Below the pieces are notes generated by a model that had not been told where the DNA came from, searched no databases, and saw only the letters and a list, made by a program, of their open reading frames with translations. DNA of 62,939 nt, counting the filler, from Reclinomonas americana ATCC 50394 (taxonomy: Eukaryota), in the NCBI GenBank assembly GCA_048213135.1. It is 6 parts of 6 records of this genome, joined end to end, with 100 filler letters (N's around TTAATTAATTAA, not from the genome) between each part and the next. Parts side by side here need not be neighbours in the genome. Positions count along the whole stretch, not along the records: positions 17,959 to 33,113 come from AFZH01016934.1; 5 more parts are not named here. One strand, written 5' to 3'. The translations under genes were made by a program, and so were the position numbers. Below, in pieces: positions 1 to 62,939 of the stretch. Positions within the stretch are counted from its first letter, which is position 1. The number at the start of each line of letters is the position of its first letter.

Positions 1-135
1 AACCCTAACCTAACCTAACCTAACCTTAACCGTTAACCGTAACCGTTACGTACGTTACGTACGTTACGTTACGTTACGTTACGTTACGTTACGTTACGTT
101 ACGTACGTACGTACGTACGTACGTACGACGTACTA

Positions 136-140
<5 letters not shown>
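1..140. repeat. Telomere-like CCCTAA/CCTAA repeat grading into CGTTA/CGTA repeats (real chromosome end or read-end artefact)
   Basis: aaccctaacc taacctaacc... changes gradually to (cgtta)n and (cgta)n; only one perfect CCCTAA. Confidence 0.4.

Positions 141-215
<75 letters not shown>
139..215. repeat. (CT)n microsatellite
   Basis: About 38 uninterrupted CT units. Confidence 0.95.
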
Positions 216-218
<3 letters not shown>

Positions 219-248
219 ACGTGTACTACTGCGTGACGCACTGACTGC

Positions 249-726
249 ATGCTTCTCTCTCTGTCTCTCGTTGTGTGGGTGGACATGTCAGTGGCACTCT
301 TTGCTGCACAGCCGTCGAGTGGTGTGCTGAGCGCCTCAGCGACACCGGCGATGCTGGTGGCGTCCATGATGCGCCTGGCAGAGTCGCCTGCAGGTGCGCA
401 CGTATGCATGTGTGCGTGCATTGATTGATTGATCACACGCGCATTCGTTTTTTTTTTCGCTCAGTGTGGGTGAGCGGTGAGGCGGCGCCAGAGACACTCG
501 AGTGTGACTCGGTGCGGAGAAAGAGGAAGCGCAAGATGAACAAGCACAAGGTTCGCCTGCCTCATTCCCCTCCCTTCGTCCTTCGTTTTCGTGCATGCTG
601 ACTGTGTTGTGTTGTGCGGTGCAGTGGAAGAAGTTGAGTTTGTGCACTCTTGCCGCTGTTGTTGGTGGTGTGGCTCACGCAGGTGTTGTGTGCAGGCGTC
701 GCTGGATGGCTCGTACGAGCAAGTGA
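249..726 (+). CDS. Mitochondrial ribosomal protein mS38 / COX24 (DUF1713)-like; start uncertain
   Basis: Exons ..391, 465-550, 625-632, 696-726 splice to ...ECDSVRRKRKRKMNKHKWKKRRWMARTSK*, matching the mS38 C-terminal SVxRKRxxKMNKHK motif. Confidence 0.8.
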
Positions 727-880
727 GGTGTAGAGAGTGGCGCATTGAGTGCGCATTGAGCGTGCGTGTGTGCGTGGAGAGAACAAACAAAAACGTGGCT
801 GGTACCTTTTAAACACATGCATTATCCTAACCGCTACCCCCTTCCCCTCCCCTTCCCCCTTCTCTCTTTCTTAACTACTG

Positions 881-3800
881 CTATGCCTTGCGCAAGAGGC
901 CGCTTCCACGCTGGCACAGCAGACGCGAACCGGTGCGCACAACGGCGATACCAATGGGAATCACCAGGGCCACCACCACCAGCGCCACAATGACCAGCAC
1001 GGTGATGTTGACAAAGGTAGTCGACACAGAACTCATGGTGACGCTGGCGATGCACACGAGGCCGAGCAGCGACAGGAGCTCCAGACGATTGTCCCACTTG
1101 TTGCGGTAGGGAACCACCAAGAGGTGCACCATGGCGAAGATGGCACACAGCAGCCACTGTGACGCCCTCTTTTCAGTTTCTCTCTCCAATACGAGAATCC
1201 CACACACACACACTGTACTCACCAAGGTCAGATGTAGCGCCGCGAGATCTTGCTGCGAGGCCAGCGGAATCCACACGCTCATGAGCACCACACGACGTGC
1301 CAGCTGCACGCTCTCGTACCAAAACAGCTTGGTGCGATACATGCTGTAGGCCGGCGCGTACCGCCGCACGCGAGCCACCACGGCGCGCGCCTCGGCTGCA
1401 CTCGCGGCCGACACGCATCCTTCCGGTCCCGGGGTGACGTGAGCCGCGCGAATCGTTGAACGCAGACGGAACAAGAAGAGCAGGACAACGAGCGGGAAAG
1501 ACGCCAGCGCCACCGACAGAATGACGAAAACCGGAAAGATGCCGACGTAGGTGTCCGACTTGCTGCCCGAGCATTGAATGCTGTGACAACACAACGGTCA
1601 AGTGAGCTTCCACGCGAGGTGCCGGGGTCGCTGTGACCTCATTGGAATCACCTGGGGATGAAAATGTTGTACGACGCTGAGCCAATGTGGATGCACGAAA
1701 AGTACAAAAAGGCCGAGAACAACTGCGACAACCATGTGAGAGATTGCGGGTCGACAACAACAACAACAACAACAACAACCTGCCCACTCTCACCATGCCC
1801 GGCCACACACTGATCACCAACACCACCGTTGTGCGCACGTAATTGTCGCTTCGAGCCCACCCCTGAATCGCACGCAGAACGCGACCGCAGCCGCGCGTCC
1901 GACCAAACTTGACCACCGACGGCCCGGTTACGCGCTCACTGCTGTCGGCCATGGTCACAGTCATGTCTGTCGATGCACCCGCTGCGGCGCCGGCTGCAGC
2001 CGAACGCGGTGTCACCCCGGCGCCACTGTCCTCATCGCCGTCGTCGCCGTCCATGTCGTCGTCGGCGAGCGAGGGTGCATCAATCACCTGCCACGAACCA
2101 GGTTTCAGTCACGCGACACTCCACCACAACGATCCAAGTGGCCACACGCAACTCCAACGTGATCGTGCAAGTCTAACGAACGCGCTGACATTGTGTCGAG
2201 CTCGGCCTCGTTGATGGGTGGCAGCAGCAGTGGTCGAGCCTTGCCGGCAGATGCGATGCCGCAACCGCATTTCCCCAGCAGCAGCGACAGCAGTTTGTGC
2301 AATCCGTAGACCACCCACAGCAACACAATGGCGATTAGCGGCGACACTGCACGAGGTCCACGATGAGTCAAAACACATTGCACACACGACTGGGAGAGCA
2401 TGAATCTCCGCTGACGAACCGAGGAACGTGGCCAGTTCTCCGAATCCGTCCACCGGGAACGGACAGCGCGAGTTGAAGGGATGTAACCGGAGCGAAAATG
2501 CTGCCTCCAGGTTGGTGTACAGCGTGCCCTGTTGGCGTGTGGGAAGCACAACGTTCAGCACTGGCAAGAAACATGACACAATGCTGCAAGATGTCCACCG
2601 TACCGGATAGATAAGCAGTGCGACAGTCTGCACAAAGAAGAAGAGCATCTGTGCGCATCGGAGTTTAGAACGAGTAATGGATTGTGTGCGCCCCCCCAGT
2701 CCATCTGTTGCACTACCTTGGCCACGGCACTGGTAGAGCCCTGTGAGGCAGCATGCTCAAACAGCACCCAGCAAAACAGAATGCCAATGTGTCCAAGAAT
2801 GACGTCGACATGCGCGTGCGGACACTGCACGCAGATCACCGTGTGAGCAGCATGTCCTGAAAACGGGCTGCACAAAGCAACACACTACGCTTACCTCGAG
2901 ACATGTGTACGACCACTCGCTGTACCCACTGCATCAACAAAGTAAGGTGAGTCAATGTTGCACTTCATCGACGTACACGACACGCACCTGGCACACTCGC
3001 CACAAAGCACACTCGAGGGCACGCGAGTTTCGTCCGAGCAAAAAGAGCCCACAGGACTCAGCAAGCCATTGACGCCCACTGGCGACTTCATGGTCGCCAG
3101 ATTGATCATTCGATCTTGATCGGAGTCGGCTCGACTGCAGTGCGTGAACGGGCACCGAACAGCCACCACCTGTGCGAGCCGTGCTCAGTGACACAAGAAA
3201 ACACGCGGCCAGTCTGCCAACCGCACCTCGCCAGAGGGCCACACTGCAGGCCAGTAGTCGCTGTCGACATAGATTGCTGCTCGGCCACCACACATCAAGT
3301 TGGGCGGGCACTGGAGGCAAGAGTCGGCACTCGGAACCAGCGAAAAGGTGTTTGGTGCACACCTGTAAGCCGGCGGCGAGCGAGCGAGTGAGTGAAAGAG
3401 AACAATCAGGCCGCCGATCAATGCGCACGTAACTCGAGGCAAATGTCGGCGTTGGGGCTGTAGCCAAAGCCGGGACCGCATTTCGAAACCTCCAGATGCA
3501 CTGTCGGCGTCTCACCCGAGAATAGTGCACCACCACCCGTGCTCACAGTCGCCTGCCGCGTCAGTGGCCCGTCCACAGAGAGCAGTATCGAAGCGACACC
3601 CGCCTGGGTGGAGACCAGGTTTCGATTCTACCAGCAGACACCGCAGGTGCGTGTGTGTGAGTACGGTGGGGGAAAATGAACATGAAACGCTTGTTTGTGT
3701 ACCAATACAGGTGCGCGATCCGTGGCGCGCGTCGCTGTTTCCGGATCAAAGCAATTGTTGCAGCTGACGGCGACCACAAAGCCACCTAGCGATATCATCG

Positions 3801-6800
3801 GTTGTCCGAAAACGTCGAGCACCTGCAAGCATGCCGCGATCAGTTGCACACCGACTCAGGAAACTCTGTGCACAAACAAACACAGGACGGCACCGTTGCG
3901 GAAAACACGAAGTCCTGCCCCGGTGTCACTGGCATGGTGGAGTTGGCCACCCGCAAGCCGAACGGCGACGATGCAAAGTCGGCACCTTGACCACCAACGA
4001 TCACGTTGAAACGAACAGTGCCGAACGATGATGGCTTGCACGATTGCAGATTGTGCAACACTGCTCCATCCGCCGAGAAGTAGAGGCCACCACCACTGCC
4101 GAGTCCAAGTGCACTACCTGCAAATCACCGCGCGCTCGTTGTGAGAATCAACAGCACCATCGGTCGGGGACGGTGCCGTCTCGACACGCACCACCAGGAG
4201 GAACAAATGCCACCGCTCGGTTATTCTGTATCAACACATCCGCAAACTGTGGGGTGCAACTGTCTGGATTGAAAGAGTTGCCCAGGGTCGACACAGCAGT
4301 GCCATTGAGGAACAGGCCGCCGCCTCGTAGAGCTGCGCGGGAAAGAAAGAAGTGTGTGAATATAGCAATCGACTCCCACTCCGCCACGGAGCCAGAAACA
4401 TACCAAAATTCTCTGTTACATTGCAGAACTGCAACACCAAGTCGCCGTCGCCACCGTCGTACAGTCCTCCACCGTCTGCGCAGAAGACACTAAGCATGCA
4501 AGCACAGTGTGTGGCGTGACAGCAACATCATGCGGATACACACCAACACTGGCGTGGTTGTAGGAAACGTCGCTATCAAACATTTGGACTCCAGCCGATC
4601 CGATCAGATACAAACCGCCACCTGATAACACGAAACAGTGCGCGCACTTGTGCGTGAGACAGAGAGAGAGAGACAGAAAAAACGGTATGGGGAGACGGAG
4701 GCATTGAGAGGCACCGTTTGTGGCCCTGTTGTACGTTATCTCCATGTCGGACAAGTTGTTGCTGGAGCTGTCAGCGCAGTACAGACAGCCGCCATGCATG
4801 TCGGCCTCGTTGCCACGACACGTGAAGTCGGCGATACTTATTGTAGTGACACCCGCTACACATCAGCGCCATATGTCAGTAACTGCAGGCAAACAGGACA
4901 CAGCAGAGAGAGGGGGTGGCGCGTAGGTCACACACCAATGTGAACGGCACCACCAAACAATGCTCGATTCCCGGCCGCATAGCACCCATTGACAGTCAGG
5001 TCGGCACTACCCACCGCCGAGATTGCGCCACCTGCACGGGGCAAAAGTGAGTGTCCCAACTCCGTCGACGTGCAGACACCACAACAACAAGGCCTGCCGC
5101 ACCGCTGTTGGACTCGTTGCCGACCAGTGTACATTTGGATCCGTGCACATACGCCGATGCCTGACGAGCAATTCACGTGCATGTCAGTGCAAGCACAGTC
5201 AGAGGAGCGATGCCGAGTGCGGCACACGCACCCGATCCTGCACAGCAACGGCACCGCCGTAGCACGGAGCAAGAGTGGTTGTGGGCATGATCGATCCCGA
5301 GCCGATGGCCTGACAGCTGTTGTTGTAAAACTGCGTGTCGAGAGCCTCAATGTGCGCCAATTCTTGCACCGAGATGGCTCCACCTGCAGCACACACACGT
5401 GCCAATCAGCAACCAGGTCAGCAACATTCTGAAAGCAGCCAATCAACGCACCAGAGTTCCACGCCGACAGACGCTCAAACTTTGAGTAGGTGATAGTCAC
5501 AATCGATGCACCTGAAGCACTCACACCACCACCCTTGTGTGCACACACAGCGTGAGTGAGCTAGACTTTTGTGTCTGCGTGGAAGTAGGAAATCGCCAAC
5601 CTTTGAGGGTGGCTGTAGTGGATTATTCGATACAGTGGCCGCAAACACACACTCCTCGATAGTCACGTCAGTCCTGCACAGAGCGACGGTGTCAGTAAAA
5701 GAAATACACCACAGACAAGATTGTGCTCCATTCTCTCGTGCACACCAGCCAGAGGCGAAAATCGATCCGCCGGCAAACAGGGCAAAATTATCGGTAAAAT
5801 TCGTGGCCAGTACGACACCCTCGGCTGCCTGCGCGTACGCAATCGCGCCACCGTAGCCACTGGACATATTCTGTGCGCGTACCAACATGAGCACAGCACA
5901 GCATAGCACGGTGGAAGCAAACAATCACACGGGTGCATAGGTAACCTGGTCAAACTGGCAGCTGGTGATCATCAATACACCTGAGTGTGTCGTCGAGGTG
6001 TGAAACTGTTAGTCAGCGTGCTGAACACATGTCCAACCGACCACAGCGTACCGTTCAAGACAGAGATGGCTCCCCCAATACCAGCACGCGACGACATGGA
6101 AGTCATGTGCAGATAGAATCTGCTGCGATCAAGTTGTACTCCCTGCACCATCGTAAAGCACCAACACAAAACTGAGCAATTACTGAAAACATCATGACCA
6201 CAGCAAACACTGGCCACACGGTTGACGCACGGAGGCGTACTCGAGCATGGCAATACCGCCACCTGCGCATTCATGAGACATTGGGCATGGCATTTCCGCA
6301 CGGACACGCATTAAAACACTGACCTTGTGCGGCGGAACCAAGAGTAAATTGACACTCCAAGATATGAGCTGCTTGACCGACTGCAATGTGTCCTACAAAA
6401 CAAAACGGCCGTGAGCTCCCTCAGGGAGCATTAATAATTGCAGCAAGCGAAACAAGCGTATGACCTCCAAACTGGATGGCGGTGTTTTGAAAGAACACCG
6501 TACCGTGCAGATTCAGTACGCCAGACGTGCTGGCGATGCCACCACCAAAGTCCGCCTGGAGGTAGTTTACTGAGTGAGTCACTCACTCCCTACTCGGTAA
6601 CGCTGAAGAACGTACCGAATTGCCGGCCACACAACCTCCTTCCATTGTCACAGTGGGTATTTCCAAGTGCAGTGCTCCGCCATACCCTCTTCCAACGCAA
6701 AATGGTGAGAACACGCGCACAAGCATGCAAGAAATGCACATCTACACACGGAACCGGTGAGCCACATTGTGGGTGAAATTGGAGTGATTGATAATCAGTT

Positions 6801-9800
6801 CCAGCAAACTATCCGGTACCTGCAGCATCATGCCGATATGAGTCAGCACCGTCGACAACAATGTCTGAGACACAAGCACAGCATCTTTTCGCAACGTAGG
6901 TAGACTTGAATGTGATTACATACATAGCTCCGCCGCCCGCATCGCCTACACCGTCAGCTACTTGAGGGACGCCCAGGACACTGTTGGCCGACAGACTACA
7001 GTCGGTAATGTTCACGGAAACGGTGGGCGCCAGTGTCGTGGGAGACGCCACGAAAATGGCACCTGTGCAGCGCCGTTCGCAAGCGGGTGGAATGAGAAGG
7101 GAGCGACCTCGCAAACTGCTATCCGCGCGAACACCTACCGCCGCCAAAATACTCGCCGCCCAAGTACGGCCCATTGATCCAAAAGACGGCATTCGAGTTG
7201 AACACCGACGAAGTGATGTTGGCCGAGAGTGCCGTCGACGATGGTGACTGTGTTACCAGGTAGACACCAGCACCTCCCTGTGTGGTCCGTGCGTGAGCAC
7301 GAGAGGTTCACAGAAACAGAGAAGAGGTGCACTAACCGCGAACGCGATGCGACTCGATGCAGACGATGACAGCTAGTCAAGCACACACACACACACACAC
7401 CGGATCAGTCACAATGCGCAGGAAGACAACGAAACGGGAGTGTCGTCTCGAGCACCACGTACCTTATTCTGAGAGAACAGCGAGTGATCCATGGACAGAT
7501 TGATTCCGGCATCGGCATTGGTACCTGCACATTATCGCTCAGCGACTGCATCCACGCATCCTCTCGCCAGTTCATAGGCACGCAACTGTTGACAAATATA
7601 AGCATGCCAGCGCCTGTAGACCACGGCGAATGTCAGTGATATAATAATGCAGGCTTGACCGCGGCGACGCACGCGACACGCACCGCCACTGAAATCTTCA
7701 ACAGATGTCGACAACAAGTTCTATCCGAAATCAACAACAACATTAGCATCGCGTTGAGGATCGATGGCTACAACAACCGTCGTCTCCACGCACCGCAACC
7801 GTGTTGTTGACAAACTGGGACGTGGAGCACACTGCGTTCACGTAGCACACACCGCCCACGGAGGAAGCCGCCAACAGGATGCCTGGGTCAGCGAGCAGAT
7901 TGAGTCAGAGGCCGAAAGAACGAACAATGAGACCGTACGGTTCGGCAAGCGCACCAGCACCACCATCGACGGCGTTGCCGTGAGACGTGTAGTGCTGACT
8001 TTGCGACACTGTGTTGTTCACCAGCTTCAAGCACACAGCTCGTTAGAAACCAACTTTCGCATCACACGAATCACATCATTGCACGCACCAAGGTGTCGTG
8101 AATGTCTGCTGTCATCCAGAGTCCAGCGGTTTCACCCACACCAAAGACGTGCACAGCACCACCTCCAACCACACGCAGCGTGACCGACCGACCACTGGTG
8201 AGAATAGCGCTATTGTACGAAAACGTGGACGATAGTAGCGACAGGCTGGTGACCGAGTTGCCCGAGACGGCGATATTCACCAGACCCACCTGCAGTCATT
8301 TGTCGGCGGCCTTGTAAGGAGGGCGACGGGCAAACGACGACATTCGCTGCACGCAACTGCACCACCACCAGCAAGCAGCATGTCATCCGACTGCACGTTG
8401 CTCGCCAGCATGGTGTTGCGCGTAAAGTGGCAATAATGAGCATTCAATGACACGGGCGTGCCGTTGCTGGACACGGTGGTGATCATGGCCACGGCACCGC
8501 CGACAATCCCGACCTCTGCGAATTCGAGTTGGCACAACAATAACACACACACAACAAAAAACACACAACGGCAAACGGACCACCGCCACGGATGCCAGGT
8601 GTCAGCGTTAGCCTGTTGAGAGAAAATGTGTTGTTGGTGAAGCTACTGTGGTCCATGTCCACTGTCATCGGCCCAGGCGGTCCCTGAGAAGTGGACAGGC
8701 CAACAAACAGACCGGCACCACCTGTGTGGAGGAATGCTGCGTCAGGAGAAGCGTGGTACTGTGACGTGCAGTAGCACGTTGCGCACCGCCAAATGCGGCC
8801 AGTCCAAGCATTGACTGATAGCCCTGTATCCAAACCCGGTTGTTGTCAAACACATCTCCCTGCGACATCACCGAGCTGGAACCCTCAGACAACTCGTACG
8901 CCGCTGCAGCAGCAGCACCCACGAAAAGCTTTAGAGTCAATGGAACAGTTTGCATCTCACGGAGAGCACAGGCACGTACCGTCAACACAGAATGCACCGC
9001 CGCCACTGTAGACGGCTGCCTGTGCGTTGGTGGACACGGCGGTCGACGAGTTGGTGACGTTGACCGAGTTGCCCGTGAAGTGGTTCAGACTCATCAGCAC
9101 GGTCGACGATGACGCAGCAGAGCCAAATATGGCCTGCAAAGCGAGTGAGACCTTTGTGCTTCGGGCGAGATACAGACAGCGAGCTCACCGAGGTGGACAC
9201 ACGAAAGGCGCCTGAGCGGGCGAGGGGAGAGAACGCAGCAAAGAAGTTAATGCAAGCAAGAAAAGGAGCGTTTTCGGTCGAACACAGAGACCAACCTCCA
9301 CCAATCAATTCCGTCGGCACCATAACCTGTGGCATGCGGATCACTGTCGACGGCGACCAGTATGGCACGTTAGCAAGTCCTCCTCACTGCTAAGGAAAGA
9401 GGCGAAGCGGCTTACAAACCCGTGAGCGAGTTGTTCACAAACGTTGAGGTGCGCACAGTGGCCGATGTCGTCACGCCAAGGGGTGGACCGGTTCCTGCGC
9501 AACAGCATCAGGAACAGGACACATTGACAGCACGCACATCAGGTACGAAGCGCACCTTGCACAAACACAGCGGCGCCACCAGGAGCTGGTATTCCATCAC
9601 GATCAGAGACCGCAAGAGATTGTCAACATACATACACACGCCTCACAACCCGCCAACATACCGAATGGCAACATTGTAATCATCATCGACTCGGTGAGGA
9701 TCTCTGCAATCGTCACGTATGAGCGACAAAGCAAGCACGCGGTGCGCACCGCCAGCTGCGACTTGCGTACCGTTGTCGCTAAAGTGCGACGAGAGAACAG

Positions 9801-11873
9801 TGGCCTCTACTGTCGCCACTTGTGCGGCCTTGGATGTCAGCGGCTGGTAGGTGACTCCACCTGCATAGAGACAGCCGCCACCGACGACAAGACTGCGCGA
9901 AGCATTGAGTGTCGATGGACACCGCGCTCACCCATTCTGTACAGATTCACGAACCGCGAGGATGTGGATGTTATTCCAGACGTACGGAGCACGCTACCGG
10001 AGCACTGCATGCCGTTGACTGCACAGACGGCACACGCTTGAGTCGCGACGAACAAAGAGAGGTTGGACAAAACGGGGTGACTCACCGTTTACCACCGCGT
10101 TGAGGCTGCAATCGCTAGTTGAAAGCAAGTTCTGCACAGACCCACAGTGAGGCACGAGTAGGACAGGGCGGCACACAAAGCCTGAACGAAACGGTGGCAA
10201 ACACGGTGACCGAGCCGGAGAACAAGGTCATCTCGCTGCCCGTGGTGCTGCTCGAACCACCATCACAAGTGAGCGCTAAGCGAACGCACACTCTATCAAT
10301 CAATCGCTCAAACCTGTTGGTGATGGTTGTTGCATCGCCGACAAACGTCGAGTTCGCAAGCGTGAAGGACACACTCGGCAAAGTCACCGACGGAACCAGA
10401 AGCAAGAGTGTGGAACCGCCTGTGCAAGCGAGTGAGGCGCATCCGAAAATCAATGCACAACGTGAGAGAGTGAAATCCTCACCGACAGCATACAGCTTGG
10501 ACAGAAGGCTGACGGAGGTGATCGTGATGGCATTGTCGGCGCTGGTGTTGTCGTCCCATTCCACCGACATTTGCGAATGTTGGCAGTATGGGCACGAGGC
10601 CAGCACCGCACCGCCGCCCACGATGCCAAGATCTCCCGGCAACGAGTTGGAGAACGACTGGTGTGTCACGACCGACTGTGCGGAATGGCGGCAGAGTGAA
10701 AACACACACACGGAGAGAGAGAGAGAGGCGCATAAAGGGCGTATGCCGAAACGTTTTGTCGGAAAATTGACTGCCGGATCGAAATCACTGGCGATGTCGG
10801 GGGGAGCGTCGCTGAGTCCGGATACGCAAAGTACAAGGCAGCACCTGGCACAGCGAGGAAAGAAGTGAGCAGTAGAGCATGCGGAGCAGTGCGCTCACGA
10901 ACATGGTCTCACCTCCGAGAATGAAACTGTCTGGCTGCTGATCCATCACGTTCACGGCATTGTCGGTGAACGCACAGCCTGTAGCGCGGAGGCTCAATGA
11001 AGAAATCCAGGCTGCAGCGCCACCACGCTTGGCTAGCTTCAGCGTTGGGTTGTAGAACGGCGACGCAGTGTTCGTCCACGACGTGTCGAGCGTCGACCCC
11101 GAAAACGTGCATTGTTGCTGACAAGTGAAAAAACGTGAGTGACAGCTGGCAGGCAAACCTCGTCGCAGCCGCACTCACCATGGAGACTGCGGAGGCCGAG
11201 GCCACCAGCAGTGCACCCTCCACTGTGTTGTCGGTAAACTCACAGTCCGCGAGAGAGACGGTGCCTGCCGTGTTGCCAGCCCACACTCCCAGCGCCCCAC
11301 TGACGCTACCGGAGAACTTGGTCTCGGAGACGGCCACTGCGATGCTGACCGTGGGGACCGACGTGTCTATGGTGACCAGGTACCCACCCGCGCCAGGCTT
11401 CCCCGTGAAGACGACATCCACAGAACGCCAATGCACGTGTGCATCAGTGAAATGCACCCGCGCTGCACCCGACAGCGTCCACTGCACTCGGTCGCTGTGT
11501 GCCTGCACTGTCCAGTTGCCTCGCTGTGCAGTGATGACGGTGTCTGTGGTCGCAAACGCGCCCGGCAGCATCCACACTTGTGCCACATCGGCGGCACTCG
11601 TGATGCGAGCGCGACACTCGGCGAATGCTGCCTCCACTGTGCACGCCTGAGCCACCGAGTCGCAGGGGCCGGTAGTCACCGGGTTTTGCACAGTGGCGTA
11701 CACTGCACGCACAGGTTGGTGAGAGGGAGGGAGGGAGGGCGAGAGAGAGCGCGTTCGGGAGTTCGGAAGTGCCGACCTGTGCACTGCACCGCGGCGCCGA
11801 CTGTGAACAGCTGCGTCAACAGCACTGCCACGAGGAGCGCAGTGGCCAGCAGCCACCGCGAGGGTAACCTCAT
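881..11873 (-). CDS. Very large multi-exon surface protein: signal peptide, Pmp-like GGA(I/V)/FxxN beta-helix repeats, Cys-rich region, C-terminal multi-pass TM domain
   Basis: N-term MRLPSRWLLATALLVAVLL; repeats such as GGAIAY..NFTDNFALFAGGSI and GNRALFGGAVHI; Cys motifs CSDETRVPSSVLCGEC; C-term FWYESVQLARR and PYRNKWDNRLELLSL. Not every exon was traced, so single-gene status is inferred. Confidence 0.75.
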
Positions 11874-11970
11874 GCTCGACGGCAGTCTAACAGTGATGGG
11901 TGGGATCTGATGGCATGACATTTAACAAGTACATTTTTTCTCTCTCGCGGCTTCTCTCGCGACTGAGCGT

Positions 11971-13645
11971 TCAGTGGGGCGGTGAGGGTGGCAGCCGCTT
12001 AATGTACTCGTCACGAAGCATCTGCGACAGGGAGGCATGGGTGATACAAGCGACAACGCAGCACGTCTTGCGGAAGTCGGTTACGAACCTGGAGAGCGTC
12101 GCGTCGGAGCTGAATCGACCACACCTGCTGTACAAACGCATCGTCGTCGACGTGGGCAATAAGCTCCGCTACGTTGGCGAGTCGTGGTAGGAACACGTCT
12201 TGTGGATTGCCGAGGATAAAGTCTGCACGGCGAAGTTAGTCATCGCCTGTACCACTCCGTCACGCTGCGGGGCGCTTTTTCTCTCACCGTGCCCGATTCG
12301 CATAATGGCGAGTGTCACCTGGAAGAACACAGTCCACCCTCCGTAGAAGAACAAGTCCCATATGCGCATGCACAAGCCAAAGGGAATGTTGGTGGCGGTG
12401 AAGAGAGACAGGATCCAGCGTGACATGTACGTCGCCGGATCGGTGAAGTGTGTCTCCTGTCGCAAGAGTGAGCCACCGCAAACGCACACACACACATCTA
12501 TATCGATACACGTACCATGTGGGCCGCCAGGTCCGGAAACACAATGGAGAGCAATCGCTGGAACTGGTGGAAGCGCACCAGCAGACCGGGCATGCCACTG
12601 ACAAACAGCTCACGCATGCAGTAGCGGCCCATGAGCTGCGTCAGAGCCCAGAACGCATCCTCCTCCGGCAAGTAGATCAGCAACGTGCCAGCAATGAAGG
12701 CCATGCCCTGCGTGTAGCCGAGCTTCGGATCGTACGAGGCATACGCGCGCAACACTCGCGACAGAGCGCGAACCCTGCACCAATGCTCAGCTGGGAGGCA
12801 CCATGGTAAGAAGCGCAGACGCAGATGGAGAACGTACCCTTCGCCATCCTTCTTCAGGTACAGCTCGTGGCACGGCAGTGTTCTCGTCACATCCTTTTCG
12901 ATCTTGTCTTCATAGCCCGTCTCCAGCGCGCACAGTTTCTGTGGAGGTGTGATCAGAATCGGGGCACTGTACCATCGCGCTCTCTTTCTCTCAGGCACCC
13001 AACCTCATACAAGCCAGTCTTTCGCTGACTCAACGACGCCACATCCAGCATGTGCGTCCACACCAGTCGCCTGTGGTGGTTCGGCACCCCAATCTCCCAC
13101 ACCAAACGCCCCAATTCGCGCTTCCCCGACGCACTCAGTGGCTGCGTCCAGTCGCGCGTCTCCACAATCAAGCGCTCCCATGCCTCGCCCAGTCGTTGCC
13201 GCGCAGGCACCGGCGATGGCGTCGATGACTGTGTGTGTGAATGAGAGCTCTCACTCGCACCCTCGCGCGCGCGCGGAGTCGACTGACTCACCCCTGCTGC
13301 CACTCGTGACTCTGGCGCGCTTCGTGGTGCCAGCGAGGGCTTGGCCTTGCGCGCACCCTCCTCTGTGGCCTCCACAGAGACCACCACCACTGTGGAGTCG
13401 ACCTCGTCGCCACTGTCGCTGTCGGCGGCGAGGCCTCCCGAGGAGGAGCCAGAGGCCGGCAGAGAGGAGGACTGCTCGAGGGAGGCAGCAGCGTCGAGGC
13501 TCGATGCCGAGGCCGAAGAGGAGCTGGCGCGCGCCACTGCGCTCTCAAAGTTGGGCGCGCCCGACATCCCGCGCGCGCTCAGCAGGAAGCCGTACTCGTC
13601 AAAGAGCGGCGGGGGAGAGGCACATGAGGAGCCGCCCGTGGACAT
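11971..13645 (-). CDS. TBC-domain Rab GTPase-activating protein
   Basis: FDEYGF, IEKDVTRT (IxxDxxR finger), GYTQGM (Gln finger), RIWDLFF motifs across GT-AG introns. Confidence 0.92.
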
Positions 13646-13725
13646 GAGGGCGGCGCTTCACTTCTCTTTGCTGCTCAAACAAACTGTATGTCGATCGACC
13701 GACTGCAGCGATCTTCACTTGCGAA

Positions 13726-16700
13726 TCAGTGCTGTCGCGCCTGGTACATGAGCTGCGTCATCTTGGCCGGCAACAGCTGCGCCATCTGCTGGACTCCGCT
13801 GAGATGCGGCTGGAACTCGGCCGGGCAGGCGTGTCGTCGAGTGTACTCGACGATCCATTCGTAGTGCGCCAGCGACATTCGAGTGAATTGCATGTCCTGG
13901 CGAGGGTCGTCGCCGACCATGTCGTGGAATCTGGTGGGAGAGGTTGTGAGTGGCACTGGCGTAAAGGTGCTGGGGAGGGAGTAGAGGACGCAACACACGG
14001 CCGAGAAAGTAGTGCGCCATCAGCACGGAATCGGCGTAGGATTCGTTGATCTTAACCGAGGGTTCCTTGTTTTCGCGGAACGAGTCGAGGAACGCCGTAA
14101 AGTGCTTGACGGACGATGCGCCACTGCCCATCCATTCATCCATCAACAATCCACAAGCAGACGGAAAAGCAAGAAGGGGAAATGCAACGAACGCTTTGTT
14201 GGCACGCCCAATGTGACTGGTCTCCTGCGTCTCGGCAGCCTGCTGCAGCCGCAGGTTCTGGATCTGGTTGAACACGTCGCCCAGCTCAAAGTGCATCTGC
14301 CGCGTCTGCACCACGTAATGCATGGGCGATATGTCGCCAACCACGGGCTCCAGCAGCTCACACCGACGTTGCATCATGGCCCTGCCAGCGCAATGAGATG
14401 CAAAATAGAGCGCGGCGAGGCAGCGCAGACGACGCACGGTACCTCTTTCGATTGACGTCGGGCTCGAAGAACGACAGTTCGCGATACAAGCACGAAATGT
14501 CGCGCAGAATGTCGACATGCTCCGTGACGTAGCCGTCGAGGAGGTAGAAATCGAGTGCCTTTTGGTAGTGCAACAGCGCGTGCTTGAAGAGCTCCTTGAG
14601 CTGCATGCGACGCCAGAGAAGCAGAAGTAAGACAAGGGAGTGGAGCGAGAGTGCGTTGCTTGACCGACCTCTTCGTAGGTTCCGCACGGGAGCAACGTCG
14701 GCAACTCCGACTGCGGCACACCGGGGAAGCGCAGTGCTGCAGGGTAGAGGTCTTCGAGAGAGCCCTGCACATTGACGAACGTCATGAGCATCAACTCGCC
14801 GGTTCTCACGGCATGGCACACGCACAGTACCTCTTCTGTCGGACTGCGGTACTGCTCCTCTTCCAGAGTGTCTTCATCGGCACGACGGCGCGCCAAACGC
14901 AGACGCTCCAGCGACAACTTGGCCCAGGCTGTGCGACGCGTCGGTGAGTACAAGTGAGACTACCAGCGCAGGTAGGAAACAATCTTGGCACGCAACCCAA
15001 GTCAACATTCGCCAGACCCTGTTTCCACTCCACAATCTCGGTCTCGCCAGCAGAGGTGCCCGGCGGCAAGGCTGAAGGGAATAGAGCAACAGCAGTGAGT
15101 TGTCCGCACAGACCTATGTGCAGACCTACATATACACACACCGGGTGACGCTGCGGCGGCGGCAGCGGCGGCGGCAGCCTCATCCAGCACCGGCGGCTCG
15201 AACCCGTTCCAGCCCCAGTAGCCCTTCATCATGAGGCCGGCACACATGACGCACAGCGATGCCAGGTGCCACTTGCCGCGATCCAGGTATGTCGTACTCA
15301 GCTGCACCGCATTCTCTGACCAATCCTGCACGCTCCATGGGTGAGAACAAGATACGAGCTCGCGCGCGCACACACGCTCGTCGACACACCAGCGGCTTGA
15401 ATGATTGATGCAGGATTTGGCGCGCTAGCGTCTGGTGGATAAATGTCGCCGACTTGTCGCGCTCACCCATGCCGCCGTATACTTGCGCGAGGTAGTAGAG
15501 CGTCATGGTGTGCTGAATCTCCAGTGCCATAGTGCGGTCCTCGGTGCCGGCTGCCGCGTGTTGCACCTGCCCAGTGCTGTGCATGTAGTACAACTCCTCG
15601 GCGCCGCGCAAGTACTGCAGGGCCTTCTTCGGGTGACCGCGCTCGGCCCACAGAACGCCGAACCGGTTCAGTAGTGCCTGCACCCAGTCGACCACATTCG
15701 GTGCTCCCTCCTTGCTCGCACCACGGCGGTACGCCGGCCCCGCATTCACAATGATGCCGCCTCCACGCTTCACGTTGCGCGCACTGCCGCCTTCGTGCCG
15801 GAACACCGAGGCCGACGTGCCACCCGCCGACAGGTGCACCTCCACGTCTTTCTGCGGCGGTTCAACAATGCTGCGCGAACGAGATCAGCGCGGCCACTTG
15901 CGTCAACAGGTTACTCCACGCGCCAATACGCACCCTTCTTCACGCCCATCAAACGGATTCGTATCCTGTCGCAGCAGCTGCAGAACGGCATCAATCACAC
16001 GCTTCTCCTCTTCGAGCTCCTCCTGCTGCAATCGCTCCAGTCGCTGCTCGTCTGTCTCCTCCGGTGGCGTCACTGTGCGTCGCACGTGAGCTGTGAGCAA
16101 CGCACTCGCTCCACCGCAAACACACGAACGAAACCATTCATAGAGGTGACACCCGACGCCGCTCCTCCCTCGCCGCCAGCTCTCTCCGCCAGTGCCTTCT
16201 CCGCCAAGGCCACCACTCGTGCTGCCTCACGCTCTCGTTCTCGGTCCTCGGCCGACGGTGGCGGTGGCAGACCGCGCAGCACTGCAAGTGTCTCCTCGAA
16301 TTGCCTGTCGTGCACAACGATGGTCAGCTGCGCGCCCTCCCAGGCACATAAAAAGGGACCAGACGCAACCTCTGTCCAAAGCCATTCTCTTCGGTCTCCA
16401 CAAAGTTGAGGCCGAGTCGAAACTTCAAGAACGCCATGGTACGGCACACACTCTGCGCACGGCACATGTCAGCTGCGTGACACCCTCTTTGCGGTCACGC
16501 GGGTGCTTACCTGCGGCACTCGACCCTCGGTCTCCTGCAGCGTGAAGCGGAACTCGTCGGACTTGAGATGCTCCAACACCAGCTGCACGGCCTCTTTCTG
16601 CACAAACTCACGAGTTGAGAAGACAACTCCCACGGATACATACACGCACGCAGGCAAAAGCACACCAGCATCTCTCGCTCCTTGTAGCGATGACTGAAGA

Positions 16701-17192
16701 TGTTCTTGGCGCGCGTCTTGCTCTCACGTATCGCGGCCTCGTCTTCAGTCTCATCCGGTGGACCCTAACACGACAATTATCAGTCACCTCTCACACACAC
16801 AGCGCATCACCCTCGCTGTCCTCACCTCCTCCTCTGGCACTCGATCCTCCTCTAACGGACCAGCCTGCACAACGGCCTGCGCTCGCTCCAGAATCGCATC
16901 CACTTGGCGGCAAACGTGATCCCACTCACTTGCGTCATCCCCTTCATCATCATCGCCCTCCACGTCATCATCCTCATGCACAGTCTCAATCACAGGCGCA
17001 GAGGCACTTTCATCGTCTTCAACTGCAGCAGTCGCAGCAGCTGCTGGTGGTAATGAGGAAGAGGCCGGTTGCTCAATGAGCACTTGTTCCACGCTCACGC
17101 ATGCAGGTGCTTCTGTGGAGTGCACAGAGTTCAGTGGATGTGCGTGCAATACACACATGCACGCGAGGTGGAGAACCTTCTGCTGCTTCCAT
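13726..17192 (-). CDS. KIFBP: KIF-binding protein (KBP) family TPR protein
   Basis: HTMTLYYLAQVY..TLARQ, WSENAVQLSTTY, YLLDGYVTEHVDILRDIS, MMQRRCELLEP motifs. Confidence 0.85.
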
Positions 17193-17633
17193 GAGATGCC
17201 GGCCGGCTGTGATTGCGAGACGTCCTCGTGGGACACTCGGCGACAACTCGATCGAGTGAGGTGAAGCCAGCTGGCTGCGGGCAGGCACACGGACAGAGAG
17301 AGCATTGCGGGAGAGGCCCGCGGTTGGCGGAGTGTCGTGGTCACGAACCACACACATCACGGCCAAAACGCGATTCATCCACTCTGCAACTGCTGGCCGC
17401 CACTGCCGACCCCCCACCAGCACACACTCACACACATCTCGGTGTATTAATAAAACCTGCACTGGGTGCACACCCCCCACCACCGCCACGTGGCATTCCC
17501 CTCCGCACGTCGACGACGTCACATTGGCGGTCGTTAGTGTCCTCGGAAATCGCCACGCACACAACCGTGTGTGTGTGTGTGCACAGCGTCTCTTTCTGTC
17601 CCCAGTCAAACTGTACCATACCACAGCTCAACC

Positions 17634-17858
17634 ATGGACCTCGGGCGTCTGCTCGAGAGTCAGGAGTTTCTGGAGCTGGCCGACCGAGTTGCCGCGCACT
17701 GTGATCCTCACCGCCACCATGTCACGCCCTCTTCCGCGCCCTCTCCCGCCGCGCCTGTGAGCAGCAGCCGAGCACCACCAGCTACAGCAGCAGCACCACC
17801 CGCACCACCGCGTCCACATCAACGCGGCGCGAGCAGCAGTGTCTTGCAGCGCTCGGCG
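17634..17858 (+). CDS. Unknown protein, N-terminal fragment cut by gap
   Basis: accATGG start; MDLGRLLESQEFLELADRVAAH followed by a Pro/Ala-rich stretch open to the gap. Confidence 0.5.
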
Positions 17859-17958
17859 NNNNNNNNNNNNNNNNNNNNNNNNNNNNNNNNNNNNNNNNNN
17901 NNTTAATTAATTAANNNNNNNNNNNNNNNNNNNNNNNNNNNNNNNNNNNNNNNNNNNN
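17859..17958. other. Artificial scaffold spacer (six-frame stop linker)
   Basis: 44 N + TTAATTAATTAA + 44 N. Confidence 0.98.
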
Positions 17959-20900
17959 TTAAACAAGCTGCACAGCTCTTGCACTGCAGTGCGCGCACAG
18001 CGTACCATATGTAGGGTACGCTGTCGGGCAGGCCAAGGTGCCACGGCAGCAGTGTGTAGTTGGCATACGTGTCGGCTGGTGGAAAATTAAAAACGCAGTC
18101 AGCCTCGGTGCGCCAACAACTTTCATACGCTGCTGTGCGAGCGCACCAGCAAAGAAGAAAATCCAATCATTGTTGGCGATGGAGGTCTTGGCGGCGTTGA
18201 CCTCGCCACGCGGTCCGTCGTCCAGGAACACCGCGTCAAGCGTGGTGGCCGGCTGTTCTCTCCTTCGTGAGATATCGAAACAAAACAACCATTTCGGCCA
18301 CACGCACCTTGCTCGGGCGCAGAAGTGTGCCCCCCTGGTTGCACGTGCGCATGACGAGCAGCTTGTCGGTGTACCCAATCTGCATCACCAGTAAAAATCA
18401 GCACGGCATGATCGAGGCGCGTCCATCATGCGCGGAGTGACGCACTCCATCTCCAATGCCCACAGGTCCGGCACTCAGAGCACTGACAATTGCCTGCAGC
18501 GCAGGATTCGGCTCATCCAGGTACTGCGACGGTGCACCAGGCTGGTGGCTCGTGGACCAAAAGTTATCTGCAAGCACCTCGAGCTCAGCACGGCAGACGT
18601 TGTAAAAGCACGCTGCTCACACGACAAGACCCTTGAACGGCCGCAAGCCCACTGCCCAGGCCAGCATCGAGGTGGTGCCGATCTGTGCATGAGCAGTCAG
18701 CAACAGTGCAACTGCGGCAGCTGCATCACTGCACAACAAAATGCACCTTCCATTGTTGTGGCGCACGTGCCAGGTGATAATCATCACTGCACCAAAGAGT
18801 TCAGCGAGATCGACTCCGCACGTACATCCCTCTCTCTGTCTGCACAACGCAACGAGACACGAATGTGCGTGACTTGCGGCACCATTGTGCTAACCAAGTA
18901 ATCACTCGGCAATGCCATGCAGTACTCGATGGTGAGGTTGGCACGCTGCGCCGCACGACCCATCTCCAGCATGTACGACTGCATGGGATTCTGGTCGACG
19001 CCAGTGATGCTCGTCCTGGTGACATTGACCCAGTTGAACTGGCCGACAAAGAAATAGTGCGCGGCAGTGAGATTGGAAGTGGGATAGAGTAGAGGAGTGC
19101 CAATGTACCTGATCAATCAGCCACTGTGCACACAAGAGTGAGTGCTGGTCGCAGTGCAAGGAAGGCACAACGCACACGCAACATCCTGCTCGTACACTTT
19201 GAGTCTGTCGAGACAAGAGACAAGTACTTTTTTCAGCAGCCCGACAACGCGTACGCAACACGGCACACCACTCACCCCCACTGCTCGCTGAAGCGGAACA
19301 GATAGTCAAAGAGCTCGGGCAGATCGGGCTCCAGCGGAATCGAGGCCAGCGGCGGAGTGACGGAGAACGCCCAGCCTTTCTTCTGGTAGTCGTTCACAGC
19401 CGCGTACCTGCAACTTGTGATGAGACGCTGCGCGGCATCCACACGCCACATTGGCCACTGACCAGCGGTTGTGTTGGATGAATGGCAGACCGACGAGGTC
19501 TTGCAGGTGCTCAATGCCATTCGGGAACACCTCGGGCATGGGTTCCCACAGCACAAGGCCGTTGGAGTTGAAGGCCATGGTTGACTTGTAGTACCACCAC
19601 GAGTCGAGCTGTCACGCGGAATTTTGTCAACGAGAGAGAGGACCAGAGAGCGCATCTCCACAAGAACCGACCTGCATGTAGCGGATCGGGATGCCGGCCT
19701 GCAGGTAGCTGACGCGAGCGTCCACCAAGGTCTGCTCATAGTTCTTGCTGCATCGTGTGGTCAGCGGCGCAATGTGTGCGGCATGAACACACAGGTTTCC
19801 ACGCACGCACCCACTCTCGGTGTTGTAGTAATAGTAGGCGCCATTGTCGGTCCTGTGGAGCACTCTGTGTGTGAGAGAGCGTGGAGAGATAGTGCGCATA
19901 GAGCTGTGTCGTCACGCAACCAGTAGCCCTGCCACACGACACAATGTCAAACACGGCCATGATGAGGAAAGAGAGAGGCTGTCACGAACCAAATTCTCCA
20001 CCACGACATCGGCATTGGCTGCCACACGCTGCTTGCCAGATTGCTGTAGGAGCACGGCGCCCCACGCGTGCACAGTGTGATTGATGCCGTATCCAGCCAC
20101 CAGCAGCGTGCCGTGCGCAAAGTTTTTCGGCAACGACGAAGCCAGTCCCTGCATCGCACACACAATCAGTTTGCCGCAAAAGCGCAAACACGCGACCAAC
20201 GGCAGTACCTCAATGCCAAACGCCAGCGCCGATCCAAGAGCCTGCGACACAGTCTGCAGCGCCACCTTGAAGTTGGCCAGCGGACTCAGCACGAGCGTGG
20301 TGGGCGACTTGGACGGCTGGCGGAGTCATTACATCAGCACAAACGAAAACCGACCACGATACGAGACAGTTCTCTCCCCGCACCGTGGGATCAAAGATGA
20401 CCAGAGGCACGCCGCCTTGCAGAGAGCCACGGTAGGAGCGCATGAGGTCGCGACCAATCACCGGAACCGCATGCAGACCCTCGTAGGTGGCAAAGCCGAG
20501 GCCCTCCAGCCACGCACTGTCGACAAACGACGGGAACGCAGTGATCACGTCTGCATCGGAGCCCGCACTGTTACAACAACGCACATGAGCACATGAGAGG
20601 CAGAGAAGCAAAGAGAGGAAGCAGAGAGAGAAACCTGCACGCAGGCAATCCACTCGGAAATTCTTGCGCAAAGATAATGGCATTGAGGGCGGCATACACG
20701 CGAAACCGTGTAATCACCGGCACCGATGCCGCATTGTGCCACGTAATCACCGTCTCCTGATAATCACCAAACTTGTCCTGAAAGAAGAGCGCGAGAGCTG
20801 AGTGAGCGCGTTACGTGTGTGTCCGACCGGTACCGCATCTGCGTTGATGCGCAACTCGTCCACTCCCGCGCGAGCTCTGCTGCACCTGCAGCGATCCGTC

Positions 20901-21107
20901 GGTCGAGCGGAACCACCGCCCGCCAGTGCGCACGGCGGTGGCGCCGCTGGAGAGCCACTGCAGACCGTCGACGTTTACCGAGTACGATCCATTGCCGGTG
21001 TTCACATTGAGCGCCAACTGCGGCTGCGATTCGTCGCTTGCGCTCACTGCGACGACAGCGAGCAGGAGCGGAAGCAGGAGGAGAGCAAAAGCTCGCCGTG
21101 GCAACAT
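17959..21107 (-). CDS. Secreted clan GH-D (GH36/raffinose-synthase-like) glycoside hydrolase, 3' end in gap
   Basis: Signal peptide MLPRRAFALLLLPLLLAVVAVSA; spliced motifs GYWTDNGAYYYY, QLDSWWY, VYEQDWL, YCMALP, RVSDDY, SAGPVGIGDG. Confidence 0.7.
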
Positions 21108-21151
21108 GAAAAACGTCCTGTGCACAGCTGTCCCGCGTGTCATCCGTCGCA

Positions 21152-22676
21152 ATGGCTCCTCGTGTTCCGCGGCCGGTGGTTCTGCTTCTGATCGTCGTGC
21201 TATGTTACTGCGCTGTGCTGCTGGTGTCGATGACGTGGCAGCCGGTCGACGCACAGCGCGAGGATCTGTCTGCGCGAACAAGAACACGCAATGTCCTCGA
21301 CAAGGTTTTCCTCCCCCTCCTCCTCCTCACGCACACTCTCAACGCACAGCTTGCTTACTCTGTCTGTGTGTGTGACCATGCGTGCGCAGTTTGCTGATAG
21401 TGATGATGATGATAGTGGAGACAGTGATGAAGATGAGTTTGAGCGAGATCGCTCCGAGACACCGCAGTTGGCACTGGAGGAGCTCGAGCGACGATACGCA
21501 CGACAGCCGTACTCTGACATTACTCTGCGCGACTTTAACTTGTTGCGTTGACTCAATGCATGCACATGCACACACACACACGTGTCGGTGCTGATGCGTG
21601 GAGAGAACAGCTTTGCGTTGCCTCCGCGCAAGCACAACCTCGTGGTGTTCTTCTCGTATGAGACCGAGGGATGCCGGCACTGTCCGTTTGTGCATGAGCA
21701 GATGCAGCGCATTGCGGAAAAGTACCGCGAGGTGCGTAAGGCGTTTGCCGACAAGGCGCCCGTGTTCCTCGTGCGCTTCCAGGTCAATCCCGACATGATG
21801 CACATTGCGGAGAAGGTTATTTGATGTCTGTGTATGTTGAGGGCAAGAGAGATTGATCGTGTGCTCACTCGTCTCCATTCATACCACCAGTTCAAGCTCG
21901 ACACGGTGCCGGCGCTGCTGCTGCTGAAGCCCGGCAAGACGTTTGTGCGCTACGACTTTCGGCGAGATGGAGCGTCGGCGCATGCGATTGCCACGTGGTT
22001 GGAGCGACACACCGGTGTCGACATTCGTGTGCGCATGAGATTACGCGACTCGGAGAAATCGGCGTGGGGCCAGTATGTGGAGGTCGGCGCCATTGGTCTC
22101 GGCACGCTCGCCCTGTGGATGCTGATCACGTGGTCGCCGATCATGTCGGTGTTCCGCCTCAAGGGTCGCTCCTTTGTGTTCTTCACCGTGGCTGTGGTGC
22201 GTCTCACCACTTCCTCCCGGCAACACGCGAAACCTGTGCTGACGCAGTCAATGACAGGCGGTGTGGATGTTGAGTGTCGGCGGCATGTGGTACACGATTC
22301 ATAGCAACATGCCGGCGTTTGGCGTGCGCGACGACGGGTCCATATTCTTCTTTTACCCATCGTGGCAGCGACAGTTCACACTAGAGGGCGTGCTGGCCGG
22401 CATTGTGGCACTCATGATCGCCTGGTCCATCATCTACGTGTCGGAGATTGTGACGCGCGACGACCTGGACGGCGGGCAAGCCATGCTGGCGACCATGATG
22501 ACGGGCAGTTGAGTGATGATGATGATGATGATGATTCCTGCGCCGCGTGTGTGCGTGAGAGACAGTGTTCGCTCACCTGTGCTTGCACAGTGCTGTTTAT
22601 CGGTGCGCTGGCCGGCATCATCATCTTCTCGCTAAAGATGCCACAGTACGGTCGACAAGTCATGTCGCTTGTGTAA
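21152..22676 (+). CDS. Oligosaccharyltransferase subunit OST3/OST6 (TUSC3/MAGT1 family)
   Basis: Signal peptide, thioredoxin-like domain with CRHC, four TM segments, GGMWYTIH..PAF, QFTLEG, KMPQY motifs. Confidence 0.88.
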
Positions 22677-22726
22677 GTGTACATTGCCATGTGATCTGCA
22701 GCTGTCGCCTCCTCCTCCCCCTCCAA

Positions 22727-24741
22727 TCATATCAGCGGGAAGGTGTTCCACAGCGACGAGTCGCACGTCTCGAACTCGAAGATGCCACCTGTGCGTGTGA
22801 TGAGTGCACGAGGACGGTGACGGAGACGACATTCGGCACTCTCTTGGAGCTCACCGTACTGTCGTTCCTGAACGCCAATCAACAGGCGACTGGAGTCCGT
22901 CAAGAAGCACATGCCCGACACGTCGCCGAACAGCGTGAACGATTGCACGTCGATGAACTGCGAGTCCACACCAAACACATTGACGTGGTCGATGGATTCG
23001 GCCACGGCCAGGTACCTTTGAGCGAAGAAGACAATGATGAGCGCACCCTGCACGGGCGAGTGGATCGGCAATCCGTTCAAACGAATACCTCTTGTCGGGG
23101 CTGAACTTGACATTGCGCACAGCAGCGAGCTCGGCACCCAATACCGCCAGCGAGAGACGCAGGTTGCGCGAATCCCACACACGTGCCGTGGAATCCTGAC
23201 CGCCAGTGGCAAGCAGAACACCATCCGGATGCCAGTCGCAGCCAAAGTTGTAGTCAATGTGCCCCTCCAGTGTGGCCACGACTGCGAGGAGAAGCGATGA
23301 GCTAAGAGACGAAAAGGTCAGCTCGCTATCACCTTGCCGTAACTCTGCTTGCTTCGCACGTCGTACAGCAGGCACTCACAGCTGTCGCCGGTGACCACCA
23401 GTGTGTTGCCGTCGGGAGAGAGTGCGGATCTCTGCACTCGTCAGTCAGCATGCACCCTCGACACACACGATTGAACAAGATGCACGACGCAACATTGACG
23501 GGCCAGGCAAAGTCAAAGCGCTCCGTGCATACAAAGGTTCGTGTGTCGAGGAAACGCACACGCATGTCGTTGTTGGAGCAGATTAACCGCGTGACTGTAC
23601 ACACGTCAACATCATGCCTCGTGAAGACTTGCCAGCAAGCCACGCAACTTCCGCTGCCAGTGGTGTGAAAGTTGAGTGCATTGGTAATTGCGTTGTCGCT
23701 GTCGCACAGCTTGCCATTGAAGACCTCGGTCTGCATCCCGCCCGCCCACACGTGGTGAGGGCACTGAGACAACACAGAAAGGGGCATGCGAGACGACAGA
23801 CACAACTCCAGTCAGCAGATTGCGACAGATGAGCTCCCCGTGCAGACCGCCGACAGCCACCAGCTCGTCGTTGACACACTGTGACGTGTGGCGTCAGATG
23901 GAGAACAAAAGAGGTCCATGCACGAACGCACGCTCTCGCACCATGCTGCACAGATGCACCGACGGCAGACCCTCGGGCCGTGCAAACGAAAACAGCTGCT
24001 CCGGCACGCCGACACGGAACTCGTTTTGCGTGTTGTGCACATCCAGTCGCTGCACGCTGTGATCAGCTGCACGCAGGACCACAGGCACAGTGAGTCAGAG
24101 AAGAGGAGGCGGAGGCAGCAGAAGAGCCGCACCAACAAAGTAGTACTGATGATCGTTGGGCGCCCACAGCATGTCCTTGAGCTGAAAGTGCACCGCCGAC
24201 GGCACCACCGACCGGTACGTGTGCCGAAACTCAAAGAACGACGTCACCTTGCGCTGAGGCGCTCGCAGCTGCTCCTCGCAATGATGAGAGAATCGCGAGA
24301 CACTGTTGTCAGTCAGTCAGTCGCACCTGCTCAACCAGCCGCAAACTGGTCGTGGTGTTGCGGTAGCCTTCGTAGGTCTGTGAGCGCCGCCGCCGCACAT
24401 CCTCAGGACCCCACCGCTCACTCCACTTGATGCCCTGCATATCAACACCGCCCTCCACCACCATCTCCCGCGTAATATCCAAGTCTCTCTACAAGCACAC
24501 AGACACATGAGCAATCAATGCACCCCCTCTCTTGTGTGTGCGCAAGAGATGAAAGGAGCGCAACAGAGGCTGCGGCCTTTGCGCGATTCGGAACAACACT
24601 TGCCCAACAGGGCTCTCGCAAGCGCGTGGAATCCGCCGCCGACCGCACCACATCATTGACCAGCAAACCACCGGCCAAGTCATCGTCCACTGGCAGCGTG
24701 TGCTCGCGCACCACCGGAGCAGAGGATGCCGCGGCCGCCAT
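22727..24741 (-). CDS. WD40 protein of the DUF2415 (Gid11/SPBC2A9.03-like) family
   Basis: DMQGIKW, HFQLKDMLW, SNND, GHIDYNFGCDWHPDG..ATGGQDSTARVWD, AESIDHVNVF. Confidence 0.85.
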
Positions 24742-24821
24742 CCGCACACAAACGTAAGAGAAAGCGAGCACTCCGCGATTGTTCTTTCTTCTCGACTTTG
24801 CGCGCATTTTTTGCACAAAGA

Positions 24822-25784
24822 ATGGCATCACCGCCCGCCGCCGCCGCTCCACCGAGCATCCGAGTGACCTACTTCAACTCGCCAGGGCGGGCCGAAGCAC
24901 TCCGGCTGACGCTGTTCATTGGCGGCATTCCATTTGGTGTGGTTTCTTCTCTCCCCAAGCACGGTCTCGCCAGTCACTGATTGTGCGTGCACAGAGGACG
25001 AGCGCATCTCGTACTCACAGTTCCTCGAGGGTCGGCAAAGGTAACAGCAGCACAGCATCTGATCCGCGACTGCATCTTTGCTTTCTTTCGTGCGCGCTCA
25101 TTCGGAGTGTGTCGTCAGTGGGCGCTTCCCGTACGGGCATGTGCCGGTGATGACTGTGGACGGGACGCTGTATACGCAGAGTCTGGCACTGACGCGGTAC
25201 GCGGGTCGACTGAGCGGCTTGTACCCGCACGTGTGCGCGGCCTCGAGCAGCGATCAGGTGCTGAAGGACGCCATGCGAGTCGACGAGGTGCTGGAGTGCG
25301 TGGAGGAGATGCGTACGTCGTTTGGGTTCACGTTCCACGAGAAGGACGAGACGAAGCAGGTGCGGCTGCGAGAGGAGCTGGTGGAGAACCAATTCCCGCA
25401 ATGGTTGGGCTACCTGGATCGCCTCCTCGCCGAGAACCCCACGCACAGTGGCTACTTTGTGGGCGACTCGCTCACGGTTGCCGACTTGGTGGCGTATGCG
25501 TTTGAGTTGACGGTCCGGCAAGGTCACACACCCGGGTACGTGCAACTGCACAGCTTCAGCGATATTTGGGGGTAGCTGAACAGCACGTGCTTGTCTGCAG
25601 CATTCCGTCGACGCTGTTTGAGCCGTACGAGAACCTCAATCGCATGATCTCACAGGTGGACTCGCATCCACAGGTACATTGTCGCCCTTGCGCTGCATCT
25701 TCTGAGGAAAGACATGTCAATTGTCATTGTTTGCAGGTCATCGAATGGCACCGTCTGCACGCCGCCAAATCACCCCACCACTGA
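24822..25784 (+). CDS. Glutathione S-transferase (sigma-like)
   Basis: TYFNSPGRAEALRL, FEDERI, PYGHVP, QSLALTRY, VGDSLTVADL; 4 introns. Confidence 0.93.
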
Positions 25785-25911
25785 GCCACGGCGGCTTTTC
25801 TGTGTAGAAGGAGACCAAGCAATGTCTATCGGCCCCCTCCTTCTGCCTCTCAACGTGAATGAAGTTGTCCTGCGCTTGACTTGTCTTTCGAGTTGTGTGA
25901 AAGAAAGAAAA

Positions 25912-27047
25912 ATGGTCGCCGGAGGCAGCAGCGGAGGCGGATGGAAGGACATGCGCAACGGTGCAGTGTTGCAGGTGGCTGAGGCTGCCTCACTCGGTCT
26001 GCCCTTTGAAGTGTGGAAGACGCGCATGGGACGGTGTGTACCTCTCTCTCCACACACGCACGCATGCATTCCTCATGCACTCCCTCCCGCGTAGGTATCG
26101 CGAGGAGTCCACAGTGCAAGCACTGCGTGCTGTGTACAATCGAGGTGGTGGAATGCGTGCATTCTGGGCCGGATTCACCCCCAAGATGGTGGAGAGTGCC
26201 AGCAAAGGCGCAGTGTTCATGTACTCCAAGGAGGTCTCTCTCCCTGCCTCGCTCTCCGTTCTCCCATCAGTGTACAATGCGCTCATCTCTCTGTCTCCTC
26301 AACGCAGGCGATCCTCGCGCTCTGCAACACCGTCAACATGCCGACAACTGTGGCGGCCTTTGTTGGTGGTGCCGGTGCCGGCATCTGCCAGGTGTCTGTG
26401 ATGGCCCCGATGATGCTGCTGGTGACAGGCGCGGTGACGGGCGACAAGTCGGTGTCGACCATGCAGCGTGCGAGTCGGATCTGGAGTGCGCACGGTCTGC
26501 GCGGTTTCTACCCGGGCGGCACACCGATTGCCTTCCGACAGGCGACCAACTGGGCCAGTCGCGAGGGATTCACGGTGGCTGTGCGCCAGTTCTTGCGTCG
26601 CACGCTCCATCACGGTGACATGAATGCGCGCTTGTCGGCCCCCGAGGAAGTCTGTTGCGTCCACGAGTGGCTTTTGAGGGGAGGGTATAATTGACTGACT
26701 GCTGTGCTGACTGTGTGCGATGCAACCAGTGGCGGCGGCCATTGGTGGTACTCTGTCGTGCTGGAACCACCCGTTCGAGGTGGCGCGCATTGAGATGCAG
26801 AGTCGGGCCGATCTCGGCCAGTCGAGAATCACGATGATGCAGGTACGCTCTCGCGTGCATGCACTCTCTGTGCTGGCGGCTCCGCCCTCACCCTTGACCT
26901 TCGCTCTCGCAGTGCTTTGCTCAAGTCTACAAGGAGCGAGGAATCGCCGGTCTCTTCCGTGGTGTCCCTCCGCGCATCCTCTTGTCGGTGTGGCAGACGC
27001 TGTTCATGGTCACTGGCGGACGCATCATCAAGGAGCGTCTCTCATGA
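25912..27047 (+). CDS. YHM2: Mitochondrial carrier, YHM2-like citrate/oxoglutarate carrier
   Basis: LGLPFEVWKTRM, FRQATNWASR, SCWNHPFEVARIEMQ, GLFRGVPPRI. Confidence 0.85.
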
Positions 27048-27307
27048 CACCAGTGAGACGACGCGCATAGTTGTTCTATCCTTTGTTCACCGCTCTTTTC
27101 ATTCTGCCCTCTCTCGCTTCTTTCTTTTTTTTCGAGTTGGCCCCCGGCCTTCTCCTCCCAATCTCCTCGGTGTGTCGGTGCACCGAGAGTACACACGCCA
27201 GAGAGACGGCAGACAAACAGAACAATATTTTACTTGGTCTCTGTGTGCGTGTGCGTAAGTGTGTGCGCTCGTCGCTTGCTCAACGTCGCCGCCGCCGCCG
27301 CCCCCGC

Positions 27308-28627
27308 TCAACGCGAATCGGGAGGGTGTGCGATCTTGCGGAAGTTGGGCACCACTTGCGCCACATAGTCACGCATTTGAATGACTTGCTCCTCAATCGT
27401 CCACGTGTCCGAGTACGGCATCTGTACAACCTTGCAAGTGATGGGCTCCGAGCGCTGCACATTGAAGGCGTCCAGCGCCTGCATCTGCGCCGTGAACTGT
27501 TCCCGAGGATACCGCTTCGGCAGCGTAATCTCCGTGATGACGGGGAACTTGTCCATCTCGAACAGGTAGGTGATACGGAGGCCGACGTACGACTCGGACA
27601 CCTCCAGCGGCCGCCCAATGTGCTTCAAGCAGTTCGACACAAAATCGCGCACACCATCCAGGTGCACACGCACATCAATCACCGACGTGGTGACGAGTTG
27701 CAGCGCATTCGGGTAGTAGTCCATCAGCATGGTGTCGTGATTCCAGTACGGAAGCTGCAGTGCGTATGCTGTGAGACGGACGATGGTCACTGCAATGCAG
27801 TACATGCACGACACGCAACTCGGCACTCCTCCAAAAACGTGAGATTAGGCGGGCACAAGATCCGCGTGGTCGACAGCGACGGCTTGGCGGGGTTGAAGCT
27901 GAGCAGCAGGCGCACCTGATCGGCGCCCGGCTCACCACGCAACGGCTCAATGTTGAACGGAATGAGGAACTTGATCTCGACCTCGTCACCCGTGTTGTCA
28001 AACAGGTACTCGGTGCCCGGAATCGACGACGCATACTGGAACTCCACATCCACCCGCGACTTGCCTGATCGCGACACGCGACGCCGTTGTGACTCCTGTC
28101 CACCACAAGAGTCAGCGCGCGGACACGCATGTACACGTCCTCTCTTTCTCCGATGAACACCTTGTAAAACTCGAGGACTTCCTTGACAACGGCGACCAGC
28201 GACGCGGGATTGTGCGCGTCCCACACGTCCGGCGACAGCGTACGCATGCTCTCCCACTCCACCATGTCGGCGTCGGTGTTGGCGTCAAAGATCAAGTCGG
28301 GCGCCAGCTGCGGATGCCGACTGTCGAACAGGAATTCCCCTGTGTGTGTGTACATAAGAGAGGTGAGCAAGCACAGAGAGTGAGTGCGTGTGTGCGCGGG
28401 GTAAGATGACGCAACAGCGGATGCGGCGTGTGCAGTACGGAACCTGCGTGTGTGTTGTTGTCAGCGTGAGGGGGGAAATGGTCACGCGCGTGACAACAAA
28501 AAATACTCACCTCCACCACAAAGCGGTCTCCCAGTCGTACGTCCAGCGGCTCCACCTTGTACCCTTCACGCACCAGTGCGCTGACCATCGGCCGCAGCCA
28601 TGCAGAGACCCACTCGGGCGCAGACAT
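27308..28627 (-). CDS. BABAM2: BRE/BRCC45 (BRISC and BRCA1-A complex member 2)
   Basis: DRFVVEVPYC..WEFLFDSRHPQLAPDLIF, WDAHNPASL, LPKRYPREQ, PYSDTW motifs. Confidence 0.85.
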
Positions 28628-28695
28628 TGTGATTGGTGTGGTACAATATGGCATCGGCGAGCACTGTCGCTATCTGTCCACTTCGATCACCAAGA

Positions 28696-31600
28696 ATGTC
28701 GGCAGGAGGCAAGAAGGCCAGCAAGTTCTTTGGCACTGCGTCATCCAGCGAGGAGGAGGAAGAGGAGGAGGAGGAGGAGTCCGACTCCGGCAGCGACGAC
28801 AGTGGCTCTGATGATGTTGCGTGTGTGTGCGCAGAGTGACAATGTCCACCCAGAGCGCCCTCTTCTCTCTCTATGTATGTCGAGCATCGTGGAGTGTGGT
28901 GGTTCCCTCCCCTTTGTGGTGCACTGTGTGTGCACTGAGTGCGGCAGTGTGAGAGGCTGTGCGTGTGAGGAGCGAGAGGACATGGCTGCACATGTACGAC
29001 AGACAAGGCGGCGGGCATGTGGACACGCGCACCCCCTCTCTCTCTCTGGTCCTCCCTGTCCGACTGCATACAGCCGCGCTCTCTCATGCACGCACACGCA
29101 CGTGCACGACTCAGAGAATGTCAGACGATGTGCAGAGATCCCCGAATTGGATCACTGATGTTGGTGCTGTGTGTGCAGATCTCTGATGAGGACAAGGCCG
29201 GCCCTGCACGTGTGAACTCGGCTGGTGCGCGCCGCGCCGTCGCGGCCATGACTCGCGACAACGACAGCGACTCTGACGATGGCAAGCGCAAGGTGCGACC
29301 GGCGTTGGAGCGCAAGCAAGACGAGATCAGGGTGAGTGCAGCGTCTTCTCTTCCTCCCTTGCGCTGCCTCTCGCGCTACTCACACTCTTGTTGGATGCAG
29401 AATCTGGCACAATCGTTGACGCGTCGCCTGGCTGTGGCACATCCGGTGTGGTCGGAGGTGTTGGAGGGATTCAATGAGTTGACGGCCACATTCTCCAAGT
29501 CGCAAAAGGTGCTCGGATCGCTGCTGCCGGAGCCGATGCTGCTGGCGTTGGCACGTCTCGAGAGCCGTGTGTTCTCCACGGACAGGAGCACCATCTCTTC
29601 GAAGCCCGACACCAAGGCCTACAACACGCTGCGACAGCGCATCAAGAAGCACAATATGAGCTTTGGTGCGGACATGGACGCCGCTCGTGCCAAGGCCATG
29701 GAAGCCGAGCAGCCGACCGTCGCAGCCTCGCGCGATGCATTGTCGCCGGTGGGTGGTGCATCGTCGTCTGGTGCTTCGCGCTCCGGTGGCGACGAGGACG
29801 GCGACGGTGACGACGACGACATTTTCGCCGATCTCGACGACGAGGACGAATTGAGCGATGATGGCGAGCGAGGAGGGGCCAGTGGCAGTGGTGTCCGTGT
29901 GCTCCGCAGCAAGTTCTTCGATGTCGGGGTGCGTATCCCTCGTCACATTTTCCCCCAGAGGTGGTGCGTGGAGACAGCTCACCCCACTTTTTCTCGTTCT
30001 CGCAGTCATCGGATGATGAAGAGGAGGAAGATGTGGCAGACGATGGCTCGAGCATGGACTCGGACTCGTCGGCGTCGAGCAAGAGCGACGGCATGGTGGA
30101 GGCCATTATGGCACGCGGTCCGATGCGCACGGCCGAGGGTCGCCTCATCAAGACCGGCATCAACTGGTTCCTCTCCGAGTCCGAGTCCGAGGAGGACGAG
30201 GAGGAGAAGAGGAACAAGAAGGAGAGGCGCGAAAAGAAGCGCGCAGAGCGCAAGGAGCGCCATCGCGCCAAGAAGGAGATCACCTTCTCAGAAGAGCAGG
30301 CCACCAAGCGCCCAGACGCGGTGGAGGAGGTGCTGACAGACGACCAAATCATCGATCGCATTGGCCAGATTTTGGAGCGCAGGAAGGTCGGTCGACAATC
30401 ACCACACACACCACACACCCCCTCCTACCTGTGCTCACCTCTCCCTCTTGGTGCACACTGCAGCTTCGCATGGACCGTCAGCAGCAGCTGCGCGCTCTGC
30501 ACTCGCTTGTGCGCCGCATCTCGTCGCCTGTGCTGGTTCTCGACGGTCTGCTCAGTCTCATCAGCATGCAATTGGAGTTCCGCGTCGGCAACGTGATGCC
30601 TCTCTCACTGTGGAAGGAGTTGAGTAGATGGAGACTGCCTGTTGGTGCAGCCATGGACTAACATTTGCTTCTCGACTCCAGTTGCTTCCAAAACGTGTCG
30701 CAGTTGATTTCCGTCATGGAAGAGCACCCGGAGGTCGTGGCTTCACGGCCAGCAGCCCGCGACGAGGAGGAGGTCACACCGGTGAGTGTCACACTGTGTT
30801 GTCATTGCACACTCCCTTGTCGCTGCGATTCTCATGGAGGTGTCGTATCGTACAGGCCCGTCGCATGGCCCGCATGAAGGGCAGCCTGGTCAACTTTGTG
30901 GAGCGCCTCGACGACGAGTTCACTCGCCTGCTGCAGTTCACCGATCACCACTCGGACGAGTACGTGGAGCGTCTCGAGGACGAGTATTTCCTGGTGGACA
31001 TGCTGGAGCGTGTATACGAGGTTTGTGTGCATCATCAGCTTGGCGCGTGTGTGCGCGATTCCTCTGACTCAATTCTTTCCCGTGTGACTGCAGCTGCTGG
31101 AGGGCGAGGGCACGGGTCCGGAGCTGCGCGCCAACCTGGCCTCGCGTCTCATCGATCACATTTACTACAAGCGCATTGAGGGCTACATCAAGGCGCTACA
31201 GCGCCAGAAGTCGGTGGTCGGTCAGGCTTCCGAGCGTGCCGCTCAGGGTCTGTACACCGACACCCACGAGAACCGCGACGGCGACGCCATGCCGGTGCGC
31301 ATGCCGTCGGAGGCCGTCAGCGAGAATTCGGCCGACAACAAGGACGACAGCTCGGAGGCGGCGGGTGCCTCTGCGGCCACCACCCTCAGCATCCTGCTCG
31401 GCGAGCAACCGCGCACCAAGCGCATCACGTGCGTCACGAGAAAGAAGTGATGCGAGGTGATGGGCGTCTGCGCTCACCACATTTTCTCTCTTTGTGCAGT
31501 GCACGTGCCGGCCGACTTGGACGCACACTCACCGAGGATTTGAATCAGACTGTAATGGCGCTGTCACGAGTGGTGTTCCAGTTTGCGCTGGACCGTATCA

Positions 31601-33113
31601 AGGCTCGCGTCATTCTCCAGCTGGCCTACCACTTGGCCGTGCACGATCAGTTCTACGCCGCACGCGACATGTTCCTCGGCAGCCATGTGGGTGACGGTAT
31701 CCAGCACTCGGACGTCAATATGCAGATCCTGTTCCACCGCACCACTGCACAAATCGGTCTGGCCGCGTTCCGCATTGGCCTCCTGGAGGATGCTCATGCA
31801 GCGCTGCAAGAGATTTGCTCCACCATGCGCATGCGTGAGTTGTTGGGACAGGTGAGGAATGCGACACCGCTGGAGTTTCCCTCTGTCTCCTTCTCTCTTC
31901 TCTTCTCCTCTCTTTTGTGCCTCCTCTTGTTCTCCCTGCATACCGCAACGAGTCAGTGCTGCATCCACTACCTCCATGGTGCAATCGTGTTAGTGTTGCG
32001 GTACATCAATCCCCTCGCGATGCCGTTGTCTGTTGTGCGCGCCGATTGCGCCTTGTCGGTTATCGACGGGCGCGTTTGGTAGCGGCAGTGGACTCCGTCT
32101 ATTTTATAGATGGCGGCATTCTGTTGAGGCTGCGTCACGAGGCCGAGCTCCGCTTTTGTGAGAGACTGTCCACTGTATGCATTTCCCTTTTTTGAGTGGC
32201 CAGTCTGCCTCTGTGGGCAGCGACATCCTTTTTCTTTCTTCTTCAGCACTTGTTGCTGAGATCTGTTGCGCAGGGCCAGCAACGGTTCGCCGAGCGCACA
32301 CCGGAGCAGGAGCTGAAGGAGCGCCTGCGTCTGGTGCCGTTCCACATGCACATCAATCAGGACACGCTGGAGGCGTCGCATCTGATTTGCGCCATGCTTC
32401 TGGAGGTGCCTGACATTGCCGCGCATCCGCACGACGCCGGCAAGCGGCTGAAGAGCAAGGCCTTCAAGCGCCTGCGTGACCACTACGACAATCAGATGTT
32501 TACCGGCCCGCCAGAAAACACGCGCGATTACATCAATGCGGCGTCGCGTGCACTGCTCAAGGGCCAATGGCGCGAGGCATACGACCTGCTGGCACGCATG
32601 CCATTCTGGGCCCTCGTGTCGAATGCGAGCGCGACTCAGGAGCTGCTGAGAAGGTCGGTCGCCACATGTGTTTGTCCGACAAGTCTCTGCCACTTGCATG
32701 TACTGAACATTTTTCATGATGCAGACATGTGCAAGAAGTCGGTCTGAAGGCATTCCTGTGGACGTACGCCACCTTTTACGAAAACATGGGCCTCGATCAC
32801 ATGGCTGAGCTGTTTGAGTTGCCGCCGAATGTGGTACACCGCACCGTGTCGAAGATGATCTTCACCGACGACTTTTCGGCCTCGTGGGACCAACCAAACA
32901 ATCTGCTGGTGTTCGACCAAGTACGACCAGCACGTCTGCAGTACCTGGCCAGCCAGTTTGCCGACGAGACGGTGAAGATGGTGGATCAGAACGAGCGTCT
33001 CTTGTGCCAGCTGTTTGGCACACCCGGCGGTCGCCAGGATGGTGGCAAGGGCGATGGCGAGGGCAAGGACGGTCGTGGTGACCGACGTGGAGACCGCGGC
33101 GGCCGCGGTGGCC
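28696..33113 (+). CDS. EIF3C: Translation initiation factor eIF3 subunit c, 3' end in gap
   Basis: Acidic N-term KFFG..SSSEEE; VERLDDEFTRLLQ, HIYYK, PFHMHIN, GPPENTRD, PCI domain VSKMI..ASWDQ. Confidence 0.96.
31941..32008 (+). ncRNA. Intronic H/ACA guide hairpin predicted to target LSU rRNA helix 69 Psi2258 (yeast numbering; snR191/U19-like)
   Basis: Basal stem TACCGCAAC/GTTGCGGTA; pocket strands GAGTCA (31950-55) and GTTA (31989-92) complementary to UAAC-Psi-A-UGACUC; ACATCA (ANANNA/ACA) box 14 nt from the pocket; inside the 422-nt eIF3c intron. Confidence 0.75.
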
Positions 33114-33213
33114 NNNNNNNNNNNNNNNNNNNNNNNNNNNNNNNNNNNNNNNNNNNNTTAATTAATTAANNNNNNNNNNNNNNNNNNNNNNNNNNNNNNN
33201 NNNNNNNNNNNNN
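33114..33213. other. Artificial scaffold spacer
   Basis: N44-TTAATTAATTAA-N44. Confidence 0.98.
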
Positions 33214-35114
33214 TCGTGCGACGGCGGCGACTGCGTCGAGTGCGCAGCCGGCGTCGTCCTTTGCCACGCCACGTGTGGCCACGCGTGCGACACGTGCCTC
33301 TATGTCTACCTTTTCGGCCTCTGCGGCGCACGGCGGCGGCGATGTGACGGCCTCGACGCCGGAGAATCCGTTTGGCAGTGTCACCTCGGCGACGGTGCGT
33401 GCGGCCGACAACTTGCGTCGCTCGGCCACGGCGCGTCTGCAGAGCCAGACGCAGCAGCAGCAGCAGCAGCAGCAAGGTGGGGCAGGTGGCAGTGGTCTGC
33501 ATTCGGCGTCGTTGGCGGCGGCAGGTGCGGCTCCCGCAGGGCGCATGTCCACCACGTATGAAGACGCCGAATCGCGTGACGATCCGGTGTTTGCCGTGCG
33601 CTCCAGCACCGCCTGGTCGACGGCACCGTCGACCACTCTCGTGGCGTCACCGCAGCCGAGTGGTGTGCTGTCAGCGGCCGCCGAGGGTGTGCGATCGCCG
33701 CAGTTGTCGACGCAGAGCCCGTATCCGGCCGCGTTGCGACGAGCTGCCGCCGCCGATGGTGAAGGCAGTGGTCGCGTGCCGTTTGCCCCCGAGTCGGAAC
33801 CGCCAACCACTCCCGCCCTCGGCAGTGTGGACTTCCAGGAGAAGACAACGGTGGTGGACACGGCGTCGTTCTGTGTCATGGTGCTGGCGATTGTGGTCTT
33901 TGCCGTGCTGGTGATGATGCTGCTGCGTCAGAACGCAGAGGTGTCGCCGGCGGTGCATGTGGGTGGGGCGGAAGATACACGGATACTGCCATTCTGCGAT
34001 TCGTTCCGCGGCAGTGCGGAGATGACCCGGGAACAGCAGCTGAAGTTGAAGAATTGTGCCGTCTGCCCCGAACACGGCTTGTGTCAAGATGGTGAGCAGG
34101 GGTGTGTGTGTGTGCACAGTAGCGTGTGTTGTGCTGATCCTCCGCGCAGGTGCACTCGAGCAGTGTGAACCGCCGTATCACAAGGCCAAGGTGCCGATGC
34201 CGCCGTCACCTCGCGCCCCGTCGTTCAGCTGTGTGAAGGACGCCTCGCTGAATGAGCTGGCGAACCAGGCTCTCGTGCAGGTTTTTTCTCTTTGTGTTGC
34301 CCGAGTGGCCAGTGTGTTTATTCTTACACTCTCGTCAGATTCAACGCGAGGCTGCGCGGCTCAAGGGTCTGGAGGTGTGCGGGCAGCCGCTGGAGAACGG
34401 ATCGTGCATTCCATTCAGTACTATTCGTGACGAGATTGTGGTGCCGTTGATGAAGGAAGGCGACCGCCTGCTGGCGCTGAAAAGCCTCGTGGAGCACGAG
34501 CTGAAGAAGGAGTCGTTGCGGTCGCTCAAGTTGCATCTGGGGCGCGTAGTCACCATTCGCGGCGGCGCGCGCACCGAGGAGCAGTGCGTGGAGAGCTTGC
34601 AGGCTGAAATCTCGGCTGTGTGTCGTGCACGCTTCTGGTTGATGCAGAATTGGTGAGCGGCGGTGGTGAACAAGGGAGCGGGTGAGAGCTTGCTTGAATT
34701 CTCACACGACGCGCAGGAAATACCTGGCCATGGCGGGTGGATCGCTGCTTCTGCTCTTGCTGGTGGTTCGCTGGCGCCGTCGGCTGGCCCACATTGATCA
34801 CCTGAAGAAGCGCATCTGGTACCGCGTGGTACAATTCGTGCAGGAGCACGGGCGAGTGCGCGAGACCGAGATGCGACACAAGCTGTTGCGTCACTACACT
34901 GCGGGCGAGAAGGCCGAGTACTCGTCGCCGCAGTTTGAGAAGGCGTGGTATCAGATGGTGCGTGACGCGAACTGGGGTGATGGTGTTGACAAGGGCCTGT
35001 GATCTCACTTTTAATTGTGCATAGACCGAGGTCGACATGCGGTACCAGAACCACATCAAGAGTCGATACATGCAGGGCGGCGATCGGGAGTGGTTCATCG
35101 AGTCGCAGTCGTAA
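33214..35114 (+). CDS. MAN1/Src1 (Heh1-like) inner nuclear membrane protein, 5' end in gap
   Basis: Disordered N-term, TM1, CAVCPEHGLCQDG..CEPPY..CVKD, TM2, winged-helix tail ending GGDREWFIESQS*. Confidence 0.8.
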
Positions 35115-35501
35115 GGAGAGAAGGAGAAGAAGAGGCGAGAAGAAGAAGAAGAAGAGGACACAGGAATAGGCGTGCAGTGAATTCGAAGGAAGATTTGAGT
35201 ACGAGTCTGGCAGGAGAAGCCGTGCACGTGTTTACTCGTGGACTGTGGCGATCTGGAGACACCGGGCGGCGAAGCAAGCAGCACGCCAGGAATACTCCTT
35301 CTGTTCTCGCAGCAGGCAGCAATCGAAGCGCTGATTTGTCGGCGGAGCGCTGCGATGCAGATCGCAGTTCTCGACTTGTCTCCGAGAATCCAGCCAACAT
35401 GCAACAAGTTGTCAAGAGAAGACCTTAACAGTTGTCGAGCGTTTCACGTTTAGCGGGGGCGCATTACTGCGTAGGGTACGTTCGTCAAGTCTCATGTGAG
35501 A

Positions 35502-35574
35502 TCCCCGATAGTCTAGGCGGTTAGGACAGTAGTCTCTCACACTGCAAACCCGGGTTCAACTCCCGGTCGGGGAG
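35502..35574 (+). tRNA. trnE: tRNA-Glu (anticodon CUC)
   Basis: Acceptor stem TCCCCGA/TCGGGGA, D loop with GG, anticodon stem GTAGT/ACTGC with CTC at 35536-38, T arm CCGGG-TTCAACT-CCCGG. Confidence 0.95.
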
Positions 35575-35581
35575 TCCTTAC

Positions 35582-35597
35582 TTTTTGATTTTTTTTT
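35582..35597 (+). terminator. Pol III oligo-T terminator of the tRNA
   Basis: T5 and T9 runs starting 8 nt after the tRNA 3' end. Confidence 0.8.
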
Positions 35598-35680
35598 ATT
35601 TCTGAGAACTCTTTACTTCGCCCATCCACTCAAATCAATCATCCAACAAACACTCTGTTTGTTCTTTTCTTTTCCCAGTG

Positions 35681-38662
35681 ATGTCAGGCATCCCATCGTC
35701 TCCATCAGGCGGCGCCGAGCGTGTTCCCATGCTTGCGCGCTATGGCGAGGATGAGGAGCACAGCTCGTCGGCGTCTGCAGCTGCTGATCGAAGTGGAAGT
35801 GGAGGAGGAGGTGCAGGAGGAGAGGCAGCAGATGGAAGTGCGATTGGAGACGAGCACCCGCTGCCGTACAACAGCATCGCGCCTGTGTTGACGTGCCCAG
35901 TGTGCTACAACATCTTTGCAGTTGAGCATTTTGACACACACGCGCGCGCACAGAGAAGCAGAGTATGTGTGAGAGAGGCATAAGTGCGCACGCACGCACG
36001 TTGATGCGCATTGTGAGAGACAGCCGTGTATGATGTGTTCTGACGCATTCCCCCGCTTCTCTTGTCTCTACTCATTGCTTTGCTGTCAGCAAGATCAGTT
36101 GACACACAGTGCACTCCTCCTTGCCCTCTCTCACTCTGTCTCTCTGTCTCTGGTGAGATGAGTTACATCCCTCTCATTCCCCTTGCACTTGTCTCTCTCT
36201 CTTCATAGTTTGCTGTCAGCAAGATCAGTTGTCACACTCCTCTTCCCTCTTTGCTTCCTTGTCCTCTCTCTCTCTCTGGTGAGATGAGTTACACACCTCT
36301 CTTTCCCCTTGCACTTGTCTCTCCTCATTGTTTTGCTGTCAGCAAGATCAGTTGGCACACTCTGCTCTTCTCTCTTTGCTTCATTCTCTCTCGCTGGTGA
36401 GATGAGTTACACACCTCTCTTTCCCCTTGCACTTGTCTCTCTTCCTCGTCTTGGTGTCAGCAAGATGAGTTGATTGCTCTTCCCTCGTTGCTTTCTTCAC
36501 TTGTCTCTCCTTCTCGTCAAGATGAGTCGCACACCCTTGTCTCGCTCTGTTCACATGCTTGTCATCTTCGATGAGAGGTGCAACTGCTTTGTGCGCGCAC
36601 TTCACTCACTTGCGCACTCTCCCTCCCTCCCTCCATCGCTTGCGCAGGATCCTCGAGGTGTGTGACCAGTGTCGCTGTTGTGCTTGGTTGTCATTTGCGT
36701 TGCTGACGGTTGTACCCCAACCAGTGTTGCCGTGCGGTCACTCGTTCTGCCTCGAGTGCATTCGAGCCATGTGTGCGTTTCTTCTTTCGTTGCCTGGCTT
36801 GTGGATGACTGACCACCACTTACGCGCGCTCTGGTGCAGTGAAGCGACAGGCGCTGCACTGCCCGATCTGCCGCACAGTCCACATGTACAACGCGTCCAC
36901 CTTTCACCGGTTTGTCAGTCCCGCGCATGCGCTAGTTGCTCCTCTGTGCTCCCCCTCACTCAGCGGTGTGCATGGATGGTCAGGCTACCCAAGAACTACA
37001 TTGTCGTCGACCTCATCGATCGAGTGCAAGAGACGGCAGGCTTGTCGGTGGTGCGTCTTGCTGTGTTCTTGTTGTGTTGTTGTTGTTATCTATCGCGTGT
37101 TTCTCATGAAAAAACACAGCGGGCACTCGGTCTGCAAAGTGAGGCGGCCAAGGCCAGTCTGCGCGACAGCAGCATGGAACCAACCTTGTATCCGTCGCTG
37201 CGCGCGTATGTAAACTACGACCAAACGTATCCACGGCAGCTCGAATTCAACCCGGTGGTCAAGGACCAGTTGCTGTACGGCACACTGACCGGCGAACTGG
37301 TGCTGTGTGACGTGGGCCGACAGGAGGAGCTGGGCAGGCAATGGATGGGGTTGCGTTGACAGTCACTCTGCCATCCTCTCACCTTTCCCCTTCTCACACT
37401 GCTGCTGCAGGTCCGCGGAGGGCGCACAAGACTGCGTCCTCGGAATCTCCTTCCTCAAATCCACCCCCAACAAGGCCATTGTGGGCCTGGCCAAGGGACG
37501 CATCTCGATGATTGACTCGGAGCTGCTGAGAGATCCACACCAGAAGTGTGCGCTGCACGAGTACGAGCCGTTTGAGCGGCTGACGCACATTTCCACCAAC
37601 TCGCTGGACACGCAGTACCTTGTCTGTTGCGTCAGCTTTTGTTATGTGCGTGTAGCTTCTGCCCCCTCTCACAACGCACACCAGGCGGCGGCCCCACCGG
37701 TGTCAAGATCTTCGACATTGAGACGTCGGCAATGGTGCACTCACTAGAAAACATTCACCAATCCAACATCAACATCTCGCGCTTCGCCAACAACACGCCG
37801 CACTTCTTTGTCACCTCCAGCTTTGACGGATCTATCAAGTTCTGGGACATGCGACGATCAACACGCGAGCCCGTGTACACGCGCTACTCGAGCACCAAGG
37901 TGCTGATGGTGGCGTGGTCGCCGGACGACCAGTACATTGCCTCGTCGGCCACCGACAATGATGTGCGGCTGTACCACTCCATGTCCGGCAATCTGTTGCA
38001 CCAGTTGCGTTCTGCGCGGCCGCGATGAGAGAAGTATGTTTGCTCATGCGTGTCTTGATCTCTCTTTGGCAGGTACGGCATCCCCAAGCTGCGGCACGAT
38101 CGCAACTTTACTCGTTCGTACTTCCTGCAAGACTCGCAGTACTTGGTGTCGGGAAGCTGCTGTGAGAGGTAACGGAACATCTAGAGATGCGCGCGACGCG
38201 CTCCATTCCCCTCGCTCACTTTGTGATGTGACAAACAGTTTGATCCGCGTCCTCAACGTCCGCACGGGCCAAGTGACCTGCCAGATTCCAGTGGACGGCG
38301 AGCACGGCTCCGAGTCGCTGTGTGCGTAGTGGACCACGTGCACACACACAGTCCCTCGCTCACTTGCTCAATCCACAGACATTCAAACTCTGCGTGGCGA
38401 TCCGGTGACTCCCCGGCGCTTTGCCGTCCTCGCCTCGTAGTTGCGTCGCAGTACACGCGCACGAGTCTGGGCACAGCGACCTGAAAACAACTGCTTCCTG
38501 CACAGCGCCGAGCACGACCACCCCAACGAAATCATTGGTGTGGACCTGGAAGACAACTGGGACGACGTGCCCGCTGCAGGAGGCAGCGGAGCAGCAGCAG
38601 CAGCAGCAGCAGCCGCTGCGGCCGCGGCCTCTGCCAAGAACGGACCGCCCGGTCGTCCTTAA
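35681..38662 (+). CDS. RING-HC (C3HC4) plus WD40 protein, probable E3 ubiquitin ligase
   Basis: Spliced [36 protein letters not shown]; WD repeats TSSFDGSIKFWDMR and WSPDDQYIASSATDNDV. Confidence 0.88.
36060..36530 (+). repeat. Intronic minisatellite, about 118-130 bp unit, about 3.5 copies
   Basis: TGCTGTCAGCAAGATCAGTT at 36081, 36211, 36334 and a variant at 36452; CTGGTGAGATGAGTTACA..CCCTTGCACTTGTCTCT recurs three times. Confidence 0.9.
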
Positions 38663-38720
38663 CGCGTTGTGGATTCCCTCCGTGAGAAAGCCATCCGTCC
38701 ACCGTCACCAGCAGCGCAAG

Positions 38721-41326
38721 ATGAGTAAATACGCAACGCATGTGAGTTGGAAGAAGAGAAAAGCAACTTCACGTGTCCTTTGCATTTCGCATCGTGCAAC
38801 ATGCAGGCGCCGACAACTCGTGCGTCTTCTCTCTCTTCCCTCACTTTCCCTGTAGAATCCTCACTCTCACGCGCATCATCTCACAGGTCGCCGCGAACGT
38901 GGCAGCGGGAGGTACACTGTGCACTCTCTTTTCTCACTCACACACTCACTCATTCTCACACGTGCACACGTTACACAGTGCGCCCTCTGCGCCTCTCTCA
39001 TTCACCGTCGACGGCGACATTGTGCGCAACAACGCGTCCGTGCAAGATGAGGCCACCATGCATGCACTTGAACAAGTGCTGGAGGAGGCGCAGTCGACGG
39101 GCGCTGCGGCGGCGGCTGCTGCTGCTGCTGCAGCCGACACTGTTGCAGTGACGCATGTGCGTCGTCTCCTCAGCACTTTGCGCACACCAGTGGCGCGTGT
39201 CGCAGATGCGGCTGCGTGGGATCAAGAGGAGCGACGAGTGAGTCACTTGCGCATTCCCTCACTCTCCCCTCACTCTCCCCTCGCTCCTCCTCCTCTTTCT
39301 TCTCCTTCTTCTTCTTCTTCTTGTTCTTCTTCTCCTTCTTCCTCTTCTTGTTCTTCTTCTTCTTCTTCTCCTTCTCCTCCTCCTCCTTCTCCTTCTCCTT
39401 CTCCTCCTCCCCTTCTTCTCCTTCTTCTTCTTCTTCTCTTTCTTCTTTCTTCTCCGCCTCCTTCTCCATTTCCTCTCACTCTTTCCCTCTCTCTTTGCAG
39501 CTTCAATCTGAACCCCTGGTACCTCCGCCACCCCCTCCACCTCCCTCGCTGCCAGCACCGCCCGTCTACGAGGGCCTGGCGGAGCAGGAGGTGGTGGCAC
39601 AGCGTGGCGAGTTCATTGCGCGTGCGGTGAGCGAGGCGCATCGCGAGTACGTGCAGGCACGTCTCGAGTTGCAACGCAAGTTTGACTTGTGGCGTCGCAC
39701 CACCGACGCTGGTCATCTCATCGACGAGTATCGACGAAGTGTGGCGCTGTCGGGCGCTCGTCTCGTGCAGAACGTGCATCAGACGATGATGAGTCGCAAG
39801 CGACTGCGGCAGGTGGGGCACCTATGACATCTCTCTCCCGCGTGCGTGTTCTCATTGTGTGTGGGTGAGTACAGGCCATCCCCGACGATGATTCACGCAT
39901 GCGCAAGTTCCGGAGGATCGCTGGGCATGCCGACTCGGGTCGCCACAATGCGTGCCGAGTGCCGGGATGTGAACGACGGCCCATGCCGTGCACCGACTAT
40001 TGCTTCCACTGTTTTGTTACATCCCCTCCTTGTCTGCGTCTGCTGGCACCTGTCTCACAGCCACCGTCCACGCAACAGGTATCATGGAGGACCCGAACCA
40101 GCAGCTGTACCGGTACTGTGGCACGGCTGGTTGCCAGACGCCGGTGCCGGTGTTTTTCGACCCTCCTCTCTGCGCCGAGTGCCGCCGAGTGTTGCGTCTC
40201 TTCGATGTGCGCTACAACTTCTGGCTGGCTTGCTTTCTAACCTTGTGCACAGCGTGCTGTCGAGCTCTCGTGCACCCATGCGCTCGTCGTACTCGGAGGC
40301 CGATGCGCTGATGACGCCGCATTTGCAGCCGGCGTCGGAGGAGGTGAAGCGAACGGTGAATGCCGCGGCGGCTGGTGATCGACCGGGCCTCGGCACGGTG
40401 TGGATTGTGGAGCCGCGTGTGGAGACAATGGCTCAACTCGCCCTGTCCGTGTATCCACGCGATCCGTTCCGACCGTCGAGCACCGCGGCACACCAGCAGC
40501 CGCTGCAGAGCTTGTCGCTCGGCAAAACTTCCCTGGCGACGGTGGTCGGACAACTCCAGCGTGAGGCCGAGACCGAGGCCAAGATGCGCGCGGAACAGAT
40601 GCGCGCCTCGCAGCAGCAGACTAGTATCAGGCAGCGCCAGCTGCTCGGCGAGCTCCAACTCAAACACCCAGTCGGTGTGCCGTATGCAGGCGGCGGTGGA
40701 GCAGGCGCAGGTGCGATTTGATTATTTATGGTTGTTGTTTCTGCTGTTGCGACGATTCTGACATGAGCTGCAGCAAGGGGAGCAGGTACGCGGGCGCGGC
40801 GAGCGCCTCGGCGGGCCGTGGCAGATGACGACGACGACAGCGATGGTGGTGATATGATTGTGGGCGGCGCTCTGTCGGCCGACCGCTCACATCGGCGGCG
40901 GCGCAATTCCAATCGACTCGACTACTCCAAGCTGCTCGCCGGCGACGGCGCCGACGGTCTGGATGAGGGGGGCCGAGTCGGCGACGATGACGATCCGGAG
41001 TTTTCACTGGACAGGTCGGTTTGCGTGTGTGTATGTGTGTGTGAAAAGTAGCCCAACCAAGATAATGCTGCAGGGCCTCCGAGTACCGCTCGTCCACCAC
41101 CACCTCGATGCGCCCCACACCAACTGTCGTCCACGTACCTGCTCCTCCTCCACCACCACCACTACAGCGAGGCGCACCACGCCAGCCGCTGTTGCTGCTA
41201 CCGACCATGACATCGGAAATGCTCTCGGCGGCGTCCTCTGCTGCTCCGTCGTCCGGCCTGTCGCCTTCTGTGGTCGATCCACTGCTCGGCGAGAGCTCGC
41301 CACTCCTGCCCCTGGCCTCCGCGTAG
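38721..41326 (+). CDS. KANSL2/INO80D-like protein with zf-C3Hc3H domain
   Basis: CRVPGCERRPMPCTDYCFH..IMEDPNQQLYRYCGTAGC..PLCAEC; start and last exons tentative. Confidence 0.7.
39284..39470. repeat. (CTT/CCT)n polypyrimidine low-complexity tract in an intron
   Basis: Almost purely C/T trinucleotide-like repeats. Confidence 0.9.
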
Positions 41327-41686
41327 TTGCGTCCATAACTATAGTGCCATAACAGAGTGCTCTCGCTGACTCGAGATACAGTGCACCACCCAGTGCCATA
41401 TGGCACGAGAATGGTGTGCCCAGTGGAGAGAGCTCTCCGGCGTTGCAGTTGTCGGGTGCCTCAGCCACCATGGGCGGCGCTGCGTCACGTCACGTGCCGT
41501 CTCTCGAAGACATGCTCAGCTTGGGCGAGTAGCAGTGAAACAATACCGTGGTCGAAATATGGGCGAAAAAAACCTCGTTAATGTGTTTCACTCATCGGTG
41601 CAATATTTTTCAGCGAGTCCATATACTCTGTGCGTGGGTGTTGAGCGCGCGCCCTCGCACGCGGTGTGCGTCTCCAGGCGATCACA

Positions 41687-44600
41687 TCAGTACATGAACC
41701 GAGAGTGCGCCGTGTCAAGCACATCGGTTCCGTCGCCGAAACGGTCGATCATCGACTGCACCATGCCGGCCGGCGTGGCCGGGTAGTTGACCAACTCGGC
41801 GTCACCGCGAGCATTCAGGCGAGTGTTGGGCTGTACAAACACACGACGCGGCTTGCGCTGCGCCAGCACAATCCGTCGCAGGTCGGCAAACTGTGGTGGC
41901 ACACTGGTGACCTCGTCGTACAGCGCCTTGGCACTGTCAAAGTCGCCAATGCACTTGTAAATGTGCAGGCGTGCGAGGAAGTCGCCGACAGCTGGTCGGC
42001 CGACCTATGAAGAAAACAAAGAAGACACTTTGTCAGGCAAAACGGCCACTCTCCGTGAATAACATTGATCATGAAAATGCGGGCACGCACCGAGATGATC
42101 TTTTCGCGGTCCAGCTCAATGGTGACATCGTTGCCGACTTGCGTAATGGTGACGAAGTCCTCGCCGGCGTTGAGCAGAATGCGCAGAATACCAAAGCGCG
42201 CTTGCATGTGCGCCTGGTTCCAGTTGTTGGTGGCTGGGTCGTAGAACTCCAGAGCCATCATACCCGCTCGCGCCATGATCATCCAGTTCACGTAGAAAAT
42301 GTCCTCGGCCTCCTCACCCTCGTGGCCAAAGATCCGCAGAATCTCCTGCTCCACGCACAAGTAGATACCGACGCACTCGGCGCGGCACTCCTCGTACGAG
42401 GAGGAGATCACCGGGAACTTGGAGCTCCACGTCTCTGTGCGCACCAGAAGCACCAGTGTTGGTGCACAGGCGACGGCCACCAATGCTGCATACACAACTA
42501 CACACTCTCGCTGACTAACCTCCTTTCCGGTAGTAGCTACGGATCGGCTCATCGGTGAACGGGTTGATGACAGTGCTGGCGTCGAAGTTCAGCGACCCAT
42601 CCTCGGTCTCGCACAGCAGCTTGCCGGTGCCGTGGCCCAACAGCTCATGCAGGCCCACCTGCACCTCGAATGCCTGCCACGAAAAATGGATGAGTCTCAC
42701 TGTGTCTCACCCAATCTTCCCTGCGAGTTGTTTACCTGGCCGGCATACTGCTGGAAGAGCACCTGATCGTCCTCCTTGAGGAAGGTGACACGCTCGCGAG
42801 TGTTGAAGCTGGAGGCGAGCACGTTGCCGAGTGCCACGTTCTTGAAGCCAAGCGTCTGTCGCACGTCGTCGTAGTTGGGCAGGTTGATGCCCGACGGGAG
42901 GCCGGACGAGGCAAAGGTGAGCACCTCCAGCGACGTGAAGTCGGGCTTGGTGAATGTCTCCTTTTCGAACTCACGACCCCTGCATACACGCTGCGTCAAC
43001 ACACCGACATTGTTCGCGTGCACACGCCACTGCATCTTCTGAAAACGTACCACGGCAGCAGCGGGATGAAGCGCTCGGCCGAGGCCACCAGCGCGCCAAA
43101 CTTTTGGCTGACAACCTTGTTGACGACCGACACCATGCCCTCGAACTCGCCGCGCACCTGCAAACGCAACAAATAAGCGAACTGCGCAAGGCGGAGACTT
43201 GCTTTGTGTCAATACGTGGTCGCGCAACTGCCAGCGGATCGCGATACGACTCGATGAAACCAATGGTGGTCTCCACCGCTGGACCCACATCCTTGATCCA
43301 GAAGCGCTGCGCATCCTTGTGCTTCTCCACGTCGCCACCCTCAAAGTGCTCAATGTACTTTTCGATCATGGCCTTCTCGTAGTCGTTGGCTGTGTGTGTG
43401 TGTGTGTGTGTGACACACACGTCAGCAAGCAAGATGAAGAAGCTGCGCTTGTGCTGGCGCGACAAACCCGCATACTGCTGCGCCTGCTTCATGTGCTCGA
43501 CCACCTTGGACAGCATCGGCGAATGATCGCCCCACAGGATCATGATGCGCACACCCTCATACATGTGCATGCGCGAGTCCGATGAGCGGGCCGACGCCAC
43601 GTGAATGCAGTACGACATGCCCTCCAGCTCCGGATCGTGCTTCGACACGCGGGTGTTGTAGGCGCTCATGTTCTGCTCCTCCAGGAACTTTTGAATGAAC
43701 TGTGCATCCTCCTGGAAGCAGTCGGCCGAGTAGTAGGTGGAGATGCCGTTCTCGCCGAAACCTACACCGACGACAATCGTGAGAAGAGTTGGCCACGAGA
43801 CACATCCATCTCTTTTCCCACTCACCGAGGCGGAGCTCGTACGGATCCAGAGAGTACATGCGATCCTTGCAGTCGTACCACAGAGTCGACACCAGCTGGT
43901 TGCCGCGCAGCTCAATCATCTTCTCCACGCGATCGGGCGCCACCGACGGGATGAACTTGACGTCGCCAAACGACTTGTAGTTGCCCATGTTGCCGAGGAA
44001 GGTGGCCGCATAACGCAGGAACGCGTCAAACTCCTCCTCTGTCAGATCCTGCACGTGGAAAAAGCAAGTCAGCGACCACAAGCGCAGTTGGCACAGTCGG
44101 CAGCGGCCGGTCGCAACTCCACGACGAGTGCATCGCACGCGCAAGTCCTCCACGCCCTCGCTGTAGAGCGCCAGAATGAGCGCAAAGATCACCGGTGATT
44201 CGGGAGACGTCTGGAACAGGCAGATCTTGCTGCCTTCCCACGCCGCCTGCAGTTCATCACATCACCATCAGAGAAGAGAGAGAGAGATGGGCACGATAAA
44301 CGAACTTGAACTCACCTGCGAAAAGTGATGCGCGTACAGCTTCTCTTGCTGTTGACAACACAACGCACACACACATAGTGAGTATCCTCTCGCCCAGAAG
44401 CAGCGCGACAGGCACCCAGAGGGAACACGATTTTTTTGGGTTGGGCGGGAGAGTGCGTGTGAACGGTTGGTGTTGATGGCACACGAAATGTCCACGACTC
44501 ACACGACACGCACACACGCGCCAAGATCACGCTCATGATACACACACAGAGACAGAGAGATGGAGAGAGAGAAAGCAAGTGCAACATGCAACTCTGTCTG

Positions 44601-44782
44601 TCTGTCTGCGGGCATGCGTGCATGCGTGCACGAGTGAATCGCACTTTCATGCGCGTGTGTGAGAGATGGAGAGATGGAGAGTGAGACGCAACTCTGGTCA
44701 GCGTGTTGAACGCCGCCGTGCATTCGAGAAGCGTGACCTGCTGGTCGGGCGACACTTCGTATTCGTGTGGATTGATCTCCAT
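41687..44782 (-). CDS. DPP3: Dipeptidyl peptidase III (peptidase M49)
   Basis: HELLGH zinc motif, [41 protein letters not shown]. Confidence 0.97.
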
Positions 44783-45014
44783 CTGCAACGAAAGAGCGAG
44801 AAAAAAGAGAGAGACAAGAGGAGAAGAGAGCGTGCTCCATCAGTGAGAGTCCAACGTCGACGCTTGGTGCACACTACTTCACGCACCCTCTGCGCTGAGT
44901 TGGGGTTTTTTCGTCGACGCAGAGTTGTCAATCATCGATCGACCGGTTTCGTCTACAATGCGTTTTCTTCCATTTAAATTGTATGCTCCCTCTCTTTCTC
45001 ACGGCATCGCCATG

Positions 45015-48000
45015 CTACACGCTGGCATGAGTGGAGACAAAACCCTCCAAAAACACCGCCGTGAGGCCCTCGCCAGGCAACGACCACTTCTCGTACGTCT
45101 GTGCATCGTTGGCGGTGAACATGCGGACCAGTGCCGGCAGCTCGGAGCTGGTCAAATGCACTTGACGCTGGAAGAACTGCACGAGCGAAGCAAGTGTATA
45201 AGGCACAAGATAAGCAGCGAGGCAACCGTTCCCCACTCCACGCAACATCTTGATGCCGCTCAAACAGTGCGTACACAAAGCCGACTTTGCTTTGCTGTTG
45301 TGCGCGCTTGGCCATCTCGACAAACAGGGCGTCGTTGTCGAGGTGCGCTTCCTGAATGACGAGAATCACCAGCACCGGATAGAGCTTGCTGAGCGAACCG
45401 TACGAGACCGGAGTCAGCTCAGGCACCGTCGGATCGGCCATGGTCTCCATCCACTGGCGCAAGGCGCTCTCGTCTGCCGCCGGCCCGCAGAACACTTGCG
45501 GTGCCTCGCCAGGACGGATGGCCACTGCAAGTGGGGTGCAGCCTTCGGGTGCCGAGGCGCTCATGACTTGCAGCAGGGTTTCGATGGATTCGATCGTCGC
45601 GAAACGCACTCCACGTGTGCGCATCGAGCGTGCGATGCGATCGAAATTGGACTGCACATGCATGAGCACGCGTGGGAAACGACGAGCACGGCACGCAGAC
45701 AGACGCACCATAAGCGGGCTATTCGGATTGCCAACCGCCACGGCTTGCACAATGCCCTGTCGTCGGGGCTTCCATGTGCTCACCGCCTCCAGCGTCATGG
45801 TCTCCACCGGTGGTCTGCGTGGATGAGCGAAGGAAGGAGAACGACGTCAGCATCTGCTTCTTCCGACACGTAGAGAGAGCGAGGTGTTCTGTCACAGAAC
45901 GCAACTGCGTCATGCGCACACCAAAGGACAACAGGTCGCCCTTGGAGCGATCACCTGCGCGCTGCTGTGTCAGCGCAACACACAACTCACGCGTGTGAGT
46001 TGAACCAGCAGTACTCACCCTGGTAGTCCGTGTACACTCCATTGCTGCGCCATTTCAGCGTCGGGAAGCTGCGCACACCCAACTGTTCGCACACATCCTG
46101 GGCCACAGTGCAATCGACCTTGGCCATGGTGTATGTCGGCGGTGCCTCCTTCGAAGCGTCAATGAAAATGGGCATCAAGCTGAGCACGCACAAGGGAGAG
46201 AAAGAAGAGAGAATTGAGTTGTCTTGTTTCAGGGACACTGCGCAAAGGGATACACAATCCTCACCGCTTGCAGTGACCGCTGCCGACGAAAGCCAAATGA
46301 GACAGGGTTTAGTCCAACAAGAGATCACGCGCAGGCCCTCAAGAAAACTCACCACCACGGAGCAATGCTGCGCCGCGACAACCACCATATGAGAACAGGA
46401 ATCGCTGAGAGGAAGGGAAACATGCAGAGCACGCAACAATTCGATAAACCACTCGCCAGTGGCACTCGATGCGTAGTCGGCGCTGGTGAGCACTCTGACC
46501 TTGCTCGCAGCATCTTGCTCTTGTTGCTGCTGCTGCTGCGGTGGCTGGATGGCCATGCGCGTGGCGGAAACCACTTGCGCCGCGATCCAAGTGCTGACTT
46601 CGCCAAGCACAGGCTGTCCCTCGTAGTCGCGTTCCATCGGACCGGACTTGAAGCGCAGCGTGGGGAAGCCGGACACACGCTGCTTGTTGCACAGTTCTGC
46701 CTCCCCCCAAAAAAAGAACACGATACACATCAGCCCAGGCGCGACTTCACCACGTCAGCGGCAGTCTCTCCAACGACGAACCGGCCTCGGTGTCACAATC
46801 GATCCGACTGAAGCGCACACCCGCAATCTTCTTGTTAATCAGTGACTCGAAGAAACCGTCGACTGGTCCGCAGGACTGCCAACAATACGTAAGTCACGGC
46901 GACACCAAGCAAGCGAGAGGCAGTGTGCCATGGCACGAAACTGGGCACGGGGATATCGCGAAGAAGAGGAACCACGAGCCGTTGGCTGTCTCGCTGGCAA
47001 AATTCGATGACGTCAGCCGCTCGCCATGTACTATCGTCTTCACTACAGCCGCCGGCGGCGGCGTCGCAATACCAGCACTGCAGTGCGGTACAATTAAGCT
47101 TATCGCAATCAATAGAATATCGATGCACAATAGGGTGGGTAAACAACGCAACGCCGCGAGCAGGCTGTTGGCCTCGGTCAGCAGGTCGTCCTTGCTGCGC
47201 CCACGCGTGTAATCCGCGTACTTGCCGGCAGACTTGGTCTTCACAGTCGGGTACCCCTGCACATCTGTTCACCCGCCCGCACATACACAGTGAGCACTGG
47301 GAGGGTCGAAGCGCGCCAGTGTAGGTGCGTAACTCTTGAGACGGCACAGCTCCGTGTGTCGCGTGCAGTCGACCTTGGCAAACGTGACTCCGGGTGGTGC
47401 CTCACCAGCAGCCTCCACAAAGATCGGCATCAACCTACGAGAGCAACAGTGGGGGTTGAGATTTGCACACCGCAGACGTAGAAAATCACTGCGTTCCACA
47501 CCTCTGGCAGTGACCACTGTTGCAAGTCAAACAGAAAATTATGAGTGCGAGAACGACACGCGAATGGCCGAGATGGCAGAAACATACCACCAGGGAGCAA
47601 TGCTGGTGATGGCGATGACAATAACACGCAAGGGAGAGAAGGAGAATGACACTAGTCAGTGGCTACGTTGGAAGCAGTGAGACTGGCAGGTAAGTAGCAC
47701 GCACAATTCGATACTGCATTGAGAGAAAAGCAGAGGAACACGCGGTCAGCGCGCACTGCAAAAGGCAGCACGACGACAATGATGGCAACACATGTGACGC
47801 AACATCCACAGGCCCTCATTCGTGCGCCGCTCATAGTCGTCGGCCGCGAGGTCCACGACAGGTGACCGACCGCCTTCGGTGACAGGCACGTCCTGGTGAG
47901 GACTGGGTGCGGCCGACGGAGCAGGCAGTGGTGCCAGTCCCATCTTTTCACGCACAAACGACAAGAAGCCGTGTGTGGAGCGTTCGCTGTTAAATGCCGC

Positions 48001-50149
48001 GATCGTGCCAGAGGCCGGCTTGAAGCGGATCGTACTGTGAAAGATACTGATGAGTGCAGAAGGCGCAAAGAGCGAGCAGCAGCACGATCCGTGAAAAACG
48101 AAACGGATATCCCTGCACATTCTCGCCAGCACAAGTAGCTGCAGGCAGAAGAGGAGAGAAAGAGTGAGCGGGAAGCGCATAAGCATACACTAAGGGTGCA
48201 CTCACCGAGTTGCACTGTGCAGTCAATGCGTGCAAACTTGACATTCCCGACGCCGATCTTGGCCGCCTCCTCAAAGAACGGCTTGGCCTCCTTGCAGTAC
48301 TGCCGTCCAACTGTTAGCAGGCCTGCATAGAACAAAAGTGCTGGACCAGGACGCAACTCCACACCACGGGGCAAAGAAGAACAGGAACCAGTTGCCCGAG
48401 GCAGTCTCGGTGTAGTAATTGGCATCGGTCAATTCCGCGACAGATCCCACCAGCACTGGCGCCGACCCACTGCTCCCCGCACAAAATGAGTGCATGACAC
48501 GTGTGAGTGACGCACCGAGGCACACACGAACACACACCGAAGCTTCTCGGCGACAAACGCCAGCAAGTCGGCCTCACTGCGACCGCCAGTGTACTCCTCG
48601 TACACGCCGTTCTTCTTCCATCGCATGGTAGGGAAGCCAGACACTGTGCACGCCGAAAATCAGAGGAGGGGGACGTCAAGCACGCCAATCAGATATGTGC
48701 GCCTCACCTGTCGTGCACAACTGCTGCTCTTGCGTGCAGTCGACCTTGGCCATGGTGACTTCGGCGGGCACCTTTTCCGCCGCAGCCGCCCACACTGGCA
48801 TCAGCCTGCGCGAGGATTCCTCACACGTTACACGCCACAACAGGGAAGAGAACGAAAACATGACTCAAGTACGCACTGCTTGCAGTGGCCACACCAGGGA
48901 GCGATGCTGTGGGTGCATGAAAGGGACGAATGAGTGAGCGAGGGAGGAGACGGAGCATCGCACCTACACATCTGCGCACGTACTATTCGATGCTGTGCAC
49001 AGAAAACGAGAGGGTGAGCAAAGCTTGCCCGGCAACCAACACCTCGCTCACGAGCCACTCACAACCACAAGCCAGTCGCCGTCCGCGTGTGGTAGTCCGC
49101 AGCCGTCAACAGAGCAAACCTGGATGAAGAAGAGGCGGCCGGAGCGGGAGGCTGGGCTGCTGGCGGCGGTGGCGGCGGTGGCGGTGGCGGCGGAGGCGGT
49201 GGCGGTGGTTGAGGAGCAGATGGCGGAGGTGGTGGTGGTGGAGGGGGAAGCGCCTCTCGTTCCTCTCGCACCTCTTCTCCGACAACCGCCCTGCTCCGCA
49301 TCGGTGTAAGCACCCACACAGCATCTCATCCGTCATCCTATACACCCCTCCACGCAACGGTGCATACTGGCGAGCAAACCGCATCAGCTCCTCCTTGCTG
49401 CGACCGCTATTGTACTCGACATACTCGCCATCACGCTTCAGCTTCAATGTCTGTGCAACTCATGAGCGACATTGAGATAGCGACGGCGATGAAGAGAGAG
49501 GTAGCTGGCAACGCACCGGATACCCACTGCACAGCAACCGCGCACCACATGAGCGACACAGGCGAGAGAGATCAGAGGCAAACACAACAACGAGACGCGC
49601 ACCGAATGCCCTTGGCCGAACACAACGCCGTGCTCACAGTGCAATCCACCTCCGCAAAGTGCACCCCAGAGACACCCTCCGTCGCGGCCTCGGCATACGT
49701 CGGCGCCAGTCGCTTACAGTGACCACACCACGGAGCAAAGCTGCGCAACTGAATCAGCAAACAAAACACTCACACGCAGCGAGTAGAGAGAGAGCACATA
49801 CTATTTGATGAGCCAAACACCACGCGCGGTCAGCGCATCGTACGTGTCACCAGTGAGCAGTCGCACGTTGCGTTCCTGTGAGTGATTGATTGATGAGGCA
49901 AGGAATGCAAGAGAGAGAGAGAGAGAGCGTGTGTGTGTGTGTGTGTGTGTGTGTGCTCACCACTGGCACAGGAGCACCACCAGCGCGAGAGGCGGCCACT
50001 GCGCGCATGGCGGCATCCACAGTGGCCAGCGACGCCGACGACGCCGACGACGCCGAGTTCACATAGAACACAATGAGTGCAATGAGCGCGACTGCGCCAA
50101 GCACCATAAGCACACGGCGACGCGCGCCACTGCCCGGGCGCCACAACAT
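45015..50149 (-). CDS. Multi-thioredoxin protein disulfide isomerase-like protein: N-terminal TM, six a-type domains, b-type C-terminus
   Basis: Spliced active sites WCGHC, WCGHC, WCGYC, WCGHC, CPSC, WCGHC, followed by (V/I)DC and G(F/Y)PT motifs. Confidence 0.88.
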
Positions 50150-50265
50150 CACGAAACGCGGAGGAAATCACAATGAAAACATCGAGTCGACAGACATCGA
50201 TACAGACAGCGTTTCGTTGTGTTACGCGACACTACTTCTCCTCGTTGTTGCTCATCGTATAAGCA

Positions 50266-51277
50266 ATGTCGGATATCATTCGCGCGTTCATTCAAGGCGT
50301 GTCGCCTCTGCTGCCGCCTTACACTGCGGACCAGGGATGGCCGGCGTTTGCACTGTTCGCGTTTGCAGTGGCCAACGTGGTGCGACTGGCGGTGTACAAC
50401 GGGCAAAAGTCGGAGGCGACTCTGTGGGCGTTTCTGCAAGTGTTGCGTCTCGCTGCGTGAAATGCATGTCGTGAGGGAATCAAAAATCGTCACATAACAC
50501 ACACACACACACAGTGTGATTGCGGGAAGCACGGGTGCGACTCTGGCGCCGGTGTTGTTGGGTCGCATGCCGGCGTTGTTCACTAGCAATGCGCTGATGT
50601 TTTGGTTCATTGCCGCCTGGTGAGCATGTGGCCGCATTTTCGCATGCGCCTGCTGTTGTCTCATCGCGGGAGTGACGCAAGGTATCTGATCAACTTTGCG
50701 CCCGGTGACATTGTGTTCCACGTCACGCGCTCGCAGCCGTTCCGCGTCGTTGGTGGCATGCTGGTCGGCATGTTCCAGGCGCGCGCCATTGCCTCGGCCA
50801 TTGATCTGTATGTGGAGATTGAGGGTCGTGGCTACGTGCTGCCGTCGATTCTGTTGGGCGTCGTTGCGGGAGGCACTGGTGGGCTGATGGTGGCGGCGTT
50901 GCGCAAGCTGCGCGGGCAGGTGGCGGTGTCGGATTTGACGCGCCCGTCGCTGTTGCGTTGGTGTTCTATGCTTCCTCGTGTTGTTTTGCGGGCATTCTCA
51001 CATCCATCCCACACCCAGTGTGTACAAGGCGGTGATTCTGGCCAGTGTCATCTACGCGCTGCGCATGTTCTACGCCAAGCTGCTGCCGTTTATCGGCAGC
51101 TGGGAGCTGATCGAGGTCATGAGGCTGAACGCGTTGATTATGAGCTCGGCGCACCTGTGGTCGGTGCTGAATGCGCCCAACCCGCCGCCGATCGGTGTCA
51201 AGCCAATCGTCGTTGCGCCGGTGGCACCTGCGGCGCCTGCTGTCGACGGCGCTGCTGACGGCCTCAAGCGCGACTAA
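50266..51277 (+). CDS. TRIC (TMEM38-like) intracellular cation channel
   Basis: GATLAPVLLGRMP..FWFIAAWYLINFAPGD, GVVAGGTGGL, DLTRPS; multiple TM segments. Confidence 0.75.
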
Positions 51278-51488
51278 TCCCTCCAATCCCTTTCCCGTGA
51301 CATGCAGGAGGAGGACCTTGTCTCTTTTTCTCCGTCCTTCCTCACTCGCTTTCTCGTCTTTGCCTGCCTATTCCCCCTTGCCCTGCCGCGCTTGCGAGCC
51401 TTTCCCAACGAGGTGAAATGAAAAATGGAAATGCAATGCGCTTTTTACGCCGGATGTTGCGCTGCCACGACGCGTGTGGCGGCACGTC

Positions 51489-53134
51489 TCACTGGTACTG
51501 CTGGCTGAGCCACGCCACAATGATCTCATAATACAGGTCGACCGAGTGGAAGCCGACGCTGACCTCCACATCATCTAGCGTGTACACCGGTCGGAAGAGC
51601 CGTCGTTCCTGCTTCCAGTCCACCAGCGAATCGCGCTGCAAGTAGTGCAGTACCTGACCAGGCGGCAGATACCGATGGGCGGCGTCGTTGACCGGCATCG
51701 GCATCAAATCGCTCGTCGCGATGAGCGGACCCAGCAAGCGGCTGACGCTGTCCACTGTGCACAAGAGACACTTTCAGTAGGGAACACGTGGCACTGATTC
51801 ACCAAGAAACACAAACTTGTCTGGCCACGCAGGCGCGCGAGGACGAGACTCTCTGGTGAGAGGTGCGGCAGCGGGTCGTCGTGCAGCAACACGGTGGTCA
51901 TCATGTCCTGGTAGGGCTGCGCACGCAAACGAGGTGAGTGCTTCTGTCTTTTGCCGCTGGCTTCGACCTTGTTCTGCACGCAACAGCATCGGCCGAGGCA
52001 CAGGGAGGCGGACCGAAGCTATACACATGTACGTCCACCGTGTCTTGCATGCCTGTGCACACATGCATGCTGTGAGCTATGTGAGACCGCGCGCGGAATG
52101 TCGTACGACCGCACTACGCAGCATTCCTTGGTCATGATGCAGAGCAGCGAGGCCACCGCGCCGCCGACTCCGTGTCCACACATACACACACGGCGACGCG
52201 AGCGAGCTGCCGTGCGGATGGTGCGCTGCATCCACACGACAAAGGGCATGAGCGATGAAACGGGGAGCCGCAACGGAGCAGCGCACGAACCTCCAGACGA
52301 CTCCAAAAGTACTTGGCACGCAGCCACAGTCCCGACGGATAGTAGGGGCCTGTGTCGCACGCACTCGTTCGTTGGATGAGTCTCTGGCAACGCGCACACA
52401 CACATGTGCACGAAATTCTACAAAACGAACCAGGGTCGCCTTGGCCGGGATACGGGTCGTACGGCGCACAGCGTGACAGCAGCTCCTTGGCGCACTCGCC
52501 GTAGGAGCGCGACTCTGGAATCACGATGAAGAGCGCGTTGATCGCGTCAACGTTCTCCACCATGCACTCCACCTCGCTCGGCAAGCGTGGCCCTGCGTCT
52601 TGCTGCTGGCACACACGCGCGAGTGTGATGGCGGTGAGCAGTTCGTCCTACATGCACCATCATGCGCGGGAGTGAGCAGCCAGACACGATACGACAGTAT
52701 GCAGAATCAAGACGCAAGCAGCGCACATGTGGCAGCGCGACGAGATCGGTCGACACGGGCGCCACGTCGGCCAGTCGCCACCACAACACCTTGTTGAGGC
52801 GTTGCTGCAGGCTCTCGGCCTCGGTCGTCACATCCGTGTGCTTGGCGGGTATGCGGATGGGAGCCCAAAATGTGGCACCCGGCTGTGCACAGAAAAGTGA
52901 GAAACAGTCGAGCTCAACAAGGAAGTGTGTCTCGTCGCTGCGCAACATCGCCATTGGCGTGGAACCAGATGCGCGAATCTCGTTCGCCAATGACCAGCGC
53001 CGGTCCGAGTGGCGTCTGCATCAATGCTCGCGGTTCAGAGAACAGCCCCATACCGTCCGTTCACCCAGCACGCAACATCAACGGTGGTGAACGACTCGGG
53101 AATGCGACGGAACACGGCCAGTTGCCGGTCGAAC
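51489..53134 (-). CDS. Lipase class 3 (DAG-lipase-like) protein lacking the catalytic serine; 5' end in gap
   Basis: CGHGVGGAVASL, VYSFGPPPC, VLLHDDPLPHLS, YLPPGQVLHY, FHSVDLY. Confidence 0.75.
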
Positions 53135-53234
53135 NNNNNNNNNNNNNNNNNNNNNNNNNNNNNNNNNNNNNNNNNNNNTTAATTAATTAANNNNNNNNNN
53201 NNNNNNNNNNNNNNNNNNNNNNNNNNNNNNNNNN
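53135..53234. other. Artificial scaffold spacer
   Basis: N44-TTAATTAATTAA-N44. Confidence 0.98.
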
Positions 53235-55382
53235 GAAACAGAGAGCTATTGAGGCGCTTCAAGGACTGTATCGAATGGCGCCGAGACGATGGCTTCCAAC
53301 CACTTCATGTGGCAACTGCATCCTCGGCACATCAGGTGGCGTTGACACTCTTTATTCTCTCCATCTCACGCCTCTCTGCCTACAATGACGACGTGCGTGC
53401 AGTGTGTGGCAACATTGCTCGAGTTTGGTGCAAATGTCGACGCTGAAGATGCTCAGGGCGATACACCAGTATCGTTCTCGGTCGAGCTGGGCGACGAGCG
53501 AATGTTTGGAATGCTCTCTGCCAGAAGTGCGTGTTTGTCGAGTGACTGACCGCACAGTTGTCTTCACGACTACTCATGGTGATGTTCCGGCACACAGGTC
53601 AGCGTCTGTACGAACGCGACAACTCGCAGGAAACACTGCTCCATGAAGCTGTGGCTTCGGGCAGCCTTGGAATCGTGCAACGACTTCTGAGTGGATTCAA
53701 ACGAAGCGAAAGTTTCAAGACAGTTCACGACTTTGTGATGGCGGGCGATGAGGACAACGTGACAGTGTTGCACTCGGCTATGTATGCGGCGTTGCGTAAT
53801 TCGTGCTGATGTGCGCGTATATCGTTGCCGATTGCTGACCGATCGGCTGAGGGCGCGCAGGCGGACGCTAAAGGTGAACAGCGGGCGCACACATCGATTA
53901 ACCGAGGCTCCACTGTCGCCGCGTAGCCGACAGTCGTTGTCGGTGCGATCTGGATCTCCGCTCTCGTCACCTTTGGACGAATCAACGACCAGCGAGGACA
54001 CGGATGGTGAGTGCACAGCTCGCTCTGTTACTTTCGGTCGCTCATCACACTGGCACAGGTGCTGAAGGACTGTACAAGGTGGACGTGGATCCTCCGCAAC
54101 CCGAAGATGTCGAAAGACAGATAGAACTGTTGCGCGCTCTGTGGACAGGTGGACGATGTGGACCGGCAGATGTGAGTCAGAAGCACCGATCCACGTTTGT
54201 TGTCGTTCAATAGCGGATACTGATACTGCGCGCGTGTCTTCTCCTGCGTGTATGTTGTGTGACAGCTGTTGCATGCCGATAACAGCGGCAGTCTGCCTAT
54301 CCACTACGCAGCCAAGGCAGGCGATGCAGCTTCTGTGGAGTTCATGCTGGTCACGGGGCGACTGAACCCCGATGTTTGCATGATGGAGCCGGCAAGAGTC
54401 GGGGCGACTCCGCTGGGCATCGCGGCTGCGTCGCGACACGCAGAAGTCGTGCATGTGCTACTGCGGAATCGTGCTGGCGTGGATGTGCCAGATGCTTTGG
54501 GTCGACGTCCTCTGTACCTGGCGTGCAAGTCTGGTGCGTCTGCCGTATGCTCGCTGTGAGGTTGAGCTGCCTGCCTGCCTGTCTCATGTCCGTGCACGTG
54601 TGCAGGAGCAATTGAGTGCGTGCGATTGTTGCTCGAGGCCGGTGCCGCAATTGATGAGATCGTGTCTCTGAAGAAAGGCGGAGAGTTGACGGCAGTCGAT
54701 GCCTGTGTGGAAAGCCGGCATCCGAACGAGGCCAACGAGTGCCTCGAGTTGATGCTGAGGCAAGGTGAGATGCGAAGTGCGAGAGAGTTACGCACGTGCT
54801 CAAACTCAATTAGCGAGTGTTTTTCTTTTGGTACTACAAGGTGTACCACCAAGCATTTGGGCCCGAGTCATGCATGCCGACACTGGAAAAATCGCTGAAG
54901 ACGTTAAGAGGACGGTGCTCTACCCCCGGGAAGGTGCACATGATCTTGTGAACGAGATTGAGGTACGTGGCTGTGTTGTACGCATGTGTATATTGCGACG
55001 GCTAATCAGATAGGCCCAGGCGAGATTCCAGCCGGCACCGGCTGAAGCCCAGGTGGCACCGGCTGAAGCTCAGGCGGCACCGGCTGAAGCTCAGGCGGCA
55101 CCGGCTGAAGCTCAGGCGGCACCGGCTGAAGCTCAGGCGGCACCGGCTGAAGCCCAGCCAGCACCGGTGATACCCCCGCCGGCTCCACCTTGCCCAACAG
55201 AGCCGGATTCGGACCGCCCGATTACAGCGGTGATAGTCGACAACTACTACTGGTGGTTTGTCCTGTTGTCTATCCTCACCATCATTCTTGCGTTGGTACT
55301 TTTTGCATGTCGGCCATACATTCGCGGGTACACCTCCGCAGTCGTTCCAGACACTTTTTTGCCACCAAATTATGACACTTGA
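53235..55382 (+). CDS. Ankyrin-repeat protein with APAEAQA repeat and C-terminal TM anchor; 5' end in gap
   Basis: GFQPLHVA, LLEFGANVDAEDAQGDTP, GSLPIHYAA, GATPLGIAA, GRRPLYLAC; last exon joined by a GT-AG intron starting at 54964; TM WWFVLLSILTIILALVLFAC. Confidence 0.85.
55034..55159 (+). repeat. Coding 21-bp tandem repeat x6
   Basis: GGCACCGGCTGAAGCTCAGGC unit encoding APAEAQA. Confidence 0.95.
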
Positions 55383-55568
55383 CCGAGCGTACCCTATAGT
55401 GCTTCTTTATCTCGTGAGAGTGAGGAAGAACTCGTTGCTGTGGTTATCACGGACACGAACATTTCTTCTTCATTCTTTTGGTGCGGTGGTTTTTTTACCT
55501 TCTGTTTTTTGTGCGTGTGGGAGGGTGTAATGATCTGTCGTGTAAAGCACAATATGTGAAATGCGGTC

Positions 55569-57568
<2,000 letters not shown>

Positions 57569-57649
57569 ACACGGAAGAGACACGCACACACAGATCACAC
57601 ACAAACGCACTCGCATGTGAGAAGAACAGAGGGGCGCGACAAGAACAAT

Positions 57650-57749
57650 NNNNNNNNNNNNNNNNNNNNNNNNNNNNNNNNNNNNNNNNNNNNTTAATTA
57701 ATTAANNNNNNNNNNNNNNNNNNNNNNNNNNNNNNNNNNNNNNNNNNNN
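57650..57749. other. Artificial scaffold spacer
   Basis: N44-TTAATTAATTAA-N44. Confidence 0.98.
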
Positions 57750-58106
57750 AGAATGAGGAACGGAAGAGGGTGTTGATCAACCACGTCACACATGCGCGGT
57801 GCGCTCACACGAATCAATGACACGTACACATGCACGCGTGAGACGATCCTCACTCAGAGGAGGGTGAAGAGAGAGAGAGAGGAAGAGAGCAAAGAGTGCG
57901 AGAATGTGACGCAGATGGGCGCGAAAATCAATCACAACGAGAATGCAGCGCACACAGGCACAGGCAAACAACGAGACGCACATGCACACGCGCACGCGCA
58001 GCAATGTTCACTCGGAGGAAAAAGAAGAGAGGGGAGAGAGAGAGGAGAGAGAATTCGAAGGAATCATTTCTGCGATCAATGCACACACTGCAAGAAGAAA
58101 TCTTTC

Positions 58107-58137
<31 letters not shown>

Positions 58138-58496
58138 TTCTTTCTCTCTCTCTCTCTCTCACAACAACAACAACACCTTTCATGCAACAACGAATCGAAC
58201 ATGAGTCCTTTTCGCCTCCCGCGTCCCTCTCTCCCTCGCTCGCGCATTCTCTCACGCCCCGCACTCTCTTCCTCACTCATCCATGACACGTGACACAGCA
58301 GGCGACCATCAAAACACGGGCGTGCTGCAGAAATAAAAGAAAGAGACGGCGGATGTCCTGCATGACATTGATCTCCGGTCACGCACAGCACAACGTACAC
58401 CGCCGCGAGAACAAGCCTACCGTGTGTGAGACGCGTGAGCAACAAGGTACATCGTGCTGAAGAGCGAGAAAAGAAACAAAGAACTGCGACGAGAAG

Positions 58497-61400
58497 ATGT
58501 CGGTGAGTTGTTGATTGAGTGGGGGACGCGTGTTGTTCGCTTGCTTCTCCTTGTCTTCTCTCTCTCTCATCGCTTGTCACTTACCGTCCTTGTGGGCGTG
58601 GGACAGTTCTCTGTGAATGTGAGTGCGGCGCATGATTCATCGCTGTCGGTGGTGGTGGAGGGCATGACGGCCATGTCCACACTCGCGGACTTGCTGTGCG
58701 AGGCCACTCGCTTGCTGCGTGAGAAGAGTGGAGATGGGGAGATGGAGATTGTCGGAGTGGAGAAGCCTGTACCATACAAGATCGCCAAGGTTGGCGGAAT
58801 GGAGCTGGAGGATCTGGGCATCAACTTATCCACTCATCTTGTTGTCCGTCTGACACTTGGCGTGGCGCTGCAGTCGACTGGAGGCAGTGGGAGTGAGAGT
58901 GGAAGGTATGCGTGCGAATCATCCCTCTGTGCAAAGCGTACATCTCACTCGCATGTCTCCGCACAGCAATTCAGAGCGAGTGACTCGGTTTGTTTTGCTT
59001 GCCGTTGTCATCCTTCTCTCTTCCTTGTTCTTCCACTCGAAGAGAGTCTGTGCTGACTGTGTCTTCCACGCACGCAGCATGATCAACTCGCAGCGCATCC
59101 ACATGGCCTTTGAGGTGGTGGAAGAGGCCGTGCGTCTGCGCTGTCAACGTGCACTGGCCCAGTTCAGTCGCGATCATTTCGACTTTGATGTGCGGGCGTG
59201 GGCAGTGGACCTTTGGTCTCCACGAATGCAGCCAAGTGACGGGAAGATATGGCGTGAGCGACATGCACCAATCAAGGGATGGCAGGTCAGAGTTTACAAA
59301 GAGGCTCAGCCGCAGCTGATAAGCTTGCGTGCTGCCTTCGACTCCGATCCAACATCCGACCCTCCATGCGACGGTTTCGACACAACGGCACTCGCCTCCA
59401 TCATGCTGTATGGTGGGTTTGTTCAGGATGGCGGTCGCAAGCTGTTGCTCATTGACGATGCGGACGAACGCAGTGCTGTGGAGGAACTGAATGACGTGAG
59501 GAAGGGGATGGCGCACGGCTCGTTGGGGTTTTCTGATGTCACTGTGCAGCAGTACCTTGGTGACCGTGGTGTTTTCCTCTCCATCCTCTCTCGACTGCAG
59601 TTGACGGCTGACGAGCGTGCTCGATTCACTGCTCGTATCTGCGAGGCACGTCACGCTCGTCACATCGTGGACACATTCGAGGAACGACTTCATCGACTGG
59701 CGGTGCGTGAGCTGTCTTTCTACCAGCACGATGAGAGTGTGCGCAAGGACATGCAGATGTATGTGCCGCTGTTGTGTTCCCGTGATCGCGACGTCTCCTC
59801 GAGAGACAAGATGACGGATCTGTTGACGGAGGTGGATGCCTTCCTCGCCGACAGCAACTCCACCCAACGTGTACTGGTGCTCTTTGGCAACAGCGGAGCC
59901 GGCAAGACCACCACCATGTCGGTGCTGGCCGAGCGAGCTTGGCGACAGTGGCAGACAAGGGAAAGCAGACGAGTGCCTGTGCGTGTGCCTCTTGGTGCTC
60001 TGCGCAATGCTGATGAGCGATTGTTGGAGGAGGCACTGGAGCGACTGTCACCCGAGTTGGGATTCAGCGAGGGGGATGTGCGACGGTTGAAGGAGGAACC
60101 GCTTCTGTTGTTGCTCGACGGATACGACGAGTTGTACCGTGGTGTGAATCTGTTTGTCAAGAACCAGCTGGATGTGTGTCGCGATGTGAAGGCGATTATC
60201 ACCTGTCGTGAGGATTACGCTCTGACGGCACTGGGTGGAGCGGCGCAGTATCGACGGTACTTTGCTCCGGTGGATGCACGCGGACAGTTGTGCATGCAGC
60301 AGCTGATGGAACGGCACATTGCACCGTTCAACAAGGAGCAAATTGTGCGGTATCTGTTGCTACTTGTGCAAGATGGTGATGATGATGATGACGATGATGA
60401 AGTGCGATGGTCGACTGTTGCTGATTACATTCATGCATTGAAGAGTGTGCATGGACTGGATGCACTGGTGTCGAATCCGTTCCTGCTGGCAGTGGTGGCT
60501 CGTGTGTTGCCGCAGTTGGTTGCGAGTGATGTGCAACGACCAACTCGGTGTGATGTGTTTGACCGATTCATACGACAGTGGATTGTGAGGGAGCAGGAGA
60601 GGCAGACACGTATTGGTGCAGAGCGTGTGCCAAGTGAGGAGACGTGTCTGGCATTCTGTGAGGGACTGGCGCGGTTGATGCATGAGAGGAATGCGGTCCG
60701 TGTGTCTGTGACGGAGAGTCGGTCAAGCGATGTTGGAGAGGAGGAAGACTTTGGCGGTGCCCCACTTTCCGTCCGACGAGTGGAAGAGGGACCGTTTGAC
60801 AAGTTCCTCGGTCACAGGAACCAATATGTACGAGTGTGTTGTCCGATTGTGCGACGGTATGGGACGACGGAGTGGGGATTCGTGCATCTGTCGTTGCTGG
60901 AGCACTGTGTGGCACGTCATGTGTTTGCGTGGGAGACGTGGGATGAGGAGAGGCAGTTGACGATACAAGATGTGCAGCAGCATGTGCTGGCAGTGCGACT
61001 GCTGAATGATCGACCGTCATTGGTGGAGCAGATGGCCGAGGTGGTGCGACGGTCTCCTCGATTACAAGCAAGGCTGTGGGCGGTGATTGAGATGTCACGG
61101 GAGGTGGATGAGGAGCGAGTGGTGACGGCAGCAGCGAATGCGGCGACGGTGTTGTGTGTGGCACAGGTGTCGTTCAGTGGGCGGGATCTGTCGGGTGTGC
61201 GAGTGAGGGGTGCGGATTTGAGGGATGCTGTGATGCATAGGACGGTGTGGAGAGGAGCGGATATGCGTGGGGTTAATGTATGCATGGCGTATGCGAGGGA
61301 GGCGGATTTCAGGGAAGCGGACGTCACGGGTGCGAAGTGGCCGACTGACCTTGTTAAAAATCATGAAGGTCCAGTGTTTTCTGTCGCGGTTGCTCTTGAT

Positions 61401-61577
61401 GGTCAGTACATTGTATCCAGTAATGTGAAGATGCACTGCGACAGTTGGTCATGCAAATCGGAGTCTCTACTTACATTTCGCGACTTGCGCAAGACACAAC
61501 TTTTGCCCCACACTCGGGTTAAGGGTCAAGGGCCCAGGAAGCCAACGGTCAAGAGCAAAGGGTCAAGGGTAGGGTGT
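58497..61577 (+). CDS. NLR-like STAND protein: ubiquitin-like domain, HEPN-like domain, NACHT, pentapeptide repeats, start of WD40; 3' end unresolved
   Basis: Walker A GNSGAGKTT (59886), Walker B LLLLDGYDE, ITCR, NPFLL, FVHLSLLEH, AAANAATVL, DLSGVRVRGADL, HEGPVFSVA; three 5' GT-AG introns keep frame from ATG 58497. Confidence 0.88.
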
Positions 61578-61677
61578 NNNNNNNNNNNNNNNNNNNNNNN
61601 NNNNNNNNNNNNNNNNNNNNNTTAATTAATTAANNNNNNNNNNNNNNNNNNNNNNNNNNNNNNNNNNNNNNNNNNNN
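61578..61677. other. Artificial scaffold spacer
   Basis: N44-TTAATTAATTAA-N44. Confidence 0.98.
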
Positions 61678-61814
61678 CCTCCTCCCCTTCCTCCTCCCCT
61701 TCCTCTTCCCCTCCTTCCGCCTCCTTCCCCTCCCTTCCCCCTTCTCTCCCCCTTCTCTCCCATTTCTCTCCCTTCCCTATTTTCTCACTTTCCCCCTCTT
61801 TCCCCACAAGTACA

Positions 61815-62800
61815 GACCAACGGCTCCACATGCTGCACCTCCTCCGACAGCCCCTGCATCAACCGCTTGCGCAACCCCCCGTCCGCCATGGCAGCGGCCA
61901 CCGTCAGCTTCATCAAGAGCAACCCCGACGACATTCGCATATTTGACTCGGCCGTGCGATAGATTGCCTTTAACGCTCCGGCGCGAGCGCCCGCCACTGA
62001 CTCGCCACTCTATGTGCAACTGATTGATGAGGTAGTGACTGGCGAGCAGGTGTACTCGTTGCGTGGCATCTGTTGCTCTTCATTACTCGTTGCGTGGCAT
62101 CTGTTGCTCTTCATCAACAAGCTCACGCACTGACTTTTTCTTGCGCCCACAGCCATTGGCTACACCGCGTGCTTGGCTCTGGTGGTGTTTTGCGCTCGCA
62201 TGGCGGGTTTCGCGCCTTACGCCTAGGTCGAGGCGCGGCGACAGCAGAAGAGCATCGCTGCTGTCGTCGCCGTTGTTGCTGACGCATCCAGTAAACACAA
62301 CGACTCGCATACGCAATACAATGTGGCACAAAAAAATAGTACAGCAAGAAGTCAACCCCCTACACCACACACGAGAGCGACGACACGCGCACGCCGGCTC
62401 CTCTTGACACTGGCCGCGCGGTCGACAACAGCGATGGTACATACGCGGCGGACTCGTCCCTGCCGCTGGCAGCCGAGTTCGCCGCCTCCTTGACGCGTAA
62501 CCTGGCCGGCACGGACGCCGTCGGTCGCGGCACATCGCCATCGTCGTCGCCCGACAGCAGCGCCTCGGCCAGGTGTCTCCGGGGCGGACTCTCGCTCGAG
62601 TCGTCCATGGACGGCGGCGGTTGCAGGGAAGCCGCAAGAGGTGTGGTCGGCGGCGACGAGGCGCGCGAGAGTCGACGTGCGGCCGCCTCGAACGGGAAGC
62701 TAATGTCTCGGGGTGGGGACGACATGTCGGCGTCGCTCAGCACTGGAGGTGGGGAGGTGAGTGGAATGGAGGAAGGGGAAGAGAGAGAGAGAGGAAAGGG
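61815..62800 (-). CDS. Internal exons of an unidentified gene (Ser/Pro-rich)
   Basis: Coding-like stretches (..DMSSPPRDISFPF.., ..GLRKRLMQGLSEEVQH..) bounded by intron-like sequence; frames not fully reconciled. Confidence 0.45.
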
Positions 62801-62939
62801 GGAGGGGCTCACCATCGCAGGTTGGGAGGGGGGCGAACTGCACGCTGGCGCGACTGGCACGCCGGCCAAAGATGGCCGGTGAGACGTTGCAGTTGTCGGT
62901 GCCGTGGGGGGAGGTGAGAAGGGAGAGGTGAGAGGGGGT

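Follow-up and report, generated by a model that had tools for sequence, protein, structure and literature searches.

Host gene and intron

The window analysed here is the whole stretch of 62,939 nt of Reclinomonas americana DNA. On its plus strand, the gene for the translation factor eIF3c extends over 29248-33113, from the start codon to the linker of a contig join, where its 3' end is cut off. The gene model includes nine GT-AG introns and could be built without internal stops. The exon translations matched the Pfam families PF05470 (eIF-3c_N) and PF01399 (PCI) and the eIF3c chains of the PDB (E = 9e-22 and 6e-23), and a protein atlas search with the host protein returned the eIF3c family only. 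An ORF of 905 amino acids is located in the same window at 58908-61622, for which the protein search gave no match.

The intron of interest, at 31852-32273 (+), has a length of 422 nt and the ends GUGAGG...GCGCAG. It falls between positions 536 and 540 of the eIF-3c_N profile, and the match to PF05470 on either side of it bears out the host assignment made in an earlier note on this DNA. An alternative acceptor, also in frame, was found at 32246. The other eight introns of the gene measure 69, 77, 77, 63, 74, 73, 71 and 71 nt, the host intron being 5.5 to 6.7 times as long. Introns of translation-factor genes commonly serve as snoRNA hosts.

The extra intron sequence consists of a core of 288 nt (31941-32228) between two pyrimidine tracts on the plus strand, one at 31877-31939 (85-100% C/U) and the other at 32226-32245. 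No second copy of the intron sequence was detected in the window, where the longest chance match was 14 nt. The intron was therefore not taken to derive from a repeat or transposon, as no part of it has another copy within the window. A query of metagenome contigs with the upstream eIF3c exon yielded 338 pattern matches and no relatives.

Hairpin A and its box

The 5' end of the core was described in the earlier note as an H/ACA guide at 31941-32008 (+), and all the elements listed there were found in place. The lower stem of this hairpin (hairpin A) is formed by 31942-31949 and 31995-32002 and contains 8 Watson-Crick pairs. It had been given as a stem of 9 bp; the ninth pair, U31941-A32003, takes the first A of the box. 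Above the stem, an open pocket is bounded by GAGUCA (31950-31955) on the 5' strand and GUUAGU (31989-31994) on the 3' strand. The upper stem-loop (31956-31988) is irregular, with 10 bp in total and a 9-nt loop. It starts with G.U, U.G and G-C, which makes it weak at its base, and continues with a 1x2 internal loop, 4 bp, a bulge and 3 bp. The lower stem is followed by ACAUCA (32003-32008), which begins with ACA and fits the H box consensus ANANNA. It is the sole ANANNA of the intron.

The distance from the top of the pocket to ACAUCA is exactly 14 nt (31989-32002), as had been claimed. The target U usually lies about 14-16 nt upstream of the H or ACA box. A typical spacing of 15 is given in PMC7075261.

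The folding of the isolated 68-mer was evaluated, and the H/ACA-like fold was its minimum-free-energy (MFE) structure at -21.7 kcal/mol, 2.6 kcal/mol better than a rival long hairpin at 31956-32004 (-19.1 kcal/mol). When the whole intron was folded, this competitor displaced hairpin A. Hairpin A on its own is not unusually stable (z = -1.49), since 19 of 200 shuffled sequences folded as well. An additional 5' hairpin, which would turn hairpin A into a 3' hairpin, was also considered and discarded: the sequence at 31877-31939 is an unfoldable pyrimidine tract and no ANANNA occurs before 31941.

Complementarity to LSU helix 69

The LSU rRNA reference used in the target search was a eukaryotic sequence, L001, which comes from an unrelated organism and matches Rfam RF02543 at 2833 bits. 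The stretch of helix 69 (H69) concerned is UAACUAUGACUC. Rfam's consensus for eukaryotic LSU gives it in capitals throughout, and the target stretch is invariant there. On the 5' side of the target U, UAAC is complementary to GUUA of the pocket; on the 3' side of the unpaired U-A, UGACUC, in the H69 loop and 3' stem, is complementary to GAGUCA. This gives 4 + 6 = 10 Watson-Crick pairs around the U-A of the loop, only 4 of which involve the pocket's 3' strand. The H69 U was the unique best Watson-Crick target in L001, the runner-up site reaching 6 bp. A pairing of 12 bp was obtained between hairpin A and position 2461 of L001, an unrelated organism's rRNA; G.U pairs form much of this duplex and account for 4 of the 6 pairs made by its 3' side. 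A working minimum of 8 bp for guide pairing is reported in PMC6049503, and the 10 bp of the main register exceed it, which was counted in favour of the H69 target.

In the H69 loop CUAUG, it is the first U that would be guided, the residue corresponding to 1915 of E. coli, Psi2258 of yeast and Psi3741 of human. In the proposed complex, the U-A of H69 would stay without a partner where the upper stem begins, at a distance of 14 nt from the box. According to bioRxiv 10.1101/2024.02.02.578723, the H69 pseudouridines are the two most conserved in rRNA.

Structure of the intron core

The MFE fold of the core is composed of hairpin A, a single-stranded hinge of 10 nt, hairpins B and C, and a single-stranded tail of 7 nt. 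ACAUCA is unpaired in this fold and lies in the hinge. The predicted order would be that of a hairpin-hinge-hairpin-tail RNA to which hairpin B, of 117 nt, is added. For the sense strand of the core, z was -3.07, a level of folding equalled by 2 of 200 shuffles, and z values of -3 or lower were reached by none of 52 background windows of 288 nt. For the antisense strand, z was -0.91 and 31 of 200 shuffles were as good.

Hairpin B (32013-32129, +) has 117 nt, a folding energy of -57 kcal/mol and many G.U pairs, with neither a box nor an open pocket. It takes the form of a Y, whose long arm covers 32028-32093 and whose short arm covers 32095-32113. A hairpin of this size separating the H box from the 3' hairpin differs from the canonical short hinge. 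Hairpin C (32129-32221, +; -38 kcal/mol) is the terminal 3' hairpin, in which a lower stem of 14 bp with two bulges leads to a junction; its two strands complement each other. No open pocket was seen in hairpin C and no credible target was found for it in the LSU. A pairing of 12 Watson-Crick bp with position 2287 of L001 was rejected, because the site belongs to a hypervariable expansion segment and is found in 2 of the 50 loci with enough flank. One nucleotide past hairpin C lies an ACA (32223-32225, +), unpaired in the MFE fold and the core's only other ACA. By the family rule, the mature 3' end would be 32228, 3 nt past this terminal ACA.

The earlier note had proposed a single-hairpin guide at 31941-32008. 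Such an H/ACA-like RNA would measure about 68 nt and have ACA 32003-32005 as its terminal box, and hairpins B and C would be unrelated to it. Hairpin A is indeed self-sufficient in this respect, as stem, pocket and ACA followed by 3 nt (UCA) make up the MFE fold of the 68-mer. Guides with one hairpin have been described for trypanosomatids and predicted for Entamoeba (PMC2613932, PMC3542256), and single stem-loops of archaea are reported to function alone (PMC7075261). Conditions in eukaryotes are stated to differ from this archaeal independence of the two stem-loops (PMC7075261). The kinetoplastids are the group in which single hairpins are best known, and the organism does not belong to them, because its eIF3c scored 80 bits to the mammalian protein and 34 bits to that of Trypanosoma cruzi. 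A cargo of 68 nt would leave about 350 extra nucleotides of the intron unexplained, whereas both the sense-specific structure and the boundary in composition reach 32228. The terminal hairpin has a second ACA immediately after it, and the box behind hairpin A is at the same time an ANANNA in a single-stranded hinge. The single-hairpin form is therefore probably wrong, as the structured core runs on to the ACA at 32223, and we regard a 68-nt product as quite unlikely.

Thus, based on the predicted fold, an RNA of about 288 nt (31941-32228) appears more likely than one of 68 nt, because the sole ANANNA lies in a single-stranded hinge and the sense-specific core extends to a second ACA behind hairpin C.

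Rfam searches

The earlier note had suggested a covariance-model search against SNORA74 and snR191 as a check. When 31700-32400 was searched, no H/ACA family was obtained at E values up to 10, so this check did not lend support to the candidate. The whole window returned no H/ACA family and no snoRNA, whether the cut-off was the gathering score or an E value of 5.

A weak match in the area was to the plant snoJ33 model on the minus strand, with 18.2 bits and E = 0.7 in a search of 701 nt. It would imply a box C/D snoRNA at 31943-32020, and the reverse complement of ACAUCA, UGAUGU, is in fact C-box-like and has a CUGA downstream. The score, however, is far under the gathering score of 45, and the match was absent when the whole window was searched with E values up to 5. 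A terminal stem should bring the C and D boxes together, but the inverted repeat found here is internal to the C box and does not enclose the two boxes. A product of this strand would further be antisense to eIF3c, and the antisense core has no excess structure, as given by its z of -0.91. The match was rejected as a chance hit, and a C/D snoRNA at this position is considered extremely improbable.

Chance expectation

The bare pattern GAGTCA-N20-50-GTTA-N10-12-ACA occurred once in the window against 0.09 occurrences expected, a count that leaves the stem out of account, and at least one occurrence was present in 9 of 100 shuffles. Perfect stems of at least 8 bp followed by ACA within 0-2 nt numbered 13 in the window on both strands. 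In a decoy test, such hairpins with stem and ACA were scored for 10 contiguous Watson-Crick pairs with any of 600 U residues of the LSU. This was reached by 0 of 12 decoys with stems of at least 8 bp, 1 of 44 with at least 7 bp and 6 of 140 with at least 6 bp, none of those reaching 10 bp doing so at H69. From the decoy stems, about 0.002 chance matches of this quality to H69 are expected per window.

This value has to be compared with the prior for an H69 guide in a given 63-kb window, which is about 0.001 and thus of the same order. Since the prior is so low, the case leans on the host context, on the core as a unit and on the architecture. A coincidental match to H69 would require another origin of the structured intron, which could be a splicing-related fold, a small RNA made from hairpin B or a decayed insertion. 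The lack of any Rfam family match, the ordinary stability of hairpin A, the absence of pockets in hairpins B and C, and the whole-intron fold, in which hairpin A is swapped for another pairing, are all consistent with such an origin. On the other hand, it demands several independent coincidences at once. Hairpin A is in sense orientation to eIF3c, a translation-factor gene, and occupies its sole outlier intron; hairpins A and C are each followed exactly by a box, the former by the only ANANNA and the latter by the core's only other ACA; and the pyrimidine tracts bracket precisely the core 31941-32228. Equally, the excess of folding is restricted to the sense strand, at a level that no background window attained, and nowhere else in the window is the core repeated. 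A chance resemblance is on this evidence judged to be unlikely.

A possible second pairing register

H69 carries two adjacent conserved pseudouridines, and the earlier note had found no second H69 pocket downstream of hairpin A. This was confirmed, as none is present 14-16 nt from the ACA at 32223 or from an AGA at 32163. It had also pointed to a slid register of the same pocket, GAGU/UAGU at 12 nt from the box. This register exists, with 4 + 4 = 8 bp, but it is weak: two guide nucleotides per side stay unpaired beneath the upper stem, and its 8 bp just equal the minimum reported in PMC6049503. The two bases that it adds on the 3' strand, G31993 and U31994, would be found by chance in 1 of 16 cases. 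Precedents for guide loops with two targets by alternative pairing are described in PMC8763049 and PMC7075261.

In a possible model, the single pocket of hairpin A could serve both universally conserved H69 pseudouridines by register switching, within a three-hairpin H/ACA RNA. Register A would use GUUA + GAGUCA (10 bp) and register B UAGU + GAGU (8 bp), and the structured insertion of 117 nt would separate the H box from the 3' hairpin. A two-register mechanism has been proposed for the archaeal sR-h45 (PMC7075261) and is reported as shown for human dual guide loops (PMC8763049). For the present RNA, we consider such switching unlikely.

Discussion

An H box in the hinge, a pocket with bipartite complementarity and the 14-nt spacing, features that define an H/ACA RNA at the level of sequence, were all found at this locus. 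The eIF3c intron probably encodes a box H/ACA snoRNA, whose 5' hairpin, acting in the manner of U19/snR191, would guide formation of the pseudouridine of H69 that corresponds to Psi2258 of yeast. Of the earlier proposal, the H/ACA guide for H69 hosted in an eIF3c intron is thus the best supported reading; its single-hairpin form is probably wrong, and the slid register is present in a weak form. The snoRNA would be freed from the spliced intron through exonucleolytic trimming and taken up by the dyskerin/Cbf5 complex, in which it could accumulate with ends at or near 31941 and 32228 and direct the modification of H69. The 5' hairpin (31941-32002) would carry the pseudouridylation pocket and ACAUCA (32003-32008) would act as the H box. 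Hairpin C together with the ACA at 32223-32225 would constitute the 3' hairpin and tail, while hairpin B would be an insertion between the hinge and the 3' hairpin.

The candidate can be compared with human U19 (SNORA74) and yeast snR191, which are of the class proposed for it and act on the helix and the first site that it would address (yeast Psi2258, human Psi3741). Both U19 and snR191 are longer than typical H/ACA RNAs. The order of hairpin, H box, hairpin and ACA predicted for the candidate is also theirs, and no homology in sequence or structure was detectable with Rfam at E up to 10. U19 is intron-encoded, according to the title of Kiss et al. 1996 as cited in PMC8763049, and so is the candidate. 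The layout described for U19/snR191 consists of two stem-loops, each devoted to one of the two adjacent H69 pseudouridines (PMC7075261). The candidate differs from it in two respects, namely that an H69 pocket is present in hairpin A and none in hairpin C, and that the 117-nt hairpin B is added after the H box and ahead of the 3' hairpin.

A further counterpart is sR-h45 of Haloferax volcanii, which is archaeal and, unlike the candidate, not intronic. Its 3' stem-loop SL2 has one pocket for the same UAUG of H69, and a long linker of 56 bases between its two stem-loops recalls the separation seen here (PMC7075261). Both pseudouridines are reported as products of SL2, with spacings of 17 and 19 nt to the ACA (PMC7075261), whereas the second activity of the candidate would be conjectural. 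In contrast to SL2, the candidate pairs the U-G by Watson-Crick bases in its main register. In human, SNORA53, SNORA57, SCARNA8 and SCARNA1 are described as using one loop in alternative registers for two nearby U residues, a situation similar to that of the slid register; the sites of SNORA53 in the H69 region are Psi3747 and Psi3749 (PMC8763049). Those dual guide loops are supported there by knockout and rescue, while the second register of the candidate consists of 4 + 4 bp read from the sequence.

The structured unit described here is far longer than the single-hairpin RNAs of trypanosomatids, whose size and layout are shared by hairpin A alone. To our knowledge, these H/ACA-like RNAs are not intronic. 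The box that they carry is AGA (PMC2613932), unlike that of hairpin A.

In other respects, the candidate most likely represents an ordinary gene class, and its host is likewise ordinary, although the build of the RNA is somewhat unusual. For the neighbouring H69 pseudouridine there are three options: the same pocket in its second register, another snoRNA encoded elsewhere in the genome or a stand-alone enzyme. If the candidate is real, it would direct a modification that ranks among the two most conserved of rRNA and would have been missed by Rfam-based annotation of the window, and such guides could be found through their geometry, the complementarity to their targets and the outlier length of the host intron.

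Hairpin A and its predicted target in helix 69

The candidate guide hairpin, hairpin A (31941-32002, plus strand), was analysed by reading the sequence and by folding. Its lower stem joins 31942-31949 to 31995-32002 by 8 Watson-Crick pairs and carries a pocket with GAGUCA on the 5' side (31950-31955) and GUUAGU on the 3' side (31989-31994). Between these strands lies an irregular upper stem-loop (31956-31988) of 3 weak pairs, a 1x2 loop, 4 bp, a bulge, 3 bp and a 9-nt loop, and the box ACAUCA is found at 32003-32008, 14 nt from the top of the pocket. The earlier note, which had proposed an intron-encoded H/ACA guide from sequence alone, was confirmed in its sequence features; the ninth pair of its 9-bp basal stem is U31941-A32003, in which the A is the opening nucleotide of the box. 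Folded alone, the 68-mer 31941-32008 takes the H/ACA-like form as its minimum-free-energy structure (-21.7 kcal/mol), a competing hairpin at 31956-32004 reaching -19.1 kcal/mol. By itself hairpin A is of ordinary stability (z = -1.49; 19/200 shuffles folded equally well), and when the entire intron was folded, a rival hairpin and a long-range pairing displaced it.

In an H/ACA guide of standard topology, the substrate segment 5' of the target U is bound by the 3' pocket strand and the segment 3' of the unpaired U-N by the 5' strand. Read in this way, the pocket specifies UAAC-[UA]-UGACUC. This orientation agrees with the available part of PMC7075261. Eukaryotic LSU rDNA was taken from metagenome contigs by a 21-nt pattern for LSU rRNA helix 69 (H69), giving 101 loci; the one used as target, L001, was classed by Rfam as a eukaryotic LSU (RF02543, 2833 bits). 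The unique best Watson-Crick target in its 3083 nt was an H69 U, with 4+6 = 10 bp, the runner-up having 6. When G.U was allowed, a 12-pair site appeared elsewhere in L001, with G.U making up much of the duplex (4/6 on the 3' side). The residue addressed is the first U of UAU in the H69 loop, which corresponds to E. coli 1915, yeast Psi2258 and human Psi3741 and which, with its neighbour, ranks as the most conserved of rRNA pseudouridines in the accessible text of PMC7075261 and bioRxiv 10.1101/2024.02.02.578723. The 10 bp exceed the 8-bp minimum for guide-target pairing stated in the available text of PMC6049503. Since the LSU compared was L001 and not the organism's own rRNA, the match depends on H69 being universal; the H69 stretch of the Rfam consensus is all upper-case, with stem GGGAGU/ACUCUC and loop AACUAUG.

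Chance expectation

The bare pocket-box pattern, without the stem, was found once in the window versus 0.09 expected. Perfect stems of at least 8 bp followed by ACA within 0-2 nt numbered 13 on both strands, candidate included. In a decoy test, each stem was given 3 box distances and 9 5'-strand lengths against 600 LSU U, and 10 contiguous Watson-Crick bp were demanded. Such pairing was reached by 0/12 decoys with stems of at least 8 bp, 1/44 at 7 bp or more and 6/140 at 6 bp or more, in no case at H69. Chance hits were estimated at ~0.002 per window (6/140/600 per U x two H69 sites x 12 decoy stems). This is not negligible, and it is similar in size to the prior for one true guide falling in a given 63-kb window; the verdict therefore hinges on independent context.

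Host intron and genomic surroundings

The assignment of the host gene to eIF3c in the earlier note was borne out by Pfam eIF-3c_N, whose match breaks off at profile position 536 ahead of the intron and resumes at 540 beyond it, by a PCI domain downstream and by matches to PDB eIF3c chains (E 9e-22 and 6e-23). The eIF3c exon is nearer to mammalian eIF3c than to that of yeast or Trypanosoma cruzi. The gene model, free of stops, starts at 29248, contains nine GT-AG introns and reaches the contig linker at 33114, which truncates it at the 3' end. Eight measure 63-77 nt (69, 77, 77, 63, 74, 73, 71, 71), and the host intron (31852-32273) 422 nt. An in-frame alternative acceptor lies at 32246 behind a pyrimidine tract, 27 nt from 32273; the latter is preferred because it shares (U/C)GCAG with the remaining acceptors of the gene and agrees better with the Pfam and PDB alignments. 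Alternative use of the two would add nine residues.

The extra intron sequence forms one block. Pyrimidine tracts (31877-31939 and 32226-32245) flank a core of mixed composition (31941-32228), whose start coincides with the base of hairpin A and whose end lies just past an ACA. No repeat copies of any part of the intron occur elsewhere in the GC-rich window (about 58%).

The window is a chain of contigs joined by five identical 100-nt linkers (17859-17958, 33114-33213, 53135-53234, 57650-57749 and 61578-61677), each consisting of 44 N, TTAATTAATTAA and 44 N. Its sole gathering-level Rfam match is a tRNA-Glu (CUC) at 35502-35574 (57.8 bits). Pfam searches of long ORFs in 12501-57470 recognised RabGAP-TBC, KIF1-binding protein, OST3/OST6, WD40 proteins, GST, mitochondrial carrier, BRE, peptidase M49, thioredoxin, TRIC channel and protein kinase, all in genes interrupted by introns. 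The longest ATG-started ORF (58908-61625, 905 aa) is probably no genuine gene in this reading, since it overlaps low-complexity sequence and a linker and had no relatives in a protein search. At 58009-58160 a GA-rich run faces a CU-rich run in a long hairpin (-63 kcal/mol, z = -3.5); numerous plant miRNA-precursor models match it weakly, on either strand and in every case far below their gathering scores, and the hairpin is a low-complexity artefact and no miRNA gene.

The core as an RNA

The sense strand of the core folds at -114.7 kcal/mol (z = -3.07; 2/200 shuffles as good), its reverse complement with z = -0.91 (31/200). An RNA structure containing G.U pairs is expected to show such asymmetry, a DNA palindrome is not; a C/D RNA on the minus strand, where the fold is the weaker one, is scarcely credible. 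Among 52 background windows of 288 nt (26 places between positions 501 and 39501, both strands), none had z <= -3 and one had z <= -2.5. The only notably low one was 39501-39788 (-2.96 minus strand, -2.41 plus strand).

The predicted plus-strand fold comprises hairpin A, a single-stranded 10-nt hinge (ACAUCAAUCC), hairpin B (32013-32129, -57 kcal/mol, many G.U pairs), hairpin C (32129-32221, -38 kcal/mol) and a single-stranded tail with an ACA at 32223-32225. ANANNA occurs just once in the intron, at 32003, and ACA just twice in the core, at 32003 directly behind hairpin A and at 32223, 1 nt past the terminal hairpin. In this predicted fold the core shows the succession hairpin, H box, hairpin, ACA, which defines the class in the accessible part of PMC6049503. 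An intron-encoded box H/ACA snoRNA of ~288 nt, its 5' hairpin guiding the first H69 loop pseudouridine, is the most likely reading. A 68-nt single-hairpin RNA, as in the earlier note, has the minimum-free-energy fold of the 68-mer on its side, but the sense-specific structure extends to 32228, and it seems improbable.

Several features fit the snoRNA poorly. The 117-nt hairpin B keeps the 3' hairpin apart from the H box, a non-canonical placement for which archaeal sR-h45, with its 56-base linker, offers the nearest precedent in the available text of PMC7075261. Hairpin B is Y-shaped and very stable, with a 66-nt arm and neither box nor pocket, and may be either part of the snoRNA, as a structural insertion, or the source of a hairpin-derived RNA of its own. 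No open pocket was seen in hairpin C, and its best LSU match (12 bp) was dismissed as chance because it sits in an expansion segment present in 2/50 loci. The Rfam comparison proposed for SNORA74/snR191 gave no H/ACA match, whether at gathering score or with the limit relaxed to E = 10 around the locus and E = 5 over the whole window, and therefore no evidence of homology with either; the candidate would share the mode of action of U19/snR191 and is not classifiable as their homologue. Coincidence within an intron structured for other reasons, with which these misfits and the chance expectation are compatible, is unlikely but retains appreciable weight beside the preferred snoRNA.

The neighbouring H69 pseudouridine

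For the neighbouring pseudouridine, yeast and human rely on the second stem-loop of the guide RNA, according to the available part of PMC7075261; the candidate differs, as no second H69 pocket for this U was found in the eIF3c intron, an absence already noted from the sequence. The slid register described with it is indeed present, UAGU (31991-31994) facing ACUA and GAGU facing ACUC. It provides 8 bp, equal to the reported minimum, at a distance of 12 nt from the box and with two guide bases unpaired per side; the two extra specific bases required would coincide 1 time in 16. Register-switching dual guide loops were shown for four human RNAs, and one was proposed in Haloferax for the identical H69 positions, in the accessible text of PMC8763049. 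By its base complementarity the pocket of hairpin A might also serve the neighbouring U, a possible but doubtful role. The odd architecture and the question of the second H69 site slightly raise the interest of the candidate.

Follow-up and report, generated by a model that had tools for sequence, protein, structure and literature searches.

The candidate receptor gene lies on a 3.8-kb contig (AFZH01016939.1, positions 57750 to 61577) within the window, the 62,939-nucleotide stretch of DNA that was analyzed. The window comprises six contigs joined by N44-TTAATTAATTAA-N44 linkers; one N-linker starts at 61578, just past the gene's contig, whose end truncates the gene on its 3′ side. The gene model draws on codon usage, reading phase, GT-AG splice sites, and CTNAC motifs that resemble branch sites; the resulting features are listed in Table 1. 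The locus is a genuine eukaryotic gene, incomplete at its 3′ end. Exon 3 runs without a stop or frameshift, and only the P0001 frame (59079 to 61418) gives it a positive codon score.

TABLE 1 Features of the candidate receptor gene (positions along the window; residues counted from the start of P0001)
Feature	Positions	Strand	Residues	Basis or remark
Hypothetical mini-exon 1	58497..58502	+		Putative start ATG plus TCG, then GTGAGT donor; inferred from sequence
Putative intron 1, 104 nt	58503..58606	+		GTGAGT donor, CTTAC branch-like motif, CAG acceptor
Exon 2, ~99 codons	58607..58905	+		Codon score and phase; candidate ubiquitin-like (beta-grasp) domain
Intron 2, 172 nt, phase 2	58906..59077	+		GTATGC donor, CTGAC branch-like motif 24 nt upstream of CAG acceptor
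Exon 3, single open frame, 780 codons	59078..61419	+		P0001 = 59079-61418
HEPN-like all-helical domain (probable)	59079..59603	+	~1-175	Best-supported core 66-171 = 59274-59591
Rx4H motif RKGMAH, candidate catalytic motif	59499..59516	+	R141-H146	Within all weak HEPN matches
Helical linker	59604..59729	+	~176-217	Without relatives; helices predicted at low confidence
NACHT NTPase module with helical and winged-helix continuation	59730..61148	+	218-690	Pfam, motifs, BLASTP
Pentapeptide repeats	61167..61334	+	~697-752	Pfam PF00805; aligns with same P0004 segment
Start of first WD40 blade	61356..61418	+	760-780	Alignment to P0004
Probable intron start (GTAATG) or degenerate sequence	61420..61577	+		Codon score negative in all frames

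Both introns fit the pattern of a neighboring kinase gene, in which four introns show the same grammar (GT-AG with CTNAC, judged by eye). Codon scores are negative in six of six frames for intron 2 and for the segment from 58439 to 58606, and exons 2 and 3 stay in frame because the terminal AG of exon 2 and the C at 59078 form one Ser codon. Removal of the 104-nt intron 1 puts the hypothetical mini-exon 1 in phase with exon 2; were that intron retained, exon 2 would have its first in-frame ATG at 58661. The preliminary description set the ends of exons 2 and 3 one base too far. Exon 2 stops at 58905, where a donor GT follows (58906-7), and exon 3 stops at 61419, followed by a possible donor GT (61420-1). 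Beyond exon 3 the contig continues for another 158 bases, and its final ~60 bases hold a GGTCAAGGG-like repeat.

The paralogue survey named in the same description was run on the window by tblastn with exons 2 and 3 and detected zero paralogues there. Elsewhere in the window lies a DPP3 exon whose closest match is animal DPP3 (54 to 68% identity), which leaves the protist label of the preliminary description unconfirmed.

The NACHT-pentapeptide-WD40 chassis

The Pfam NACHT family (PF05729) matched residues 264 to 358 (59868 to 60152) at 35.2 bits against a cut-off of 26.7 (E value of 1.4e-8). Walker A (GNSGAGKT at residue 270, 59886 to 59909; pattern GxxxxGK[ST]) and Walker B (LLLLDGYDE at residue 343, 60105 to 60131; pattern hhhhDGxDE) are both intact. 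Pentapeptide repeats (PF00805) were matched in two stretches, the best spanning residues 699 to 731 (61173 to 61271), at 26.8 bits against a cut-off of 20.2. With both families above their curated cut-offs, a NACHT NTPase followed by a pentapeptide segment in one STAND/NLR-type protein is established for the predicted product, as the preliminary description had read it.

The accompanying claims of a complete NACHT and a first WD40 stood in part. The Pfam NACHT match covers only model positions 1 to 99 of 167; the rest of the module is assigned because the BLASTP alignment of P0001 to the chassis relative P0004 spans residues 218 to 776 (29% identity, E value of 1e-55). Pfam WD40 gave no match in the ~20 residues available before the contig end, and a first WD40 was called solely because residues ~766 to 776 align with the start of the P0004 WD40 array. 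Homology thus supports a WD40 array that begins after the pentapeptide segment in the predicted protein, and ~7 to 14 blades would be expected in the complete gene. The missing WD40 part was sought elsewhere in the window, and no convincing continuation of the gene was found; generic WD40 exons at 37594 to 38013 (+) and 23028 to 23285 (-) were rejected as its remainder, since they lie on other contigs and share 25 to 42% identity.

The chassis relatives that were found comprise 12 proteins of 1366 to 3900 amino acids and 3 of 429 to 1365 amino acids, and identity to NACHT-pentapeptide-WD40 proteins of the Mortierella/Mycoavidus type is 28 to 30% over residues 218 to 776. Proteins of this type, among them P0003, P0004, P0005, P0006, and P0012 (Mycoavidus being a Glomeribacter-type endosymbiont), share with this gene a collinear series of NACHT, helical region, pentapeptide segment, and WD40. 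The Mortierella/Mycoavidus proteins differ from it in their N-termini, which are 470 to 900 residues long and carry ARM_5 in at least 4 of the 12 (P0003, P0005, P0006, and P0012). Proteins from fungi, endosymbionts, and EukProt, rather than animal NLRs, were the nearest NACHT relatives found. A sequence search of genome contigs with P0001 returned zero related loci; the same search with P0004 returned 77.

An N-terminal domain resembling HEPN

The N-terminal ~175 residues of exon 3 are probably a highly diverged HEPN domain of Swt1/DZIP3 type, with RKGMAH as its Rx4H motif at exactly the position given in the preliminary description (Table 1). Pfam HEPN_Swt1 (PF18731), one of just two families listed for the N-terminus at an E value of ≤10, aligned residues 129 to 158 with profile positions 74 to 102 of 115 (E values of 0.071 and 0.033), and its 13.8 to 14.9 bits are below the curated cut-off of 27.5. 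Pfam HEPN_DZIP3 (PF18738) was absent from the N-terminal matches at an E value of ≤10. The PADLOC model CARF2--CARF_HEPN matched residues ~127 to 162 (E value of 0.019) at its HEPN end. An ESM Atlas feature search with the N-terminus ranked HEPN_Swt1 first (0.81) and HEPN_DZIP3 second (0.78), scores that are leads only because they fall below 0.9; 9 of the 10 best family-bearing matches belong to one family or clan.

For profile alignments with hhalign, we used Swt1-type HEPN domains from bacterial genomes, 30 of them cyanobacterial and then 67 from three phyla (Neff 5.5). In four single genomes examined for HEPN_Swt1, the profile was found in 0 of 4. The 30-sequence profile gave a score of 25.8 (P value of 0.0013) over 26 aligned columns, and none of 150 shuffles reached 25 (mean 12.6, sd 2.4). 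With 67 sequences the score was 29.5 (P value of 3.7e-4) over 92 columns (query residues 66 to 171); again none of 200 shuffles reached 25 (mean 12.55, sd 2.37, maximum 22.8), and the reversed N-terminal sequence scored 15.2. The hhalign probability with this profile was 36%, or 52% for residues 61 to 215, which is below the level of proof. Among the 190 stop-free window frames of at least 130 amino acids, P0001 ranked first, at 29.3 versus 17.6 for the next best (mean 10.8, sd 2.5). The aligned stretch thus lengthened from 26 to 92 columns as the profile went from 30 to 67 sequences, and a signal that rises with profile diversity behaves like a true remote relative.

The alignment to Swt1-type HEPN is collinear past the motif, and in its greedy version over residues 1 to 180; the confident core remains centered on Rx4H. 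RKGMAH aligns with the family's R-N-x-W-A-H motif. Bacterial Swt1-like HEPN domains, the best sequence match to this region at a sub-threshold level, have in common with it a D-x-x-A-L helix, a helix with E-R-x-x-V-x-E-L...R-x-x-x-A-H, and the amphipathic helix that follows.

A somewhat unlikely alternative is that the N-terminal ~217 residues form an unrelated orphan helical domain (an adaptor, a coiled-coil oligomerization piece, or a lineage-specific effector) and that the HEPN likeness of the Rx4H region arose by chance. Every HEPN match falls under curated thresholds, and the motif itself occurs at chance frequency (~0.67 Rx4H motifs expected per 245 residues at this composition), so that information lies only in the surrounding sequence context. 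With residues 1 to 245, phmmer recovered 0 relatives among 1,835,955,588 proteins; a PDB sequence search with the N-terminus gave zero matches at an E value of ≤10, and NCBIfam gave 0 families. N-termini vary notoriously among NLRs; in the nearest relatives of the chassis they are ARM_5, SAM, or of other kinds. Unlike this gene, the 12 long chassis relatives gave zero signal with the Swt1 HMM, and since they are without this domain, there is no family support for the HEPN call. The BLASTP alignment to P0004, which begins at residue 218, also leaves out the linker.

The AF2 single-sequence model of residues 1 to 245 consists of helices only, but at a pLDDT of 43, and Foldseek against PDB returned no match at an E value of ≤0.001, its top rows being unrelated helical proteins; with model confidence so low, this Foldseek outcome is meaningless. 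Against an orphan domain, four independent model sets converge on one family type over one set of residues, neither the 200 shuffles nor the 189 other window open reading frames approach the hhalign score, and both score and aligned length grew with profile diversity. The HEPN reading of the preliminary description is carried by convergent sub-threshold matches on one stretch, and we regard it as probable rather than shown because the curated Pfam cut-off was missed (14.9 bits against 27.5) and no confident structure was obtained.

Exon 2 and the start of the protein

By codon usage and splice signals, exon 2 looks coding and appears to splice in frame to exon 3. Of its six frames, only the one continuing into exon 3 has a positive codon log-likelihood (+0.267 per codon); the five others are negative. 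The GC3 of exon 2 (0.66) is like that of exon 3 (0.61), and both flanks of exon 2 score as noncoding. A donor, an acceptor, and the CTGAC branch-like motif are present, the phase fits exactly, and the ESM Atlas recognition value of 2465 exceeds the 2300 mark, which is reached by 91 of 100 real proteins. These points argue against a rather improbable model in which 58607 to 58905 is 5′ UTR or a chance open frame, exon 2 lies outside the protein, and a HEPN-NACHT-pentapeptide-WD40 product without a ubiquitin-like domain starts at 59079. An ATG does form the first full codon of exon 3, and a protein starting there without exon 2 is therefore possible. Bacterial Swt1-type HEPN proteins start right at the HEPN domain, and the greedy alignment sets exon 3 residue 1 at profile position 3. 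The shorter model is also favored by the size of the proposed exon 1 (6 coding bases), by the lack of any family match to exon 2 (Pfam, NCBIfam, hhalign against ubiquitin), and by the abundance of long open frames in this 58% GC window, 190 of which span at least 130 amino acids.

If exon 2 is translated, as its coding signal suggests, it might contribute a small ubiquitin-like domain upstream, an assignment that we consider slightly doubtful. The beta-grasp pattern reported earlier for this exon did not hold up in profile searches: Pfam listed 0 families at an E value of ≤10, and hhalign against 5 ubiquitin-family sequences scored 12.5 (P value of 0.13), inside the range of 150 shuffles (mean 9.8, maximum 17.3). 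In the ESM Atlas, ubiquitin/Rad60-SLD clusters appeared at ranks 6, 15, 27, and 29, with scores of 0.85 to 0.87 that are leads only. The AF2 model of exon 2 (pLDDT of 42.8) has strands at 2-7 and 13-18, a helix at 23-41, and strands at 45-48 and 82-85 (order b-b-a-b..b), and a Foldseek search with it found nothing at an E value of ≤0.001.

Relation to described systems and a possible mechanism

The HEPN-NACHT combination itself is already known from animals and bacteria; sections of several reports describe NACHT/STAND proteins that bear HEPN at the N-terminus (PMC3710099, PMC8662601, PMC10236652, PMC8195603, and bioRxiv 10.1101/2022.07.19.500537). The preliminary description did not recognize the full architecture, but its core of N-terminal HEPN, NACHT, and C-terminal repeats is in print in parts of three of these (PMC3710099, PMC8662601, and PMC10236652). 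The relevant sections of the same three papers describe invertebrate HEPN-NLRs with DZIP3-like HEPN, NACHT, and LRR or WD40 in corals, molluscs, and others, and expansions of DZIP3-type HEPN in Nematostella, oyster, and Capsaspora. As far as those sections go, the present gene is like these proteins in its order of parts, with a probable HEPN-type domain in the effector position, then the NACHT switch, and WD40 among the repeats at the C-terminus. It differs in that Pfam HEPN_DZIP3 is unmatched, in the pentapeptide segment between NACHT and WD40, and in the possible ubiquitin-like domain in front.

Bacterial Swt1-like HEPN proteins of the Ava_2192 type resemble the gene, with its probable HEPN domain, in that HEPN precedes the NTPase. 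Their partner, according to the portion of PMC3710099 that treats them, is an AAA+/DUF499 ATPase in restriction-modification contexts, whereas here it is NACHT. Among the described proteins considered here, only sacsin joins a ubiquitin-like domain and HEPN in one polypeptide (PMC3710099, Table 1). Sacsin differs in being a giant chaperone-like protein without NACHT, with an N-terminal ubiquitin-like domain and a far C-terminal HEPN; in this gene the ubiquitin-like domain is a candidate.

The KEN domains of RNase L and Ire1 are HEPN RNases activated by induced dimerization. The likeness to them would be one of working principle only, a ligand-driven oligomerization module that pairs HEPN domains into an active site; their switch is a kinase or pseudokinase rather than NACHT, and no sequence match to them was seen here. 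The analogy with RNase L has been drawn for HEPN-NACHT proteins in a passage of PMC3710099.

Taken together, the locus is a 3′-truncated eukaryotic gene for a STAND/NLR-type switch whose NACHT-pentapeptide-WD40 chassis is reasonably likely to carry a HEPN domain and might also carry a ubiquitin-like domain. On the model of other NLR/STAND proteins and of HEPN RNases that act as induced dimers, the WD40 propeller, perhaps with the pentapeptide beta-helix, would bind a ligand, and the NACHT module would exchange nucleotide and then oligomerize. Oligomerization would pair the N-terminal HEPN domains so that two Rx4H motifs make up a composite metal-independent RNase site. Cleavage of cellular or viral RNA could then lead to growth arrest, cell death, or virus restriction.

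It is unlikely, in our estimate, that the HEPN-like domain, though genuine, lacks catalytic activity and serves as an RNA-binding or oligomerization module, as proposed for eukaryotic Swt1 HEPN, in which case the protein would signal and not cut RNA. K stands where 51 of 66 Swt1-type motifs, and most bacterial Swt1-like members, have N after R, and Table 1 of PMC3710099 lists the eukaryotic Swt1 dyad as inactive and the Swt1-like motif as "partly conserved." Where HEPN occupies the effector position of a STAND protein, however, it is generally read as an active RNase (PMC3710099 and bioRxiv 10.1101/2022.07.19.500537). Both R and H are kept in RKGMAH, as is the family's A-H ending (compare R-N-x-W-A-H), and Rx4H is present in 66 of 67 bacterial Swt1-type domains, at least one of which has the full motif with K after R. 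Because K occurs naturally in this family, it is no strong sign of inactivity, which tempers the earlier suggestion that it may mean reduced activity. A pseudogene or assembly artefact that makes no functional protein, as a 3.8-kb contig ending in a short repeat and lacking the 3′ part might suggest, is very improbable given 780 uninterrupted codons, intact Walker A and B motifs, and frame-specific codon bias.

RNase-effector NLR/STAND proteins have been predicted in many invertebrates and bacteria; to our knowledge, no eukaryotic NLR or STAND protein with an RNase effector has yet been tested. The value of the present finding is moderate, as it concerns a single truncated gene with a probable HEPN call. 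In a microbial or early-branching eukaryote, such a protein in compact, intron-poor form would be a convenient model for asking whether NACHT oligomerization switches on a HEPN RNase. We consider it rather doubtful that the gene represents an orphan HEPN RNase lineage behind a ubiquitin-like domain, on a chassis otherwise seen in Mortierella and bacterial endosymbionts, in a host whose housekeeping DPP3 is closest to that of animals. If the architecture is as proposed, the ubiquitin-like handle would be without counterpart in described HEPN-NLRs, and if the host is also a unicellular relative of animals, the assembly of RNase-armed NLRs would either predate or lie outside Metazoa, or have happened a second time, independently, through domain shuffling. 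The N-terminal domain of the gene, for which phmmer finds no match, illustrates how such effectors escape routine annotation, and the gene would add a data point on the freedom with which fungi, endosymbiotic bacteria, and animal relatives may exchange immune effectors on a shared sensor chassis.

Gene model of the candidate receptor

Ten N44 runs flank five TTAATTAATTAA spacers and divide the window into six contigs, so genes on the two sides of a linker are not genomic neighbours. The receptor gene lies on the fifth contig (57750-61577, 3.8 kb). There, the plus strand holds P0001, a 780-residue translation with zero stops (59079-61418), and, upstream, a second open stretch, P0002 (58607-58903, 99 residues). 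The exons and introns read from the DNA are listed in the table; at the second intron, AG from exon 2 and C at 59078 form a Ser codon. The overall gene structure proposed in the preliminary description stands on this reading, with one-base corrections to exon ends.

The codon-usage table used for scoring drew on 1522 codons of other window genes, taken from 19 stretches with Pfam support. Exon 3 scored +0.119 per codon in its own frame, and exon 2 scored +0.267 in the frame that joins it to exon 3; the other five frames were negative in each case. All six frames were negative in the stretch upstream of exon 2, in intron 2, and in the 157 bases after 61420. The GC3 of exon 2 (0.66) is close to that of exon 3 (0.61) and unlike that of the housekeeping set (0.78). 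An NDR-type kinase gene supplied the local intron grammar: its introns (n = 4, judged by eye) are ~60 to 85 nt long, with GT donors and a CTNAC-like motif 15 to 25 nt ahead of a CAG acceptor. Both proposed receptor gene introns match this grammar, with CTTAC in one and CTGAC in the other, each ahead of its CAG. Since the codon scores are frame specific and the intron features match those of the kinase gene, the predicted gene model is plausible; exon 1, at six bases, is conjectural. The product may instead be a shorter protein without exon 2, starting at an ATG that is the earliest complete codon in exon 3. In the model with exon 1, the putative start codon is preceded, at a distance of ~340 bases, by a (CT)n microsatellite of ~60 bases (58100-58160), and positions 57850-58060 are of low complexity and purine rich.

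The genes that Pfam recognized on the other contigs are ordinary eukaryotic ones, and their introns are short. One DPP3 exon matched 1064 proteins at an E value of ≤0.001 among 1318 candidates, and the named proteins among the best 120 of these matches were almost all animal DPP3 (54 to 68% identity). The source may accordingly be a relative of animals or an early-branching animal, and the protist label of the preliminary description is tentative. The tRNA-Glu gene is the only Rfam match above the gathering score in the window. Neither generic WD40-repeat exon showed any sign of being the missing 3′ part of the receptor gene.

Features of the window read from the DNA or recognized by database models
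Feature	Position	Strand	Remarks
N44-TTAATTAATTAA-N44 linkers	17859-17958, 33114-33213, 53135-53234, 57650-57749, 61578-61677
Putative exon 1	58497-58502	+	ATG TCG, read from DNA
Putative intron 1	between exon 1 and exon 2	+	104 nt, GTGAGT...CAG
Exon 2	58607-58905	+	DNA reading
Intron 2	between exon 2 and exon 3	+	172 nt, GTATGC...CAG, phase 2
Exon 3	59078-61419	+	DNA reading
Possible GTAATG donor after exon 3	158 bases ahead of contig end	+	DNA reading
NDR/LATS-like protein kinase gene	56191-57470	-	four short introns, used as local intron grammar
DPP3 (peptidase M49) gene exons	41818-43915	-	Pfam and database matches
tRNA-Glu, anticodon CTC	35502-35574	+	Rfam
Generic WD40-repeat exons	37594-38013 (+), 23028-23285 (-)		two other contigs; 25-42% identity to the propeller of P0004
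Exons of RabGAP-TBC, KIF1-binding protein (KBP), GST, mitochondrial carrier, BRE, eIF3c, thioredoxin, TRIC channel	12501-13004 (-), 13718-14959 (-), 25063-25572 (+), 26095-26691 (+), 27311-28460 (-), 28969-32744 (+), 45990-46754 (-), 50587-51255 (+)		Pfam

The NACHT-pentapeptide-WD40 chassis

In P0001, two Pfam matches exceeded their cut-offs: NACHT at residues 264-358 (35.2 bits versus 26.7) and pentapeptide repeats at residues 699-731 (26.8 versus 20.2). Both Walker motifs are intact, A as GNSGAGKT (residue 270) and B as LLLLDGYDE (residue 343). These results bear out the earlier assignment of the two domains. The remaining 15 Pfam families listed for P0001 were P-loop look-alikes or weak matches below the cut-off. 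A first WD40 had also been proposed. BLASTP aligned residues 218-776 collinearly with P0004, a Mortierella/Mycoavidus-type relative (E value of 1e-55, 29% identity), from the NACHT domain and the helices that continue it through the pentapeptide segment to the opening residues of the P0004 WD40 array, but Pfam called no WD40 in the available P0001 fragment; the repeat is thus assigned solely by homology. Past its NACHT core, the helical part of P0001 contains an inserted nine-residue run, eight Asp and one Glu (residues ~433-441; 60375-60401), that aligned P0004 lacks.

Database searches returned 12 chassis relatives of 1366 to 3900 amino acids (best E value of 1.2e-41, 22 to 29% identity, query coverage of ≤75%) and three more of 429 to 1365. 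Those with names were Mortierella proteins and one Glomeribacter-type endosymbiont protein, and one EukProt relative carries SAM domains. Their N termini are long and unlike that of P0001: at least 4 of the 12 have ARM_5 (Pfam), and the 11 relatives in which a Walker A pattern was recognized have it at residues 365-909. When genomes were scanned with P0004, many copies turned up in metagenome-assembled genomes (MAGs) of Mycoavidus cysteinexigens, a bacterial endosymbiont of Mortierella, whose host carries the same family. Many of these copies (loci L001-L011, L014-L016, L020, L032, and L068) are full length, with 60 to 86% identity to P0004. The presence of family copies in both Mortierella and its endosymbiont suggests host-symbiont gene exchange.

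The N-terminal domain and exon 2

The N-terminal region of P0001 (residues 1-245) gave no phmmer match at an E value of ≤0.001 among 1,835,955,588 representatives, none at ≤10 among PDB sequences, no NCBIfam family, and no HEPN model at its curated threshold. It contains the Rx4H motif RKGMAH (59499-59516), of a kind expected by chance ~0.67 times per 245 residues. At an E value of ≤10, Pfam listed only two families for the region; HEPN_Swt1 was the better, with residues 129-158 aligned to positions 74-102 of its 115-position profile (E value of 0.071 when residues 1-245 were searched and 0.033 with a 124-residue cut), and HEPN_DZIP3 was absent. PADLOC returned a single model, CARF2--CARF_HEPN (E value of 0.019), matched on its HEPN end. 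In an ESM Atlas feature search, for which a score of <0.9 is calibrated as a lead only, HEPN_Swt1 (0.81) and HEPN_DZIP3 (0.78) clusters ranked first and second, and 9 of the 10 best family-bearing matches fell in one family or clan. These weak signals agree in direction and in place. The AlphaFold-Foldseek check proposed earlier gave a model of helices only, but at a low pLDDT of 43, and Foldseek found no match with it.

Swt1-type HEPN domains were gathered from bacterial genomes with Pfam PF18731, which matched 45/401, 13/401, and 36/401 genomes across three phyla (E value of ≤0.001). Against 30 cyanobacterial domains, hhalign gave a score of 25.8 (P value of 0.0013, 26 columns), compared with a maximum of 21.5 for 150 query shuffles (mean, 12.6; standard deviation [SD], 2.4) and 11.3 for the reversed query. 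With the profile enlarged to 67 domains (Neff 5.5, after exclusion of seven loci as below the cut-off or likely near-duplicates), the score rose to 29.5 (P value of 3.7e-4) with a probability of 36%, or 52% for residues 61-215, and the alignment extended to 92 columns (query residues 66-171). None of 200 shuffles reached 25 (mean, 12.55; SD, 2.37; maximum, 22.8), and the reversed query scored 15.2. When all 190 stop-free frames of ≥130 amino acids in the window were scored as natural-sequence controls, the P0001 frame ranked first with both profiles (24.7 versus a next best of 19.9; 29.3 versus 17.6, with a mean of 10.8 and an SD of 2.5 for the 67-domain profile).

The alignment is collinear across three helices. 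D-T-T-A-L-A-S-I-M in the first faces the family pattern D-x-S-A-L-L-x-x-M, E-R-S-A-V-E-E-L-x-x-V-R-K-G-M-A-H in the motif helix faces E-R-x-L-V-S-E-L-x-x-x-R-N-x-W-A-H, and the third element is an amphipathic helix after the Rx4H helix; a greedy alignment paired residues 1-180 with profile positions 3-147. Rx4H is present in 66 of the 67 members, with N after R in 51 of these 66. Because K also occurs naturally there, the K that the preliminary description took as a possible mark of reduced activity is no strong sign of inactivity. The hhalign score exceeds those of all shuffles and 189 other ORFs, but the family profiles stayed below threshold and the hhalign probability is moderate; on balance, the sequence comparisons indicate that this domain is probably a HEPN.

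Exon 2 had been read as a beta-grasp, ubiquitin-like (Ubl) domain. Its AF2 model shows the beta-grasp element order (b-b-a-b...b) at a low pLDDT of 42.8, but Pfam assigned exon 2 no family and Foldseek found no match with that model. Among the best 30 ESM Atlas matches, ranks 6, 15, 27, and 29 were ubiquitin or Rad60-SLD clusters (0.85 to 0.87), and ranks 1 to 5 had no family. Against a five-sequence ubiquitin-family profile (Neff 1.6, from 4/391 genomes), hhalign aligned exon 2 collinearly from end to end, with a score (12.5; P value of 0.13) no better than some of 150 shuffled sequences reached (mean, 9.8; SD, 2.0; maximum, 17.3). A Ubl is thus compatible with the data, without statistical support, and we regard it as a tentative assignment, somewhat less likely than its alternative.

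Proposed mechanism and relation to known receptors

STAND/NLR proteins generally sense ligands and oligomerize, and HEPN RNases pair and cut RNA. By analogy, a protein with the predicted order HEPN-like, NACHT, pentapeptide, and WD40, perhaps preceded by a Ubl, would most likely sense a ligand through its repeat region, after which NACHT would oligomerize and the N-terminal HEPN domains would pair. Their paired Rx4H motifs would then cut RNA, leading to arrest, death, or antiviral restriction. If the Ubl is real, it could serve in regulation or docking.

An RNase-armed NLR, as predicted here, is a known kind of protein. According to PMC3710099, animal proteins join DZIP3-type HEPN to NACHT, Death, CARD, LRR, and TPR, and this HEPN type is expanded in Nematostella, oyster, and Capsaspora; CXorf38-type HEPN, which belongs to the Swt1 group, is joined to NACHT and Death; bacterial HEPN-STAND fusions have HEPN at the N terminus; and sacsin combines Ubl and HEPN. 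In other reports, N-terminal HEPN occurs on NLRs in nine invertebrate taxa (PMC8662601), many coral NACHT proteins with LRR or WD40 repeats carry N-terminal DZIP3-like HEPN (PMC10236652), and HEPN is listed among STAND/NACHT effectors (PMC8195603; bioRxiv 10.1101/2022.07.19.500537). The exact string Ubl-HEPN-NACHT-pentapeptide-WD40 was not found among the papers surveyed on HEPN-NACHT-STAND, NACHT-pentapeptide-WD40, and DZIP3-like HEPN NLRs. The observation in the preliminary description was largely right, and its interpretation is supported in part. The novelty lies in a HEPN-like domain of very divergent sequence, perhaps with a Ubl, on a Mortierella-type NACHT-pentapeptide-WD40 chassis in a possibly animal-related eukaryote.
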